Below, one piece after another: positions 1 through 64,000 of a stretch of 64,000 nucleotides of DNA. A model generated the notes under the pieces. The model was not told where the DNA came from and did not search any database. It saw only the letters and a program-made list of their open reading frames with translations. Origin of the DNA: Myxococcota bacterium (lineage in GTDB: Bacteria; Myxococcota_A; UBA9160; UBA6930); contig OZ245002.1 in NCBI GenBank assembly GCA_965223415.1, positions 3,008,001 to 3,072,000 of the forward strand, read 5' to 3'. The position numbers and the translations under genes were made by a program. The first letter of the stretch is position 1, and each line of letters opens with the position of its first letter.

Positions 1-1407
1 CACCTGGATCGTCTTCCCCAACCCCATGTCGTCGGCCAGGCAGCCCCCGAGCCGGAGGCGGCTCAGCGTCCAGAGCCACTCGACGCCGAGCTTCTGGTAG
101 GGCCGCAGCTCCGCTCGGAGCCCGGCGCCCTGCTCGATCGCCCTTCGGATCCGAGGCGAGCGAAGCTCCTCCAGGGTGGACTCGAGCCATCGACCCGCCA
201 CCACTTCGGACCAGTCGCGGCGAACGCCGTCGGTCCCGTGGGGTTCCTCTCTCTCGAGCTCCCCCCCGGCCAGCAGGCGCATCGCCTGCGCGAAGCTCAC
301 GCCTTCGGCTCCGGCTGCCGCCTGGACCTCGCGCCAGTGCTCCATGACCTCGCCCAGCCGATCGGCGTCGACCTCGACCCACTTGCCCTTGACCAGGACC
401 AGCCGCTCGCTCGACGCGAGCAACGCCCGAACGTCCCGTTTCGAGAGCCTCTCGCCGTCGAGCGTCAAGGACACGTCCAAGTCGAGCATCGCGTCGACGC
501 CGAGCCGAGAAGGGGACTTCCCACCGACGGAGACGGAGACCAGGGGCCGGCGACGACGGTCCGCGTTCCACCAGTCCGGCAGGCGGACCGCCACACCAGC
601 CTGCTCGAAACGCTCGACCTCGCTCAGGAAGGCGTGCGCCTCGTTCGGCGTCCACGCGAGAGGATGGTAGACGTCGCCGGAGTCCACGAGCTCCCGGATC
701 AGCTCGCTACGCTCCGCGGCGCGCTGGAGAGGAGCGAGCAGGGCCAGGAGCTGCCTTCTCCTGCCGGCGTACTCCTGCAACGCGTCGCCGAGCGGCACGT
801 ACTGGAGCTTGGCCTCCCGGGGAGTCTGGCGCGCGTATGTGGCGATGAACGCGAAGGGGCACTCCGGGTCGCCCTTGTTCTCGGCCAGGTGGAAGCACAC
901 GCGACCCACCACGTTCCAGACCGAGTCGTGCGCCTCGAGAAAGCCCTGGACCCCGGCTTTGCGTCGTCCGGCCTCGGCCTCGAGCGCCCTGCCCGCGTCG
1001 ACCCAGACCTCAGCCAGCAGGCCCTCGTCCACGAACTCTGCGCCCCGCATCGGCGGCACGGCGGCTGCAAGCTCGCACAGTTCCTCGACGTCGGCTTTGG
1101 GCACCATGAAGGAACCGGGATCCATCGGATCGAGGGCGCCGCACGCGGCCGCGACGAGCCGCTGTCCCAGATCCCGCCAGAAGCCGAGGGTGGGACCCAG
1201 TGCCGTACCGAGCTCCGCAGCGCCCAGATGAAGCACGCCGTGGCCCCGACCCTTGTCGAACGCCCGAACGATGCGCTCTTCGGCGGCCTCGGGAAGACCG
1301 CCTCCGCCCTCCGCCGGGACGCGACGAAGACGGACACGACCGGCGGGTGTGAGCATGCACTCGAGCTCGCGAGCTCCTTCGGAAGGAGATGTGCTCTCTC
1401 CGGTCAC
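1..1407 (-). CDS. SNF2/SWI2-family helicase, N-terminal part (runs off window)
   Basis: Minus frame absent from the ORF track reads ...[12 protein letters not shown]...[16 protein letters not shown] (SNF2 motif I). Start is GTG 1407 or ATG 1356. Confidence 0.9.
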
Positions 1408-1412
1408 GGAAG

Positions 1413-3761
1413 TCAGTCCAGGCCGAGCTCCCGGCGGATGCTCGAGAAATCGAAGCAGGTCTCGCCGGCGCGGCGCCGCTCGCTGTTCTCCATGCTCTTC
1501 AGGAGCAGATCCACCGCCTCCCTGCCGTCTCGGGTTCGCGCCGCTTCCCGAGGCGTCTTCCCATCGAGGGCCGGAAGCGATTCGTCGGACCAGCCGGCGT
1601 AGTGGCGCTCCTTGAACTCGAGGGCGAGCGGGGCCGGCTGGGGCGAGACGGGTTCGGGCTCGGCCGCGCCCGCCAGTGCGACGTCGGACAGCGGATCCTC
1701 GTGGTCGCGAACGCGGTGGCGCAGGAGCCCGGTGCAGGCCTCCTCGATCCGCCCGCGCAGGGTGTCCGCGCGCTCGGGAGAGCTGGTCTCCACAAGCAGG
1801 AAGCGTTCGGCGAGCACGGCCCGGCCGACGGCCGTGTTGTCCCAGCTCTCGTGCCTGCGGTTGCCGGCGACGATGAAGACAAAGACATCCGACCCGGGCG
1901 CCGATTCGTCCACTTCCGCGCCGTCCATGGAGGCGAGACGTGCCGCCACCTCCGAACGCGCGCCCGCCTCGAAATCGAAGCGGTCGGTGGTCATCAGCAG
2001 GGGGTCGCCGTCCGTGTTGCGCACCTCCGGCGGAGTCGACGCTCTCAGGCCGACGTCGGCGAGGGCTTCCTCCCAACGCCGGATCAGATAGCGCCCGATC
2101 GCGTCGTCGCGCAGCCGCTCCACGGGGACGGCGCGCTTGCGGCGGAGACGCCCCCGAGCCCGGCGAACGACCTCTGCCGCCGGAACCGGCGGGAGGTGAT
2201 GGGGATGGAGGCCGTCGATGAGCGACAATCCGTCGTGGTCGACGATTCGCGCGAGAACGGCGTCGTGCAAGACGAGCGACCGCGATGCCGTCACTTCCTC
2301 GACGCAGCGCTCCTCGTCGGACAGGGCGTCCCGGAGCGTGATCGTCTTGCCGGGCTCGACGTCCGCCACTTCCCAGACGGAGAGCCAGGCAGCCGCCTGA
2401 GCGGCGTACCACTTGCGGTCCGCCTCCGGCATCGTCTCTCCGCGCTCTTCGAGAAGCCATTCCACGGCGGTCCGCCCGTCGATGCGGAACCCGAAGATCG
2501 CCCAGGGGAGTGCGAGCTGGAGCGCGGACGGCAGATCCTGGAAATCGCGCTCGAAGCGACGCCAGCCGTCGCCGAAGCGTTCTTCCGCGAAGTCGAAGAG
2601 CGCCTGGATCCGAGACGTCACCGCCTCCTGCCGGGCGCGAAAGACGGGACCGAGATCCGGAACGTCCTCGCGCTCGGACAGCGGAGGCAGGAGAAACGGG
2701 AATTCCTCGAAGGGTACGGTGATTCGGACCTCCCGCCCCTGTGGATCGGAGTAGGTCTCCGTGACCGGCGCGACCCCGTCCAGATCGAACGCCTCCGGGT
2801 GGGCCTCGCAGAACATGGCGACGGCCCGGGCGCCGGCCGCCGCGATCTCGACATCGCGCTGATCGAGCGACCGGGGCGTACCGTCGCGCTCACAGTGAAG
2901 GAGGAAGGGGTAGGCTTCGGCGCCTGCAACAGGCCACCGGTGGGCCTCGATCTCGCGCCGCATCTCCCTCGGAATCTCGGCGCCGGCCTCGAAGTTCAAC
3001 GCCAGCCAGCCGGTTCCGAAGTCCAACGGCGCCGTCTCCGCCGCCCGCTCTTCGGCGACCCGCAGGAAGGCGTCGTAGGCCGAGAGCGAGGGGAAGTTGA
3101 TCAGGCCCAGGCTCTCGCCGAGATACCCGATCACGGACAAGCACGCGCCCTCGACCCCCAGCTCGGGAATGTCCATGCGCAAGGTCTGGTCGTCGGTGAG
3201 GGTCTGCCACGGGGCGATTCGATAGAGCTCGGCGGCGGCGGCGAACAGCTCGGCTATGGACTCGGGCGGGAGGCCGTCCTCCAGGTAGCTCGGCGGCAGC
3301 GTCTCGGTCGAGAAGAACGCCTCCAGCATCTGCCGGAAGACCTCATCGAGCTCCGGGGTCGGGGCGACCTCGACCGCAATGGCGTCGCCGAGCGTTGCGC
3401 GGAGCTCCCCGACGAAGAAGGGGTCGGCGATCCGGACGCGGTCGGGCGCGCGAACGGCGCCGGGGAGGGGCCTCTCGAGGGCGCCCATCAACGTCTCGGC
3501 GAGTGCGGTCTCCGCCCGATAGGACGCCACCACGTCCTGGCCGACGATCAGACCACTGCGCTGGTCCATCCAGAGCACGAAGGCGGGGTGCCGCAGATCC
3601 TCGTCGTCGTTGACCTCGATCGGCGGCGAGAACACGCCGCCCACCCACAAGCGCCGCTTCGTGCGCCGCCCGGCCGCGCGTTCCTTCCGCTTTTCTGCTT
3701 GTCGTCTCAGACGCCGCATGGACATGGTCGACTCCGTAGATCTCTGGGGAAGGTACTGCAC
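1413..3761 (-). CDS. Large hypothetical protein with C-terminal [12 protein letters not shown] (DUF2384/MbcA-like) tail
   Basis: 782-aa ORF with typical codon bias, ending 5 bp before the helicase start. Start may be ATG 3725. Confidence 0.75.
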
Positions 3762-3817
3762 CCGTCGGGCGGGACGACCGCTGGCGACCCGACGGTGGGA
3801 TCGGGCATCTTCGGAGC

Positions 3818-4588
3818 ATGCCTACTGACCACCCCGCCGCCAGTGCGGCAGCCCTCGACGAAGTTCGGTCTTGGATCGACGCCGCCGAGCGCATCGTGGT
3901 GCTCACCGGTGCCGGCATCTCCACCGACTCGGGAATCCCCGACTTCCGCGGCCCCCAGGGCGTGTGGACGAAGGACCCCGAGGCGGAGAAGATGTCCGAC
4001 ATCCGCTACTACGTGGCGGACCCGGAGATCCGCCGCCGCTCGTGGCGGGCGAAGCTGGCCGGCGCCGAGCTGAAGCGGACACCGAACGCCGGCCACCGCG
4101 CCCTCACCGCTCTCGACCGGCGCGGCAAGCTCCACCTGCTCGTCACCCAGAACGTCGACGGCCTCCACCACGACGCCGGCAGCGACCCGGAGCGCATCGT
4201 CGAGATCCACGGGACCCTGCGCGAGTACGCCTGCCTCGATTGCGGCGACCGCGGCCCGATCGGCCTCGTCTTCGACCGCGTGCGCGGCGGCGAGGACGAC
4301 CCCGCTTGCAAGGAGTGCGGAGGCATCCTCAAGTCCGCCACCATCTCCTTCGGCCAGGGCCTCGTCGCCGAAGACCTGGAACGCGCCGACCACGCCGCCC
4401 GGAGCTGCGACCTGCTCCTGGCGGTGGGCTCGACCCTCAGCGTCCAGCCGATCGCGGGCGTCGTACCGCTCGCGCGGCAGTGCGGGGCGAGGATCGTGAT
4501 CGTGAACGGCGAGCCGACGGCGATGGACGAGCTGGCGGACGCCGTCGTGCGCGGGTCGATCAGCGAGGTGCTGGAGCGGATCCTGTAG
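3818..4588 (+). CDS. cobB: NAD-dependent protein deacylase (Sir2/CobB)
   Basis: GAGISTDSGIPDFRG, TQNVDGLH, EIHG, CxxC...CxxC, VGSTL motifs. Confidence 0.9.
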   Translation: MPTDHPAASAAALDEVRSWIDAAERIVVLTGAGISTDSGIPDFRGPQGVWTKDPEAEKMSDIRYYVADPEIRRRSWRAKLAGAELKRTPNAGHRALTALDRRGKLHLLVTQNVDGLHHDAGSDPERIVEIHGTLREYACLDCGDRGPIGLVFDRVRGGEDDPACKECGGILKSATISFGQGLVAEDLERADHAARSCDLLLAVGSTLSVQPIAGVVPLARQCGARIVIVNGEPTAMDELADAVVRGSISEVLERIL

Positions 4589-5039
4589 ACGCGCCCCCGG
4601 CCTTCGCCTTCAAGGCCGCCAGGATCTCCTGGTACACCTGGTTGTGCCCCTTCTCGCCGCCGAGCAGGAAGCCGATGTGCATGAGGAGGCTGTTCGAGCG
4701 CACGCTGCAGACGAAGGACACCTTCGTCTCCTCCGGACCCAGCGGCTCGAACTCCCAGCGACCCTGGCCGATGAGGTCGCCGCCGTCGTAGGTCTCCTCG
4801 ATGGCCCGGGGCGCATCGATCTTCCGGATCGTGCGGACGAAGCGCGACTTCACCGGCGAGCCCGCCGGCGAGAGCACGTGGTTCAGGCGCGCGCCCACGG
4901 CGACCTCGCCGCCACCCTCCACCTCGACCCGGTAGGGCGGGTACCACTCGTGCATCCGCGGGTAGTCGAGGATGATCGCGAAGAGCCGCTCGGCCGGCGC
5001 GGGGATCACGAGACTGTCGACGGTATCGAAGCTCGGCAT
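4560..5039 (-). CDS. SRPBCC/polyketide cyclase-family protein
   Basis: IPAPAERLFAIILDYPRMHEWYP START-like N-terminus. Confidence 0.8.
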   Translation of the reverse strand: MPSFDTVDSLVIPAPAERLFAIILDYPRMHEWYPPYRVEVEGGGEVAVGARLNHVLSPAGSPVKSRFVRTIRKIDAPRAIEETYDGGDLIGQGRWEFEPLGPEETKVSFVCSVRSNSLLMHIGFLLGGEKGHNQVYQEILAALKAKAGGASTGSAPAPR

Positions 5040-5089
5040 GGCGTCAGTGTAGCCTGCGAGCTGCCTCGGGTGCGCGGTAGGCTCGCGGC

Positions 5090-6238
5090 ATGAAGCCCGA
5101 TCGCCTGGCCATCGCCCGCGATCTCCTCCTGCTGACGCCCCGGCTCGCGCGCGCCTGCCTGCGTGTGCAGTGGCACCGGTGGTTCGACCGCCCGGCGGAC
5201 CGGCTGCGGAAGTTCACCGAGGTTCCCTGGCTCGCCGCGAAGATGGGCGTGGCTCAGGGGAGCATCGCCGGCGCCCGCATCGAGGAAGTCCACTCCGGAA
5301 CGGCCAGCCGCTCCCGGCTCCACCTCGACTACACGGGCGAGCCTGTCGGGCCCACGTCGTACTTCATCAAGTCCCGAGCCCCGGACTTCGGCTCGATGCT
5401 GTTCGGCGTCCTCTTCGACCTGGGCGCCAACGAGGTGAGCTTCTACCGCCACCTGCGCAGCGAGTCGCCGGTGAAGTCGCCGGAGGTACTGCACTGCGAA
5501 GGCGGCTCCGCGGACTACGTGATGCTCCTCGAGGACCTGACCGACCAGGGCTGCAGCTTCCAGGACCTCGCCTCGAAGTGCAGCGCGAACGAGGCCCACC
5601 TCGTCATCGCCACCCTGGCGCGCCTCCACGCCGCCTTCTGGGAGAGCCCGCGTTTCCACACCGACCTGGCCTGGGTGAACCGCCTCGAGACGAACCGGGA
5701 CCACCGTTTGCTCGAGCTCGTGCGCAACGTGGCCGTCCCGATCGCCTTCGAGAAGTACGGCGACGTTCTTCCCGAGGAGATCCGCGCTGTCGTACCGCAC
5801 CTGATGCGGAACTACCTCCGCCTGGAGGAGCAGTGGGCCCGGGGCCCGCGGACGCTTCTCCACGGTGACGCGCATCTCGGCAACATGTACTTCCAGGCGG
5901 GCGAGGCAGGGCTCCTGGACTGGCAGGTGTGCCAGCTCGGCCAGGGCATGCGCGACGTCACCTACTTCCTGATCAACTCGCTCGAGGAGGACATCCGGCT
6001 AGAGCACCAGGAGGCGCTCATCCGGCACTACCTGGCGATCCTGACCGAGCGGGGGGTCGGTCTCGACTTCGACACGGCGTGGCGGCAGTACCGGCTTCAG
6101 AGCGTTTACGCGTGGATCGCGGGGGTGGTGACGGCGCCTAGCAACTTCCAACCGGAGAGCGTGGTGGCGGCGGGGCTTCGGCGGGCGTGCGAGGCGATCC
6201 TGGATCTGGATGCGGTGGAGCTGATCCGAAGGCTTTAG
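5090..6238 (+). CDS. Phosphotransferase (APH/ecdysteroid-kinase-like)
   Basis: LLHGDAHLGN and LDWQ motifs. Confidence 0.85.
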   Translation: MKPDRLAIARDLLLLTPRLARACLRVQWHRWFDRPADRLRKFTEVPWLAAKMGVAQGSIAGARIEEVHSGTASRSRLHLDYTGEPVGPTSYFIKSRAPDFGSMLFGVLFDLGANEVSFYRHLRSESPVKSPEVLHCEGGSADYVMLLEDLTDQGCSFQDLASKCSANEAHLVIATLARLHAAFWESPRFHTDLAWVNRLETNRDHRLLELVRNVAVPIAFEKYGDVLPEEIRAVVPHLMRNYLRLEEQWARGPRTLLHGDAHLGNMYFQAGEAGLLDWQVCQLGQGMRDVTYFLINSLEEDIRLEHQEALIRHYLAILTERGVGLDFDTAWRQYRLQSVYAWIAGVVTAPSNFQPESVVAAGLRRACEAILDLDAVELIRRL

Positions 6239-6326
6239 GGCGCGTCGAAGCCTGGCGCAGCCCGTGAATCGCATCCCGACCCCCGACGGAGTACGCTCGG
6301 CACTCACTCGCCGAATCGAGGAAGTC

Positions 6327-7484
6327 ATGACCGACAACGACGCCGCGATGCGCAAGCACGCCGCGGGCACGCCGATGCCCGAGTTCCCGGAGCCCGCGTT
6401 CACCAAGCCGCCGGCCCTGCGCGACGCCAAGGTCGCCATCGTCACGAGCGCCGCACTCGTGCGGGAAGGCGGTGAGCCCTGGCAGTCCGAAGACTTCCAC
6501 TTCGAGGTGATCCCCGACGAGGCTCGAGACCTGAAGCTCGGCCATCTGAGCCCGAACTTCGACCGCTCCGGCTTCGCGAGCGACATCAACGTCGTGTACC
6601 CCGTCGACCGCCTGCACGAGCTGGCCGAACGGGGCGTGGTGGGAAGCGTCGCGAAGCATCACTACGCCTTCGCGGGCAACCAGCCCGATACGCTCTCGGA
6701 GCTGCGCCACGACACCGGCCCCCAGTGCGCGCGAAAGATGCTCGACGAGGGCGTCGACGTCGTACTGCTCACCCCCGTCTGACCCCTGTGCCCGCGTACC
6801 GTGTGTACGCTCGCCCACGTCTTCGAAGCTGCGGGTCTCGCGACCGTCGTCCTCTCCGCGATCCGACCCGTCGCCGAGAAGATGAAGCCGCCGCGCGCGC
6901 TTCACTGCGAGTTCCCCCTCGGCCGCCCCCTGGGCAAGCCCCGGGATGCCGAGTACCAGCATCGCGTGCTGGCCGACGCGTTCGCGCTGCTCGAGCGCCC
7001 GACCGGCCCGGTGTTGGAGGACTTCCCGGAGACGATCGAAAGCGCGGACGAGGCACCGCTCGCCTGCGCCTTGCCGCCGCGCCACGACGCCGACCTGCCC
7101 CCCGCCGTGGACGAGGCCAGGGGCCTGCGACCGGCCTACGACCGCGCCCTCGCAGCGAGCGGCCGCACCTCCGTCGGGCGCGTCATCGGGCCCGACGCCA
7201 TCCCGGACGCGATCGGCGCCTTCGTGCGGATCGCCGAGGGAACCCCGTGGAAGGAAGCGGGCCTGCCCTCGCTACCGATGGCCGTCGTCCACGACATCCG
7301 CGCCTACTACGAAGAGCTCGCCCTCGAGCTGGCCGACGGCGCGCCCGCAGCCTGGGCCGCGGAGCGCTGGTTCTACGACGAGACCAAGGCGGGCCGGGCC
7401 ATCCTCGAGGCGCGGCGGGCGATGAGGGATGCGGAGGCACCCTTCCCGATGTGGTTCTACATGGCGCCTGGGGCGCGCAGCTGA
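6327..7484 (+). CDS. Selenoprotein of the glycine/sarcosine/betaine/proline reductase B family (PrdB-like), UGA 6780-6782 read as Sec
   Basis: Track ORFs 6264..6782 and 6801..7484 share one frame and join as VLLTPV-U-PLCPRTV (UxxC). N-half has KVAIVTSAAL and DINVVYPVDRLHELAERG. GAGGAAG RBS precedes ATG 6327. Confidence 0.85.
6783..6812 (+). promoter_or_regulatory. Candidate bacterial SECIS hairpin
   Basis: GCGTAC (6794-6799) pairs with GTACGC (6805-6810). The loop CGUGU starts 17 nt after the UGA and has G in its first two positions. Confidence 0.65.
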
Positions 7485-7684
7485 CGCTCGGCGCGAACGC
7501 TCCCCGGGGAGTTCCGGCCTAGCAGGACCGTAGGCGGCTCACCCGTCGCGATGTGGACCTCCGGACCCGGCGCCAGACGCCGCAGAGCGCGGGGAGCTCG
7601 GGCCCCAGCCCGCAGCTGGGGCCGCCGCCACTACCCTGGGACCCGTAGGCGCCCGTGTCGCATGCGGGGCCGGAGGGCCGTTCC

Positions 7685-8890
7685 TCACGGTCGGACCAGG
7701 GACAGCCTTCTCTTCGCGGCCGGATGCGCGGGTTCAACGCGGTTCCGTCCGCGCATCTTGGCGGCGTAGAGGGCGCGGTCCGCCCGCTCCAGCAAGGCGG
7801 CGGGGGTGTGGCTCGGCCCGGGGACGAAGGCGGCGGCGCCGAGGCTGAGCGTCACGACGCCGTGGTCCGACGTCTCGTGGGCGAGCGCCCGGGACTCGAC
7901 CGCCTGGCGAATCCGCTCGGCCACGGCGAGGCCTCCCTCCACGTCGATCTCCGGGAGGAGGAGAGCGAACTCCTCGCCTCCGTAGCGGGCGGCCAGGTCG
8001 GAGGCGCGGAGGAGCGACGACTGGATGGTCCCCGCGACGTCGCGAAGACAGGTGTCCCCGGCCGGGTGCCCGTAGCGATCGTTGTACTGCTTGAATTGGT
8101 CGATATCGCACAGGATCACGCACAGCGGGCGCCCGGCTCGCATCGTGCGGCGCCACTCGCGAGAGAGGGAAGCGTCGAAGGTGCGGCGGTTCGCGAGGCT
8201 GGTCAGCGGATCCAGCCCGGCGAGCTGCTCGAGCTCCTCGTTGGCCTGCGCCAGCTGGTAGCGCAGGATCCCGTCCCGGATGCGCATCTGCTCGGCGAGG
8301 AAGGCCACCGCGACGACGAGGACCGATGCCGCGCACAGGAAGACGATCGGTGGCAGCATGACGAGGCCGGCCTCGTGGACCATCAGGTTGATGACGACGT
8401 ATCCGGTCGCGATCGTCGCCTCGATCCCGAGGACCGTCGAGGGCCTGAACGGAAGGAAGAGCGGGACGATCTGCATCAGCACGATGCCGGTCAGGTAGCT
8501 CGCCTCGAATCCGTCGGTCACCGCGCAGATCGCGGAGATCGCGAAGGAGCCGCAGCAGATTCCCGCGATCGAGATCGCGCGGATCGCGGGGGCGAAGCGG
8601 TCCACGAAGCAGAGCGGAAGGCTGACGAGGCACAGCATGAGCACTGGAACGCGGAGCCACAGGAAGGACGCAGCCAGATCGGGTGCGACGATCCGATCCA
8701 GCCCCCAGAAGCTGATGAAGATCAGCGGGCCCAGGCTGAGGAGCACGCGCGCCTGGATCAGGAACTTCACGTCCCGATCGCGCTCGATCTCGTGGACGAT
8801 GGCCGGATCGAGGCGCAGCGACAGGCGCGAATCGCCGACCCACGCGCCGGCGAAATGCGCGTCCGCCGGTCCTTCCTGGTTCGGGTTCAT
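7685..8890 (-). CDS. Membrane-bound diguanylate cyclase
   Basis: N-terminal TM helices; DPLTSLANRR, DIDQFKQYNDRYGHPAGD, RYGGEEF. Confidence 0.93.
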   Translation of the reverse strand: MNPNQEGPADAHFAGAWVGDSRLSLRLDPAIVHEIERDRDVKFLIQARVLLSLGPLIFISFWGLDRIVAPDLAASFLWLRVPVLMLCLVSLPLCFVDRFAPAIRAISIAGICCGSFAISAICAVTDGFEASYLTGIVLMQIVPLFLPFRPSTVLGIEATIATGYVVINLMVHEAGLVMLPPIVFLCAASVLVVAVAFLAEQMRIRDGILRYQLAQANEELEQLAGLDPLTSLANRRTFDASLSREWRRTMRAGRPLCVILCDIDQFKQYNDRYGHPAGDTCLRDVAGTIQSSLLRASDLAARYGGEEFALLLPEIDVEGGLAVAERIRQAVESRALAHETSDHGVVTLSLGAAAFVPGPSHTPAALLERADRALYAAKMRGRNRVEPAHPAAKRRLSLVRP

Positions 8891-9138
8891 GAGATGGCGC
8901 CCGCCTCCGCACGCGGCGGCGCCCGCCGCGACTGCTCCTCACCCTATCGGAAGGAGCAGCCGGGCGCGGGATCGGGGGAAACCCCGACCCGAAGGGCGAG
9001 GGCGCCGGCCACCGAGCACGGAGCGCCGTCGCGGCTCCGCACTGTGTGGGCAGTGAGCGGCCCAGAAGGCCTGTCTTCACCGGATCCAGGGGAACGCAGC
9101 CGCACGAAAGGGCTTCCCGCCCTCCGATCCGATCGCGC

Positions 9139-9164
9139 GGTGGGCCCTCCTGGATTCGAACCGG
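9139..9164 (-). other. tRNA 3'-end fragment (att site; Ile-like end GGGCCCACC)
   Basis: Minus strand reads CCGGTTCGAATCCAGGAGGGCCCACC (T-loop plus acceptor 3' strand). No 5' half is present. Confidence 0.65.
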
Positions 9165-9218
9165 GAGGGAAGGGGGAAAACAAGAAGGGTTCCAGTTAGT
9201 TACGCGGGCGGATCGGGC

Positions 9219-9239
9219 TTGGCGACAAGTTGGCGACAA
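9219..9239. repeat. Tandem TTGGCGACAA x2, integrase arm-type sites
   Basis: Exact 10-bp repeats at 9219 and 9230 (11-bp period), about 55 bp inside the tRNA fragment. Confidence 0.65.
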
Positions 9240-9290
9240 AGTCCTCAAGATCACTTTGTTGCCTGGGGCGCTGCAGCGAGGTCGGCGCGA

Positions 9291-9506
9291 TCACAGCTTC
9301 GCGTACTGGTACCGCCCCCTAATGTTGCTGTTGAGATACTGACCCTTCGAATCGGCCTGCATAAGCTCCTGGAACACCCATTCCTCGACACTGTAGTGGA
9401 CGTACGTCTCTCCCGATTTCAGGAAGCGGACGTGGAGTTCTTGGGAGTCCGGCTCATAGCCAATCGCCTCGATGTTCGATGAGTCGATGAAGTGCATCTC
9501 AGGCAT
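9291..9506 (-). CDS. KTSC domain protein
   Basis: SSNIEAIGYE...LHVRFLKSGETY.HYSV...LMQADSKGQYLNSNIRGRY. ATG overlaps the herA stop (ATGCCTGA). Confidence 0.9.
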   Translation of the reverse strand: MPEMHFIDSSNIEAIGYEPDSQELHVRFLKSGETYVHYSVEEWVFQELMQADSKGQYLNSNIRGRYQYAKL

Positions 9507-10386
9507 TGGGTCCCCCATCTTCATCGTCCGCGGGTGCGGAGGTCTCGGCAGACGTTGACTGCGTGCGCCAGTTTCCCAGTGCCTGTGAGTACAGGTCTGC
9601 ATCCGGACGATCCGGCGTGAGCCAGACATCCGGCAGTCTCGGATCATCCCCGACGGGCTTGTTCTTTGCTTTGCGTACCCGGACCCGCGAGGGGATTGGC
9701 ATTACCTCGCCTAGAAGGATCCCCTCGCCGGTCCGCAGGGCCGGCAACTGCTCAACAAGTCCACCCAAGTCATCCGGCACAGCGGAGGCCACTCTTGCAC
9801 GATCTGCCGAGTTCGTCAGACGCAACGCGATCATTGAACCGCACTGGCTCAATACTGCCGGGTCGATTTCTGACGGCCGCTGCGTCACAAGCATGAGGCC
9901 CACGCCGTACTTTCGACCCTCCTTCGCGATCATGGAAAGCGTCCGATGAGCGCTGGTATCCTCCCCTTCGGGAACGAAGCGATGGGCTTCATCAAGAACG
10001 ACGAACAGTGGCTGCTGTCGCCCACCGATCGGAAGATCCTGGGCCCAGAACAACATGTCATAGACGACCCGGAGCATCGTTCCCACAATCACCGGGAGCA
10101 CCTCGGAAGGAAGGCCGGATACATCGAAGACCGTGATCGGTCGATCGTGTCCAATCCAATCTCTTACCAGTGAATCCAGATCAGCTTGAACCCCTCCGGC
10201 CAGATCAGGCTCGTAGCCGCCGCCGGGCGCGAACAGAAACTCGAAACGGCCGTCTCTGAGTCTGCTGTGCATTAGCCCAAGCTGCCGCTCGATGTTGCGC
10301 TTTCGCTGATTCTTGTAGGGGGGCTGGTTATAGGGGCTAGCCGCCGGGTACCGATCGGGCTTGAGCTGGCTGGCGTTCCCCTTCTC
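9499..10386 (-). pseudogene. herA: HerA/FtsK-like ATPase, C-terminal part only (5' part lost at IS21 junction)
   Basis: VVLDEAHRF (Walker B), IAKEGRKYGVGLMLVTQRPSEI, IALRLTNSAD, LRTGEG. No Walker A is present. Confidence 0.88.
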
Positions 10387-12043
10387 CCTCGGTGGACACC
10401 CAAAACCGGCCATAGAAGGACGTCTGAAAAGCGGCCATAGGGGCTGACGCCCAGGACGTTGACGACGGCGAGGGACCTGCGATCCCCCGCCGCCATGGCG
10501 AACCTTCTGGGCAACGAGAAACGCGAGCAGATTCTGGCACTTGGCCGCCTCGGCTGGTCGCTTCGGCGGATCGAGGAGGCGACGGGCGTGCGCCGGGAGA
10601 CGGCGAGCCGTTACCTCCGGGCCGCGGGGATCGCGGTGCGATCTCCTGGTCGCTGGGGGCACGGGGCCCCAAACCCGGCCATAGAGGCGTCCACCGACTC
10701 GAAGGCCCCGGCAAAAGCGGCCAAAGAGGCGTCCACCGATCCGGCCTGGCCGCCGATGCCGGGCCGGAGCCCCCAGGCCAGCGCCTGCGAGCCCTACCGC
10801 GAGTGGATCGAGGCGGGCGTGCGCCAGGGCCGGACGGCGATGGCGATCTGGCAGGACCTGGTCGATGACCACGGCTTCGCCTTCAGCTATGCGAGTGTGA
10901 AGCGCTTCGTGGCGAAGCAGCGAGCCGCGGCGCCGCGCGAGGCGCACCCGGTGATCGAGACGGCACCGGGAGAAGAGGGCCAGGTCGACTACGGCGACGG
11001 GCCGATGGTGCGGCATCCCGGGTCGGGGAAGTACCGGCGCACGAGGCTGTTCGTCTTCACCCTGGGCTACAGCCGCAAGTGCGTTCGGCTGCTCGTGTGG
11101 AAGTCGAGCAGCCAGGTCTGGTCGGAGCTGCACGAGAAGGCCTTCCGCCGGCTGGGCGGTGCACCGCGCACCGTCGTCCTCGACAACCTCAAGGAGGGCG
11201 TTCTCAAGCCCGACGTCTACGACCCCGCGCTCAACCCCCTCTACCGCGATGTGCTCGCCCACTACGGCGTGACGGCGCTTCCGTGCCGGGTGCGCCACCC
11301 CGATCGCAAGGGGAAGGTCGAGTCCGGGGTGCGCCACGCGCAGCAGAAGGTCCGCGGGATGCGCTTCGAGTCGCTCGAGCAGGCCCAGGCCTACCTCGAC
11401 CGCTGGGAGCGCCGGTGGGCCGACACCCGCATCCACGGCACGACCAAGCGCCAGGTGGCGGCGATGTACGAAGAGGAGAAGCCGCACCTGCTCGGGCTTC
11501 CCATCGAGCCCTTCCGCTACTACCAGCACGGCGAGCGCACGGTGCACCTCGACGGGGCCATCGAGGTGGAGGGGGCCTACTACCACGCGCCGCCGGGCTG
11601 GCTGGGGCGGCGGGTGGCCGTCCAATGGGACGGGCTGCGGGTGCGGATGCTCGATCTGCAGACGGGGGAGCTGCTGCGCGAGCACGTCCGCCAGAGGCGG
11701 GGGCGCCGCAGGATGCGGGAGGAGGACCGCCCGAAGCGGACGCCGGCCACGACCCTCCAGCTGCTCGCGCGGGCCCGGCGGGCCGGCGCCCACGTGGGCG
11801 AGGTGTGTGAGGCGATCCATCGCCTGGACGGCGAGCCCGGGGTGCGTCGCATCCTGGGCGTGCTCTCCCTGTGCAAGCGCCACGGCATCCCTCGCGTCGA
11901 CGATGCCTGCGCCACCGCCCTGGCCCTCGAGCTGCCCACCTACGCGTTCGTCAAGCGCTACCTGGAGCGTCAGCCCGAGCTGCCGCTCTCGCTCAAGCAG
12001 GTGGACCCGCTCATCCGCCAGCTCACCCACTACCGCGATCTCA
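10387..12043 (+). mobile_element. IS21-family element A, truncated (left end plus istA; no istB or right end)
   Basis: End CCTCGGTGGACACCC with repeats AAAACCGGCCATAG and AAAAGCGGCCATAG. Cut at 12044 by element B. Confidence 0.85.
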
Positions 12044-12072
12044 TGTCGCAGGACGTGATATTCGAGGGCTAA
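10495..12072 (+). CDS. istA: IS21 transposase IstA (last codons supplied by element B end)
   Basis: ETAPGEEGQVDYG, VVLDNLKEGV, DRKGKVESGV. Confidence 0.9.
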   Translation: MANLLGNEKREQILALGRLGWSLRRIEEATGVRRETASRYLRAAGIAVRSPGRWGHGAPNPAIEASTDSKAPAKAAKEASTDPAWPPMPGRSPQASACEPYREWIEAGVRQGRTAMAIWQDLVDDHGFAFSYASVKRFVAKQRAAAPREAHPVIETAPGEEGQVDYGDGPMVRHPGSGKYRRTRLFVFTLGYSRKCVRLLVWKSSSQVWSELHEKAFRRLGGAPRTVVLDNLKEGVLKPDVYDPALNPLYRDVLAHYGVTALPCRVRHPDRKGKVESGVRHAQQKVRGMRFESLEQAQAYLDRWERRWADTRIHGTTKRQVAAMYEEEKPHLLGLPIEPFRYYQHGERTVHLDGAIEVEGAYYHAPPGWLGRRVAVQWDGLRVRMLDLQTGELLREHVRQRRGRRRMREEDRPKRTPATTLQLLARARRAGAHVGEVCEAIHRLDGEPGVRRILGVLSLCKRHGIPRVDDACATALALELPTYAFVKRYLERQPELPLSLKQVDPLIRQLTHYRDLMSQDVIFEG

Positions 12073-12126
12073 GAGGACACGTAGATTTGCGCACCTCCTG
12101 TTGAGCCGCTGCGCGGCACGTTCCCC

Positions 12127-13413
12127 GTGAGGGAGGGGGGCGTGGGGCAGCGGCGACTGAGGCAGGAGGAAGTGATGACGATCGAAGTGCTGCACGAGCG
12201 GGGGTGCTCGAACCGGGAGATCGCCCGCCAGCTGGGGATCCGGGAGAGCGCGGTGCGCTACCGGCTGAAGCGGCTGGCGGAGGGGGCGCGAGACGGCCGG
12301 AGCGGGAAGCCCTTCCTGGCCGAGGCGGTCCACGAGGTGATCGCGGAGTGGCTGGAGGCGAGCTCGGGAGGCCGTGGCGTGAACCTGCAGGAGCTTCACG
12401 AGTTCCTGGTGGAGGAGCACGGGTACACGGGGAGCTCCAAGAGCGTGCAGCGGTACGTGCGGGCCCGGTTCCCGAGACCGAAGGTGCGGAGCCGGCGTCG
12501 GGTGGAGACACCGCCCGGGGCGCAGGGTCAGGTGGACTGGGGCGAGTTTCCGGGCGTGCGGATCGGGGGCCAGGAGGTGGACCTGCATGCCTTCCACCTG
12601 GTGCTCTCGCACTCGCGGCGAGAAGCGGTGGTGTGGTCGGAGCGGGCGGACACGCTGGCGTGGCTGGACGTGCACAACCGGGCCTTCGAGCGGCTGGGCG
12701 GGGTGCCGGCGGTGCTGCGGGTCGACAACGTGAAGACAGCGGTGGCGAAGGGGGCGGGGCCATGGGGGACGGTGAACCCGGCTTACGCGAGCTATGCCGG
12801 GGCCCTTCGCTTCCACGTGGACGCCACCCGTCCCCGCCAGCCGCAGGAGAAGGGGAAGGTGGAGCGTCGGATCCTGGGGCACCGGCGGGGCTTCGATCCG
12901 CGTCGGCGGGAGCACGAGAGCCTGGAGTCGCTGCAAGCGTGGACGGACGGCCAGGTGGCGCGCTCGAGCCACCGGCGGCAGTGCCCGGCGACGGGCACGA
13001 CGGTCTTCCAGGCGTGGGAGGCGGAGAAGCCCCATCTCGGGGCCCTGCCCGAGCGGCTTCCCGAGCCCTTCGACCTGGCCGTGATGCGACGTGTCGGGCG
13101 CGACGCCACGGTGCGCTTCGAGGGGCGTACCTACAGCGTCCCCTTCCGCTTCGTCGAGCAGAGCGTCGAGGTGCGCGGCTGCGCCCGGCAGGTGCAGGTC
13201 TGGGCCGAGGGCTCGGTGGTGGCCGCGCACCCGCGCCACACGCGAAGCCGCCTGCTGCTGGACCCGAGCCACTACGAGGGGCCGAGCACGGAGGGGGTGG
13301 AGGCGCCCGTACCGCTCGGGCGCATGGGTCGACGCCTCCAGGAGCTGTGGGCGATGGAGCCGGAGCAGCGGCCGATCGACCTCTATGCCGATCTGGCGGA
13401 GGTGGCGCGATGA
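12127..13413 (+). CDS. istA: IS21 transposase IstA
   Basis: ETPPGAQGQVDWG, VDNVKTAV, QEKGKVER. Confidence 0.95.
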   Translation: MREGGVGQRRLRQEEVMTIEVLHERGCSNREIARQLGIRESAVRYRLKRLAEGARDGRSGKPFLAEAVHEVIAEWLEASSGGRGVNLQELHEFLVEEHGYTGSSKSVQRYVRARFPRPKVRSRRRVETPPGAQGQVDWGEFPGVRIGGQEVDLHAFHLVLSHSRREAVVWSERADTLAWLDVHNRAFERLGGVPAVLRVDNVKTAVAKGAGPWGTVNPAYASYAGALRFHVDATRPRQPQEKGKVERRILGHRRGFDPRRREHESLESLQAWTDGQVARSSHRRQCPATGTTVFQAWEAEKPHLGALPERLPEPFDLAVMRRVGRDATVRFEGRTYSVPFRFVEQSVEVRGCARQVQVWAEGSVVAAHPRHTRSRLLLDPSHYEGPSTEGVEAPVPLGRMGRRLQELWAMEPEQRPIDLYADLAEVAR

Positions 13414-14210
13414 CGGCGGGAAACCCGGTGCCCAAGAAGGGCGGCAAGGTGGATCTCGACCCGACCCGCGAGCGGCTCGTGCGCCTCGGCCTCCATCACG
13501 CGGCCGAGCACATCGGCGAGGAGCTGGCCCGAGCGACCAAGGACGACCTCGTGCCCCACCGCTTCCTCGACCTGCTGCTCGAGGCCGAGCTGCAGCACCG
13601 CGAGGAGCGGAGGATGAAGACCTCGCTCCGTCTCTCGGGCCTTCCCACGGGGCAGACCCTCGGCAACTTCGACTTCGCCTTCCAGCCGAGTGTGGAGCGG
13701 AGCCGGATCGAGACGCTGGGCACCTGCGCGTGGATCCGGGCCAAGGAGAGTCTGCTGATCCAGGGTCCGCCGGGAGTGGGCAAGACCCACCTGGCGGTGG
13801 CCCTGGGGGTGCGGGCCGTGGAGAACGGCTTCTCCGTGGCCTTCCATCGCCTCGAGGACCTGCTGGCGGCCCTCAAGCGCGACGCCGAGATCAGCCCGCA
13901 ACGGCTGCGGCGGCGCAAGCACATGAACGTGGCGCTCCTCGTCATCGACGAGGTCGGCTTCGAGCCCATGACGCGCCAGGAGGCGAGCCTCTTCTTCCGG
14001 CTCGTCTCCTACCGCTATGGGAGGGGCTCGATCCTGATCACCACGAACAAGGGCATCGCCGACTGGCCCGAGGTGCTGGCGGGCGACGAGGTGCTGGCCA
14101 CCGCCATCCTCGATCGCCTCCTCCACCACAGCCAGGTGCTCAACATCTCGGGGCGGAGCTACCGGCTCCGCGAGCTCGAGCAGGCCGCGGGGCAAAGCGC
14201 CCAGCGTTGA
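13410..14210 (+). CDS. istB: IS21 helper ATPase IstB
   Basis: GPPGVGKTHLA, LLVIDEVGF, AILDRLLHH. ATGA overlap with istA. Confidence 0.95.
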   Translation: MTAGNPVPKKGGKVDLDPTRERLVRLGLHHAAEHIGEELARATKDDLVPHRFLDLLLEAELQHREERRMKTSLRLSGLPTGQTLGNFDFAFQPSVERSRIETLGTCAWIRAKESLLIQGPPGVGKTHLAVALGVRAVENGFSVAFHRLEDLLAALKRDAEISPQRLRRRKHMNVALLVIDEVGFEPMTRQEASLFFRLVSYRYGRGSILITTNKGIADWPEVLAGDEVLATAILDRLLHHSQVLNISGRSYRLRELEQAAGQSAQR

Positions 14211-14345
14211 GGCCCCAGAGGGCGGCCTGACGGCCGTGCTCTCCTTCGGAGAGCGGAAGAGAAGAAGGAAGAACCGAACATCAACCCAGGGGGGTGCGCA
14301 AAACTAGCCGTCCTCTTAGCGCGCAAGAGATGACGTCCCTCGACA

Positions 14346-14711
14346 ATTGTTGCGGCCGTTAAAGGCTGCGGTCTCTGCGCTAGTGAATGCGGAGGCGCCC
14401 GACACGCCAGCGCAGTGCTTCTTCCGCAGTTCGGGGAAGCGCGCGAGCAGGCCAAACCCAACAAGCAGGTGCGTTTTTCCGCCACCCATCGCCTGCTTCA
14501 GATGAAAAACCGCTTGCGACGAAGTACCTGCCAGGCGCGCGACGCCCTCGCTGATGAGGTCCTGCATTCCCTGAGTAATGTGGGTCTTTTCGAAGAAGGC
14601 CCTTCCGTCGCCTTCCGCCGTGATGAGCTCGTCCAGCTGCTCGATCTGGTCGCTGAGCTTGATGGAGAGAGCATTAGCTTCTACCTGGCAAGCATCACGG
14701 ACAGTCTTCAT
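14346..14711 (-). pseudogene. DUF499 AAA+ ATPase, N-terminal stub truncated by IS21
   Basis: FFEKTHITQGMQDLISEGVARLAG...FHLKQAMGGGKTHLL. The frame runs into the IS end after about 122 codons. Confidence 0.8.
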
Positions 14712-14771
14712 CGCTTGGTTGCTCCCGCGGCGCGCTCAAGTGCGCCGCCTATCTCTCAAGAGAACTAGCTA

Positions 14772-16430
14772 CTTCCCGTCCAAGAACTCGTAAGTCACTG
14801 AGAAGAAAAGGAATTGGCGCAAACGCGCCTCCCGATCGAGTTTCGATTGGTGTATGTTAGGTGGTGCCAACCTACCGAACATACACAGCAATTCGCCAAC
14901 CGGGGGGTGAAGCGATGCGCCGATTCCGAGAAACTCAGCTCTCACTCACGCCCACATGGGGTCCGCATCAACATACCCGAGAGCTGCAGATGATCGCCAG
15001 GATCCTCGGGGCGGATCCGCGCTTGGGTGCTGTTGTGCACGGAGATCTGATCGGGGAACGTCGCGCCGATACCGGCCGTCGGGGCCTCAGCGGCGATCAG
15101 GTCCTTCGAATCGCCCTACTCAAGCAGATCCACGGGCTGAGCTACCGGGAGTTGGAGTTTCACCTCCAGGACTCGGCCGCCTTCCGCAGCTTCGTAGGAC
15201 TCGGGCTCGGTGACTGGCCCCGCTTCCAGACCCTTCAGGACAACGTCAAACGGATCCGGCCCGAGACGTGGGAAGCCATCCACCGTGCGTTGATCGGCCT
15301 GGCTCGCCGGGAAGGAATCGAACGAGGCGAGACGATTCGGGCGGATACGACGGTCGTCGAGGCGAACATCCACGAGCCCGCCGACTCGGCCCTGCTCTGG
15401 GACAGCGTTCGGGTGATGACGCGGATTTTGCGAAGGATGGCGAAGCAACGCCCTTCGCTGCGCAAGATGTTCCCGGATCGTCGTCGTTGCGTGAAGCGAC
15501 GCGCCTACGCGATCAAGTTCCACCGGCGGTCGATCAACCTGGTCGCGAGCTATCGGTGCATGATCCGGGCCACGGAAGAGGTCTGCCAAGCGGCCCGTAG
15601 CGTCGCGGAGAGGGTCGCCCGAGTCGAAGACACGACGCCGCTTCGCGAAGAGCTCCTCGCGGTGCTTCCCCTCGTCGAGCGCGTCATCGATCAGAGCCGT
15701 CGCCGTGTCCTCGAAGGCGAGCGCGTCCCTGCAGCCGAGAAGATCGTGTCGATCTTCGAGCCGCACTCGGACATCCTCGTGAAGGACAATCGAGGCACCT
15801 ACTACGGTCACAAGGTCTGTCTGACTGGCGGCAGGTCGTCACTCGTCCTCGACTGTGTCATCGAGGAAGGAAACCCTACGGACTCGACGCTGGTCGAACG
15901 TACGCTCGAGCGCCATGCAGATCTCTTCGGCAAGGCACCCCGCCAAGTGGCGATGGACGGAGGCTTCGCGTCCATGGACAACGTTGCCAAGGCCAAGGCG
16001 CTCGGCGTGGAAGACATGGCCTTCAACAAGAAGAGCGGACTCGAGGTCCACGAGATGGTGCGCAGCGCCTGGGTCTTCCGGCGCCTTCGTGACTTCCGCT
16101 CGGGGATCGAGGGCGTGATCTCGACGCTCAAGCGAGCGTTCCAGATGGACCGATGCACCTGGCGGGGCCTGGCGTCCTTCAAGGCCTATGTCTGGGCCAG
16201 TGTGACGAGCTTCAACCTCGTCGCCTTGGCCCGCCACCTGCTGACTCGCGAGTTCGCCTGAACCCCTGAGAGTGGTTCGGTCGGTGGACACGTGCGCCCG
16301 CGCATCGGAACACGGTCGCTCACTCACCCCGACGGCTCCGGGACTGCTGTGACATCGCTACTCTCAACGCCCGCGAAGACCGCCAACGATCCACTAAGAG
16401 GCCGACGAACGGCTCTTCTCGGACGGGAAG
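14772..16430 (+). mobile_element. DDE insertion sequence (IS5-like/ISNCY), copy 1, 1659 bp, TSD TAGCTA
   Basis: IRs CTTCCCGTCCAAGAA and TTCTCGGACGGGAAG. TAGCTA at 14766-14771 and 16431-16436. Confidence 0.93.
14915..16261 (+). CDS. DDE transposase
   Basis: RADTTVVEANIHEPADS, YYGHK, AMDGGF, FRSGIEGVISTLKR. Confidence 0.93.
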   Translation: MRRFRETQLSLTPTWGPHQHTRELQMIARILGADPRLGAVVHGDLIGERRADTGRRGLSGDQVLRIALLKQIHGLSYRELEFHLQDSAAFRSFVGLGLGDWPRFQTLQDNVKRIRPETWEAIHRALIGLARREGIERGETIRADTTVVEANIHEPADSALLWDSVRVMTRILRRMAKQRPSLRKMFPDRRRCVKRRAYAIKFHRRSINLVASYRCMIRATEEVCQAARSVAERVARVEDTTPLREELLAVLPLVERVIDQSRRRVLEGERVPAAEKIVSIFEPHSDILVKDNRGTYYGHKVCLTGGRSSLVLDCVIEEGNPTDSTLVERTLERHADLFGKAPRQVAMDGGFASMDNVAKAKALGVEDMAFNKKSGLEVHEMVRSAWVFRRLRDFRSGIEGVISTLKRAFQMDRCTWRGLASFKAYVWASVTSFNLVALARHLLTREFA

Positions 16431-16433
16431 TAG

Positions 16434-16868
16434 CTATCTGTCGCCACGCAGCAGAAAGAAGTTCTCGAGCACCCGCGGCCCTACGCCCTTGACCGGAGCA
16501 AGCATGCGCCGTACCTCGTCGCAGCTTCCGTGCTCGAGAATCTCCGTGTACTGACCGATTGAGCCACTTCCAAGGAACGCACCGAGTGAGACCAGGCGAT
16601 CTGTGAAGATTGCCGTCATCGTATCCCCGCGGTTGTATCCACCGGCTCCGAGTTTCTTGGCAATCGAGGCGGAAGGTGCCTCGTTCAAGACTGCTGGGTC
16701 GAAGAGACCCTGAGCTTGCAGTGCATCGAATAAGGCGAAGGTGCGTTCAAGCGGATAGTTGTTGACCGACAGCATCGCCATCACGAGGTCCGCCCACGGT
16801 CCCGTGACGATCTCGCTTGCTCCCCGTTTGGCTGCTTTCAACGAACCCCCCTGCGGATCACCCAGCAT
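16434..16868 (-). CDS. Hypothetical protein with C-terminal helix-hairpin-helix-like motif
   Basis: LAPVKGVGPRVLENF; overlaps the excisionase stop region. Confidence 0.6.
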   Translation of the reverse strand: MLGDPQGGSLKAAKRGASEIVTGPWADLVMAMLSVNNYPLERTFALFDALQAQGLFDPAVLNEAPSASIAKKLGAGGYNRGDTMTAIFTDRLVSLGAFLGSGSIGQYTEILEHGSCDEVRRMLAPVKGVGPRVLENFFLLRGDR

Positions 16869-17064
16869 CCGACCTTTGGTCCGCGTTCTTTTGCTTGCGA
16901 ACTTGGATCCATTCCTCGAGGTCACTCCTTTGGAATCTCCACGCGCCGGCAACCTTGAAGCCAGGGAGTTCTCGCCGTTGCGCTAGGCGGTACACAGTCT
17001 TCTCGTTCACGTTTAGGTAGGCCGCCACGTCTCGGACGGTCATCGCAGGCAGGGAGTCCTTCAT
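16858..17064 (-). CDS. Excisionase-family HTH DNA-binding protein
   Basis: MTVRDVAAYLNVNEKTVYRLAQRRELPGFKVAGAWRF; AGAGGAG RBS. Confidence 0.88.
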   Translation of the reverse strand: MKDSLPAMTVRDVAAYLNVNEKTVYRLAQRRELPGFKVAGAWRFQRSDLEEWIQVRKQKNADQRSDAG

Positions 17065-17218
17065 CTGGCTCCTCTGGGAAACAGGTCCAAACCTGTCCAT
17101 CCTATGTGGTGGCTGGCCGGCTGGCAAGCAGAAAAGGTTCGCCGTTTCAGCCGGTTAGGCTCCCCGCTGCGTCCGGCGGCCAGCAGATCGCCCGGGTCGG
17201 TAGCGCACCGGGTGGCTT

Positions 17219-18149
17219 CTAAGTCGCACCGCTGTCGAGGGGAAGCACGTCCGCATTCGCGGCTCCGCTCATCGCCGCGCTGATCCGATTCCCGATCCCG
17301 TTCGTGGCCTTCCGGAGGGGGTCGTCTGCGAGGTGCGCGTAGCGGGCGGTGGTGCCGGGTTGGCGGTGACCCAGCAACGCCCCGAGGACGGGAAGACCCA
17401 GATGGCTCGCCACTCCAACCGAGGCGAACGAGTGGCGGAGGTCATGGAGTCGCACTCCGGGGAGCCCTGCCCGATCTCGGACCAGGGACCAGGGCTTCGC
17501 GATGTTGACGAGGGGCCTCCCAGGCACTCTTCCCGGGAAGACCCACCCCGATGCCTTGGTGTATCCGAACAGGTCCGCGAGGACGGACTGGGCCGCCGTG
17601 TTGAGAACCACAGCCCTCGGCTCCGTCTTGGTCTCGCGGAGGAAGATCCTGCCTTCGGGAAGCCGCACGTCGCTCCACCGCAAGGCTAGTGTCTCTCCCA
17701 CCCGGAGCCCGGTCAGCGCCAGGAAGCGAATCGCTGACCCGGCCACCCGGGAGATGGCCGTCTCGGCCACGAGGCTGTCCAGGGCCTGGCCGAGCCGCTC
17801 GTACTCGTCGAGCGAGAGGTGGCGGTCCCGCTTTCGCTCCTTGAACTTGGGGATCTCTTTCGCAGGGTTCTCATGGTTCTTGGGCAGCAGCCCCTCGCGA
17901 AGCGCGTAGGAGAACATCGCACGCGTCACCTTCAAGACCCGGTTCGCAAGGACCGGGGTTTTCTTCATGCGCACGTGGATTCTGGAGAGGTCGGATCGGG
18001 AGACGTCGGTGATGAGCAGGCTTCCAAGCCTCGGCACCAGGTGCTTCTCGAGGACGTGCCGTGCTTCGCGCTGCGTGGCCCGGCGGGAGTGCACCTCGAC
18101 GTACTGGGAGAGGTACCGGTCGACCAGCTCGCGAACCGAGAGAGTGGCC
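17219..18149 (-). pseudogene. int: Tyrosine integrase, core and catalytic part
   Basis: LTGLRVGE, HDLRHSFAS, LLGH...TTARYAH. Separated from its N-terminus by IS21 B copy 2. Confidence 0.92.
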
Positions 18150-18284
18150 TGTCGAGGGACGTCATCTCTTGCGCGCTAAGAGGACGGCTAGTTTTGCGCA
18201 CCCCCCTGGGTTGATGTTCGGTTCTTCCTTCTTCTCTTCCGCTCTCCGAAGGAGAGCACGGCCGTCAGGCCGCCCTCTGGGGCC

Positions 18285-19085
18285 TCAACGCTGGGCGCTT
18301 TGCCCCGCGGCCTGCTCGAGCTCGCGGAGCCGGTAGCTCCGCCCCGAGATGTTGAGCACCTGGCTGTGGTGGAGGAGGCGATCGAGGATGGCGGTGGCCA
18401 GCACCTCGTCGCCCGCCAGCACCTCGGGCCAGTCGGCGATGCCCTTGTTCGTGGTGATCAGGATCGAGCCCCTCCCATAGCGGTAGGAGACGAGCCGGAA
18501 GAAGAGGCTCGCCTCCTGGCGCGTCATGGGCTCGAAGCCGACCTCGTCGATGACGAGGAGCGCCACGTTCATGTGCTTGCGCCGCCGCAGCCGTTGCGGG
18601 CTGATCTCGGCGTCGCGCTTGAGGGCCGCCAGCAGGTCCTCGAGGCGATGGAAGGCCACGGAGAAGCCGTTCTCCACGGCCCGCACCCCCAGGGCCACCG
18701 CCAGGTGGGTCTTGCCCACTCCCGGCGGACCCTGGATCAGCAGACTCTCCTTGGCCCGGATCCACGCGCAGGTGCCCAGCGTCTCGATCCGGCTCCGCTC
18801 CACACTCGGCTGGAAGGCGAAGTCGAAGTTGCCGAGGGTCTGCCCCGTGGGAAGGCCCGAGAGACGGAGCGAGGTCTTCATCCTCCGCTCCTCGCGGTGC
18901 TGCAGCTCGGCCTCGAGCAGCAGGTCGAGGAAGCGGTGGGGCACGAGGTCGTCCTTGGTCGCTCGGGCCAGCTCCTCGCCGATGTGCTCGGCCGCGTGAT
19001 GGAGGCCGAGGCGCACGAGCCGCTCGCGGGTCGGGTCGAGATCCACCTTGCCGCCCTTCTTGGGCACCGGGTTTCCCGCCGTCAT
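18285..19085 (-). CDS. istB: IstB ATPase
   Basis: Same translation as copy 1. Confidence 0.95.
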   Translation of the reverse strand: MTAGNPVPKKGGKVDLDPTRERLVRLGLHHAAEHIGEELARATKDDLVPHRFLDLLLEAELQHREERRMKTSLRLSGLPTGQTLGNFDFAFQPSVERSRIETLGTCAWIRAKESLLIQGPPGVGKTHLAVALGVRAVENGFSVAFHRLEDLLAALKRDAEISPQRLRRRKHMNVALLVIDEVGFEPMTRQEASLFFRLVSYRYGRGSILITTNKGIADWPEVLAGDEVLATAILDRLLHHSQVLNISGRSYRLRELEQAAGQSAQR

Positions 19086-20368
19086 CGCGCCACCTCCGCC
19101 AGATCGGCATAGAGGTCGATCGGCCGCTGCTCCGGCTCCATCGCCCACAGCTCCTGGAGGCGTCGACCCATGCGCCCGAGCGGTACGGGCGCCTCCACCC
19201 CCTCCGTGCTCGGCCCCTCGTAGTGGCTCGGGTCCAGCAGCAGGCGGCTTCGCGTGTGGCGCGGGTGCGCGGCCACCACCGAGCCCTCGGCCCAGACCTG
19301 CACCTGCCGGGCGCAGCCGCGCACCTCGACGCTCTGCTCGACGAAGCGGAAGGGGACGCTGTAGGTACGCCCCTCGAAGCGCACCGTGGCGTCGCGCCCG
19401 ACACGTCGCATCACGGCCAGGTCGAAGGGCTCGGGAAGCCGCTCGGGCAGGGCCCCGAGATGGGGCTTCTCCGCCTCCCACGCCTGGAAGACCGTCGTGC
19501 CCGTCGCCGGGCACTGCCGCCGGTGGCTCGAGCGCGCCACCTGGCCGTCCGTCCACGCTTGCAGCGACTCCAGGCTCTCGTGCTCCCGCCGACGCGGATC
19601 GAAGCCCCGCCGGTGCCCCAGGATCCGACGCTCCACCTTCCCCTTCTCCTGCGGCTGGCGGGGACGGGTGGCGTCCACGTGGAAGCGAAGGGCCCCGGCA
19701 TAGCTCGCGTAAGCCGGGTTCACCGTCCCCCATGGCCCCGCCCCCTTCGCCACCGCTGTCTTCACGTTGTCGACCCGCAGCACCGCCGGCACCCCGCCCA
19801 GCCGCTCGAAGGCCCGGTTGTGCACGTCCAGCCACGCCAGCGTGTCCGCCCGCTCCGACCACACCACCGCTTCTCGCCGCGAGTGCGAGAGCACCAGGTG
19901 GAAGGCATGCAGGTCCACCTCCTGGCCCCCGATCCGCACGCCCGGAAACTCGCCCCAGTCCACCTGACCCTGCGCCCCGGGCGGTGTCTCCACCCGACGC
20001 CGGCTCCGCACCTTCGGTCTCGGGAACCGGGCCCGCACGTACCGCTGCACGCTCTTGGAGCTCCCCGTGTACCCGTGCTCCTCCACCAGGAACTCGTGAA
20101 GCTCCTGCAGGTTCACGCCACGGCCTCCCGAGCTCGCCTCCAGCCACTCCGCGATCACCTCGTGGACCGCCTCGGCCAGGAAGGGCTTCCCGCTCCGGCC
20201 GTCTCGCGCCCCCTCCGCCAGCCGCTTCAGCCGGTAGCGCACCGCGCTCTCCCGGATCCCCAGCTGGCGGGCGATCTCCCGGTTCGAGCACCCCCGCTCG
20301 TGCAGCACTTCGATCGTCATCACTTCCTCCTGCCTCAGTCGCCGCTGCCCCACGCCCCCCTCCCTCAC
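19082..20368 (-). CDS. istA: IstA transposase
   Basis: Same translation as copy 1. Confidence 0.95.
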   Translation of the reverse strand: MREGGVGQRRLRQEEVMTIEVLHERGCSNREIARQLGIRESAVRYRLKRLAEGARDGRSGKPFLAEAVHEVIAEWLEASSGGRGVNLQELHEFLVEEHGYTGSSKSVQRYVRARFPRPKVRSRRRVETPPGAQGQVDWGEFPGVRIGGQEVDLHAFHLVLSHSRREAVVWSERADTLAWLDVHNRAFERLGGVPAVLRVDNVKTAVAKGAGPWGTVNPAYASYAGALRFHVDATRPRQPQEKGKVERRILGHRRGFDPRRREHESLESLQAWTDGQVARSSHRRQCPATGTTVFQAWEAEKPHLGALPERLPEPFDLAVMRRVGRDATVRFEGRTYSVPFRFVEQSVEVRGCARQVQVWAEGSVVAAHPRHTRSRLLLDPSHYEGPSTEGVEAPVPLGRMGRRLQELWAMEPEQRPIDLYADLAEVAR

Positions 20369-20451
20369 GGGGAACGTGCCGCGCAGCGGCTCAACAGGAG
20401 GTGCGCAAATCTACGTGTCCTCTTAGCCCTCGAATATCACGTCCTGCGACA

Positions 20452-20594
20452 CGGTACTGGATGACGAAGCTCTTGACGCCCGAAGGCTTGACCCGGACAC
20501 CGAATCGACGCAGCTCCTCGTCCCAGACGATGATCTCGCGCTCCCCCGGTGCTTCGAGGTCATCGATGGCCGTCTTGGTGAGGCGAATGCGCAT
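20452..20594 (-). pseudogene. int: Tyrosine integrase N-terminal arm-binding domain fragment
   Basis: MRIRLTKTAIDDL...VWDEELRRFGVRVKPSGVKSFVIQYR, then the IS end. Confidence 0.88.
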
Positions 20595-20613
20595 CCAGGG
20601 ACAACCGGTCTCG

Positions 20614-20632
20614 GGTAAGCGAGAGGTAAGCA
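20614..20632. repeat. GGTAAGC x2 arm-type repeats
   Basis: Copies at 20614 and 20625 (11-bp period), just upstream of the int start. Confidence 0.55.
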
Positions 20633-20764
20633 GGAACAAGCGCGATCGAGCGCATTCATGGTGGCACGCTCGCTCCAGGTTGTCATTGGAAACGTGTGTT
20701 ATTTCAGATGCTTATCGTGCTCTTGCGTACAGTCGCGAACGCATGAGAAAGTGAGCGAAGTCAC

Positions 20765-20821
20765 TAGAGCTGTTGCCTTCTAAGCAGCGGGTCGCAGGTT
20801 CGAGTCCTGCCCGGGGCGCCA
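20765..20821 (+). other. 3' portion of tRNA-Arg(TCT), att core
   Basis: Anticodon arm GTTGC-CTTCTAA-GCAGC, T-arm GCAGG-TTCGAGT-CCTGC, then CCGGGGCG-CCA. The 5' acceptor strand is absent. Confidence 0.85.
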
Positions 20822-20846
20822 GCACTTACGCGATTCGAGTTTCTCT

Positions 20847-20909
20847 ACCGTAAGCACACCGTAAGCAAATGGCGGCCGAATTGTGCCTAGGAGTTCTGCG
20901 CCGTAAGCA
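20847..20909. repeat. (A)CCGTAAGCA x3 arm-type repeats
   Basis: Copies at 20847, 20858 (11-bp period) and 20901. Confidence 0.65.
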
Positions 20910-21135
20910 CCACTTCCCGCCGGCGACCTGGGCAACTCGGAACCGTTGCACACGCGTCGAAAGACCAATTGAGAAGACCCTACGGGCTGGATCTTCAGCC
21001 ACGTTCGGCCGGGTCGGCCGCCTCTCAGGGGCCATGAGCTCGGTGGAACTCCGGGAAGCGCGGGTCGAGGCGCACTTCCTCTTCGATGAGGCGCTCGGCG
21101 CTTGAAACAAGTCGGCATCAAGATTCTCCTTCTGT

Positions 21136-21693
21136 CTAGCCGACAACGCCCCGTGCAATGACGCTAGGCACTTCTTCGGCTTGATTCAGCCGCTCGAGGA
21201 TCGGGCGTTCCAGAACCGCCTCCAATGCCCTTGTTGCCTCGCCGCCCTTGCCGGCACGCTCAAGGTTGACGAACTCTTCGGACGCGAGTTCGTGGGCGAC
21301 GAGATGATGTAGCAAGGTGTAGTCGACCGACTCGTAGGCGTCTGCATCGTTCGCCGCTTCGTCGTCCGGCACGTATCTCGTAAAGAGCTCGGGGTGAACT
21401 GTCGCACCGAAGTTGTCGAGAAAGGTCTGCCAGTCACCCTCGCCGATCTTCAGGCCTAGTTCGATACCGCCGCGATAGAAAGGAGGCTCGATCGGAGGCG
21501 GGACGACGCCCTCCGCCGATAGTGCTTGACCACACAGGAGCATGTTGGTCGTTTCGATGCGCCGAAACAGGTCGATCTTCCTTTTTTCCACGGGGTCTGA
21601 GCGGAGAAGGATGCCGGCCTCTGCCATCGCGGCGCCCGCCGCTTCGGCGCGGTAGCAGAACGAGAGCGCATCGACGTATTGATCACGGTTCAT
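21136..21693 (-). CDS. Hypothetical protein (possibly ferritin-like)
   Basis: 185-aa helical ORF with E...E...HE pattern. Confidence 0.6.
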   Translation of the reverse strand: MNRDQYVDALSFCYRAEAAGAAMAEAGILLRSDPVEKRKIDLFRRIETTNMLLCGQALSAEGVVPPPIEPPFYRGGIELGLKIGEGDWQTFLDNFGATVHPELFTRYVPDDEAANDADAYESVDYTLLHHLVAHELASEEFVNLERAGKGGEATRALEAVLERPILERLNQAEEVPSVIARGVVG

Positions 21694-21795
21694 TGATCGC
21701 CTTCCGCATGTGTAGGGCCGCGCTCGCGACTCGAGCCAGCACCCGAACTGATCTGTCGAGAACGGCGCGAGCGACGTGCCTCTATTCCGGCCGCT

Positions 21796-22953
21796 CTACC
21801 TGTTGACGATTCTCTCTGCTTCGGAGTTCAACATGACCTGGTCGTAGTGCTCCTGACTCTGTTTCGCCGTGCGACCGGCAGGCCCGTACTCGAAGACCGC
21901 GCTCCAACGGAACGGTCCTTCTTCGGAGGTTGGCGGCGTCCCCGCGTGAAGTCCGTCGCCGTAGTGCAACAGAAAATCGCCTGGCTCCGCGTCGACTCCC
22001 ACACCGAGCTGATAGTCGGGATCGTGGAACCGGAAACCGGCGGTACGCCAGGATCCGGGAAGGAAGCGAAGCTGGCCGGTTTCTCGATTGGCGGCGTTCA
22101 GGAAGAGGCTGCCATTCATGAGCGGACACATCAGCTTGTGTCCGCCGAGCCCGCAGTCGCGGTGCCACGGTTGGTCGGCCAAGGCATCAGACGCCATCCG
22201 CGACTGCTTATAGAGGACCGACACACCCTGGTCAGGTGTCGGTTCGAGATCGAACCGTGATAGTCCCACGATCTTCACCAGCCTCGGATCCAAGGGGAAG
22301 GCGCGCATCCGCGGATCGACATCCGCCTTGAGCACGCGCGCGAGAGTTCGACGTCCATCCTCGTGGGTGGACCACCAGGATCGTCCGTCTTCGTCGACCG
22401 CGTCCCGGCGCACCGTCGATGCGGCCTCGACGAGTCCCTCGACATCGGCGGGAGTGAGGACGTCGCGGACGTGGATGAAGCCCGCGGCATCGAGGAATTC
22501 AGCCATGCGCGTCGGGTCGTCGTCCGGATGGAAGGATTGGGCGGCGTCGATTTCGTTTCCGACGGCGTCCGAAATCGGTTGTGTGGGGTCCCACGGACGG
22601 AGCTCTTCGTAGAGGACGCGAAGGGCCGTTTCCCATTGAACGAAGTCGGTAGCCTCGCCCGAGAGGATCTTCGCCCGCTGGTTCATCAGAAGACCCATGG
22701 GCGTCTCGGTGGAGTCCCACAGGCCTTGCCAAGACGCCTCGGTCAGCTCGACGACGGTTGCCGCCTCTGAGCCTCGAGAGAGCGTGATCGATCCGTCCGC
22801 TTCCGAGTAGCACCAGGCACGCCCATTGCTGAGTCGGATCGAGAGGGGAGGGAGGCCGTGCGTTTGCGTGGCCGCGAGCGCCCCCCAGCCGTCGGCGATC
22901 CTGTCTGGGAGGATGCGTTCGTGTGCCAGGTCGAAATCTGCCATCGATTCCAT
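21796..22953 (-). CDS. Phytanoyl-CoA dioxygenase-family protein with SCP2-like N-domain
   Basis: WHRD, GQLRFLPGSW, AEPGDFLLH...HAG. Confidence 0.8.
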   Translation of the reverse strand: MESMADFDLAHERILPDRIADGWGALAATQTHGLPPLSIRLSNGRAWCYSEADGSITLSRGSEAATVVELTEASWQGLWDSTETPMGLLMNQRAKILSGEATDFVQWETALRVLYEELRPWDPTQPISDAVGNEIDAAQSFHPDDDPTRMAEFLDAAGFIHVRDVLTPADVEGLVEAASTVRRDAVDEDGRSWWSTHEDGRRTLARVLKADVDPRMRAFPLDPRLVKIVGLSRFDLEPTPDQGVSVLYKQSRMASDALADQPWHRDCGLGGHKLMCPLMNGSLFLNAANRETGQLRFLPGSWRTAGFRFHDPDYQLGVGVDAEPGDFLLHYGDGLHAGTPPTSEEGPFRWSAVFEYGPAGRTAKQSQEHYDQVMLNSEAERIVNR

Positions 22954-23041
22954 GTGGAGTCTCCCGTAGTCGATGGAGGTAGGTGCCCCGTGGTCGGGCG
23001 AAGCGCCACATTCGGCCAGTCCGCAATATGGGCTTCGATTC

Positions 23042-23066
23042 TTGCAAACAGGACATTATGTTGCAA
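23042..23066. promoter_or_regulatory. Candidate TetR operator in divergent promoter
   Basis: Imperfect palindrome TTGCAAACA...TGTTGCAA. Confidence 0.4.
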
Positions 23067-23106
23067 TAGTGGCGGCGGGCAACCGGCGAGCGAGGGATCC
23101 CACACG

Positions 23107-23712
23107 ATGAGCACGGTCGTTCGCGACAGCGGTCAAGAGACAGGCGCCCCCGGGACGATCCGTCCTGGCGGGCGTACGGAGCGGTGTCGACAGGCGGTGG
23201 CGGAAGCGGCGCTCGCGCTTCTTCGCCGCGGCCACACGGCACTTTCCCCCGCACTGGTCGCGGAGGAGGCCGGCGTCGCGCGAAGCACCGTCTATCGTCG
23301 CTGGCCGACGCGTGGCGACCTGCTGCGGGAGGCGCAGACGCTTCACACGAGCCGTCTTCGGGCACCCGATGCAGGCAACTTCGCGGAGGACGTTCGAGGC
23401 CTCGCACTCCGTCTCGCCCGCTTCTTCTCGGATCCGACCGAGATCGCTATGAACGTCGCAATGGCGACGCATACGGATCCGGACTTTAACGACTGGCAGG
23501 TCCAGGCTTGGAACGAGACGACGATCGAGCTCTCGAGTCCATTTCGCCGCGCGATGGAGCGTGGCGAGCTCCCGCGCGAAGCCGACGTCGCGTCGCTCGT
23601 CCAGATGCTCGTGAGTCCGATGGTCGTTCAGACGGTCTTGACCAAGCGGCGGGTCACTCGACGCGACGCCCTTCGGCTCGCTGATCAGGTGATACGTCTT
23701 GCATCGTGCTGA
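23107..23712 (+). CDS. TetR/AcrR regulator
   Basis: VAEEAGVARSTVYRRWPTR HTH. Confidence 0.9.
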   Translation: MSTVVRDSGQETGAPGTIRPGGRTERCRQAVAEAALALLRRGHTALSPALVAEEAGVARSTVYRRWPTRGDLLREAQTLHTSRLRAPDAGNFAEDVRGLALRLARFFSDPTEIAMNVAMATHTDPDFNDWQVQAWNETTIELSSPFRRAMERGELPREADVASLVQMLVSPMVVQTVLTKRRVTRRDALRLADQVIRLASC

Positions 23713-23727
23713 CTGAGATCGACATCG

Positions 23728-24168
23728 GTGAACCTCACGGGCGGCCAATCGACCGTCATCTGGTCGTTCCCTGTCGCGAAGTAGGTCTGGCTCGACCGGG
23801 ATCGCCGGCGCGTTCTCATCCTCGGCGGCAGGACCCTCGACCCGAAGGCAAAGCTCGCGGACGCGCCGGGACGCTCGCTCGACGGCTTCGACCACGTCCG
23901 CGTCTACATACGCTGGAACATCGCGAACAGCATCGAGGAGCACGATCAGGAGGTCTGGTCCGTGACGCTGGAGGGCCGGATTCCCTTCGCCAGCGCCGAC
24001 GGCACGGTTCGCCTCCACGCCGATGCGCTTCCGATCGGTGAGTTCTCGAGCGAGATTCCCGCCCGGCGCCTCGCTGCCGTGGTCGGCTCGCAGACCGGTC
24101 TGAAGATCCTCGACACCGGGCACGACAACACGGCCCAGACAGCCGCCACCGGCATCCCGCGCCGTTAG
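23728..24168 (+). pseudogene. Gene fragment with in-frame TAG (23782-23784)
   Basis: Coding-like frame interrupted by a stop; no recognisable family. Confidence 0.35.
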
Positions 24169-25018
24169 TACTGACGCAGCCGTCGTTGCACGTGCGCCTG
24201 CCGCACGGCGATCTCTGAGCGCCGCTCTTCCTCGGTGTACCGCGGGACGTCGTCGGGCAGGTGCTGGGCTAGGGCGTCGAAGCGGACCTTCGTCCCTTCG
24301 ATGGTAGGCCGATTCTCGCCGGCGGGCTCCTCGGGATAGGTGAAGCGGTGCACCATGCTGCCACGCGGCAACCCCGTCGTGTCGAGCCAGTTCCGGATGC
24401 CGGGATCCCGGTGCGCCACGACGTAGGTGATGCTGCCGTCGCTGCTTCTGTGGGCCTGGTGGTCGTTGCGGCTGCTCACCGCATTGGCGTAGTCCAGTGA
24501 CGCCATCCAGTAGTCGTACAGGTGGAACGCCAGTTCGCGACGCTCGCCGCCTTGCCCTCGATCCGGTACCGGTCCTCGGCGTCGATGGCGGCGTTCAGAT
24601 AGATCTGATCCGCGTTGTCGCCGGTCCACTTGTTCAGCAGGGTCATCGAACGGTTGAAGTAGGGGAAGCGGCCGTCCTGCTGGATCTCCTCTTCGATGAG
24701 TCTCGCGACGTAGCCGAACACGTAGCGGTAGCCATCGACCAGGTTCCGATCGGTCGGGATGTCGGGATCGATCCCGACCGGCGGGAGCGGAGACCGGGCC
24801 CGCAGCGTCTCGTCGATGCCGTCGCGGCCGCGCGAGATCCCGTCGACGAAGCCCTGCCAGGCATCCTGCAGCTCGGAGATCGACGGGTTGTCGGCGTAGA
24901 GCTCGGCAATCGCGGCGATGTCCGTGGTGCCGGCGCTCTCCTCGGGGGTGTCGGTGGCCCAGTAGATCAACAGCCCGAGGGCCACCGCAACGGCGATCGC
25001 GACCGCAGCCTTTCGCAT
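24165..25018 (-). pseudogene. DUF1214-like exported protein, frameshift or internal deletion near 24535
   Basis: N-part (signal, KWTGDNADQIY) and C-part (SLDYAN...VAHRDPGIRNWLDTTG) lie in different frames. Confidence 0.7.
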
Positions 25019-25102
25019 GATTCGTTCCTCGGTGGGTGATCGGCCGGAATTCTAGGATCCCCGTGCGCTGCGGACCCGACCGCCTGGGCGATTTTCGACG
25101 CC

Positions 25103-25260
25103 ATGGATCACGGATCGCGTCGGCATCGTGACGGGTGCCGCCACCGGGATCGGCCGTGCGACCGCGATCGCCCGGGCGCGAGTAGGCGCCCGTGGCGTCG
25201 TTCTCGCGGACATCGGCGACATGGCAGAGACCGCTGCCGGGGTCTCGAAGGCGGGGCGTA
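25103..25260 (+). pseudogene. SDR oxidoreductase N-terminal remnant
   Basis: RVGIVTGAATGIGRATAIA...VVLADI Rossmann motif, with no remainder of the gene. Confidence 0.7.
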
Positions 25261-25325
25261 GGAAGAAGAAGCGGGCTGTTTCGGGGGGGGGGGGCGACGT
25301 CCGATGACCCCTCGTGATGTCCAAT

Positions 25326-25431
25326 CCCTGGGGGAGTTCGGGCAGAAGCGGCCGTAGGAATCATTCGACCGGCCTTTTCATCATGCGGTAGCAGGGAGCA
25401 GCTGTCCAGCAGTGGTTGCGGAGGACCTTGG
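25326..25431 (+). ncRNA. Candidate yybP-ykoY (Mn2+) riboswitch
   Basis: GGGGAGTTC...GGCCG/CGGCC stem enclosing AATCATTCG...GAGGACCTTGG, upstream of a TerC-like gene. Confidence 0.5.
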
Positions 25432-25595
25432 CGAGGGCGTGGGCTTGTCGGACTCGCGGAACGCATTCCGGGAGAGCTGCCCGGGGCCTGTGTGGCAGCT
25501 CATGCTGCGGCCAGGCCGTCATGCCCGAGTTCCTAGGCCGGCCGTCGGGTCTGTACTTTCCCCGCGACACAGCTCGAGCGGGCAGGGGGTATTCG

Positions 25596-26405
25596 ATGGA
25601 AGTTCTGATTGCGTTTCTGATGGCGACTGTGGCCAACACCATCCTCGGCGTCGACGGCGGCGTGCTGGCCGACGTGCAGATCGGCAAGCTCGGGCTCAAG
25701 GAGCGCGCACACTTCTGGGCGCGATCGACCACGTTGTTCGTGGCGGCCTGCGTCCGTGTCGCCATGATCTTCGCGGTCTCGTCGCTCGCCTTCCTGCTCG
25801 AGCCGCAGGCCGACTGGTGGTGGCTGCCGAACCGCTGGTTCAGCGAACACCCCGAGGAGCTCCTGTGGCGGCATCTGCTGCTGTTCCTCGGCGCGGGCGT
25901 CGTCCTGGCGATCGTGATCTACGAGTACTGGCACGGCTTCCAGGAGGCGGCACTGGGCCATCATGTGCACCACGACGAAGCGACGAAGGCGCCGACCAGC
26001 GGGTTCGCGCGTGGCCTTCGCATTGCGCTCGCCCTGCTCGGCGTGCAGCTGTTGCTCGGCATCTTCGGCGTCGACCAGGTCTTCCTGATGATGTCGCTGA
26101 TGGACATCGATACCCAGTTCGGCTGGATGGTGACGAGCATCCTCCTCGCCAACCTCATCATGATCGTCGGAATGGTCCCGATCTCACGCATCATCCGGCG
26201 CTCGCCGCACACCAAGTTCCTGACGCTCAGCATGCTGATCGTGATCGCCGTGAAGCTCGCGATCGACGGCTCGGGCGGGCACTTCTCGGATGGACTGATG
26301 ATGTTCATCCTCTTCATGCTGCTGATGAACGATGGTGCGCAGGCCCTCAGAGACCGGCTCGTCAGCCAGCGCCTCGCCCGGGAGCAGGCGACCGCGGCCG
26401 CCTAG
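25596..26405 (+). CDS. TerC-like integral membrane protein (divergent)
   Basis: Two repeats ILGVD and IFGVD, multiple TMs, His-rich loop. Confidence 0.65.
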   Translation: MEVLIAFLMATVANTILGVDGGVLADVQIGKLGLKERAHFWARSTTLFVAACVRVAMIFAVSSLAFLLEPQADWWWLPNRWFSEHPEELLWRHLLLFLGAGVVLAIVIYEYWHGFQEAALGHHVHHDEATKAPTSGFARGLRIALALLGVQLLLGIFGVDQVFLMMSLMDIDTQFGWMVTSILLANLIMIVGMVPISRIIRRSPHTKFLTLSMLIVIAVKLAIDGSGGHFSDGLMMFILFMLLMNDGAQALRDRLVSQRLAREQATAAA

Positions 26406-26894
26406 TGTCGAGCGGTAGGACAGTCGAGACGCCTGACTCTCCCGCGACACCGTCGATTCCGGTGGTGTGGACTCTCTCGGGCAAAGAGCTCGAGGGCCTT
26501 GGTGAAGACGGTCCTCGCCTGCGTCGCGCCACCGGGTGATGGTCGCTCGGGGCCTCGTCGAAGGGATCGGATTCCTGAGAAATCGCGTCGCGAAGGGTTG
26601 AGCGGAGAGATTCGCAACAGAGTGGCGACCCCGTGAGGCGTCCTGCAAGTCCTCGACTCTTGAGATGTTCTTCGAATGGAAAACGGCACCGACCCAGGTT
26701 CGAAGCCCGTTCGCGACGCAAGCGATGACGGGGACTTACGAGCTTGAGAGTGGCAGGAAGCGGCATGGAGCGGCACACGCCGGCACCCATGACGGCACCA
26801 GGCTGGCGGCTGTGGTCCGAGAGCCGGGTCCGCGGAGATGCCGCCCTGCGTCATGTGGATCCGCCTCCACGGGAGCCGCTACGTTGCACTCACC

Positions 26895-27365
26895 GTGCTG
26901 GACCTGGCAGAAGAATTCCGCGCCCTGGTGGGCGCGCTCGAAGCGGCTCGGGTCGAGTTCGCCGTCTGTGGTGGACTGGCCGTTGCGATTCATGCGCAGC
27001 CGCGCGCAACGATGGATATCGATCTGCTGCTTCGATCCGATTCGGTCGAGGCCGCGAAAGAGGTCGCGCGGACGCTCGGGTACACGATCGAATCGGGGCC
27101 GATGGCGATCCGGCCCGATGTCATCGAGATCCAACGCCTCACGAAGGCCGATCCGGACTCGGGAGATCTCCTGAGCATCGACTTCCTTCTCGTGACGCGG
27201 GAGTTGGAAGGGGTGTGGGCGGGAAGGGAACGGGTGGGGTGGGAGTTCGGCGAGCTGCCGGTCGTCTCGCGCGCAGGTCTGATCCAGATGAAGCGTCTCC
27301 GTGCGAGCGGCCAGGATCTCGACGACATTCGCGCGCTCGAGGAGGACGACGATGGCGAAGCCTGA
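26895..27365 (+). CDS. Nucleotidyltransferase-family protein
   Basis: VCGGLAVAIHAQPRATMDIDLL, LIQMKR...QDLDDI. Confidence 0.85.
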   Translation: MLDLAEEFRALVGALEAARVEFAVCGGLAVAIHAQPRATMDIDLLLRSDSVEAAKEVARTLGYTIESGPMAIRPDVIEIQRLTKADPDSGDLLSIDFLLVTRELEGVWAGRERVGWEFGELPVVSRAGLIQMKRLRASGQDLDDIRALEEDDDGEA

Positions 27366-27489
27366 CATGTCTCGAAAGGCCGTCACGGTGCGGTTGATCC
27401 GAACGGCGCAACTTCGAAAGCTGTGTCTTCAGCTCGCGAGGCGGCCAACGGAGAAGAGTCGTGGCCAGTCGGGCGCCCCAGCGAAGTAG
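27352..27489 (+). CDS. Small basic protein coupled to the nucleotidyltransferase
   Basis: MAKPDMSRKAVTVRLIRTAQLRKLCLQL; overlaps the NTase stop; GGAGGA upstream. Confidence 0.5.
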   Translation: MAKPDMSRKAVTVRLIRTAQLRKLCLQLARRPTEKSRGQSGAPAK

Positions 27490-27575
27490 CGTGGCCCGCC
27501 CATCCCGCTCCGCAGGTCCGCTCGGCGGACAGGCTCGACCTCGCTTCGGAACAGGCGTCGTGGATGTGCTTGGCG

Positions 27576-27616
27576 AGACATCGCTGACACTACATTCCGG
27601 AGACATGGTTTACACT
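27576..27616 (-). mobile_element. IS end remnant (IS481-like)
   Basis: Minus strand reads GTGTAAACCATGTCTCCGG...GTGTCAGCGATGTCTC, a tandem subterminal motif. Confidence 0.45.
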
Positions 27617-27651
27617 TTCTCCGGCCCGAATGGATTCGGGGCGGGTTCCCC

Positions 27652-28076
27652 CCCGCACGGAGGAGTTCCTGAAGTTCCTCAGGACGATCGACGACAACGT
27701 ACCCGCCGAACTCGACATCCATCTCGTGCTCGACAACTACACCACGCACAAGACGAAGCGAACTCGGAGCTGGCTCGCGCGCCACCCTCGTTTCCACGTG
27801 CACTTCACCCCGACGTACAGCTCATGGCTGAATCAGGTCGAGCGGTTCTTCGCACTCATCACCGAGCGTTGCATCCGTCGCGGCGTGCATCGCAGCACGA
27901 GGGCGCTCGAGAACGACATCCGGAGCTTCCTGAAGACGACGAACGACGATCCGAGACCCTTCGTCTGGACCAAGAGCGCGGATCAGATCCTCGCGAGTGT
28001 GCGGCGCTACTGTGGTCGCGTCCTCGACGTCCACTCCGATTCGAATAGAGTGAATTCTTCTGGCACAGGACACTGG
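27652..28076 (+). pseudogene. IS630 transposase C-terminal fragment with right end
   Basis: [40 protein letters not shown]; end CAGGACACTGG. Confidence 0.9.
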
Positions 28077-28092
28077 GCACAGTGCAAGCGGC

Positions 28093-29223
28093 TCAGGGGC
28101 TTCCGGCCCCGTCCAGCAGCTTCTTGAAGCCGGACGGATCGTGGCGGCCGACGACGATCGTCTCGAGCGTGCCCATCCCGGTGCGTTCGCCCAGCGTCGC
28201 CCGCACGACTTGGTGCGTGTGGAGGAACGGGAGGTCCAGTGGGTTCACTTTGTCCAGGTCCCACTCTTCGCGACCGATCGCCAGCTCGCCCTTCCAGTAG
28301 GCATGGCCCCACTCCGGATGGCCATAGCCGATTCCCAACATGTGGAAGGTCAGCCCCACGGTTTCCAGACTGATGTCGAAGCGCCGATCCCCCTCGTCGC
28401 GGAGATTCAAGCTGGCGCTGTCTGCCCGGCGGGTGCCCGGATGCCACTGGATTCGGTGCGCGGCGTCGGCCATCGTGATCAGGCCCGGCTCGTCGAGTCG
28501 GGGGATCTCGTCGGGGTCGTCGTACAGAGGGATCAGATCGGCGCTGACCTGCGTAGGTCTGCCGTCCCGATCCTCGAAGGTGCCGAACTGGGTCGAGACG
28601 TCCCCGAAGTTCAGCGGGCACCACACCCAGTACACACCCGGTTCCTCGTTGAGCAATCCCGGCGCGCCCCCTTGTGCTTCGCCGACGGGTCGGACGCCCC
28701 AGGACTTGTCGCGGGTGCCATAGGCGTGCGCGACGTCGTGACGCTCGCCGTCCACGCTGAAGAACCCGTCCCAGTAGCCCAGCTGCGTGAAACGCGAGTT
28801 GTGCATGATGAGGTGGCCGTCGTCGTACATGACGTTCTGCGGCTCCTCGTGGGGAACGCTGGCGGAAGTGAAGAGCAAGTCGCACTCCATGCCGTGCTCA
28901 TTCGGTTCGAGCCTCACCCGGATCTGGCGCATGGGTCGCACCACCTCCACCGACAGGGGGCCCACCAGGGTCTCGCCTCGCTCTCGGGGGGCCCGCCGGG
29001 ACCCGTGGAAGGCAAGCTGCCGCCGGCCGAGGGTCACACCGAAGTGCCCATCCATGATCTTGCGGTTCGGGTAGAGGCCAAACCCGATCTCGAACAGGTA
29101 GGTGCCGGCAGCGTCGAAGCCGTTGAACCAATACCGGTCGTAGAAGTTCCGGTCGCTCGGTCCCGGTTGCGCGACAGGCTGGGCGGTCTGGTGGATGCAG
29201 AAGTCGTCGAAGTCGGTGATCAT
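28093..29223 (-). CDS. Hypothetical protein (AttH/tocopherol-cyclase-like beta fold)
   Basis: [27 protein letters not shown]. Confidence 0.75.
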
Positions 29224-29313
29224 CGGTGAACCCGCCGAGAGGTCGAACCCAAACGCACGGTATCACACGGCGTGCGGTTTCTATCGCGCCCACCGAGCAG
29301 GTACGATCAGGCG

Positions 29314-30198
29314 ATGGGAAGGCCGCGGGGAGGCAGAGCCGCGATCGCGGTCCTGGCGTTGATCGGTCTCGTCATCGGCGCGGTGACGTGGGCCGGGGGC
29401 CCTCTTGGATTGCTCATGCAGGTCGGCGCAGCGTCGAATCGGGTGCGGTTCCCGCCGCACGAAGAACGGGTCTACCGCGAGGTCGAGGGCGACGACCTGG
29501 TGGTCAGCATCTTCCGGCCCGATCCCATCGGCGAGGGACCCGATCCGGCGATCCTGTTCATCCACGGGGGGGCCTGGGCGGCAGGCGACAGGGCCATGCT
29601 GTTCCCCTATGCCGAGGCCTTCGCCAGAAGGGGCTGGGCGACCTTCTCGATCGCCTATCGGACGCTTCGAAGCCATGGCACCGACGCACACGTCGCACTG
29701 AGCGATGCGCGACACGCCCTGCGCTGGCTCCACACCCATGCGACGGGCCTCGGGGTGGACCCCTCCCGAATCGTGCTGGCGGGGGGCTCAGCTGGCGGTC
29801 ACCTGGCTGCAGCGACGGCCCTGATCGATCCCGGGTTTCCCGTTGCGGGGCTGTTCTTGCTGAACCCGGCGATCGACACGGCTTCGGAATCGGCCCCAAG
29901 GGCGTGGGGAGACACCGTGGATCGCTTCTCGGGTCGGGGTCGGGAGATCTCTCCTGCCCACCACGTTGCACCGGGGCAACCTCCCACCATCGTGTTCCAT
30001 GGAGTCGAGGACCGCCTGGTGCCCATCGAGCAGGTTCGACGCTTCTGCCGGGCCATGACGCGTTCGGGGAATGTCTGCGAGCTGATCGAGGTGCCCGGTG
30101 CCCGACACGGCCAGTTCAACCACGGGCTCGGTCAATTCGAGATGGTGATCGCCCGCACCGAGGCGTTCCTGCGGGCCCGGGCGCTCTCACCACACTGA
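29314..30198 (+). CDS. Alpha/beta hydrolase
   Basis: IHGGAW, GGSAGGHL, FHGVED, HG. Confidence 0.88.
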   Translation: MGRPRGGRAAIAVLALIGLVIGAVTWAGGPLGLLMQVGAASNRVRFPPHEERVYREVEGDDLVVSIFRPDPIGEGPDPAILFIHGGAWAAGDRAMLFPYAEAFARRGWATFSIAYRTLRSHGTDAHVALSDARHALRWLHTHATGLGVDPSRIVLAGGSAGGHLAAATALIDPGFPVAGLFLLNPAIDTASESAPRAWGDTVDRFSGRGREISPAHHVAPGQPPTIVFHGVEDRLVPIEQVRRFCRAMTRSGNVCELIEVPGARHGQFNHGLGQFEMVIARTEAFLRARALSPH

Positions 30199-30208
30199 GG
30201 GTGCCGGG

Positions 30209-31000
30209 CTAGCTCCGCGCCACCGAGTCTGCCCAATGGGAAGCCGGTAGCGCGAGAGCAGCGAGGACCGCGCCAGCCGCCACCCGTGACGCCAGCCTCG
30301 AGCCACGGGCGAGGCGCACGAGCTGTGGGGTGCGGTGGGGGTGCCTCAGGACGAACCGAGCCAACGAGACCAGGTTCGGGTCGCCCTGGGGGCCGATCAA
30401 GGAGAGCACAGCAGCATCGGTGGTCCCGTCGTCGGCCCGATCGCTGACGCCGCGGAAGACCGACCAGGGGCAGCCGCGGGCCTCACAGACGGCGGCGATC
30501 GCAGCGGTCTCCATGTCGATCGCGACGACTCCCTGCGCGGCCAGGCGCTGGGCCTCGATCGGGTCTTCGAGAAGCGCGTCGGACGACACGAGCGTTCCCC
30601 GCTGCGGCCGATCGCCGAGCGGGGCCGGACGAAAGCTCTCGCCGGTTTCCAGGTTCGAGACGAGGTTGGGGCCGATCAGGTCCCCGATCGCACAGTCCCC
30701 GATTCCTCCTGCGATTCCGACGACGATCAGATGGTCGGGCGAGGAGGCGTCCAGAACCTGCCTGGTGCGGTGAGCCGCCGCACGCCTGCCGACGCCCGTG
30801 AGGGCCGCGACCACCTCGATCGCGCCGCAGCGACCCCAGCGGAGCTCGGTCCCGTCTTTGCTCGACCGGGAGAGGCCGAGAGGAGCGACGAGAGGGCGGA
30901 GCTCGCTCCGCATGGGCGCGAGGATCGCGACCCGGCCGGGTTCCGCAGAAACCGGCGTCGTTCGGTTCACGGCAAACGGCTGAAGCACCCGCCGCTTCAC
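30209..31000 (-). CDS. Nucleoside phosphorylase / MTA-SAH nucleosidase family
   Basis: TGVG, VVGIAGG, IDMETAAIA, RGVSD; start uncertain. Confidence 0.85.
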   Translation of the reverse strand: MKRRVLQPFAVNRTTPVSAEPGRVAILAPMRSELRPLVAPLGLSRSSKDGTELRWGRCGAIEVVAALTGVGRRAAAHRTRQVLDASSPDHLIVVGIAGGIGDCAIGDLIGPNLVSNLETGESFRPAPLGDRPQRGTLVSSDALLEDPIEAQRLAAQGVVAIDMETAAIAAVCEARGCPWSVFRGVSDRADDGTTDAAVLSLIGPQGDPNLVSLARFVLRHPHRTPQLVRLARGSRLASRVAAGAVLAALALPASHWADSVARS

Positions 31001-31006
31001 TCGGAC

Positions 31007-32200
31007 TCAGCCGCGCAGCGCCACCGGCAGACGCAGGGCACCGCGGACCGGTCCCGACTTGAGGCGCTCGACGCGGAGGTCGGTCATGCGGTACTCCGGG
31101 AAGCGCTCCAGCAGCTCCTCGAATGCCACCCGCGCCTCCAGCCGCGCGAGGTTCGCGCCCAGGCAGTAGTGAGCACCGAACCCGAAGGCCAGGTGCGAAT
31201 TCGGGTCGCGGGTCACGTCGAAGCGCTCCGGGTCGGGGATGCGGCGCTCGTCGCGGTTCGCCGACGCGAACAGCAGCAGCACCTGGTCCCCCTTCGGGAT
31301 GGCTTCGCCGTGGAGCGTCACGTCGCACGTGAGCGTGCGGGCCAGGCCCTGGACGGGCGAATCGAAGCGCAGGCACTCCTCGACCGCCGAGGCGACGAGG
31401 GACGGATCCTCCACCAGGGTGCGTCGCTGGTCGGGGTAGCGGGCGAGGTTGATGGCGCCGTTGCTGATCAGGTTGGTCGTGGTCTCGTTGCCCGCCACCA
31501 GCAGCAGGAAGGCGAAGCCGATCGTCTCCACCTCGGTCAGGTTCTCACCGTCGATTTCGGCCGCCAGCAGGGCCGAGAGGAGATCGTCGCGCGGGGCCGC
31601 GCGGCGTTCGGCCAGCCGCTCGGCCAGGTAGGCCCCGAGCTCGATCGCCGGCCCGAGCGTCGCCAGCGCCTCTTCGCCGGCCTGGGCCTGCATCTGGGCG
31701 GGGTCGAACTGCGCGATCTCGACGGACTTCTGCTTGAACCACGCATGGTCCGAGCTCGGGACGCCGAGCAGCTCGGCGATCACCGTGGTCGGGAGCGGCG
31801 CCGAGAAGCCGCGCACGAGGTCCACCTCGTTCCGTCCCTCGAAGGCGTCGAGGAGCCCTCGCGCGATCTCCCGGATGCGACCTTCCAGATCTGCAATGCG
31901 GCGCGGTGTGAAGGCGCGGCTCACGATGGATCTCATCCGCGTGTGGCGCGGCCCGTCCATCATGATGAGCAGGGGCGCCGCGAGCGGGCCGGACTGCTCG
32001 AGCTCCCGCAGACCCACGGTGATGCCCTGGCCGGAGCAGTAGGTTTCTGGATCGAGCAGCGCGGCCTTCACATCGTCGTAGCGGGACAGGGCCCAGAACG
32101 AGAGCTCGGGGTTGTGGAAGGCCGGGAACTCGTCGCGCAGGCGTCGGTAGACCGGGTAGGGATCCTCGTGCAGCCTCGGCGAGTACGGATCGAAGTTCAT
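31007..32200 (-). CDS. Cytochrome P450
   Basis: AGNETT, EECLR, FGFGAHYCLG. Confidence 0.96.
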   Translation of the reverse strand: MNFDPYSPRLHEDPYPVYRRLRDEFPAFHNPELSFWALSRYDDVKAALLDPETYCSGQGITVGLRELEQSGPLAAPLLIMMDGPRHTRMRSIVSRAFTPRRIADLEGRIREIARGLLDAFEGRNEVDLVRGFSAPLPTTVIAELLGVPSSDHAWFKQKSVEIAQFDPAQMQAQAGEEALATLGPAIELGAYLAERLAERRAAPRDDLLSALLAAEIDGENLTEVETIGFAFLLLVAGNETTTNLISNGAINLARYPDQRRTLVEDPSLVASAVEECLRFDSPVQGLARTLTCDVTLHGEAIPKGDQVLLLFASANRDERRIPDPERFDVTRDPNSHLAFGFGAHYCLGANLARLEARVAFEELLERFPEYRMTDLRVERLKSGPVRGALRLPVALRG

Positions 32201-32339
32201 GGCAGCCTCCGGCGCGATCGCGACGAGTGTACCCGCGATGAGACGGATGGTCCGCCTCGGAGCCGCACGAGGCCGACCGACGGGCCGCTGACGTACCGGC
32301 GAGGAGGTTCAGCGTCGGCCGACGCGCTGGCGATGATCG

Positions 32340-32870
32340 CTAGTCGTCGGTATCCGAGTCGTCATCGTCGTGTCCGCGCCCGTGCTCGCCCGAGGGGGAG
32401 CCGACCGCGTCCTGCATGGCGTACGCGCTCGCCGCGCCGTGCCGATAGACCAGCTCGCCGCCCGAGTGCCCCACCTGCGCGCCGGCACCCAGGACGGCGA
32501 GGGCCGCGACGACCGACGCCCAGCGGGCCATTCCGCCCGCGAGGCCGGGCAGGAGGCCCGCGGCGACCACGGCCAGGGCGAGCCCGGCCACCACCTGGAA
32601 GCGCTCGGCCTGCTCTTCGTGGTCCTCGATGTACCGCTCGGCGACCACCTCCTCGACGCGGTCCTCCTGCTCCTCGCCGGTCTCCAGGGCCATCCAGCCC
32701 GACCCCACCAGCAGCGCCTGGAGGAGGACGATGCCGACCCAGGTTCGGGGCGGGACGTGGTTCGAGCGGATCGCGACCGCCGCCAGCAGCGCGAGCGCCG
32801 GGATCAGGACGGCGAGCGCGATGGGCAGGTGAACGACTGCGGGGTGCAAGGGGTCCGGTACCGGGAACAT
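32340..32870 (-). CDS. DUF2231-like membrane protein
   Basis: PLHPAVVHLPIA, GHSGGELVYRHG. Confidence 0.8.
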   Translation of the reverse strand: MFPVPDPLHPAVVHLPIALAVLIPALALLAAVAIRSNHVPPRTWVGIVLLQALLVGSGWMALETGEEQEDRVEEVVAERYIEDHEEQAERFQVVAGLALAVVAAGLLPGLAGGMARWASVVAALAVLGAGAQVGHSGGELVYRHGAASAYAMQDAVGSPSGEHGRGHDDDDSDTDD

Positions 32871-32989
32871 CGTGGAATCCTCCGTTTGCGAGTTCGCGAC
32901 AGGAGCCCGACCATGGCTCCCGGCGGGTCACCCGGCATCCGGCAAGTGTCGGAAGCGGTAAGCCCTCGATACGGAAGGGGATTCGATCG

Positions 32990-33547
32990 GTGCCCCGTAC
33001 AGCTGCCGGAGATTCCCAGCTTCGGGTGATCCTGACGTTCCTGCTCGGAGGGATCGCCATCGGCGGGGGCATCGACCTCTGGATGGACTGGCCCACGTCT
33101 CCTGGCGCCTTCCACGTCGGCTTCGAGGTCGCCGTCCTCGTCCTGTCCCTCGGGGGCGTGGTGTTCCTGTGGAGTGGCTGGGTGCGGACGCGTCACTCAC
33201 TCGATCGGACTCGCGAGGCGTCGGTCCGGCTGACCGAGGAGCGGGACGCCTGGCGGCAGCGTGCCGAGAAGCTCCTTCGGGGCCTCGGCGAGGAGATCGA
33301 CGCCCAGCTCCGCAGCTGGGAGCTGACGGCGGCCGAGCGCGAGGTCGCGCTCTTCCTGCTGAAGGGCTACGAGCACAAGGAGATCGCGGCGCTGCTCGAT
33401 CGGAGCGATCGCACGATCCGTCAGCACGCCGTTTCCGTCTATCGGAAGTCGAACCTGTCGGGCCGCGCCGAGCTCGCCGCGTTCTTCCTCGAAGATCTGC
33501 TCCTGCCTCCGGAGACCCCCCCATTTCCAGCGGACGGCGCGCCATGA
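32990..33547 (+). CDS. Membrane-anchored LuxR-type regulator
   Basis: Two TMs, then LTAAEREVALFLLKG...KEIA...TIRQHA..VYRKS. Confidence 0.85.
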   Translation: MPRTAAGDSQLRVILTFLLGGIAIGGGIDLWMDWPTSPGAFHVGFEVAVLVLSLGGVVFLWSGWVRTRHSLDRTREASVRLTEERDAWRQRAEKLLRGLGEEIDAQLRSWELTAAEREVALFLLKGYEHKEIAALLDRSDRTIRQHAVSVYRKSNLSGRAELAAFFLEDLLLPPETPPFPADGAP

Positions 33548-33596
33548 GAGGCCTCGCGGCCGTTTCGGCAAGCTCGAGACGTCGGCGTCGCCCTGC

Positions 33597-34625
33597 TCAG
33601 GGTTGGATCGCCCCGTATCGGATCAACGTCTCCGCACTGGCGCGAAGCGCCTCGTCGGCCGGGATCAAGTCGCGGCCCAACAGTTCGCGGAGCTTGGCGG
33701 AGGACGAGAAGCGCCGCTTGCCGAGCTCCATCGCGATCGTCTTCATGTCCGCGTTGAACAGGGCCATCAGCCGCACGACGAAGTCCGGCATCCCGAAGCG
33801 AGGGAGCTTGGCGGCGTGCTGGGGGCAAGCGTCGCGCAGGATCTCCGCGACCTCCTTCATCGAAAGGAAGTCGTCGGCGACGATGTAGCGCTCGCCGATC
33901 GTGGAGGGATCCTCCATGGCCTTGATGTGCGCAGCCGAGACATCGCGCACGTCCACGACCTGGATGCCGACATCGGGCACGGCCGGGAACTTGCCCTCGA
34001 GCAACTGGAGGACGACGCCGACCGAGGTCTTGACCTGCTCGCTCAGTACCGGGCCGTAGACGCCGACCGGGTTGATCGCCGTAAGACCGATGCCCTGGCC
34101 CTCGCTCGCGACGAAGTCCCAGGCGGCTCGTTCTGCCAGGGTCTTCGAGGCGGAGTAGGCGCCGCAGTCGGCGGCGTTCTCGGGGCAGCTCCAGTCTGCC
34201 TCGGTGAGGGTCGCGGGCAGGTCGTCGCCCCAGCCATAGGCGATGGCCGCGCAGGAAGAGGTGAGGACGACGCGATCGACGCCGGATCCCCGCGCCGCTC
34301 GGAGAACGCGAAGGGCGCCATCGCGCGCAGGGCGGATCAGGTCGTCGGGATCCCTCGGGGCCGCGAGCGGGAAGGGCGAGGCCAGGTGGTGGATCACGTC
34401 GACCCCGGACACGGCTTCCGCCCAGCCATCGTCCGACTCGAGGTCGGCCTCCACCAACTCCAGCTCGGCTGCGCGCGGCGTGTGCTTGCCGAGGACGTTC
34501 TTGAGGACGTCACCCTTGGCGAGGGAGCGGACGGTTCCGCGAACGCGATGGCCTCCCTCGAGCAGGTCGAGGATCAGCTGCTGGGCGATGAAGCCCGAGG
34601 CGCCGGTGACGAGCGTGCTGGTCAT
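33597..34625 (-). CDS. NAD-dependent aldehyde reductase/epimerase
   Basis: VTGASGFIA, HLASP, YSASK. Confidence 0.9.
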   Translation of the reverse strand: MTSTLVTGASGFIAQQLILDLLEGGHRVRGTVRSLAKGDVLKNVLGKHTPRAAELELVEADLESDDGWAEAVSGVDVIHHLASPFPLAAPRDPDDLIRPARDGALRVLRAARGSGVDRVVLTSSCAAIAYGWGDDLPATLTEADWSCPENAADCGAYSASKTLAERAAWDFVASEGQGIGLTAINPVGVYGPVLSEQVKTSVGVVLQLLEGKFPAVPDVGIQVVDVRDVSAAHIKAMEDPSTIGERYIVADDFLSMKEVAEILRDACPQHAAKLPRFGMPDFVVRLMALFNADMKTIAMELGKRRFSSSAKLRELLGRDLIPADEALRASAETLIRYGAIQP

Positions 34626-34656
34626 GGTGTCTCCTGCAGATGGACGAGAGAATAGG

Positions 34657-34692
34657 TGACCGATGGTCAGATATATAGTCGACTGTCGGTCA
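34657..34692. promoter_or_regulatory. Two TetR operator palindromes
   Basis: TGACCGATGGTCA and CGACTGTCGGTCA between divergent genes. Confidence 0.6.
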
Positions 34693-34729
34693 GTTGTCAC
34701 CCCTCGGTCCGAGAGCGACACTTCCGCCC

Positions 34730-35395
34730 GTGGCCGACGCCCCCAGGACCCACTACCAGCGCGCACGCCGCAAGGCCGAGAAGGACGAGCGCCGCGCCGT
34801 CATCCTGGCCGCGGCGGCTGCCCTGCTGCACTCGACGGGCTTCGAGGGCTTCTCGATGGCGGCACTGGGCAAGAAGGCGGGCATCGCCAAGGGCACCCTC
34901 TATCTCTACTTCGAGACCCGCGAGGAGGTCTTGCTCGCGCTCTGGGTCGAGGCCTTGCGTGATTGGAGTCGGGCTCTGCGCGCGAGTCTGCGTGAGGGCA
35001 TGAGCGATCAAGACTTCGTTGCGTGCTTCCAAACCTCATCGCTCGCGGACCCGAACTTCCTGACGCTTCGCTCACGCCTCGAGAGCGTCATCGAGCACAA
35101 CGTGTCCGTGGATCGCCTCGTGGAGGCGAAGCGAACCATGCGCGATCTGCTCCTCGAACTCTCCCCGCGAATCGAGCGTGCACTCGACCTGGAGGACGAT
35201 CGGGGATCGCGACTGCTGATCGCTCTGGGAGCGCTCCTGCTCGGTGCCCAGCAGTCGCGCACCGGTCCCGCCGTGCAGTCCCTCGATTTGCCCGAGGACG
35301 TCGCGGAGTTCATGCGGGTTGAACCCGGGACGGATCTCTTTCGCGACCACGCCCGGATGATCATTGCAGGAACCCGCGCCGCGGGTCGGGGCTAG
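34730..35395 (+). CDS. TetR regulator
   Basis: GKKAGIAKGTLYLYFETREEV. Confidence 0.9.
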   Translation: MADAPRTHYQRARRKAEKDERRAVILAAAAALLHSTGFEGFSMAALGKKAGIAKGTLYLYFETREEVLLALWVEALRDWSRALRASLREGMSDQDFVACFQTSSLADPNFLTLRSRLESVIEHNVSVDRLVEAKRTMRDLLLELSPRIERALDLEDDRGSRLLIALGALLLGAQQSRTGPAVQSLDLPEDVAEFMRVEPGTDLFRDHARMIIAGTRAAGRG

Positions 35396-35477
35396 GCCCG
35401 GCGCCTCGAGCAGCGCCCTTCGGAGAGTGCTGCGGCACCTGCATCGACGAGACGTCCTTCACGCCCGGCCTCTGCTC

Positions 35478-36377
35478 CTAGCGCCGTTCGAGCACCGCAT
35501 CGCCCGCGCGCTCGAGGATCCGCTCCGTGCGACGCCGCATCTGCGTCTCGACGTCCGGCGCAAGGCCCCACTCGCCCATCGACGCGGCACCGGCCGAGGC
35601 CACGAAGAGCTCCCAAACGGGCAGGTCGAAGAGGTCGATCGGGGCGAGCGCGAGGTAGGCCTCGGTGAAGGCATCCGCGGCGCGCTCGCCTTGTCGCCAG
35701 GTCAGCTCCACCCGCGCGCCCGCGAGGTCGCACAGCGGGTCGCCGAGGGCGGCGTCCTCCCAGTCGAGAACGGCGGCGATCGCGCCTCCGTTCCAGAGGA
35801 CGTTGCCGGGCCAGAAGTCGCCGTGGAGCAGGACGGAGGGATTCGAGGCCTCGAGGGAGAGGCCGCGCAAGGCGGCGCGCAGGGCTTCGGTCATCGGGAG
35901 CGCCGGAAGGAACTCGAGCGCTCCCGCGACGGGGTCCTCCCGGGGCGGAAGCGACGGGAGCGGGAGGCTCGCGGCGTCGAGGGCGTGCAGCCGGGCGAGG
36001 AAGCTGGCCATCGTGCGGAGGGCGTCGGGCAGGAGCGCGTCGGGGAGCTCGGTCGTGCCCTCGACGTAGACCATCACGAGACAGGCGGGGTCCGCGCCCC
36101 CGCCGTCGTCGAGGAAGAGCGGCTCCGGCACTGGGAGCCCCGCGCCGTGGAGGGCCTCGAGCAGTGCGTGCTCGGTGTGAGCGGCGTCCGCGGCGGTGCC
36201 CTTCCCGTCGGCCGCCCCGGGCTGCCGCACGACCACGCGCCGGATGCCGCCGGAGGGCAATGCGAGCTCGAGCACCTCGACGCGAGCGGAGACCCCCCCG
36301 CGCAGGACCCGATGACCCAGGACCGTGGCGTCCGGCGCCACCCGTCGCGCCAGCCGCTCGCGGGAGTTCGGGGGCAT
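35478..36377 (-). CDS. APH-family phosphotransferase
   Basis: LLHGDFWPGNVL, LDWEDAALGDPLCDLA. Confidence 0.88.
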   Translation of the reverse strand: MPPNSRERLARRVAPDATVLGHRVLRGGVSARVEVLELALPSGGIRRVVVRQPGAADGKGTAADAAHTEHALLEALHGAGLPVPEPLFLDDGGGADPACLVMVYVEGTTELPDALLPDALRTMASFLARLHALDAASLPLPSLPPREDPVAGALEFLPALPMTEALRAALRGLSLEASNPSVLLHGDFWPGNVLWNGGAIAAVLDWEDAALGDPLCDLAGARVELTWRQGERAADAFTEAYLALAPIDLFDLPVWELFVASAGAASMGEWGLAPDVETQMRRRTERILERAGDAVLERR

Positions 36378-36494
36378 GCCGGAGCATCGCGCATGCGGGT
36401 TCCGAAGGCAGCTACCGTGTCCCATCGAACGGAGGGTCCAGTACCGTGGGGATCCGCCTTCGCAGCCGACCGGCCCCCAGGGTGAGGAAGGGCC

Positions 36495-36653
36495 ATGAAC
36501 TGGGAAGCCGCAGGCGCGATCGGCGAGCGCGTGGGAGTGCTCGCGGTCGTCACCGTCATCTACCTGGCGAACCAGGTTCGCTATGCGCGCCCGGATCTCG
36601 AGTTCTCGAAGTGGTTGTTCGAGGTGGCCAGGATCGAGAAGCCGTCGGAGTGA
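36495..36653 (+). pseudogene. Short or truncated membrane protein (MNWEAAGAIGE... type)
   Basis: RBS and ATG, one TM helix, only 52 aa. Confidence 0.45.
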
Positions 36654-36792
36654 GTGCCACGACGCGGATGTCTGCCCCACGGGGGCTTCAGCGTCGGTTT
36701 CTCTTGAACTGACACACCGCTCCACGAGAGGATGGGACAACGGACGGGACTAGGAGTCTGGTACGAGCGGGTCGTTGCTGTGCGGAGCGCAA

Positions 36793-38268
36793 GTGCGGGT
36801 TCTCGTCGTCGACCTGAACAACTTCTCACGCTATCCGACGATGTCGGTCGGGTTGATCGCGGGCATCCTGCGCGGTGCGGGGATCGGGGTCGACGTCCTC
36901 TCGCCTTTCGCGCTCGGCATCGAGGGCTATCCGCGCACCGTCCGGCCCCCCGCCTGGGGTCTGGCCGGCCAGGCCCTCCGGTTCTGGAGCGCCACCACCC
37001 GGAGTCGGCTCGTCCGGCAGGCGCGGGCGGCCGCCCTTCGCTCGGTCCGGCCGCCCAGAGAAGCGAACCACGAGGTGATCCTGCGGGGCGTCGAGGAGAG
37101 GCTCGAGGTCGGTGCGGAGGTGGTCCTGATCTCGGCGTACACGATGTACTTCGAGGTCAGTCGGAAGATCTGCGCGCTCGCCCAGCGGTACGGAAGGCCG
37201 GTGCTCGTCGGAGGCAACGCCTTTTGCGAGCCCGAGATCGTCGGCCGGTGGCTCGGGATCCCGGGGCTCTCGGCCGTGTTCGGCGGCGAGCCCGAGCCGG
37301 TGCTGGTCGACCTCGTCGTCGGCCTGGCGGCGGGACGCGACGTCTCCCAGATGTCGGGTGTCTCCGTCGCCGGCCGACCCGCCCGGCCGCCCGCGCCTCC
37401 CCTGCGCGACCTCGATGCCCTTCCGTTCCCCGACTACAGCGACTTCCCCTGGCACCGCTACCCGAATCGGATCGTCCCGATGATGGCCGGTCGTGGGTGC
37501 GGCTGGGGCGCCTGCGCCTTCTGTGGCGACGTCGTGACCTCGGCGGGCCGTCGGTTCCGGACTCGCACGCCCCACGACGTGCTCGAGGAGATGAGGCACC
37601 AGCACGGGAAGCACGAGACCGATCTCTTCACGTTCCTGGATCTGAAGCTCAACTCGAGTCGCGCCGTGTGGAAGGCCCTGGCCGAGGAGACCCAGCGGGT
37701 CGTGCCGGGGGCGCGCTGGACCGCATCGCTCCACGTCGATGCTCGCAGCAACGACGACCTCGAAGCCCGGGACCTGCGGGAGGCGCGACGGGGCGGGCTC
37801 GTTCGCATCACCACGGGGCTCGAGTCGGCGAGCCCCCTCGTCCTGAAGGGGATGGCGAAGGGCACGGACCCCGAGCGGACGAGCGAGGTGCTGCACCATG
37901 CCCACGAGGCCGGGATCAGCGTCCGACTCACCGTCCTGGTCGGCTATCCGGGAGAGCAGGCCGGCGACGTCGAAGCCACGGCCCGGTACCTCGAGCGCCA
38001 CCGCGACTTCGTCGATCGCGTGGTCGTCAACCGTCTCGCCATCATGCCGGGATCGGGTCTGGCCAGGGAGCTGCGTTCCCACCCCGAGCGCTTCCCCGAG
38101 ATCTCGGACACGCGTCTCGACCTCGACTCCGCGACCATCGACCACTGGAACGAGAGCTTCGTCGGAGAGGGCTACCGGCGTGCGATCTGGGGCTTGCTCC
38201 GGGTCGTGCACCGCATCAACCGCAAGCCCCTGACCGGGGTCTCGCGGGAGTTCGAAGGGGTCATGTAG
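36793..38268 (+). CDS. B12-binding radical SAM protein
   Basis: GRGCGWGACAFC, PFPDYSDFP, TGLESAS, LVGYPGE. Confidence 0.88.
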   Translation: MRVLVVDLNNFSRYPTMSVGLIAGILRGAGIGVDVLSPFALGIEGYPRTVRPPAWGLAGQALRFWSATTRSRLVRQARAAALRSVRPPREANHEVILRGVEERLEVGAEVVLISAYTMYFEVSRKICALAQRYGRPVLVGGNAFCEPEIVGRWLGIPGLSAVFGGEPEPVLVDLVVGLAAGRDVSQMSGVSVAGRPARPPAPPLRDLDALPFPDYSDFPWHRYPNRIVPMMAGRGCGWGACAFCGDVVTSAGRRFRTRTPHDVLEEMRHQHGKHETDLFTFLDLKLNSSRAVWKALAEETQRVVPGARWTASLHVDARSNDDLEARDLREARRGGLVRITTGLESASPLVLKGMAKGTDPERTSEVLHHAHEAGISVRLTVLVGYPGEQAGDVEATARYLERHRDFVDRVVVNRLAIMPGSGLARELRSHPERFPEISDTRLDLDSATIDHWNESFVGEGYRRAIWGLLRVVHRINRKPLTGVSREFEGVM

Positions 38269-38294
38269 ACTCGGGCAGGTCAAGGAGCATCGCC

Positions 38295-39023
38295 ATGGAC
38301 GCCTCGCCTCACGCCTACTCCGCCGAGCCCACGAGGAACCCCTTCCGCTTCGCGCTCGCCCTTTGGCGTCTGATCCGAAACGACCCGAGCGAGACCACGC
38401 CCGAGGCGGCGATCGTGGAGATGGGATTCGCGCGCTCCCGGATCGGTCGCCGCTTCGCCCGTTGGGAGGAGGTCGTCACGTACCTGAAGCGCGATCCGCG
38501 CACGGCGAAGGCGATCCAGGAGCGTCGCGCCTTCGGGCCGATCGCCCTCGATCCGCTGGCCGCCCTTCCGCCCGGGACCCTCGGACGCGTCTTCGCGGAG
38601 CACTGTCGGGCCCGGGAGCTGAACCCGAACCTGATCCACGTGCCGCCGGACGACGAGGTCGGCTGGGTGCTGAATCACCTCTATCAGACCCATGACATCT
38701 GGCACGTGGTGACGGGTTGGGACAACGACCTGCCGGGCGAGGTCGGGCTGGGCACCTTCTACGCGGGCCAGTTCGGATCCCCTTCCTTCTTCTCGTTCAT
38801 GCTCGCTCTGATCCTGCTCAACACCGTCCTGCGAAGGAACGACGCGGGCCCGGTGATGACTGCCATGAGCGAGGGCTACCGAGCGGGCCAGCGGGCCGAG
38901 CCGCTCTTCGGCACCGACTGGGCCGCGCTCTGGGACGCGCCCCTCGACGAGGTCCGTTCGCGTTTCGGAGTCGAGGCTCGCGAGGGAGTGGTCGAGCCTC
39001 CGCGGCTGGGCGCAGTCGGGTGA
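38295..39023 (+). CDS. Coq4-family protein
   Basis: LAALPPGTLG, THDIWHVVTG...GE (HDxxH-x11-E). Confidence 0.85.
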   Translation: MDASPHAYSAEPTRNPFRFALALWRLIRNDPSETTPEAAIVEMGFARSRIGRRFARWEEVVTYLKRDPRTAKAIQERRAFGPIALDPLAALPPGTLGRVFAEHCRARELNPNLIHVPPDDEVGWVLNHLYQTHDIWHVVTGWDNDLPGEVGLGTFYAGQFGSPSFFSFMLALILLNTVLRRNDAGPVMTAMSEGYRAGQRAEPLFGTDWAALWDAPLDEVRSRFGVEAREGVVEPPRLGAVG

Positions 39024-39100
39024 GAGCGCGGGTCCCACGAGCGCCTGTGCCCCCAGGACGACCGGGGCCCCAGGCGCTGCTCCGAAGGCCGGAGGCACGC

Positions 39101-39487
39101 ATGCGAAAGACGATGCCTGTTCGGGAGTGCATGAGTCGCCTCCCCGCTGAGGTCGACCGCCACGAGACGCTCAGTGCGGTTCTGGATCACATGCATGTGC
39201 AGCGCTGCCATCACGTCCCCGTCATGGACGGACCGCGGCTGTTCGGCATCCTTTCGAGCCACGACCTGCTCGACCACGCCGTCCGAGCCGGGCCGGCCAG
39301 CCGGGAGCTCCTCGCCGGCGACGTCTGCACGCAGGGTCCGCTGCGGGTGGAGCCGATGGCACCGATCGTGGAGGTGGCTCGGGCCATGGTCGAGCACCAC
39401 GTGAGCAGCGCCCTCGTCACCGAGGGCGACGTGCTCGTGGGGATCTTCACCACGAACGACGCGCTGCGGCTCATCTCCCAGCTCTGA
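39101..39487 (+). CDS. CBS domain protein
   Basis: HHVPVMDG..LFGILS and LVGIFTTND. Confidence 0.88.
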   Translation: MRKTMPVRECMSRLPAEVDRHETLSAVLDHMHVQRCHHVPVMDGPRLFGILSSHDLLDHAVRAGPASRELLAGDVCTQGPLRVEPMAPIVEVARAMVEHHVSSALVTEGDVLVGIFTTNDALRLISQL

Positions 39488-39652
39488 GGTAGCCGTGGCT
39501 GGTGAGTGTGTCGTGGGCTGCGGCGGCTGGAGCTTCCGCGCCCAGCTGCTCGGCGACGAGCGGCACGGAGCCGACGAGCAGGCGCCCCTGGACCCGGCCC
39601 GCGACGCCGCTCCCATACGCGGGCGTGACAGGGGCGGGCGAGGCGCGCTCGA

Positions 39653-40552
39653 TCATCGGCGCCTGGCCCGTGGCGTCCGGAACCACCGGCCCAGCTCCTC
39701 GAACTCGTCGCGTCGTGGCGAGGTCCTGCGCCAGGCGAGGCCGATCGTTCGCCTGGGAGCGGGTCGAACGAAGGGGACGGTCACCAGGTCGGCATCGAGC
39801 GCGACGGCTCCCCCAGTCGCGATCGACGGGAGCAGCGTCACGCCGGCACCGCTCGCGACCATGGGGACCAGGGTCGAGAGACTGCTGGCGCTCAGGTCCC
39901 CCAGCTCCGAGGCGCCGGCCCGGCTGCAAACCGAGAGGGCCTGGCCCCGAAGGCAATGACCGTCCTCCAGCAGCAGCACGTCCTCGCCGGACAGGTCGGC
40001 CTCCCGGACACGCTTGCGGCTCGCGAGGCGATGGCCCTGCGGCACCGCCAGCAGGAAGGAGTCGTCGAACAGGGGCAGGGTGGCGACGTCGCCGAGCGGA
40101 GCCTCGAGGGCCACGAGGAGGAGGTCGAGGGCACCGCGCACGAGGTCCTCGACCAGCAGGGCGGTCTGCTTCTCGTGCAGCTCGAGCCGGAGCTTCGGGT
40201 GCGCGCGGCGCACCGCGGGCAACACCGCGGGCAGCAGGTACGGCGCGACCGTCGGGATTACCCCGAGCCGTAGCGGTCCGGTCAGGGGCTGATGCAGGCT
40301 TCGCGCTGCGTCCTGCAGCTCGCCGACCGCCGTGAGCACGTGGCGCGCACGTCGCAGGATCTCGCGGCCGGCGGGCGTCACCAGCATCGGCTTGCGCCCG
40401 CGCTCGAAGAGCCGGACCTCGAGGGTTTCCTCGAGCTGGCGCACCTGGGTGCTCAAGCCCGGCTGGGTGACGTGACAGGCGTCGGCCGCGGCCTGGAACG
40501 TTCCGTGGTCCTCGATCGCGACGATGTACTCGAGCTGGCGAATCGTGGGCAT
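39653..40552 (-). CDS. oxyR: OxyR-like LysR regulator
   Basis: LLEDGHCLRGQALSVC (two Cys), divergent from catalase. Confidence 0.88.
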   Translation of the reverse strand: MPTIRQLEYIVAIEDHGTFQAAADACHVTQPGLSTQVRQLEETLEVRLFERGRKPMLVTPAGREILRRARHVLTAVGELQDAARSLHQPLTGPLRLGVIPTVAPYLLPAVLPAVRRAHPKLRLELHEKQTALLVEDLVRGALDLLLVALEAPLGDVATLPLFDDSFLLAVPQGHRLASRKRVREADLSGEDVLLLEDGHCLRGQALSVCSRAGASELGDLSASSLSTLVPMVASGAGVTLLPSIATGGAVALDADLVTVPFVRPAPRRTIGLAWRRTSPRRDEFEELGRWFRTPRARRR

Positions 40553-40597
40553 AAGTAAAACTTATGATAAGAAGAAGAACAATCAATTGGATTAATG
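40551..40597. promoter_or_regulatory. AT-rich OxyR-binding divergent promoter
   Basis: ATAAGTAAAACTTAT dyad and further AT-rich repeats. Confidence 0.65.
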
Positions 40598-40649
40598 ATC
40601 CGCCGAGGCCGAGGCTCTCCTCATCGATCCTCAACGAAAGGAGAACCTC

Positions 40650-42113
40650 ATGACCGATCGACTCCGTACCGAGTCCGGCGCCCCGGTGGCCGACAACCAG
40701 AACTCGCAGAGCGCAGGGCCCGGGGGGGCCCTGCTGCTCCAGGATCAGCATCTGCTCGAGAAGCTGGCCCGCTTCAATCGGGAGCGGATTCCCGAGCGCG
40801 TCGTTCACGCCGTCGGGTCCGGGGCCCACGGCTTCTTCGAGGTCACCAACCCGGATCTCCCCCGCTGGACCCGGATGGCCATGATGCGCGGCCTCGGCGA
40901 GCAGACGGAGGTCTTCGCGCGGTTCTCGACCGTCGCGGGCTCGAAGGGCGCCCCCGATTCGGTGCGGGACCCGCGCGGCTTCGCCGTCAAGTTCTACACG
41001 GAGGAGGGCAACTGGGACCTGGCGGGGAACAACACGCCGATCTTCTTCCTGCGCGATCCGATCAAGTTCCCGGACTTCATCCACAGCCAGAAGTACGACC
41101 CGTTCACGAACCGGCAGGAGCCCGACAACGTGTGGGACTTCTTCTCCCACAGCCCCGAGGCGACCCACCAGTTCACCTGGCTGTTCGGGGACCGCGGCAT
41201 CCCCGCCAGCTACCGGCACATGAACGGCTACGGCTCCCACACCTTCCAGTGGGTCAACGCCGAGGGCGAGCGCCACTGGGTGAAGTTCCACTTCAAGACG
41301 AATCAGGGGGTCCGCTGCCTCGGCGACGAGGAATCGGCGCGAATCGCGGGCGAGAACCCTCAGGCCCACCAGCAGGATCTCCAGGAGGCGATCGAGAGGG
41401 GCGACTTCCCGTCGTGGACCCTGAAGGTGCAGCTCATGCCCGAGGCCCACGCCGCAGCGTATCGCTTCGACCCCTTCGACCTGACGAAGGTCTGGCCCCA
41501 CGCGGACTACCCGCTCGTCGAGGTCGGCACGCTCACGCTGAACCGGAACCCGGAGAACTACTTCGCCGAGGTCGAGCAGGCGGCGTTCGATCCGGGCCAC
41601 TTCGTCCCCGGCGTCGGTCCCTCGCCGGACAAGATGCTGCAGGGGCGGCTCTTCGCCTACGGAGACGCCCACCGCTACCGGCTGGGGATCAACCACACGC
41701 GCCTCCCGGTGAACGCGCCTCGGAGCGTCCCCGGGGGCGTGACCAACTACGGGCGGGACGGATCGATGCGGGTCGACGTTCCGTCCCGACGGGAGAAGAA
41801 CTACGAGCCCAACAGCTTCGACGGGCCGGTGGAGAGCGGAGAGCCCGTGTACGCCGGCCTCGCGGCCTCCGGCGTGTCGGGGAGCTACACGTCCACACGC
41901 CACCCCGAGGACGACGACTACGTGCAGGCCGGGGCGCTCTATCGCCTGATGTCGCGGGAGGAGCGGGAGCGGCTGGTCGGGCGCATCGCCGGGAGCCTCG
42001 GGTCGGTGAGTCGGGACGACATCGTCGCTCGCTCCCTCGCGCACTTCCGCAACGCGGATGCCGAGTACGGCGCGCGGCTGGAGGCGGCGCTCAAGGAGGC
42101 GCGCGCCTCCTAG
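40650..42113 (+). CDS. katA: Heme catalase
   Basis: FNRERIPERVVHA, RDPRGFA, RLFAYGDAHRYRLG. Confidence 0.96.
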   Translation: MTDRLRTESGAPVADNQNSQSAGPGGALLLQDQHLLEKLARFNRERIPERVVHAVGSGAHGFFEVTNPDLPRWTRMAMMRGLGEQTEVFARFSTVAGSKGAPDSVRDPRGFAVKFYTEEGNWDLAGNNTPIFFLRDPIKFPDFIHSQKYDPFTNRQEPDNVWDFFSHSPEATHQFTWLFGDRGIPASYRHMNGYGSHTFQWVNAEGERHWVKFHFKTNQGVRCLGDEESARIAGENPQAHQQDLQEAIERGDFPSWTLKVQLMPEAHAAAYRFDPFDLTKVWPHADYPLVEVGTLTLNRNPENYFAEVEQAAFDPGHFVPGVGPSPDKMLQGRLFAYGDAHRYRLGINHTRLPVNAPRSVPGGVTNYGRDGSMRVDVPSRREKNYEPNSFDGPVESGEPVYAGLAASGVSGSYTSTRHPEDDDYVQAGALYRLMSREERERLVGRIAGSLGSVSRDDIVARSLAHFRNADAEYGARLEAALKEARAS

Positions 42114-42128
42114 GGCGGAGGGGGCGAG

Positions 42129-42165
42129 GCGTCCGGGCGGGAGCAGTTCCCTTCCGCCCGGACGC
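42129..42165. terminator. GC-rich hairpin between convergent genes
   Basis: GCGTCCGGGCGGGAG / CTTCCGCCCGGACGC. Confidence 0.6.
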
Positions 42166-42210
42166 TAGGCCCCGAGGGACCGATCCCTCCGCGCAAATCC
42201 TGGCCTCGCC

Positions 42211-42702
42211 CTACAGGTAGCGCGGCACCCTTCGGCGATACGCCGTGTAGGCCTCGCCGTACTGCTCCTCGAGCCAGGGCTCCTCCGCGAAGGGCGCCAG
42301 CAGGAGGACGAGCGCCCTCAGCAGATGGGTCACGGCGACCACGCCCGAGTTCGCGAAGATCGCGACACCGACGAAGAGGAAGAAGTCGCCGACGTACTGC
42401 GGATTCCGGGTGATGAGATAGGGCCCACGAGCGACGAGCCCGTCCGCCAGCCCGGAGGTCTTCTTGGCGCCCAGCGTCACCATGCCCCAGGTGACCAGGG
42501 CAGCGCCCAGGAAGGCCACCGGCAGCGCCAGCCCGAAGCGGAGGGGGCTCGGCCAAACTCCGCTGTTCCAGTCGAGCACCACGAAGGCCGGGTTGCTGAG
42601 GAAGACGAGCCCGAACAGCGCCCACAGCAGGTAGCCCGCGAGAAGTGCGATGTGCGAAAGCAGGTTCACGTACAGCAGGAGCCGAGCCCCGTCGGTGTTC
42701 AT
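42211..42702 (-). CDS. PEMT/ICMT-family membrane methyltransferase
   Basis: LVARGPYLITRNPQY, EEPWLEEQYGEAY..Y...VPRY. Confidence 0.85.
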   Translation of the reverse strand: MNTDGARLLLYVNLLSHIALLAGYLLWALFGLVFLSNPAFVVLDWNSGVWPSPLRFGLALPVAFLGAALVTWGMVTLGAKKTSGLADGLVARGPYLITRNPQYVGDFFLFVGVAIFANSGVVAVTHLLRALVLLLAPFAEEPWLEEQYGEAYTAYRRRVPRYL

Positions 42703-42724
42703 GCCTCACCTCCGCCAGCGTTCA

Positions 42725-42748
42725 ATATATGAATACCTAATCAGATAT
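42725..42748. promoter_or_regulatory. SmtB/ArsR-like operator
   Basis: ATATATGAATACCTAATCAGATAT, 18/24 identical to 51638-51661. Confidence 0.55.
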
Positions 42749-42775
42749 TGGTACCAAGCCCCCATTCACAAGAAT

Positions 42776-42794
42776 TGACTGACTGGGTAAGTCA
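42776..42794. promoter_or_regulatory. Candidate TetR operator
   Basis: TGACTGACTGGGTAAGTCA dyad just upstream of the tetR gene. Confidence 0.5.
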
Positions 42795-42808
42795 TTTATA
42801 TTGCCCCC

Positions 42809-43504
42809 ATGCCGAGGGCCATCCCTGGAGATCGCTTCCACGACCTGGTCGAGGCTGCCACGAGCGTCTTCCTGGAGCAGGGCTACCGGCGTACCCAGAT
42901 GGCCGACGTCGCAGGGCGCATGGGCGTGGCCAAGGGCACGGTCTACCTCTACGTCGCGAGCAAGGAGGCCCTTTTCGACGCGGTCGTCCGCCACGCCGAC
43001 CGCCCGGAGCGGCTGGCACTGCCCGAGGAGCTGCCCGTGCCGACCCCGTCGCCCGGCGAGACGCTGGAGGCGGTCCGGAAGCGGGTCGCGGAGGCCAGCG
43101 TTCCCACACTCACCGATGCACTCGCCCGGCGGCGCGTCGTGGACGTGCGGGCGGAGCTCGAGGCCATCCTCCACGAGCTGTACCAGCTCCTGGCTCGGCA
43201 CCGCGTCGGCATCAAGCTGCTGGACTCCTGTGCCCAGGACAAGCCGGGGCTCGCCGCCGTCTGGTACGGGGCGGGCCGCGAGGGCGTGCAGGATCTCCTG
43301 CGGCGCTACCTCGAGGATCGCATCCGCCGCGGCCGGCTGGCGCCCCTGGAGGACCGGGCTGTCACGGCTCGCATCGTGCTCGAGACGGCGGTCTTCTGGG
43401 CCGTGCACCGCCACTGGGATCCCTCGCCCCAGGCCGTCGATGAGGAGGCGGCCGAACGTGCCGTCGTGGAGTTCGTCACGCGCGCCCTGCTCAGCGTCCC
43501 CTGA
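42809..43504 (+). CDS. TetR regulator
   Basis: MADVAGRMGVAKGTVYLYVASKEALF. Confidence 0.9.
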   Translation: MPRAIPGDRFHDLVEAATSVFLEQGYRRTQMADVAGRMGVAKGTVYLYVASKEALFDAVVRHADRPERLALPEELPVPTPSPGETLEAVRKRVAEASVPTLTDALARRRVVDVRAELEAILHELYQLLARHRVGIKLLDSCAQDKPGLAAVWYGAGREGVQDLLRRYLEDRIRRGRLAPLEDRAVTARIVLETAVFWAVHRHWDPSPQAVDEEAAERAVVEFVTRALLSVP

Positions 43505-43523
43505 GCCGGAGGATCCCCCCGCC

Positions 43524-45554
43524 ATGTCGAGCCCTTCCCGAGCGGCGCGAGCGCTCCTCTGCCGGCGTCATTTCTTCCCCCTCCGGGGCCTCGCCGATCG
43601 GCTTCTCGCGATCTCCGGGCTCCTCCTCGTCTCGTTCGCAGGGCCCAGTTCTCACGGGAGCGAGCCGCTGGCTCACGGCGGGTCCGTCGCCGGCTGGCCC
43701 GCCTACGGCTCGGACCCCGCCGGCACCCGCCATTCGCCCCTGCGGCAGCTCCATCCCGGCAACGTGGATCGGCTCGAAGTCGCGTGGAGCGTGCGGACCG
43801 GCGATCTGGACGCCGAGCCGCCTCCTCCCCCGCACATGGCCTTCCAGGCGACGCCGATCCTGGTGGACGGACGTCTGTTGGTGCCGACGCCGCTCGGGCG
43901 GGTGCTGGCGCTCGACCCGGAGACGGGAGAGGAGATCTGGCGCTTCACGAGCACGGTCCGCGGTCACGAGTACCCGGAGTACACCTCCCGGGGCGTCGCG
44001 GCCTGGCTCGATCCCGATCGGCGGCCGGGGGCGTCCTGCCGGCGGCGGATCTTCGCCGCGACGGTCGATTCCCGGCTCTTCGCCATCGACGGCGCGACCG
44101 GGAATCCCTGCCCGGACTTCGGCTCCGACGGTCAGGTCTCCCTGCGCGAGGGCGTCGGTGAGCTGCGCCCCTGGGACTACGCGACGAGCTCGCCTCCCGT
44201 GGTCGCGGGAGACCTCGTCGTCATCGGCTCCGCCATCGGCGACAACCAACGGGTCGACGCGCCGCGCGGCGTCGTGCGCGCCTACGACGCGCGAAGTGGT
44301 GCTCTCCGCTGGCACTGGGATCCGGTTCCGCGGGCCGCCGGCGACCCCCAGCATGCGAGCTGGAGACCGAGCGCCGCGGAGCGCACGGGTGCCGCCAATG
44401 CGTGGGCGCCGCTCTCGGTGGACGCGGAGCGGGACCTGCTCTTCGTCCCGACGAGCAGCCCGAGCCCCGACTACTACGGGGGCGAGCGACCCGGCGACAA
44501 CCGCTATGCAAATTCCGTCGTGGCGCTTCGCGCCAGCACGGGAGAAGTGGTCTGGCACTTCCAGGTGGTTCACCACGATCTCTGGGACTACGACGTGCCC
44601 GCGCAGCCCACGCTCACCACGGTCCGGCGTGAGGGGTGGGAGGTTCCGGTCGTCGTACAGGCCACGAAGATGGGCCACCTCTTCGTCCTGCATCGGGAGA
44701 CGGGCGATCCGGTCTTCGATGTCGAGGAGAGGCCGGTGCCCCCGTCCGACGTCCCCGGGGAGACCGCCTCGCCCACACAGCCCTTCCCGGTGATTCCCGC
44801 GCCGCTGGTCCCGCAGCTCCTGCGTCCGGACGAGGCCTGGGGCCTCACGCCCTGGGATCGGGGCCGCTGTCGAGAGCGCCTGGAGCGCCTTCGCTTCGAC
44901 GGGATCTTCACGCCGCCGGGCCTCGAGGGGACGCTTCTTTACCCCGGCTACTCGGGCGGGACCAACTGGGGCGGTGTCGCCATCGATCCCGTTCGTCGGG
45001 CCGTGATCGTGAACTCCACCAACCTGGCGTTCGAGATCCGGTTGATCCCACGGGAGAGCTTCGAGGCTGAGAAGGCGGCGGGCCAGGCGATGGTGCGCGA
45101 GTTCGCTCCCCAGGCGGGCACGCCCTACGGGATGACCCGCGAGCCGATCCTCTCGCCGTTCTTCCTGCCCTGCAATCCGCCGCCGTGGGGAACGCTGGCC
45201 GCGATCTCCCTCGACACCGGCGAGCGGCTCTGGGAGAGCCCGCTCGGCACCGTGCCCGATCGGATCCCGTTTCCGATCCCCGTCGACCTGGGCCTTCCGA
45301 ACCTGGGAGGGCCGATGGTGACGGCGGGCGGTCTGGTGTTCATCGGGGCCGCGATGGACAGCTACTTGCGGGCCTACGACGCCGCCACCGGTGAGGAGCT
45401 CTGGAAGGACCGCCTCCCCGCCGGCGGCAACGCCACCCCGATGACCTATCGGCTCGGGCCCGAGAGCCGGCAGTTCGTCGTGATCGCCGCCGGTGGCCAC
45501 GGGAAGCTGGGCACGCGCCGAGGCGATTCGATCGTGGCGTACGCGCTGCCCTAG
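43524..45554 (+). CDS. PQQ-dependent dehydrogenase (glucose/quinate family)
   Basis: FQATP, RGVA.W, WHFQVVHHDLWDYD, GGTNWGG, ATPMTY. Confidence 0.93.
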   Translation: MSSPSRAARALLCRRHFFPLRGLADRLLAISGLLLVSFAGPSSHGSEPLAHGGSVAGWPAYGSDPAGTRHSPLRQLHPGNVDRLEVAWSVRTGDLDAEPPPPPHMAFQATPILVDGRLLVPTPLGRVLALDPETGEEIWRFTSTVRGHEYPEYTSRGVAAWLDPDRRPGASCRRRIFAATVDSRLFAIDGATGNPCPDFGSDGQVSLREGVGELRPWDYATSSPPVVAGDLVVIGSAIGDNQRVDAPRGVVRAYDARSGALRWHWDPVPRAAGDPQHASWRPSAAERTGAANAWAPLSVDAERDLLFVPTSSPSPDYYGGERPGDNRYANSVVALRASTGEVVWHFQVVHHDLWDYDVPAQPTLTTVRREGWEVPVVVQATKMGHLFVLHRETGDPVFDVEERPVPPSDVPGETASPTQPFPVIPAPLVPQLLRPDEAWGLTPWDRGRCRERLERLRFDGIFTPPGLEGTLLYPGYSGGTNWGGVAIDPVRRAVIVNSTNLAFEIRLIPRESFEAEKAAGQAMVREFAPQAGTPYGMTREPILSPFFLPCNPPPWGTLAAISLDTGERLWESPLGTVPDRIPFPIPVDLGLPNLGGPMVTAGGLVFIGAAMDSYLRAYDAATGEELWKDRLPAGGNATPMTYRLGPESRQFVVIAAGGHGKLGTRRGDSIVAYALP

Positions 45555-45585
45555 ACTGTCCACGTCGACCGCCCGGAGGTTCGCC

Positions 45586-46539
45586 ATGAGTGCGCCCTAC
45601 GTCCTCGCCCCCGAGTTCGCCAAGCAGCCCAGCTTCACGCTCCCCGCCAATCGCTTGCTGCTCCGGGGCTTCAACCTGCTCCTCAAGCTGCAGCACCGCG
45701 GCTTCACCTGGGGCGCCGGGGTTCGCGTTCGCGAGCACACGGTGCGGGGTGGCGAGGGCCACGCCCTCCGCGTCTGGGAGATCGCCCCGGAGGATCTCTC
45801 CGGGCCGGCGCCGGCCCTGGTCGACTACCACGGCGGCGGCTTCTTCCTCTCCTACGCGCCGCTTCACCTCACCGTCACGGAGCGCTACGCCCGGGAGGGC
45901 CGCTGCAGGGTGTTCTTCCCCGACTACCGGCTCTCGATCGGCCATCCCTTCCCCGCCGCCTTCGACGACTGCTACGACACCCTGGCCTGGGTGCACGCCA
46001 ACGCCGCCGAGCTCGGGGTCGACCCGGCCCGGGTCGCCCTGATCGGTGACAGTGCGGGCGGGGCGCTCGCGGCGGGCGTCGCCCAGAAGGCGGTGGACCG
46101 GAACGAGAATCCGGTGTGCGCGCAGATCCTGATCTACTCGGTGACCGACCACGAGACCAAGACCGACTCGGCGCTCCGCTTCGACGACACCCCCTTCTGG
46201 AAGACCGCCTCCAACCGGAACATGTGGAAGGTCTACCTGCGCGACACGGACTACGGGCGGAGCGGCGGCGCGAAGCCCGTTCCGGCCTACGCCGCGCCCC
46301 TCCACCGCGAGGAGTTCGCAGGGCTGCCGCCGGCCTGGGTCGAGGTGGCGGAGTACGACCCCCTGCGCGACGAGGGCCTGCAGTACGCCGAGGCGCTCGG
46401 GGCCGCCGGGGTCCCGGTGGAGACGCGCGAGGTCGAGGCCGCGATCCATGGCTACGATCTGGTCGAGGACAGCCCCACCGCCGGGGCCATCTTCAAGGAG
46501 CGCATGGCCGCGATCCAGCGCTTCTTCGACCGGCCCTAG
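45586..46539 (+). CDS. HSL-family esterase
   Basis: HGGGF, GDSAGG, DPLRDEG, HG. Confidence 0.92.
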   Translation: MSAPYVLAPEFAKQPSFTLPANRLLLRGFNLLLKLQHRGFTWGAGVRVREHTVRGGEGHALRVWEIAPEDLSGPAPALVDYHGGGFFLSYAPLHLTVTERYAREGRCRVFFPDYRLSIGHPFPAAFDDCYDTLAWVHANAAELGVDPARVALIGDSAGGALAAGVAQKAVDRNENPVCAQILIYSVTDHETKTDSALRFDDTPFWKTASNRNMWKVYLRDTDYGRSGGAKPVPAYAAPLHREEFAGLPPAWVEVAEYDPLRDEGLQYAEALGAAGVPVETREVEAAIHGYDLVEDSPTAGAIFKERMAAIQRFFDRP

Positions 46540-46572
46540 CCGCGACGCAATACCGGAGACGAGGACCACCGG

Positions 46573-47529
46573 ATGCCCCACACCTCCAAACCCCCGCTGC
46601 TCCTGCACGACGTCATCGAAGATCGCGCTGCGGTCGTCGGACTGCTCGAGCGGGGCGCACCCTACCATCCCCTCGGCGGCTGGTTCCGTCCGGACCAGGA
46701 AGCCGCGGAGGCGACGTCGCCCCTCTGGTTCCAGCAGACCTGGATGGATCCCCAGGCGGCGATGGAGGGGTCGGAGCTCTTCGTCTGGCACGAGCGCGTC
46801 ACCGCCGCCGCGCGCGACTTCTACGATGCCGAGGTGGTCGTTCCGCACACCCTGTTCGTGAATCTGATGCCCGCGCTCTCGCGCTGCGGCCCTTGCCACA
46901 CCGACAACCCGTTCTTCCGCGGTCGTGATCGCAGCAACACGCCCATGTTCCTGTTGCGCCGGATGTTCTGGTCGGGTCTCTTCGACCGCTGGGCGACGGC
47001 CCAGGCTACCTCGATCTGGTGGATGGACGACGTCGAGGGGGGCGGGCTCGCCTACTGGCCCGACGGCCCCGACAAGCCGCCGCAACGTCACGCGAGCCCG
47101 ATGGCGAACACGGCGCTGGTCGGCGACAACCACGGCATGTTCCACCAGGTGGAGCCGGTGGGACCCGCCGGTGCAGGAGACCTGCTCGTCACGCCGAACG
47201 CCGCGCTCGAGCCCGCCGCCGACGGAAGCGGCGATTGGGTCGTGAACGACGGCGGGGCCGAGTGCTACCGGGCGCCCCTCGAGGCGATCCGCGTGAGCGT
47301 GCTCTGGAAGGCGCACGTCTATCCGAGCGAGGCGGAGCGGCGCCGGCTCGCGGACGACACCCTCTCCCTGGAGGACGTGGCGCGGCTCTTCAACGAGGAC
47401 CTGGCCGAGCGCGACGTCGACCTGCGCTGCGATCCGAGCCGGCTCGACGACCTGGCGCTGCTGCAGGCCCTGGCCGAGATCTACCCCGATCCCGTTCCGG
47501 TCGGCGCCCGTCCGAGCATCTTCGACTAA
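46573..47529 (+). CDS. Hypothetical protein (possibly 2OG-Fe(II) oxygenase-like)
   Basis: HTD...FHQV...R.S pattern. Confidence 0.65.
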   Translation: MPHTSKPPLLLHDVIEDRAAVVGLLERGAPYHPLGGWFRPDQEAAEATSPLWFQQTWMDPQAAMEGSELFVWHERVTAAARDFYDAEVVVPHTLFVNLMPALSRCGPCHTDNPFFRGRDRSNTPMFLLRRMFWSGLFDRWATAQATSIWWMDDVEGGGLAYWPDGPDKPPQRHASPMANTALVGDNHGMFHQVEPVGPAGAGDLLVTPNAALEPAADGSGDWVVNDGGAECYRAPLEAIRVSVLWKAHVYPSEAERRRLADDTLSLEDVARLFNEDLAERDVDLRCDPSRLDDLALLQALAEIYPDPVPVGARPSIFD

Positions 47530-47604
47530 GAAGACTCCGGAGCCCCCGTCGCGCCCCGCCCGGACGCCGACAACCGTGTTCGGGGGCCTTCCGTCTCCCT
47601 CCCG

Positions 47605-48195
47605 TCAACTGCGCTCGAACAGGCTCAGGAACTGCGGAGTCAGAAGGAGCGAGAACTCGCTGCTGCAGTGACGCAGGGGTGTCGCCTCGGCGAAGCGACG
47701 CACCCGGCGGGGCGTCAGGCGGTGTCGGTGGAGCTCGCCCGCGCGGAAAGGGTTCCCGAACAAGCGCCAGGCGGAAGGGGCCGAATAGAGCCCGCGAACG
47801 GGCTCGGCGGGGTAGACCAGGAGCAGGCGCCCACCGGGCCGGAGGAGGCGAGCCATCTCGACCAGCGCGGCCGACGGATCGACCAAGTGCTCGATGGTGT
47901 GGAACGAGTATATCTTGTCGAACGACGCGCTCCCGAACGCGGTCGACTCGAGGTCCATCACGTGGGTCTGCTCGGCAACGCCGTGGCGAACGGCCTCCGG
48001 GTTCACGTCGATTCCGATCGCACCGGGGCAGTTTGCCTGCACCTTCCGGAGCAGGAAGCCGCGCCCACAGCCGAGCTCGAGCACGCGATCGTCGTGCGCC
48101 GGCGCCAGCAGGCGCTGCACGCGCCGCAGGTGCCGGCCGGTCTCGATCGGCGTGTTCATCAGCGCGTAGGTCTCGGAGGCGTACGCGCGTGACAT
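47605..48195 (-). CDS. Class I SAM-dependent methyltransferase
   Basis: VLELGCGRG, FDKI, LLRPGG; start may be ATG 48159. Confidence 0.85.
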   Translation of the reverse strand: MSRAYASETYALMNTPIETGRHLRRVQRLLAPAHDDRVLELGCGRGFLLRKVQANCPGAIGIDVNPEAVRHGVAEQTHVMDLESTAFGSASFDKIYSFHTIEHLVDPSAALVEMARLLRPGGRLLLVYPAEPVRGLYSAPSAWRLFGNPFRAGELHRHRLTPRRVRRFAEATPLRHCSSEFSLLLTPQFLSLFERS

Positions 48196-48450
48196 GAAGC
48201 GCCTCCGTGTCCTCTGCGTGCAGCCATGCGATCGGTTCGGCGGGGACGAGCGCCAGCTCGTGACCAGCGTACCCCGCCTGGCCGAGCACGGCATCGACGC
48301 GCGACGCCCTTCGCCTGGGCCGCGGCGACGCCGGACTTCCTCCAGGACACAGGTCTGGAGCCACCGGTGTTCTGGCTCGAATGGATGGCACCGTTGGGCC
48401 ATCGGGATCTCGTGGCACACCAGGGGCGAAAGGACCATCCGGCCGAATGA
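48194..48450 (+). pseudogene. Possible GT4 glycosyltransferase N-terminal remnant
   Basis: MKRLRVLCVQP..FGGDERQL....LAEHGID, then a frame change and early stop. Confidence 0.4.
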
Positions 48451-48465
48451 CGGCCGCGGCGCGCG

Positions 48466-48945
48466 TCACCCTTCGCCCGGCCGACCCAGAGAGTTCCGAA
48501 CGGAGAGGTACAGCATGACGACGGCGAACCCCAGCTTCGGCAGTGCGCCGAGCTTCCCCGGAGGCGTGTGCTCAACGTAGACCGGATCGATCGGATGCAG
48601 CGCGCCGACGACGAAGCCGAAGCAGGACTCCACGACCAGGAAAGCGAACATCAGGGGGATCAGGCTCCGGTAGCGCCAGAGGACGATGCCGTAGACGATC
48701 ACGAACAACATCTGGACCATGCCGCCGTTCGCGCTGAACAGGTAGATGAGGTTGTTCGGGTCCGGGTCGCCCTCGAAGACGATGATGCTCGCGATCGAGT
48801 TGACGCCGCTGTCCGGTGCCAGGAAGTGGACCGTGGAACGGAACAGCATCACCGCCACCAGCAAGCAGAAGCCGTAGAAGGGGATGGCACCGCCGCGGTA
48901 GTCGTTGTCCGCCTCTCGGGGTAGGAGGACGCCCGGGGTGCTCAT
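48466..48945 (-). CDS. Hypothetical membrane protein, paralog 2
   Basis: NDYRGG...VHFLAPDSGVNSIASII; ATGA-coupled to paralog 1. Confidence 0.8.
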   Translation of the reverse strand: MSTPGVLLPREADNDYRGGAIPFYGFCLLVAVMLFRSTVHFLAPDSGVNSIASIIVFEGDPDPNNLIYLFSANGGMVQMLFVIVYGIVLWRYRSLIPLMFAFLVVESCFGFVVGALHPIDPVYVEHTPPGKLGALPKLGFAVVMLYLSVRNSLGRPGEG

Positions 48946-49418
48946 GCGGGCTCCTCCGCCGCCTTCCGGACCGCGAGGAGGAACAGGCCGCCGATCAACA
49001 GGAGCTTCGGTCCCCGGACCAGCATCGCCGGGGGCGTGCGCTCGAAGTACTCGGGGGTGAGCGGGTGCATCGCAGTCACCACGAAACCGAAGACCATGCC
49101 CAGGAGCATCAATGCGAGCATCAGGGGCACGAGGCTCCTGTACCGCCAGAGCACGATCCCGTAGAGGAGAACGAATAGCATCTCGTGCATGCCCGCGATC
49201 GATGCGAACATGTGGGCGATCGGAGTCGGGTCGGGATCCCCTTCGAACACGATGATGCTCGCGATGGTGTTCTTGCCGCCGTCGGGCGTGAGGAAGTGGA
49301 CCGTAGCGCTGAAGAGCTGCTCGGCGACCAGGAAGCAGAAGCCGTAGAGGGCGATCGCACCGCCGCGATACTCGTTGCCCGCCCGTCGCGGGACGATGAC
49401 CTCGAGGATCTCCGTCAT
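48942..49418 (-). CDS. Hypothetical membrane protein, paralog 1
   Basis: NEYRGG...VHFLTPDGGKNTIASII. Confidence 0.8.
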   Translation of the reverse strand: MTEILEVIVPRRAGNEYRGGAIALYGFCFLVAEQLFSATVHFLTPDGGKNTIASIIVFEGDPDPTPIAHMFASIAGMHEMLFVLLYGIVLWRYRSLVPLMLALMLLGMVFGFVVTAMHPLTPEYFERTPPAMLVRGPKLLLIGGLFLLAVRKAAEEPA

Positions 49419-49550
49419 CCGTGCGCTCCATCCTGCGGTATGCGCTGATGGATGGCAATCTCGCATCTCGAAGAAGCACTTCCGGTAGGATCGCCAGCCA
49501 GTGACCGTTCGTGAGGCCATGCAGGAGCACTCGAGTCGGACCGGGCGATC

Positions 49551-50987
49551 GTGAGCCCCGCCGAGCCGGGCTGGCTCTCGACGCTCCCGGCCCTCGTCAC
49601 GATCGGGCTGGCGTTCGCGACTCGCAGGGTGATCGTGGCCCTCCTCGCCGGCGTCGTCACCGGGAGCGTCGTCCTGCTGCTCACCGGGGACGGCCCTGCC
49701 GAGGCCAATCCGATCTCCCGGTTCCTCCTGCCCGCCCTCGCCTCGCCGAGCTTCGCGCAGGTTCTGCTGATCTACCTCGGCTGCCTCGGCGGGCTGATCG
49801 GCCTGTGGGAGAGGACGGGCGGGGCCCGGCACTTCGCCCTGGTGCTGGGCGGCCGGGTCGCGCGGGGCCCGCGTTCGAGCCTGCTCTACGGGTGGATGCT
49901 CGGATGCGTCTTCCACCAGGGAGGCACCGTCAGCACCGTGCTGGCCGGAACGAGCGTTCGGCCCGTCACCGATCGCCACCGGGTGAGCCACGAGGAGCTC
50001 GCCTACGTGGTGGACTCGACGGCCTCGCCGGTCGCGACCGTGCTGGCCTTCAACGTCTGGCCCGCCTACGTCGCCGGCCTCGTTGCCGGAACGGTGCCGC
50101 TCCTCTCCGATGCGGCTGCCGGCGAGGCGTTCTTCTGGCGATCGGTTCCCTACAACTTCTACGGCGCGTTCGCGGTGCTGTGCACGCTGCTCTTCTCCCT
50201 CGGCATGCTCCCCTGGATCGGCGCCCGAATGGTCGCCGCCCGGAAGCGCGCCCGGGAGGAGGGGGCCCTCGACGCGCAGGGCGCCCAGCCGATCTTGTCG
50301 GCGATCGCGACCTCCGCACCGGCGGCCGCTGGCGGCTACCGGCCGAGCCTGCTCGACTTCGTCCTGCCCGTCGGCACCCTGATCAGCGTGGCCGTGCTCC
50401 CGACCCTGGTGCTGGGCCGCAGCTTCGCCAACGAGGCCTTCGTCGCAGCACTGCTCTCCGCCGTCGCGGTCGCGTTCGTGAGAGGCCTGCCGGCCCGGGA
50501 GATCGGAGCGGGGATCCTCGGCGGTTTCCGCGGCATGAGCCTCGGCGTCGCCGTCCTGGCGCTCGCGATCACGCTGGGTGACGTGTCGAAGGAGCTCGGC
50601 ACCGCCCACTTCATCGTGGGCAGTCTGGGCGAGGCCGTATCGGCCGCCGCACTGCCCGGCCTGCTCACCGCGCTGTGCATGGTCATCGCATTCTCCACCG
50701 GAACCTCCTGGGGCACCTACGCGGTGGTGTTCCCGTTGGCGATGCCGCTCGCCTGGGCGGTCCACCCCGATGCGGCCTACCTGCAGGTGTGCTTCGGCGC
50801 AGTGCTGGGCGGCGCGGTGTTCGGCGACCAGTGCTCGCCCATCTCCGATACCACCATCCTCACCAGCATGTTCACCGGATGCGACCTTCTCGACCACGTA
50901 CGCACCCAGCTCCCGCTGGCCCTTGCCGTGGGGTCCGTGGCCGCCGCCTGCTCCACGCTCGCCGCGATCTGGCAGAGCTCAGCGTGA
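49551..50987 (+). CDS. NhaC-family antiporter
   Basis: VSHEELAYVVDSTASP, FSTGTSWGT, GAVFGDQCSPISDTTIL. Confidence 0.9.
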   Translation: MSPAEPGWLSTLPALVTIGLAFATRRVIVALLAGVVTGSVVLLLTGDGPAEANPISRFLLPALASPSFAQVLLIYLGCLGGLIGLWERTGGARHFALVLGGRVARGPRSSLLYGWMLGCVFHQGGTVSTVLAGTSVRPVTDRHRVSHEELAYVVDSTASPVATVLAFNVWPAYVAGLVAGTVPLLSDAAAGEAFFWRSVPYNFYGAFAVLCTLLFSLGMLPWIGARMVAARKRAREEGALDAQGAQPILSAIATSAPAAAGGYRPSLLDFVLPVGTLISVAVLPTLVLGRSFANEAFVAALLSAVAVAFVRGLPAREIGAGILGGFRGMSLGVAVLALAITLGDVSKELGTAHFIVGSLGEAVSAAALPGLLTALCMVIAFSTGTSWGTYAVVFPLAMPLAWAVHPDAAYLQVCFGAVLGGAVFGDQCSPISDTTILTSMFTGCDLLDHVRTQLPLALAVGSVAAACSTLAAIWQSSA

Positions 50988-51000
50988 GACCGCAGCGACG

Positions 51001-51228
51001 ATGGCCCGGAGGGCCGCGTTGCGTTCGCGCCGGCACGGGACCTCTCCGGCTCGCGTCGTGGAGCGCCTGCGGATGGACGAGGCCTGCCGACTCCTGGCCG
51101 AGAACCCGCACCCGATCGAGGTGATTGCCGACCAGGTGGGTTACGCGAGCCCCTTCTCGTTCTCCGCCGCCTTCAAGCGGGTCGTCGGAGAGCCGCCTTC
51201 CCGGTACCGGGCCCGGGGTGCATCTTGA
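51001..51228 (+). pseudogene. AraC C-terminal HTH remnant
   Basis: RMDEACRLL...IADQVGYASPFSFSAAFKR..GEPPSRYR; no N-terminal domain. Confidence 0.75.
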
Positions 51229-51243
51229 GCCCGCCTTCCGGGA

Positions 51244-51624
51244 TCAGCCGGGGGAGGTGTGCCGGAGGTGCTCGCGGGAGAGGTCCAGCAGCATCTGCAC
51301 GTGGGCGTCGTCCAGGCTGTAGTGCACCCTGCGGCCGGCCCGTCGCGCCCTGACCACGCCGGCCGTTCGCAGCAGCCGGAGCGCGTGGGAGACGTTCGTT
51401 TCCGGCGTCCCGGTGGAGGCCGCCAGGTCGCAGACGCAGAGCTCGCCCGCCTCGAGGAGGGCGTAGAGCAGGCGCGCGCGGGTGGCGTCGCCCAGCAGCC
51501 GGAAGAGCTGGGTGAGCTCATCGAGCTCGTCGTCCGGGAGGAGTCGGGCTCGTGTGGCCTCGACACGCTCCTTGTCGACCACCGTGGTGGAGCAGGCATC
51601 GGGGGCGGGGGCTTTCCTGGGCAT
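51244..51624 (-). CDS. SmtB/CadC-type ArsR metalloregulator
   Basis: ELCVCDLA, VSHALRLLR, YSLDDAHV...EHLRH. Confidence 0.92.
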   Translation of the reverse strand: MPRKAPAPDACSTTVVDKERVEATRARLLPDDELDELTQLFRLLGDATRARLLYALLEAGELCVCDLAASTGTPETNVSHALRLLRTAGVVRARRAGRRVHYSLDDAHVQMLLDLSREHLRHTSPG

Positions 51625-51637
51625 GGCCGAACCTCGC

Positions 51638-51661
51638 ATACCTGAATAGCCGATCAGGTAT
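51638..51661. promoter_or_regulatory. ArsR/SmtB operator
   Basis: ATACCTGA-N8-TCAGGTAT perfect dyad 13 bp upstream of the ATG. Confidence 0.75.
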
Positions 51662-51688
51662 CGATTCGTGAGGCCCGCCGGCCGGGCC

Positions 51689-51724
51689 GCACGGTCCGCC
51701 CCCCCGCCGGGGGGCGGACCGTGC
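51689..51724 (-). terminator. Hairpin terminator
   Basis: GCACGGTCCGCCCCCC / GGGGGGCGGACCGTGC, just after the 51736 stop. Confidence 0.65.
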
Positions 51725-51735
51725 CGAGCCGAGCC

Positions 51736-54700
51736 TCAGGCCCGCCGGCGCCGGCGCAGGAAGCCGAGGAGCGGCACGAGCAGCGCCAGCTCCGGGCCGA
51801 AGCCGCAGAGCGGAGGCGAGGAAGCCGCCTCGGTCGCCTTCCACGCCGTGGTGCACTGGGGATCCGGGCCATTGGGATCGCCATTGCCCGGGCCCAGAAC
51901 CGACACGCCGCCGTCGAAGTCCGTGCCGAGCTGGCCGTCGTTGTCCTTGCCGTCCTGGCAGGCCGGGGCCTCCTCGTCCGCGTCCGGGAGCCAGCAACCC
52001 GGGTCGTTGGCATCGTCGATCATGCCGTCGCCGTCGTTGTCGACGCCGTCGTCGCAGGCCGGGTTCTCGACGTTGGGGGTGGCGCCGTTCGCGCAGCCCG
52101 GGTCGACCGCGTCGACCAGGCCGTCGCCGTCGTTGTCGATGAAGTCGCCGCACGCGCCCGTGACGCTGCCCGCGTTGGCCGGATCGGTGCCCGCGTCGAG
52201 CTCGTCCCGGTCGAACACGCCGTCCTCGTCCGCGTCGATACCGACCCGGTCGCCGGAGCCCGGCGGCACGCAGGTGTAGGTGATCTCCTGGCCCGCGGTC
52301 TGGGCGATGAGCCGCAGCTGGGCGTCGGTGTGGGTCTCGGAGCTGCGGTCGCTCTGGAAGTGCGAGAGCCCCGGCCGGTAGACCCAGCCCCTCGCCTCTC
52401 CGTTCACCACGCCCTTCGCCACCAGGTCGCACTCGGTGACCGTGCCGCCGAGGACCTTCGAATCGAAGGCGGTCCCGGCCTGGGCGACCAGGAGCGTGAT
52501 GCGGCCGTTCGTGTCCGCGTCGCCGGCGCCCGCCAGGGTCACCTGCTGTCCGACGATGGGCGCCAGGTCCGAGGGGAACTGCAGGCTGAACTGCTCGAGG
52601 TCGTCCTCTTCCTGGGGGGTCAGGTTGAAGACGCTGCCCGGGTTCCCGCCGCCGAGGAAGGTCTTCACCGTGTCGACGCTGCCGTCGTGGAGGAATCCGG
52701 TGCCCCGCACCTGATCCCCGGTGAAGCTTCCCAGGGCCGAGGCCCCGAACATGCCGACCTTCTGATACATGTTGCGCATGTGGGCGACCTTGAAGTTCTG
52801 GGGCTCGCCCTCGAAGGTCATTTCGCCCCCCGTCCCGAAGAAGCCGTCCACCGGGTCGAGGTTGTGGCAGCCGTCGCAGTCATCGACGGTGTCGCTCGAG
52901 TTGGGGACCGTCCCCCCGTTGACGAAGATCTGGTCGTGGGCGCACTCCGCGTTCCCGGCACCGCAGCTGAAGAACTTGGTCTCGCCAGCCAGGGCGGCGC
53001 CCGTGTAGACGTTGTCCAGGGGAGCGACCGGGTTGGGCGGCAGCTGCACCTGGAGCATGAAGTCCGAGAACTTCTGCATGTCCGTGGTCGAGATCAGGCC
53101 GTCGTGGCCGACCAGGCCCTCGAAGGCGACGATGAAGTTCCGGAAGGAGAGGTCCTCGTCACACGGAGCCGTCGTGCTCTGGTTCGTGGGATCGCCGCTG
53201 CTCACGTTCACGTAGCCCGTCGCGTTGCAGCCATCGAGGCCGAAGAAGCCGTCGACCCGGTCGCCCCGCCAGTGCATGGCCCCGTGGGTGGACATGCCGC
53301 GGAGCGTCTGGGTCGTCATCGGGCCCTTCATCGGATGGAGGCTGAACTGGTCGTACCCGCTGGGAATGATCGTCTGCGTGACCAAGAAGCCCAGGGAATC
53401 AGCCGGGTCGAGGAGCGGCGTGGCGATCGGCTGCGAGTTCGTCGAGACGTGGTCGTCCGGATTGCCCAGGTTCCAGGCCAGGCTGTCGAAATCGCCGAAG
53501 ATGTGGCAGCTCGAGCAGGAGGCCTCGCCATTGCCCGAGGTGAGCACGGCGTCGTAGAGGACGGGGCGCCCGTCCTTGAGCGACTCCGGCTCCGGGTTCA
53601 GGAGCGGGAGCCGGTAGGTCTCCGTGCCCGCGGTGGTGTCCACCACGGCGACGGAGTTGTCGAAGCGGGTCGTCACGTAGAGCCGGCCGCGGGCCTCGTC
53701 GAGGGCCAGGCCGCTCGGGCCGCCGGCCACGTCGATGTAGTTGGCGCTCTCGGTCGTCGGGTCGAAGTTCGCCTCGAAGAGCGGATCCTCGATGTCTGCC
53801 GTCGCGAAGACACCGACCTTGCCCGACCCGAAGGCCGCCACATAGAGGGTGGCACCGGCCGAGTCGACCACCGCCTGCAGGGGCGTGGCCAGGCTGTGGT
53901 CCTTCTGGGTCGGGTCCACGAGGTCCGGCACGTCGGTGTGGAGCCTCGAGTAGTCGATGTGCTGGTTCAGGTGCTGCGGGTCGACGGAGGGGCCCGTGGG
54001 GTCGAGGACGCTGATGCGCGTCTCCGACAGACGGCCCTGGACGGTGCTGCCGCCGTGGCCGCCCGGGCCCTCGAAGCGCACGTGGTTCGGGCTCTCGGTG
54101 TTCGTCACGTACACCTTGCCCGTCACCGGGTTCACGACCATGTTGAAGAGGATCGTGCCCACGTGGTCGAACTCGACCACGCTTCCGCTGGCGAGCGTGT
54201 TGGCGTTGATCGAGAACACGTCGTGGTCGGGCAGGCTCAGATTGACGCAGCCCGTCCAGTCGCGACCCACGGCGTCCCGCCAGGCGGCGCCGTCCCACTT
54301 CACGATGATGCCGGTCTCGGGCGCCGGGTCGCCGGCTGCGTTGTCGTCGGGGCCGGGGACACCGCCCGGCGCGGTTCCGCCGCCCGGGCACGACGCGGTG
54401 CCGGCGCTGTCGAAGCCGTCGGGGACGACGCTCTCGAAGATCGTCGTGGTCTGGTTGCCCGAGTGGAAGGCCGCGGCGTAGACCGTGTTCCCGTCGGCGC
54501 TCACGGCGAGGGCGCGCGGCGTATCGGCGAAGAAGCTCACGATCTCGAGCGGATCGCCGCCGATCGAGCTGCCCGGCGCGGTCGCCGAGAACACCCAGAC
54601 GTCCGCCCGGCCGATGCCCTCGGTCGTGAGCTGGGCATCGCCTGCGCCGGGCACGCTGTTGATGGAGCTGTGGGTCCGGTGCTGGCCCCGGTGCGCCGTC

Positions 54701-55110
54701 GTGATGAACGCGCGGCCCGCTCCGGTGCCGGCGAACACGATGTCCCGGGGCTCGTCGCCCACCAGCAGGGTTCGGACGACCCGGCCGCTCGGGACGTCCA
54801 CGATGCTCACGCTGTCCGAGAGATGGTTCACCACCCAGACCTCGTCGTTCGTCCGCGCTGCGACCGCCACGGGCTCGAGGCCCACCGGCACGGAGCCGGT
54901 CGGGTGGATGCCGTCGTCGTCCACGTCGAAGATTTCGAGCCGGTTGGCCGGCGTGTTCGCGACGAACAGGCGCGCGCCGTCCGGCGAGAGGGCGATCGGC
55001 CGGACCGGGCCCGACTCGAACGCGACGAAGGAGGGCTGGGCCCCGGCCGACCCGCCCACGAGGACGAGGCAGGCCAGGAGCGCGGCGAAGACGGAGGTGG
55101 AGCGGAGCAT
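51736..55110 (-). CDS. Secreted YVTN/YncE beta-propeller plus di-heme cytochrome c domain, Ca-binding repeats and C-terminal anchor
   Basis: Signal peptide, VGLEP/VGDEP blades, CSSCH and CDGCH, DNDGDG repeats, CGFGPEL-TM-RRRRR tail. Confidence 0.88.
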   Translation of the reverse strand: MLRSTSVFAALLACLVLVGGSAGAQPSFVAFESGPVRPIALSPDGARLFVANTPANRLEIFDVDDDGIHPTGSVPVGLEPVAVAARTNDEVWVVNHLSDSVSIVDVPSGRVVRTLLVGDEPRDIVFAGTGAGRAFITTAHRGQHRTHSSINSVPGAGDAQLTTEGIGRADVWVFSATAPGSSIGGDPLEIVSFFADTPRALAVSADGNTVYAAAFHSGNQTTTIFESVVPDGFDSAGTASCPGGGTAPGGVPGPDDNAAGDPAPETGIIVKWDGAAWRDAVGRDWTGCVNLSLPDHDVFSINANTLASGSVVEFDHVGTILFNMVVNPVTGKVYVTNTESPNHVRFEGPGGHGGSTVQGRLSETRISVLDPTGPSVDPQHLNQHIDYSRLHTDVPDLVDPTQKDHSLATPLQAVVDSAGATLYVAAFGSGKVGVFATADIEDPLFEANFDPTTESANYIDVAGGPSGLALDEARGRLYVTTRFDNSVAVVDTTAGTETYRLPLLNPEPESLKDGRPVLYDAVLTSGNGEASCSSCHIFGDFDSLAWNLGNPDDHVSTNSQPIATPLLDPADSLGFLVTQTIIPSGYDQFSLHPMKGPMTTQTLRGMSTHGAMHWRGDRVDGFFGLDGCNATGYVNVSSGDPTNQSTTAPCDEDLSFRNFIVAFEGLVGHDGLISTTDMQKFSDFMLQVQLPPNPVAPLDNVYTGAALAGETKFFSCGAGNAECAHDQIFVNGGTVPNSSDTVDDCDGCHNLDPVDGFFGTGGEMTFEGEPQNFKVAHMRNMYQKVGMFGASALGSFTGDQVRGTGFLHDGSVDTVKTFLGGGNPGSVFNLTPQEEDDLEQFSLQFPSDLAPIVGQQVTLAGAGDADTNGRITLLVAQAGTAFDSKVLGGTVTECDLVAKGVVNGEARGWVYRPGLSHFQSDRSSETHTDAQLRLIAQTAGQEITYTCVPPGSGDRVGIDADEDGVFDRDELDAGTDPANAGSVTGACGDFIDNDGDGLVDAVDPGCANGATPNVENPACDDGVDNDGDGMIDDANDPGCWLPDADEEAPACQDGKDNDGQLGTDFDGGVSVLGPGNGDPNGPDPQCTTAWKATEAASSPPLCGFGPELALLVPLLGFLRRRRRA

Positions 55111-55258
55111 GCAAGTCACGGCGGACCTTCCCGAAAATGAAGGGAACATGAGTAGGAGCGAGCCTCAAGAGGGCCGGCCCGAAGCTCGCTCGCGAACACG
55201 CCATCCTCTCACAGATGGGGGGATGAGTCCAACCCGGCTCACCACGAGCCGATTCGGG

Positions 55259-55918
55259 CTAGGCCCCCGCGCCGTTCCGCGTCACCGACGCTCGGGAGAG
55301 CACGCACCAGCTCCCCCAGCCCGCCTCGGCCGTCCTTCCTTCCCAATGGCCGGGCAGGACCGCGGCCACGTCCTCGGCGGGGAGGTAGATCGGCGTGCGG
55401 TCGCCGTTCGAGCTGACCCACACGAGCGCGCCGTCAGGCGCGAGGACCCGGTCGATCTCCGAGGGAAAGAGCAGCGCGTTCTCGAGCACGATCGACCGCG
55501 CAGCACCATCCGCCAACGGCAGTGCCGCGCCGTCCGCGCAGACGCGGTAGCCGGCGTCGGCGGGCGCCCTGCGCAGCATCTCCATCGACAGATCGATCGC
55601 CACCACCGAGCCGAAGCGCTCTCGCAGGTGCCGTGTTCCGAAACCCGTTCCCGATCCCACCTCGACGCAGACGCCGTCGGGCACGGCTCCCCGCTCGAGA
55701 GCGTCCTTCAGCGGCTCCGTGCGGGTCTCGTTCCGGCGGGTGTGCCACTCGGACGCGAGGCCGTCGAAGAGCTCCGCGACACGGGCGGCGCGCTCGGGGG
55801 TCCAGGAGGCGGGGTCGAAGGCAGCCTGCCGCGTGACCTCGCGGATCCGCATCGCGGCTTCGGGCATCGTCGGGCGTTCCGGTGCCTCGGGATGGGTGCG
55901 CGGCAGGTTCTCGATCAT
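55259..55918 (-). CDS. Class I SAM-dependent methyltransferase
   Basis: VEVGSGTG, IDLSMEML, RVLAPDG. Confidence 0.85.
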   Translation of the reverse strand: MIENLPRTHPEAPERPTMPEAAMRIREVTRQAAFDPASWTPERAARVAELFDGLASEWHTRRNETRTEPLKDALERGAVPDGVCVEVGSGTGFGTRHLRERFGSVVAIDLSMEMLRRAPADAGYRVCADGAALPLADGAARSIVLENALLFPSEIDRVLAPDGALVWVSSNGDRTPIYLPAEDVAAVLPGHWEGRTAEAGWGSWCVLSRASVTRNGAGA

Positions 55919-55971
55919 GGGGCGAGTATCGCACTCCCCGGGGCGGCGACCGGCGTACACTTCCGGCGTTC

Positions 55972-56670
55972 ATGACGCCCTCTCGCGCCGACGGGCGAAG
56001 CGCATCGGTCCGTTTGCGGAGTGTCCTCCGCCTGCTCGTCCTGCTGGCGCTCCACGGCGGCATCCTCCTCGCCGCCGGCGGCGACGCGCGCTGGCCGGCG
56101 GCCTGGGTCTACCTGGGCGTCTGGGGGCTCGGCGCAGGCCTCTCGGTCCTGGCGCTGAGCCCGGAGCTCCTCGAGGAGCGCAGCGGCCTGGGGGAAGGCG
56201 CGAAGCGCTGGGACATTCCCCTGGCCGTTGGCATGGCCCACGGCCCGGTGCTCATCCTGCTCGTGGCGGGCCTCGACCACCGGCACGGATGGCCGCCCTC
56301 CCCGGGGCCGCCCGCCGTGGTGGCAGGTCTGGTCGCCGTCCTCGGCGGACAGGGCCTGACCTTCTGGGCGATGAAGACGAACGCGTTCTTCGCGCCCGTT
56401 TGCCGGATCCAGACCGAGCGCGGCCATCGCGTCGTTCTCGACGGGCCGTACCGGTTCGTGCGGCACCCCGGCTACGCCGGCGCGATCCTCTTCTACCTGG
56501 GCGCCGCGCTCCTTCTCGAATCGGTGTGGGCGCTCGGCGCCAGCGGGTGCGTCGCGATCGCCACCGTGGCTCGGACGGCTCGCGAGGACCGGACCCTCGC
56601 GACGGAGCTGCCGGGCTACGGGGCCTACCGCGCCCGGGTGGGATCCCGCCTGATCCCGGGCGTCTGGTAG
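55972..56670 (+). CDS. ICMT-family membrane methyltransferase
   Basis: GHRVVLDGPYRFVRHPGYAG, EDRTL..ELPGY..Y...V..RLIPGVW. Confidence 0.88.
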   Translation: MTPSRADGRSASVRLRSVLRLLVLLALHGGILLAAGGDARWPAAWVYLGVWGLGAGLSVLALSPELLEERSGLGEGAKRWDIPLAVGMAHGPVLILLVAGLDHRHGWPPSPGPPAVVAGLVAVLGGQGLTFWAMKTNAFFAPVCRIQTERGHRVVLDGPYRFVRHPGYAGAILFYLGAALLLESVWALGASGCVAIATVARTAREDRTLATELPGYGAYRARVGSRLIPGVW

Positions 56671-56688
56671 CGCGCGGCCGCCGCTCGG

Positions 56689-56719
56689 CACGGCCCCGGG
56701 CACCGCGCCCGGGGCCGTG
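56689..56719 (+). terminator. Hairpin
   Basis: CACGGCCCCGGGC / GCCCGGGGCCGTG after the stop. Confidence 0.55.
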
Positions 56720-56827
56720 TGGGGGCGATGGTGGCGGGTCGGGTCTCGCCCCCGAGCGAGGCCCACCTTGGATTGCGGTTGGCATGAAGTCAAATGATGA
56801 TTTAGACAGTTCGCATGAGAAAAGAGA

Positions 56828-57763
56828 ATGGTTTTGAACACGACCCACCAGATCGACCTGCGTCGAATGCGCACCGTGGTCGAGGTGGCGCGGGCCGAGG
56901 CCATCACGACGGCGGCGGAGACCCTGGGTCTCACCCAATCCGCAGTCTCCCGAACCGTCGCGGAGGTGGAGGATGCCCTGGGCGTGCGCCTCTTCGAGCG
57001 CCTGCCTCGGGGCATCCGGCCGACGGACGCGGGCCAGCGGTTCGTCGCCCGCGCCCGGCGTTTGCTGACCGACGCCGACGATCTCGTCTCGGAGGTCCGG
57101 GCGACGCCCACCCTCGTGACCGGCCGACTGCGCATCGGTCTGACCTCCGCGGGGAGTCAGGCCACGCGCCCCCTGGCCCGCCTCGCCGCCGGCTACCCGG
57201 GCGTCGCCATCGAAACCGTGAACGGCACGGCCGAGACGCTCTGCCCCCGCGTCCTCCAGGGCGAGCTGGATCTCGTCGTCGGCCCGTCGAGCTATCTCCG
57301 GCGCTGGCGCGAGCTCGAGGTGACACGCCTGGCCCGCATGTACTTCGGCTGCGTGTTCCGCAAGGGCCATCCCCTCGCCGGCGCGGAGAGGCCCAGCGAG
57401 GAGGAGGTGCTCGGCTACCCCGTCATCCTGCCGGAGAGTGTGGAGCCGACCTACTCGGATATCGGCCAGCGCTACCTGCACCACGGCCTCCCGCCGCTGC
57501 AGCCCCGCTACGTCACCGACGATTTCGACCTGGCCCTGCGCATCGTCTACCGGACGGACGCGTTCTATCCACTCATGATCCCCAGCGATTCCTTCGAGGA
57601 GCTGGAGCGCAACTTCTTCGTGCTGCGCGACGGCGTGGAGATGCCGCTCCGCTACCTGAGCTACGCACGGGCAGCCCACCGGCCGCGCACCGCCCTCGTG
57701 GAAGCCTTCGAGGCCCTGCTCGTCGAGCATCTGCACCACGCGGAGGAACCGGCCCGGATCTGA
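56828..57763 (+). CDS. LysR regulator
   Basis: AAETLGLTQSAVSRTVAEVEDALGVRLFER. Confidence 0.92.
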   Translation: MVLNTTHQIDLRRMRTVVEVARAEAITTAAETLGLTQSAVSRTVAEVEDALGVRLFERLPRGIRPTDAGQRFVARARRLLTDADDLVSEVRATPTLVTGRLRIGLTSAGSQATRPLARLAAGYPGVAIETVNGTAETLCPRVLQGELDLVVGPSSYLRRWRELEVTRLARMYFGCVFRKGHPLAGAERPSEEEVLGYPVILPESVEPTYSDIGQRYLHHGLPPLQPRYVTDDFDLALRIVYRTDAFYPLMIPSDSFEELERNFFVLRDGVEMPLRYLSYARAAHRPRTALVEAFEALLVEHLHHAEEPARI

Positions 57764-57813
57764 GCCGACGCCGGGAGCGGAGGGAAGCGGGATGCCTGCC
57801 GTCAGGCCGCCCT

Positions 57814-59148
57814 TCAGCGCGGCGGGATGGTCCTCGTTCGGAAGCGAAAGCGCCGACCGTCCCTCTCGAGTGCGATCGTGACCACTTGTTCGTTCTGTGC
57901 GACGTCGATGAGGTGGCGCCAGGCGTCCATGGAATTGATCGATCGATCGCCGACGACGGTGAGTCGATCGCCTTGCTCGAGCCCGAGCTGGTGCCAGAAG
58001 CTCCCTCGGGCGACGCGCCGGACTCGAAGGCCCAGCATCTCCCCGCCCGCGCCCGCCGCTTTCGCGTAGTCCGGTGTCAGCGAGGCCTGCTGGAGGAGCA
58101 GAGGCCGATCCCGAAGACCGACATTGCGCCACTGGGCCATCCATCCCTCGCGACCCTCGCCCTGGGAGGCGACCTCCATCAGGGAGACGGCGTCAGAGGG
58201 AAGCTCGCGCCGGCCGAGCGCCGGCCCGGCCGCATCGAGCCGCAGCTCGATGTTGCCTTCGCTCGTGCTCAGGACGACGGCTTCGGCCGCGACGCGAGTC
58301 AGCCGCAGCGCTGGAGCGTCGGGGAGGACGTCCCCGAGCTCGAGGACGTAGCGCAGCGACTGCTCCCGGTCCTCCAGGGTGGCCGCCGGGGTGAGCGACG
58401 AGTCGAGCGAAAGCCGGGTGGAGACGACGCGCAGGCGCGATGCCCGATCGCTCGGGAGAGGCCTGGCCCCTTCGGGCGAGGTCGACCCGCGGGCGAGCGG
58501 CGGCACGAAGTCCGCCGGCGTGACCTTGCGCATGAGCCGCATCTCGAGGATGAAGAACGCGGCCTCCGACGCCGGGAGCCCCGAGCGCGCGACGAACGCG
58601 TCGAAGTCCGCCCGCGTGCGCTCCAGCTCTCCCCGCAGCTCGACGCGCCAATCTCCCGCTTCGCGAGTGAAGTACTGGAGCCCCCGGTCGGGCCGGTCCG
58701 CGCGGCCGAACTTGTAGAGGCGACCGCGTGCCTCGCTTCCGTCGACCACGATCTCTCTCAGGACGTCGCCCTCTCGGAGGTCCACTCCGATGAGCCCCTG
58801 GTCGAGCGCGAATCGGAGCAGCTCGGCCTCGTCCATCCTCTTCAGCGCCTTCGGCGGGACGAGGAGGCGCAGGAGCATGACCTGGATCTGGTCCGCCGGA
58901 TGGAGCGGGTCCAGCTCCCGCGCGTCCCCGCGCAAGGCCAGCTGCTGGAGGCCCGTGTAGTAGGCCCTGCCCGAGCCGTCGAGCAGATCGACGAAGGCCG
59001 GATCCCGCGCGGCGACGGCGGCGACCCAGCGCGCGGCCAGTCGCTCGACGGCCTCCGGGTCCGTGCCCGCGAAGACGGGCGCCCGAGTGGCGAGGAGCCC
59101 GCAAACGGCGAGTCCCATCGCGACGAGCGAGATCCATCGGGCCCTCAT
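57814..59148 (-). CDS. Exported protein with C-terminal PDZ (GspC-like) domain
   Basis: Signal peptide; GLRVRRVARGSFWHQLGLEQGDRL. Confidence 0.7.
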   Translation of the reverse strand: MRARWISLVAMGLAVCGLLATRAPVFAGTDPEAVERLAARWVAAVAARDPAFVDLLDGSGRAYYTGLQQLALRGDARELDPLHPADQIQVMLLRLLVPPKALKRMDEAELLRFALDQGLIGVDLREGDVLREIVVDGSEARGRLYKFGRADRPDRGLQYFTREAGDWRVELRGELERTRADFDAFVARSGLPASEAAFFILEMRLMRKVTPADFVPPLARGSTSPEGARPLPSDRASRLRVVSTRLSLDSSLTPAATLEDREQSLRYVLELGDVLPDAPALRLTRVAAEAVVLSTSEGNIELRLDAAGPALGRRELPSDAVSLMEVASQGEGREGWMAQWRNVGLRDRPLLLQQASLTPDYAKAAGAGGEMLGLRVRRVARGSFWHQLGLEQGDRLTVVGDRSINSMDAWRHLIDVAQNEQVVTIALERDGRRFRFRTRTIPPR

Positions 59149-61410
59149 CTACAACGCCTCGTCGAGGCGGTTCAGCGACTCGCGGCACGCCTCCCCGAGG
59201 TCGCGGGCTGCCCTCAAGGCAGACGCCCCGGGGAGCCGCGGCTGCTCGGCGAGAAGGCGCTCGCGCGCGCCGCGGCAGTGCTCGGCGGCGGCCCCCGCCT
59301 CGCCGGAGAGCCGGCGGAGCAGCTCGTCCCGGATCTCGCCCCGGCTCTCCGCCTCCGCGAGCTGTCGCGCGAAGGCCCTGTCCAGGTTCCAGGCCGCGTA
59401 GCCGAGGCGAGCCGCGGCCTCCTCCGGGTCGCAGCCGGCTGTCACACAGAGGTTGGCGAGGGCGAAGTCCACGAGCCCGAGGGCCATCTCCGCCTGGTTC
59501 CGGGCGGCCTCCGCGAAGGAAAGGGGCTCGTAGATGGCCAGACCCGCCATGGGCTGCGGCACCTTCCACGCTTCGGGGACCACGCCCTCCTCGTCGATCG
59601 GTCTGAACAAGCCCAGGAAGTTCAGCGACGCGCTCATCTCGCGCATCCGGGAGATCTCGTCCGCGCCGACGTCGTCGTACGTGGCATCGTTGCTGTTGAA
59701 GAGGTTGTAGTTGCCCTGGAGCAGGTAGTAGTAGAAGAGCGAGGAAAGCTCGGCCTTCTGCACGACATAGCGTCCGGTCGTCGTCACCATGGCATTGGCT
59801 TCGGAGGTTCCGGGACGCGCGAGCTCGGGGCCCAGGGTCTGGCCCGGCATCATCCGGCCCGTGGCCGCGTCGAAGGTCACCGGCACCATGGCGGTCGGCG
59901 TCAGGTTGCCCAGCTTGATGCGAAGGCCGAGCACCTTGCCGATCATGTAGGGGTACCCCACGGTCGCACTGAAGGTCCAGCGGGCCGGGTCGAGAATGGC
60001 CCCGCCGATCAGGTTCGCGTCCGGCGTGGTTCCCCAGAGGAAGGGGATGGAGTGCCGCTCCTTCTCGGGAAGGACCTGCGCTGCGATCTCCTCGGTGACG
60101 GAATGGTCCGCCCGGATCGTCTTCCCGTCGAACGGGGAGACACAGGTGACTGTCCACAGATCGCAGTAGAGACCGTCGAGAGTGACGCCGGGGGAGCCGA
60201 AGCTGTTGAAGTGCACGTCCGGGTTCCCGGTGGTCTCGCCGGTCTCGACGTCGATGAAGTTCACGTTGCCTTCCCCGTCGGAGGCGTTCACGATCCGGTA
60301 GTCGGGGCTCAGGCTCGGGGTGGCCGCCGTCTCGCCGTGGATGACGTTCTCCCACGCCTTGCGGAGGCCCCAGCCCTCCGCGTCGCTGTGGGTGAAGTCG
60401 TAGGCGATCAGGCGCGCGTGGTCCGGCTTCCCCACCGGGCCGGGGTAGGTGAACATGTACCGGGCACGGTTCGAGACGCCCGGGATGGCCGGGCGGACCG
60501 CCAGGTTGTTCGGCTGCGGCGTCGTGTTGTTGGCGTCGTAGGCCAGGCAGGTGAGCTCGTCGAGCTCGCCGGATTTGTCCATCTCTCCGCCGCTGATGGC
60601 GAGGTACATCGTGGCGAGGTTCGGGCAATCGTGGGCCGAGAAGGGGTCCGGCTCCTTCACGACGACCGGCGAGCCGTCGCGGCGATCGAGCCAGATATGC
60701 CAGCCCGAGGCGAAGACGTTGCCGACGAGGCCGGCCTCGCCTTCGTTCAGCAGACGGAGATCGTTCGACGCGAGCGTGTTGCCGCTGTAGTCGGAGAAGC
60801 GGGAGAACCAGATCCGTGCACCCGTGTCCTGGTCGAGCTTCCACACGCCGTAGTTGTCGGCGACGTAGAGTGCGCCCTCCTCGTCGACCATCGGCGCCTG
60901 GATCCCGGCGCTCGACGCCACGGCGTTGCCCTGGCCGGCCAGGTCGGGAACGCCGTCGCCGTCCGCGTCGTCGCTCGTCCACTCCCGGGTGCGCCAGACG
61001 ACCTTGCCGGTGAGATCCAGCGCCACGACCGTCGAGGTGCCGCCACCGCGGGGAGAGACGGCGACGATCAGGCCGTTCGCCGCCTCGGTGCTCCCGTTCG
61101 AGAGAAGCGCCGAGACCGGCGGCGAATCCGGCTCGGTCCAGCTCAGGTACTCGCTCTGTCCCGCGAGCCGGCGCCGCTCGAAGCTGGTGACGAGGGTGGA
61201 GCCCGAGTTCCGGTTGTCGCCCCAGGTGCCCATGTAGGCGGAGTCGAGGCTCCGCGGCCACACCTTGCCGTGCTCCTGGACGCCGCGATCGGAGATCCGC
61301 GTCGGCGCCGGGCCGAGCTCCGGGCCACCCGGTGCCTGCTTCGAGCAGCCGTGGAGGAAGATGGCGACGAGCGCAAGCGCGGCGAGAATCCCTGCGAGGG
61401 TGCGGATCAT
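59149..61410 (-). CDS. Lipoprotein with PQQ-like beta-propeller region
   Basis: LHGC lipobox; ALDLTGKVVW and LDQDTGARIW blades; DADGDG motif. Confidence 0.72.
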   Translation of the reverse strand: MIRTLAGILAALALVAIFLHGCSKQAPGGPELGPAPTRISDRGVQEHGKVWPRSLDSAYMGTWGDNRNSGSTLVTSFERRRLAGQSEYLSWTEPDSPPVSALLSNGSTEAANGLIVAVSPRGGGTSTVVALDLTGKVVWRTREWTSDDADGDGVPDLAGQGNAVASSAGIQAPMVDEEGALYVADNYGVWKLDQDTGARIWFSRFSDYSGNTLASNDLRLLNEGEAGLVGNVFASGWHIWLDRRDGSPVVVKEPDPFSAHDCPNLATMYLAISGGEMDKSGELDELTCLAYDANNTTPQPNNLAVRPAIPGVSNRARYMFTYPGPVGKPDHARLIAYDFTHSDAEGWGLRKAWENVIHGETAATPSLSPDYRIVNASDGEGNVNFIDVETGETTGNPDVHFNSFGSPGVTLDGLYCDLWTVTCVSPFDGKTIRADHSVTEEIAAQVLPEKERHSIPFLWGTTPDANLIGGAILDPARWTFSATVGYPYMIGKVLGLRIKLGNLTPTAMVPVTFDAATGRMMPGQTLGPELARPGTSEANAMVTTTGRYVVQKAELSSLFYYYLLQGNYNLFNSNDATYDDVGADEISRMREMSASLNFLGLFRPIDEEGVVPEAWKVPQPMAGLAIYEPLSFAEAARNQAEMALGLVDFALANLCVTAGCDPEEAAARLGYAAWNLDRAFARQLAEAESRGEIRDELLRRLSGEAGAAAEHCRGARERLLAEQPRLPGASALRAARDLGEACRESLNRLDEAL

Positions 61411-61478
61411 GCGGTGCCTCCTGCGGGCTTCGTGAGCCGTGAGACTGCGGCATCCGCCCGGCCCCGGCCTGGGCCATC

Positions 61479-62165
61479 ATGGCCCAGATGGCCACCCACG
61501 ACGTCCTCACGAAGCGGGAGAAGGAGGTCGTCCTCGAGCTCCTGGACGGCGGCCGCGTGGCCACCATCGCCGCGCTCTTCGGCGTCAGCCATCGCACCGT
61601 GGGGAACCACCTGAAGGCGGCTTTCGCCAAGCTCGGCGTCCATTCGCAGCCGGAGCTGATCTCGCTCGCGCGCGCGGACCCGGGTCGGCTCGGCCTCGAA
61701 GAGGCCCTGAGCGCCCGCTCCCAGATCGCCCAGGCGGAGCTGGAGCGGCGCTGCGAGCGAGCCATCGAGCGACTGATGGCCCGGGTCGAGGAGGCCCACT
61801 GCGGGCCCGCCGGGCTGGGCCAGCTCCGTGCCGCGGTTCGCGCGGCCCTGCCTCTCGACCCGGAGACCCGCCGCGAATGGCGGGACTGGCTCGAGCTGAA
61901 GGCGCGCATGGACGCACGGGGCGATCCGGGCGCGGGGGGGCAGCGCATGGTCGACGAGTGGCGCGACTCGACCGCCACGACGGTGGCGCGGCTGCAGGAT
62001 GCCGGGCTCCTGAGAACGGACCTCGAGCCCGGCGACGTCCTCCGCTCCCTCGGCGCGCTCGCCCTCGGCGCAGGGACACGACTGCTCGGGAACGCCAGTC
62101 CGAACGCCGTGAAGCAGGAGCTGCGGATGCTCGACGGCTTCGTCGATGCGCTTCGGGCCGACTAA
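61479..62165 (+). CDS. LuxR-HTH / TetR-C chimeric regulator
   Basis: LTKREKEV...VSHRTVGNHLKAAFAKLGVHSQ plus ALPLDPETRREWRDW. Confidence 0.75.
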   Translation: MAQMATHDVLTKREKEVVLELLDGGRVATIAALFGVSHRTVGNHLKAAFAKLGVHSQPELISLARADPGRLGLEEALSARSQIAQAELERRCERAIERLMARVEEAHCGPAGLGQLRAAVRAALPLDPETRREWRDWLELKARMDARGDPGAGGQRMVDEWRDSTATTVARLQDAGLLRTDLEPGDVLRSLGALALGAGTRLLGNASPNAVKQELRMLDGFVDALRAD

Positions 62166-62168
62166 CTA

Positions 62169-63827
62169 CTTCCCGTCCGAGAAGAGCCGTTCGTCGGCCT
62201 CTTAGTGGATCGTTGGCGGTCTTCGCGGGCGTTGAGAGTAGCGATGTCACAGCAGTCCCGGAGCCGTCGGGGTGAGTGAGCGACCGTGTTCCGATGCGCG
62301 GGCGCACGTGTCCACCGACCGAACCACTCTCAGGGGTTCAGGCGAACTCGCGAGTCAGCAGGTGGCGGGCCAAGGCGACGAGGTTGAAGCTCGTCACACT
62401 GGCCCAGACATAGGCCTTGAAGGACGCCAGGCCCCGCCAGGTGCATCGGTCCATCTGGAACGCTCGCTTGAGCGTCGAGATCACGCCCTCGATCCCCGAG
62501 CGGAAGTCACGAAGGCGCCGGAAGACCCAGGCGCTGCGCACCATCTCGTGGACCTCGAGTCCGCTCTTCTTGTTGAAGGCCATGTCTTCCACGCCGAGCG
62601 CCTTGGCCTTGGCAACGTTGTCCATGGACGCGAAGCCTCCGTCCATCGCCACTTGGCGGGGTGCCTTGCCGAAGAGATCTGCATGGCGCTCGAGCGTACG
62701 TTCGACCAGCGTCGAGTCCGTAGGGTTTCCTTCCTCGATGACACAGTCGAGGACGAGTGACGACCTGCCGCCAGTCAGACAGACCTTGTGACCGTAGTAG
62801 GTGCCTCGATTGTCCTTCACGAGGATGTCCGAGTGCGGCTCGAAGATCGACACGATCTTCTCGGCTGCAGGGACGCGCTCGCCTTCGAGGACACGGCGAC
62901 GGCTCTGATCGATGACGCGCTCGACGAGGGGAAGCACCGCGAGGAGCTCTTCGCGAAGCGGCGTCGTGTCTTCGACTCGGGCGACCCTCTCCGCGACGCT
63001 ACGGGCCGCTTGGCAGACCTCTTCCGTGGCCCGGATCATGCACCGATAGCTCGCGACCAGGTTGATCGACCGCCGGTGGAACTTGATCGCGTAGGCGCGT
63101 CGCTTCACGCAACGACGACGATCCGGGAACATCTTGCGCAGCGAAGGGCGTTGCTTCGCCATCCTTCGCAAAATCCGCGTCATCACCCGAACGCTGTCCC
63201 AGAGCAGGGCCGAGTCGGCGGGCTCGTGGATGTTCGCCTCGACGACCGTCGTATCCGCCCGAATCGTCTCGCCTCGTTCGATTCCTTCCCGGCGAGCCAG
63301 GCCGATCAACGCACGGTGGATGGCTTCCCACGTCTCGGGCCGGATCCGTTTGACGTTGTCCTGAAGGGTCTGGAAGCGGGGCCAGTCACCGAGCCCGAGT
63401 CCTACGAAGCTGCGGAAGGCGGCCGAGTCCTGGAGGTGAAACTCCAACTCCCGGTAGCTCAGCCCGTGGATCTGCTTGAGTAGGGCGATTCGAAGGACCT
63501 GATCGCCGCTGAGGCCCCGACGGCCGGTATCGGCGCGACGTTCCCCGATCAGATCTCCGTGCACAACAGCACCCAAGCGCGGATCCGCCCCGAGGATCCT
63601 GGCGATCATCTGCAGCTCTCGGGTATGTTGATGCGGACCCCATGTGGGCGTGAGTGAGAGCTGAGTTTCTCGGAATCGGCGCATCGCTTCACCCCCCGGT
63701 TGGCGAATTGCTGTGTATGTTCGGTAGGTTGGCACCACCTAACATACACCAATCGAAACTCGATCGGGAGGCGCGTTTGCGCCAATTCCTTTTCTTCTCA
63801 GTGACTTACGAGTTCTTGGACGGGAAG
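62169..63827 (-). mobile_element. DDE IS (IS5-like/ISNCY), copy 2, TSD TAACTA
   Basis: Same 1659-bp length, IRs and transposase as 14772-16430. TAACTA at 62163-62168 and 63828-63833. Confidence 0.95.
62338..63684 (-). CDS. DDE transposase
   Basis: Same translation as 14915-16261. Confidence 0.93.
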   Translation of the reverse strand: MRRFRETQLSLTPTWGPHQHTRELQMIARILGADPRLGAVVHGDLIGERRADTGRRGLSGDQVLRIALLKQIHGLSYRELEFHLQDSAAFRSFVGLGLGDWPRFQTLQDNVKRIRPETWEAIHRALIGLARREGIERGETIRADTTVVEANIHEPADSALLWDSVRVMTRILRRMAKQRPSLRKMFPDRRRCVKRRAYAIKFHRRSINLVASYRCMIRATEEVCQAARSVAERVARVEDTTPLREELLAVLPLVERVIDQSRRRVLEGERVPAAEKIVSIFEPHSDILVKDNRGTYYGHKVCLTGGRSSLVLDCVIEEGNPTDSTLVERTLERHADLFGKAPRQVAMDGGFASMDNVAKAKALGVEDMAFNKKSGLEVHEMVRSAWVFRRLRDFRSGIEGVISTLKRAFQMDRCTWRGLASFKAYVWASVTSFNLVALARHLLTREFA

Positions 63828-63830
63828 TAA

Positions 63831-64000
63831 CTAGCTGAACCGGCGACGGCACCAGCCCACGAGGCTGCCGAAGATCGGCACCATCAACACCCAGGGGAGC
63901 TGGGTCTGGAACGTGATCTCGCGGCCGGCGATCTCGAACAGGACGAAGTTCAGCCACGGGCCGGTGGGGATGAGGGGCGCCCAGGAGAGCTGCCACTCCG
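63831..64000 (-). CDS. 3' end of a membrane protein gene (partial)
   Basis: ...EWQLSWAPLIPTGPWLNFVLFEIAGREITFQTQLPWVLMVPIFGSLVGWCRRRFS*, with TAG inside the TSD. Confidence 0.6.
   Translation of the reverse strand, partial: EWQLSWAPLIPTGPWLNFVLFEIAGREITFQTQLPWVLMVPIFGSLVGWCRRRFS

Follow-up and report, generated by a model that had tools for sequence, protein, structure and literature searches.

A UGA-interrupted PrdB-like gene from a Myxococcota bacterium, probably encoding a stand-alone selenoprotein with a helical C-terminal domain

The locus and its reading frame

The window analysed here is a 64,000-nucleotide stretch of a Myxococcota genome assembly (contig OZ245002.1), and all positions are counted from its first letter. 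It has a G+C content of 68.6% and carries, on the forward strand, a PrdB-like coding sequence whose sole interruption is an in-frame TGA (Table 1). From stop to stop, the open stretches on either side of this codon cover 6225-6782 and 6783-7484 in the same frame. The initial annotation of this DNA had described two such ORFs reading TPV-U-PLC across the TGA, and this was confirmed by translation. When the codon is read as selenocysteine (Sec, U), translation from ATG 6327 gives 385 codons (...LLTPV-U-PLCPRTVC...). This start is consistent with the N-termini of homologs and is preceded by a Shine-Dalgarno-like run. GC3 is 0.87 in the first half of the gene and 0.91 in the second, which is the level of real genes. 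A scan of positions 5900-7900 found neither a promoter nor a terminator.

Table 1. Features of the PrdB-like gene, in window coordinates.
Feature	Position	Strand	Basis and remarks
Shine-Dalgarno-like GAGGAAG	6318-6324	+	Sequence inspection; 2 nt between the run and the ATG
Full CDS, predicted 385-residue selenoprotein	6327-7484	+	Terminal TGA at 7482-7484; translated with TGA as U
PrdB/GrdB-type alpha/beta core, residues 19-223	6381-6995	+	TIGR04483 and PF07355 matches
UGA codon read as Sec (predicted), U152	6780-6782	+	TGA at the equivalent codon in 76/80 loci, TGT in 4/80
Cys155 codon, putative resolving Cys of UxxC	6789-6791	+	Invariant in 62/62 sequences; opens modelled helix 155-168
SECIS-type hairpin, 17 nt	6794-6810	+	GCGUAC (6794-6799) paired with GUACGC (6805-6810), 6 bp; loop CGUGU (6800-6804), 5 nt
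Family-specific C-terminal region	7023-7481	+	Linker at about 233-258, helical domain 259-385; no Pfam or NCBIfam match
Cys247 codon, third invariant Cys	7065-7067	+	Linker motif PLxCxLPP; 62/62 sequences

Selenocysteine and cysteine forms among relatives

Related loci were compared as the best 80 of 565 confirmed matches, all from other species and represented by species-level genomes of five phyla. These 80 originate from Actinomycetota (53), Pseudomonadota (15), Binatota (6), Chloroflexota (4) and Myxococcota-labelled metagenome-assembled genomes (2). The tblastn matches for query residues 1-385 span the TGA, and the protein is conserved at 55-70% on either side of it. In 76 of these 80 best loci the TGA is the only stop and occupies the identical codon, and in the other four the codon is TGT (Cys). 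Among 19 full-length database homologs, 16 have Cys at the Sec position. The remaining three have Gly, Ala or Ser there, which suggests that the redox centre is not needed in every member of the family.

Each Cys form is encoded by one uninterrupted ORF of about 395 residues. Many database ORFs of 227 residues begin directly after the TGA, are 70-87% identical to the present protein, and are Sec forms truncated by gene callers. The initial annotation had taken the two ORFs for one read-through gene and had proposed looking for Cys in homologs at the position of the UGA. Both the conserved TGA and the Cys-containing homologs bear this out, and the contrary outcome that it had named, homologs encoded as two separate genes, was not what the Cys forms showed. 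We consider it highly probable that 6327-7484 is a single gene whose product is a 385-residue selenoprotein belonging to a stand-alone PrdB-like family, and the identification of its predicted product as a selenoprotein is well supported by the comparison.

One relative with a Sec form (67% identical) encodes selA, selB and tRNA-SeC 5 kb downstream of the gene. In the 64-kb window, the ORFs of 80 or more residues included no selA, selB or selD, and no tRNA-Sec was detected. Moreover, when the selA and selB proteins of that relative were compared by tblastn with the window and all 80 loci, they matched in their own locus only. Twelve in-frame TGAs of the window lie between stretches of high GC3, and a redox motif is present only at TGA 6780-6782. 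No second candidate selenoprotein gene was found in the 64-kb window.

The SECIS-type hairpin

Bacterial decoding of UGA as Sec would call for a SECIS element, and a short hairpin was found downstream of the codon. The initial annotation had described a 6-bp stem with a CGUGU loop that began 17 nt downstream. Stem and loop are present as described; the distance needs correcting: counted from the last base of the UGA, the stem begins at 11 nt and the loop at 17 nt. Two weaker outer pairs (6790-6791 with 6813-6814) extend the stem. The loop is small and contains a G, and a small apical loop with a G is given as a feature of bacterial SECIS elements in the Sargasso Sea survey (PMC1088965).

By itself the hairpin is weak evidence, because, of the window's 1121 TGA triplets, 32 (2.9%) are followed by a perfect 6-bp hairpin at the equivalent position and because folding of the 81-nt region was no better than that of shuffled sequences (z = 0.59). 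An Rfam scan of the window gave neither a SECIS nor any other family at gathering score. The comparative data, on the other hand, lift the hairpin above chance. Of 77 Sec forms, 76 preserve the whole six-pair stem. At pair 6797/6807, 39 Sec forms have C-G and 38 have U-A, and the pair is broken in none; the switch between the two requires at least five changes on a tree that itself included the codons of the hairpin. In all four Cys forms this pair is broken (C.A), together with up to two further pairs, while the peptide R-T-V-C-T-L is unchanged. The earlier claim of a SECIS-type hairpin is thus strengthened by a stem that is maintained through compensatory change among Sec forms. As the switch at 6797/6807 is also a Thr/Val codon change, selection at the protein level contributes to this column.

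Judging from its conservation, the 17-nt hairpin would act as a bacterial SECIS and would recruit SelB with Sec-tRNA(Sec) while the ribosome is on the UGA, which would then be decoded as selenocysteine. The arrangement resembles the fdhF-type SECIS of E. coli in having, immediately 3' of the UGA and within the coding sequence, a hairpin with a small apical loop containing G. In contrast to the E. coli element, the present one is a prediction, lacks a bulged U in the stem and is unrelated in sequence. Liu and co-workers reportedly defined, in 1998, a minimal E. coli SECIS consisting of the 17-nt upper stem-loop 11 nt after the UGA. Size and spacing of the hairpin at 6794-6810 are identical to these values (17 nt and 11 nt).

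Protein core, C-terminal domain and predicted fold

The best NCBIfam match of the protein is PrdB (TIGR04483; 132.1 bits, E = 2.2e-38), in which residues 19-223 align with profile positions 14-219 of 238. The equivalog cut-off of this model, 300 bits, is not reached. Pfam GRDB (PF07355) matches at 31.5 bits against a gathering score of 22, with only profile positions 206-345 of 347 included. The GrdB model TIGR01918 gives 47 bits, which is under its subfamily cut-off of 65.45, and the protein lacks the complete GrdB architecture (about 435 residues). The UxxC redox motif (U152-P-L-C155) sits inside the PrdB/GrdB-type core delimited by TIGR04483 and PF07355, as had been proposed from the sequence.

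The extra C-terminal region that the initial annotation had pointed out (DIRAYYEE...ERWFYDETKAG) is likewise present, and its domain is made up entirely of helices in the predicted model. A search of 1.84 billion representative sequences returned 241 matches to it. In the matches listed, with a few odd exceptions, it follows a PrdB-like core or belongs to a truncated ORF or a fragment. Three possible fusions without a Pfam domain (P0143, of 1019 residues, P0215 and P0217) and one that is apparently chimeric (P0157) were uninformative. Full-length homologs, at 44-70% identity, have in common an architecture in which the core is followed by the Cys-containing linker and then by the helical domain with its YYEE motif. 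In an alignment of 62 sequences the invariant residues besides C155 and C247 include T40, S75, D79, D86, E167, R190, Q211, E263 and W348.

AlphaFold2 predicted a single compact fold (pLDDT 95.5, pTM 0.94) with U152 between strand 145-149 and helix 155-168. The block around Cys247, residues 241-250, has the lowest internal pLDDT (82) and is modelled without regular secondary structure. A sequence search against solved structures gave a chance match only (E = 0.21), and Foldseek found nothing in the PDB at E <= 0.001, the best TM being 0.27. The fold therefore gave no guide to function.

Gene neighbourhood

Among the 164 ORFs of the window that were scanned for families, none was identified as prdA, grdA/grdE or thioredoxin. 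Neighbours of the gene were grouped by single linkage, with some antisense shadow ORFs among those clustered. The 30 top clusters that were listed, each present at 5 or more of 81 loci, comprise 26 recurring neighbour clusters. Representatives of 17 of these were scanned, and PrdA, GrdA, GrdE and thioredoxin were not found among them. The observation that partner genes are missing nearby, made initially for this window, therefore holds for its scanned ORFs and for the scanned conserved neighbours of the 80 relatives.

The commonest neighbour cluster, an SDR, occurs at only 21 of 81 loci. Other recurring clusters are a sulfatase (17), an acyl-CoA synthetase (17), DUF2855 (16), an enoyl-CoA hydratase (15) and a luciferase-like monooxygenase (11), and a CoA-transferase and an acyl-CoA dehydrogenase, among others, also recur. 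An acyl-CoA theme is unproven, since these neighbours depend on lineage, belong to very large families and are given as raw counts. The immediate neighbours in the window, an APH/EcKL kinase (5090-6238) and a GGDEF protein (7685-8890), belong to none of the 26 listed recurring clusters. The aerobic setting suggested at the outset is reflected in a catalase (40599-42113) and a P450 (31007-32308), and a PQQ dehydrogenase is encoded in the window as well.

Relation to known families

A selenoprotein family named "Proline reductase PrdB" was reported from the Sargasso Sea in 2005 with 42 Sec sequences (PMC1088965), and from the GOS data in 2008 with 235 Sec and 110 Cys sequences (PMC2398784). Two entries of the Sargasso supplement, AACY01802489 and AACY01584242, were compared with the present protein by eye. 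The supplement entries resemble it in the UxxC site ..LLT(P/G)(V/T)-u-P(L/M)C.RT.. and in the FPLGRPLGKP motif, and one of them also has the C-terminal motif ..DIRCYYEELA.. (PMC1088965). Judged by these motifs, the present gene is a member of the catalogued marine family, as a copy from another genome. The initial annotation, which had presented it as a hidden selenoprotein, thus overstated its novelty: family members including the C-terminal domain were published in 2005 under the PrdB name, as the supplement entries indicate (PMC1088965). In their accessible parts, both marine catalogues retain the PrdB label and do not set the stand-alone long form apart (PMC1088965, PMC2398784), and in the main text of the earlier one the word "PrdA" occurs 0 times (PMC1088965). 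The catalogued family is mixed, with at least one of the entries having a ..VPS-u-GLC.. site and a short C-terminus (PMC1088965).

The PrdB proteins of Clostridium sticklandii and C. difficile, selenoprotein subunits of D-proline reductase, share with the present one a homologous alpha/beta core and the UxxC Sec motif. Unlike them, the present protein continues into a further C-terminal domain, some 150 residues long, that includes the invariant Cys247, and neither prdA nor prdC was seen nearby. The host range also differs, the present family occurring in lineages labelled Binatia, Acidimicrobiia, Gammaproteobacteria, Dehalococcoidia/Chloroflexota and Myxococcota. In relation to GrdB, GrdF and GrdH (PF07355, TIGR01918), the protein matches the C-terminal half, at about positions 206-411 of 435. 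It has no counterpart of the roughly 200 residues that form the N-terminal half of GrdB, and none of grdA, grdE and grdC is nearby. A UxxCxxC motif is described in a review, but its third Cys is not found at the corresponding spacing in the present protein; the sequence here is U-P-L-C-P-R-T-V-C, and its last Cys is variable.

Literature searches found no published study of the stand-alone long PrdB-like form. As far as the retrieved records could be consulted, the GrdB-like literature concerned Synergistota, and searches for PrdB in aerobes, Acidimicrobiia, Ilumatobacter, Porticoccaceae and Binatia returned only unrelated papers.

Proposed function and alternative explanations

From homology and the predicted model, a helix of the PrdB/GrdB-related alpha/beta core would carry U152-P-L-C155 at its N-terminus. 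If the protein works as PrdB and GrdB do, the selenolate of U152 would attack a substrate, Cys155 would resolve the adduct to an Se-S bond, and a cellular dithiol system would re-reduce this bond. The helical C-terminal domain, which only this family has, would pack onto the core and supply the invariant Cys247. A self-sufficient reductase that acts on some small molecule, in mostly aerobic heterotrophs, appears to be the more likely function. Its chemistry and substrate are proposed tentatively, at somewhat short of an even chance. A role outside Stickland fermentation is plausible. The absence of a PrdA, GrdE or GrdA partner nearby makes identity as a D-proline reductase improbable, and the proline reductase label is doubtful for the stand-alone family, as the homology lies under the curated cut-off and the partner subunit is lacking.

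As an unlikely alternative, the protein may have an antioxidant role as a general selenol/thiol-disulfide oxidoreductase or redox sensor, without a small-molecule substrate of its own. The modelled position of UxxC at a helix N-terminus is like that in thiol oxidoreductases, Table 3 of the Sargasso Sea survey places the family among thiol-dependent redox selenoproteins (PMC1088965), and the family occurs in aerobes and has no fixed metabolic neighbour. However, many invariant polar or charged residues are located far from UxxC in the sequence (S75, D79, D86, E167, R190, Q211, E263 and W348), and together with the large dedicated C-terminal domain they suggest a specific binding pocket. Moreover, the homology is to substrate-cleaving reductases and not to the thioredoxin fold.

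In PrdA and GrdE, a pyruvoyl group is formed autocatalytically from a Cys. It is slightly less likely still that the long form combines both subunits of a Stickland reductase in a self-contained enzyme, with Cys247 of the flexible linker as a third redox thiol or, more boldly, as a pyruvoyl precursor. In aerobic bacteria, both the activation and the reductive cleavage of an amine or other C-X bond of that kind would then be the work of a single polypeptide, and the abundant "PrdB" selenoproteins of the ocean would be a new enzyme class that has been mislabelled for two decades.

That the gene encodes the PrdB subunit of a genuine Stickland-type D-proline reductase, with prdA elsewhere in the genome, is very unlikely. 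This explanation agrees with PrdB being the top NCBIfam match and with the label "D-proline reductase (dithiol) PrdB" that JGI gives to several homologs; the published catalogues use the PrdB name as well. Against it, the score is far under the equivalog cut-off, and the 385-residue protein has a 150-residue domain that is absent from the 238-position PrdB profile. A PrdA-type gene was found neither in the scanned window ORFs nor among the 17 neighbour-cluster representatives, and the host lineages are largely aerobic, with catalase, P450 and PQQ dehydrogenase in the window.

A pseudogene or a sequencing error, in which a Cys codon (TGC or TGT) has become TGA, is extremely improbable. A single base change separates this TGA from the TGT found in Cys forms, and no Sec machinery was seen in the 64-kb window, but the same TGA recurs in 76 of the 80 best loci across five phyla, the protein is conserved on both sides of it, GC3 stays at 0.91 past the stop, and the hairpin is conserved and covarying in TGA forms only. 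Two genes in the style of gene callers, the first coding for 151 residues up to TGA 6780 and the second for 227 residues from GTG 6801, are scarcely credible: public databases do hold many 227-residue ORFs, some named "hypothetical protein", but Cys forms are undivided, the split point is always a Cys-equivalent codon, and the cut would separate strand 145-149 from helix 155-168 within the alpha/beta core of a fold that is predicted, with confidence, as a single unit.

With the UGA read as Sec, the preferred explanation of a single stand-alone selenoprotein restores one enzyme from split ORFs. Public databases divide the present gene and most of its relatives into 151- and 227-residue ORFs, which go under the names "hypothetical protein" or "D-proline reductase PrdB". 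The window contributes one further member of the family and a clean comparative SECIS data set, and no new principle. The two marine catalogues rank the family with the most abundant selenoprotein families in surface ocean water (PMC1088965, PMC2398784). Among the best 80 of the 565 loci found by tblastn, it is also widespread in Acidimicrobiia and Binatia of soil and freshwater.

The selenoprotein gene and its homologs

The window has a G+C content of 68.6%, and its PrdB-like gene is interrupted solely by TGA 6780-6782, the codon of U152. Read-through translation yields one frame of 385 residues, containing ..VVLLTPV-U-PLCPRTVCTLAHVFE.., as the initial annotation had proposed. Third-position G+C is 0.87 5' of the TGA and 0.91 3' of it, which in both halves is typical for real genes of the window; antisense ORFs overlapping the gene failed the third-position G+C filter. 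The selenoprotein finding is real and was correctly interpreted in that annotation.

Coordinates of features in the window and in the related locus L009
Feature	Position	Strand	Remarks
DUF7309/DUF6930 protein	1413-3821	-	
Sir2-family gene	3818-4588	+	
SRPBCC/polyketide-cyclase-like gene	4560-5213	-	
APH/EcKL-type kinase	5090-6238	+	88 nt upstream of selenoprotein gene, same strand
GAGGAAG run	6318-6324	+	upstream of ATG 6327
Selenoprotein ORF	6327-7484	+	ATG 6327 to TGA 7482-7484
Hairpin GCGUAC-CGUGU-GUACGC	6794-6810	+	stem 11 nt, loop 17 nt past UGA
GGDEF protein	7685-8890	-	convergent with selenoprotein gene
Additional rve-type transposase	10441-12072		
DDE transposase	14861-16261		between 2302-bp copies
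HTH_17 protein	16861-17154		between 2302-bp copies
Phage-type integrase	17219-18175		bracketed by 2302-bp copies
Cytochrome P450	31007-32308	-	
APH-family phosphotransferase	35478-36749	-	second in window; divergent from radical SAM gene
Radical SAM protein	36754-38268	+	
Catalase	40599-42113	+	
PQQ-dependent alcohol/glucose dehydrogenase	42783-45551	+	Pfam PQQ E = 6e-237; stop-to-stop frame, domain from ~residue 305
tRNA-SeC (L009)	16248-16341	-	~5 kb downstream of selenoprotein gene
selB (L009)	16367-18229	-	~5 kb downstream of selenoprotein gene
selA (L009)	18226-19593	-	~5 kb downstream of selenoprotein gene

A protein search gave 2188 matches at E <= 0.001 from 8000 scored candidates. Two kinds make up the listed top 120: full-length proteins at 45-59% identity, about 380-460 residues long, and many 227-residue ORFs (65-87% identity) comprising the post-TGA part only. 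When the protein was aligned with 19 full-length database homologs, a check suggested in the initial annotation, Cys was found opposite the UGA in 16 and Gly, Ala or Ser in the remaining three. These three (P0045, P0063 and P0090 in alignment A1) retain the motif's second Cys and may be inactive or divergent paralogs. Dozens of 227-residue entries within P0042-P0121 are C-terminal pieces of Sec forms split at the UGA, named by JGI as "hypothetical protein" or "D-proline reductase (dithiol) PrdB"; they constitute a systematic annotation gap across the PrdB-like family.

In a single scan across species-representative genomes, 565 related stretches were confirmed and the best 80 of them retained. 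TGA at exactly the U152 codon was the sole stop within the match in 76 of these 80 loci, and TGT was found there in the other four (L034, L063, L069 and L073). Record titles and the tree place 53 of the 80 in Actinomycetota (mostly Acidimicrobiia), 15 in Pseudomonadota, 6 in Binatota and 4 in Chloroflexota, with 2 labelled Myxococcota or Deltaproteobacteria. The window protein shares at most 70% identity with them and on the tree branches near the Binatia and Gammaproteobacteria group.

The SECIS-type hairpin

The 6-bp stem and CGUGU loop described initially are present, with one correction to the spacing: it is the loop, not the stem, that begins 17 nt past the UGA. The minimal SECIS element of E. 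coli fdhF spans 17 nt and lies 11 nt past its UGA, and the window hairpin equals it in both size and spacing. Taken alone, the hairpin is weak evidence for Sec decoding, because a perfect 6-bp hairpin lies 8-16 nt past 32 of the 1121 TGA triplets in the window and the fold of the 81-nt region is no more stable than those of shuffled sequences (z = 0.59).

The 77 Sec forms (76 loci and the window) were aligned without gaps over 60 nt starting at the TGA (alignment A2). All six stem pairs are intact in 76 of them, the exception being L065, a related locus whose bottom pair is U.C. At 6797/6807, 39 forms have C-G and 38 have U-A, with the pair broken in none, and pair 6796/6808 alternates between G-C and G-U; RNAalifold recovered the identical stem with two outer pairs. 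On a quick protein tree, built with the hairpin's own codons included, no fewer than 5 changes are required for the U-A/C-G switch, and one for the Sec/Cys difference. The four Cys forms are a single clade of Halieaceae and Porticoccaceae. Their R-T-V-C-T-L peptide is identical to that of Sec forms, the covarying pair is C.A in all four, and three have one or two extra mismatches. The structure is thus retained where UGA needs decoding and decays where it does not. Protein constraints contribute to both the covarying pair, whose 3' base opens a Thr/Val codon, and the loop GU, which lies within a Val codon. By this comparison the hairpin is a conserved RNA element, and there is strong comparative support for reading UGA 6780-6782 as Sec.

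Sec machinery

No tRNA genes and no second plausible selenoprotein gene were found in the 64-kb window, and no SelA, SelB or SelD domains among the 164 window ORFs scanned (20 + 17 + 127, the last being all stop-to-stop frames of at least 80 residues outside genes scanned earlier). Among the best 80 loci, Sec machinery within the flanks taken was found in L009 alone, a Gammaproteobacteria MAG whose Sec form is 67% identical to the window protein. Its selA and selB proteins had no match outside L009 in the window and the 80 loci.

Protein family, fold and proposed mechanism

The PrdB/GrdB-like identity assigned initially holds for the core. The top NCBIfam match is PrdB TIGR04483 (132.1 bits over residues 19-223, against an equivalog cut-off of 300 bits), GrdB-type NCBIfam models match with their C-terminal halves only and score under their cut-offs, and Pfam GRDB is passed (31.5 against a gathering score of 22). 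Residues from about 225 to 385 have no family match in Pfam or NCBIfam. AlphaFold2, given a 62-sequence alignment, predicted a single compact fold (pLDDT 95.5, pTM 0.94) with an alpha/beta core, in which U152 sits in the loop joining strand 145-149 to helix 155-168. A linker at about residues 233-258, which contains the block with the lowest internal pLDDT (82), has no regular structure, and residues 259-385 are modelled as helical, in agreement with the extra C-terminal region noted initially. C155 is invariant in the 62 sequences, as are a third Cys, C247, in the linker motif PLxCxLPP, and T40, S75, D79, D86, E167, R190, Q211, E263 and W348. Queried against 1.84 billion representatives, the C-terminal region matched 241 proteins at E <= 0.001. 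Among the 150 matches listed it ends proteins of ~380-420 residues or sits in cut ORFs of ~227 residues and shorter fragments; these are PrdB-like proteins or pieces of them, and the domain is therefore exclusive to the PrdB-like long family. A Pfam scan of a few odd matches yielded nothing. Neither sequence nor fold search found a related solved structure.

The Sec of D-proline reductase sits in a UxxC motif of its PrdB subunit, and the enzyme converts D-proline to 5-aminovalerate by reductive cleavage (PMC9312934; PMC13188914). Solely by homology with this enzyme, we infer a scheme in which the U152 selenolate would attack the substrate, C155 would resolve the substrate adduct to give an Se-S bond, and a dithiol donor would reduce the U152-C155 bond. 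For the family-specific domain and C247, a role in shaping the pocket or in lengthening the redox relay is probable. No gene for the pyruvoyl partner subunit was found nearby among the ORFs scanned.

Relation to published families

"Proline reductase PrdB" entries in the supplement of the 2005 Sargasso Sea study share the Sec site, one with a C-terminal YYEELA motif (PMC1088965). The Sec-containing family is therefore already known, and the gene is one more member. That study counts 42 such selenoproteins, the family being third in abundance, and the GOS study 235 Sec and 110 Cys forms (PMC2398784). Where two reviews list D-proline reductase with TIGR04483, the stand-alone form is not set apart (PMC9312934; PMC13188914). 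Literature searches, with the GOS supplements outside their scope, found no published statement that the long forms score below the PrdB equivalog cut-off, that the C-terminal domain, with an invariant Cys, is their own, or that a conserved partner is missing. To a selenoprotein specialist the finding is ordinary: a useful label correction, not a new kind. The interest lies in what this abundant and probably mislabelled PrdB-like family does.

Genomic surroundings

Neighbour clustering covered the 80 loci plus the window and took in every ORF of 80 residues or more up to ~6 kb from the gene (4117 ORFs). The commonest cluster, the selenoprotein gene and shadow frames aside, occurs in 21 of 81 loci. 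The 17 recurring cluster representatives scanned comprise SDR, sulfatase, acyl-CoA synthetase, DUF2855, enoyl-CoA hydratase, luciferase-like monooxygenase, CoA-transferase, acyl-CoA dehydrogenase, alpha/beta hydrolase, flavin monooxygenase, MFS and EamA transporters, a metallo-beta-lactamase-fold protein, an ArsR regulator and three without family. PrdA, GrdE, GrdA, PrdC and thioredoxin are absent from these 17. No prdA, grdA/grdE or thioredoxin gene was found among the window ORFs scanned either, which bears out the earlier remark that none lies nearby. The arrangement is lineage-dependent. Two Cys-form Porticoccaceae have the gene followed by an acyl-CoA synthetase, CoA-transferase and SDR run, and six Binatia loci, near-identical and in effect one or two observations, have luciferase-like genes beside it. 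In two of these Binatia MAGs (L003 and L014) the gene lies between two co-directional luciferase-like monooxygenase genes, ~1.6 kb either side; the other four have one immediately downstream. As these counts have no background control, the neighbourhood gives no firm functional lead.

Beyond the GGDEF gene lies an insertion-sequence region. An exact inverted repeat (12044-14345 and 18150-20451, 100% identity over 2302 bp) looks like an insertion sequence, each copy having a 379-residue ORF without Pfam match besides an rve/Mu-type transposase in a 443-codon stop-to-stop frame. Together with the genes they bracket, the two copies may be a composite mobile element at a distance of 5 kb from the gene for the selenoprotein. 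A second insertion sequence, with a DDE_Tnp_1 transposase of 466 residues, is present in inverted copies (14765-16436 and 62163-63834, 99.88% identity, 1672 bp). The PQQ dehydrogenase, catalase and P450 are a gene set of aerobic lifestyle, and the window holds two APH-type kinases, on opposite strands.
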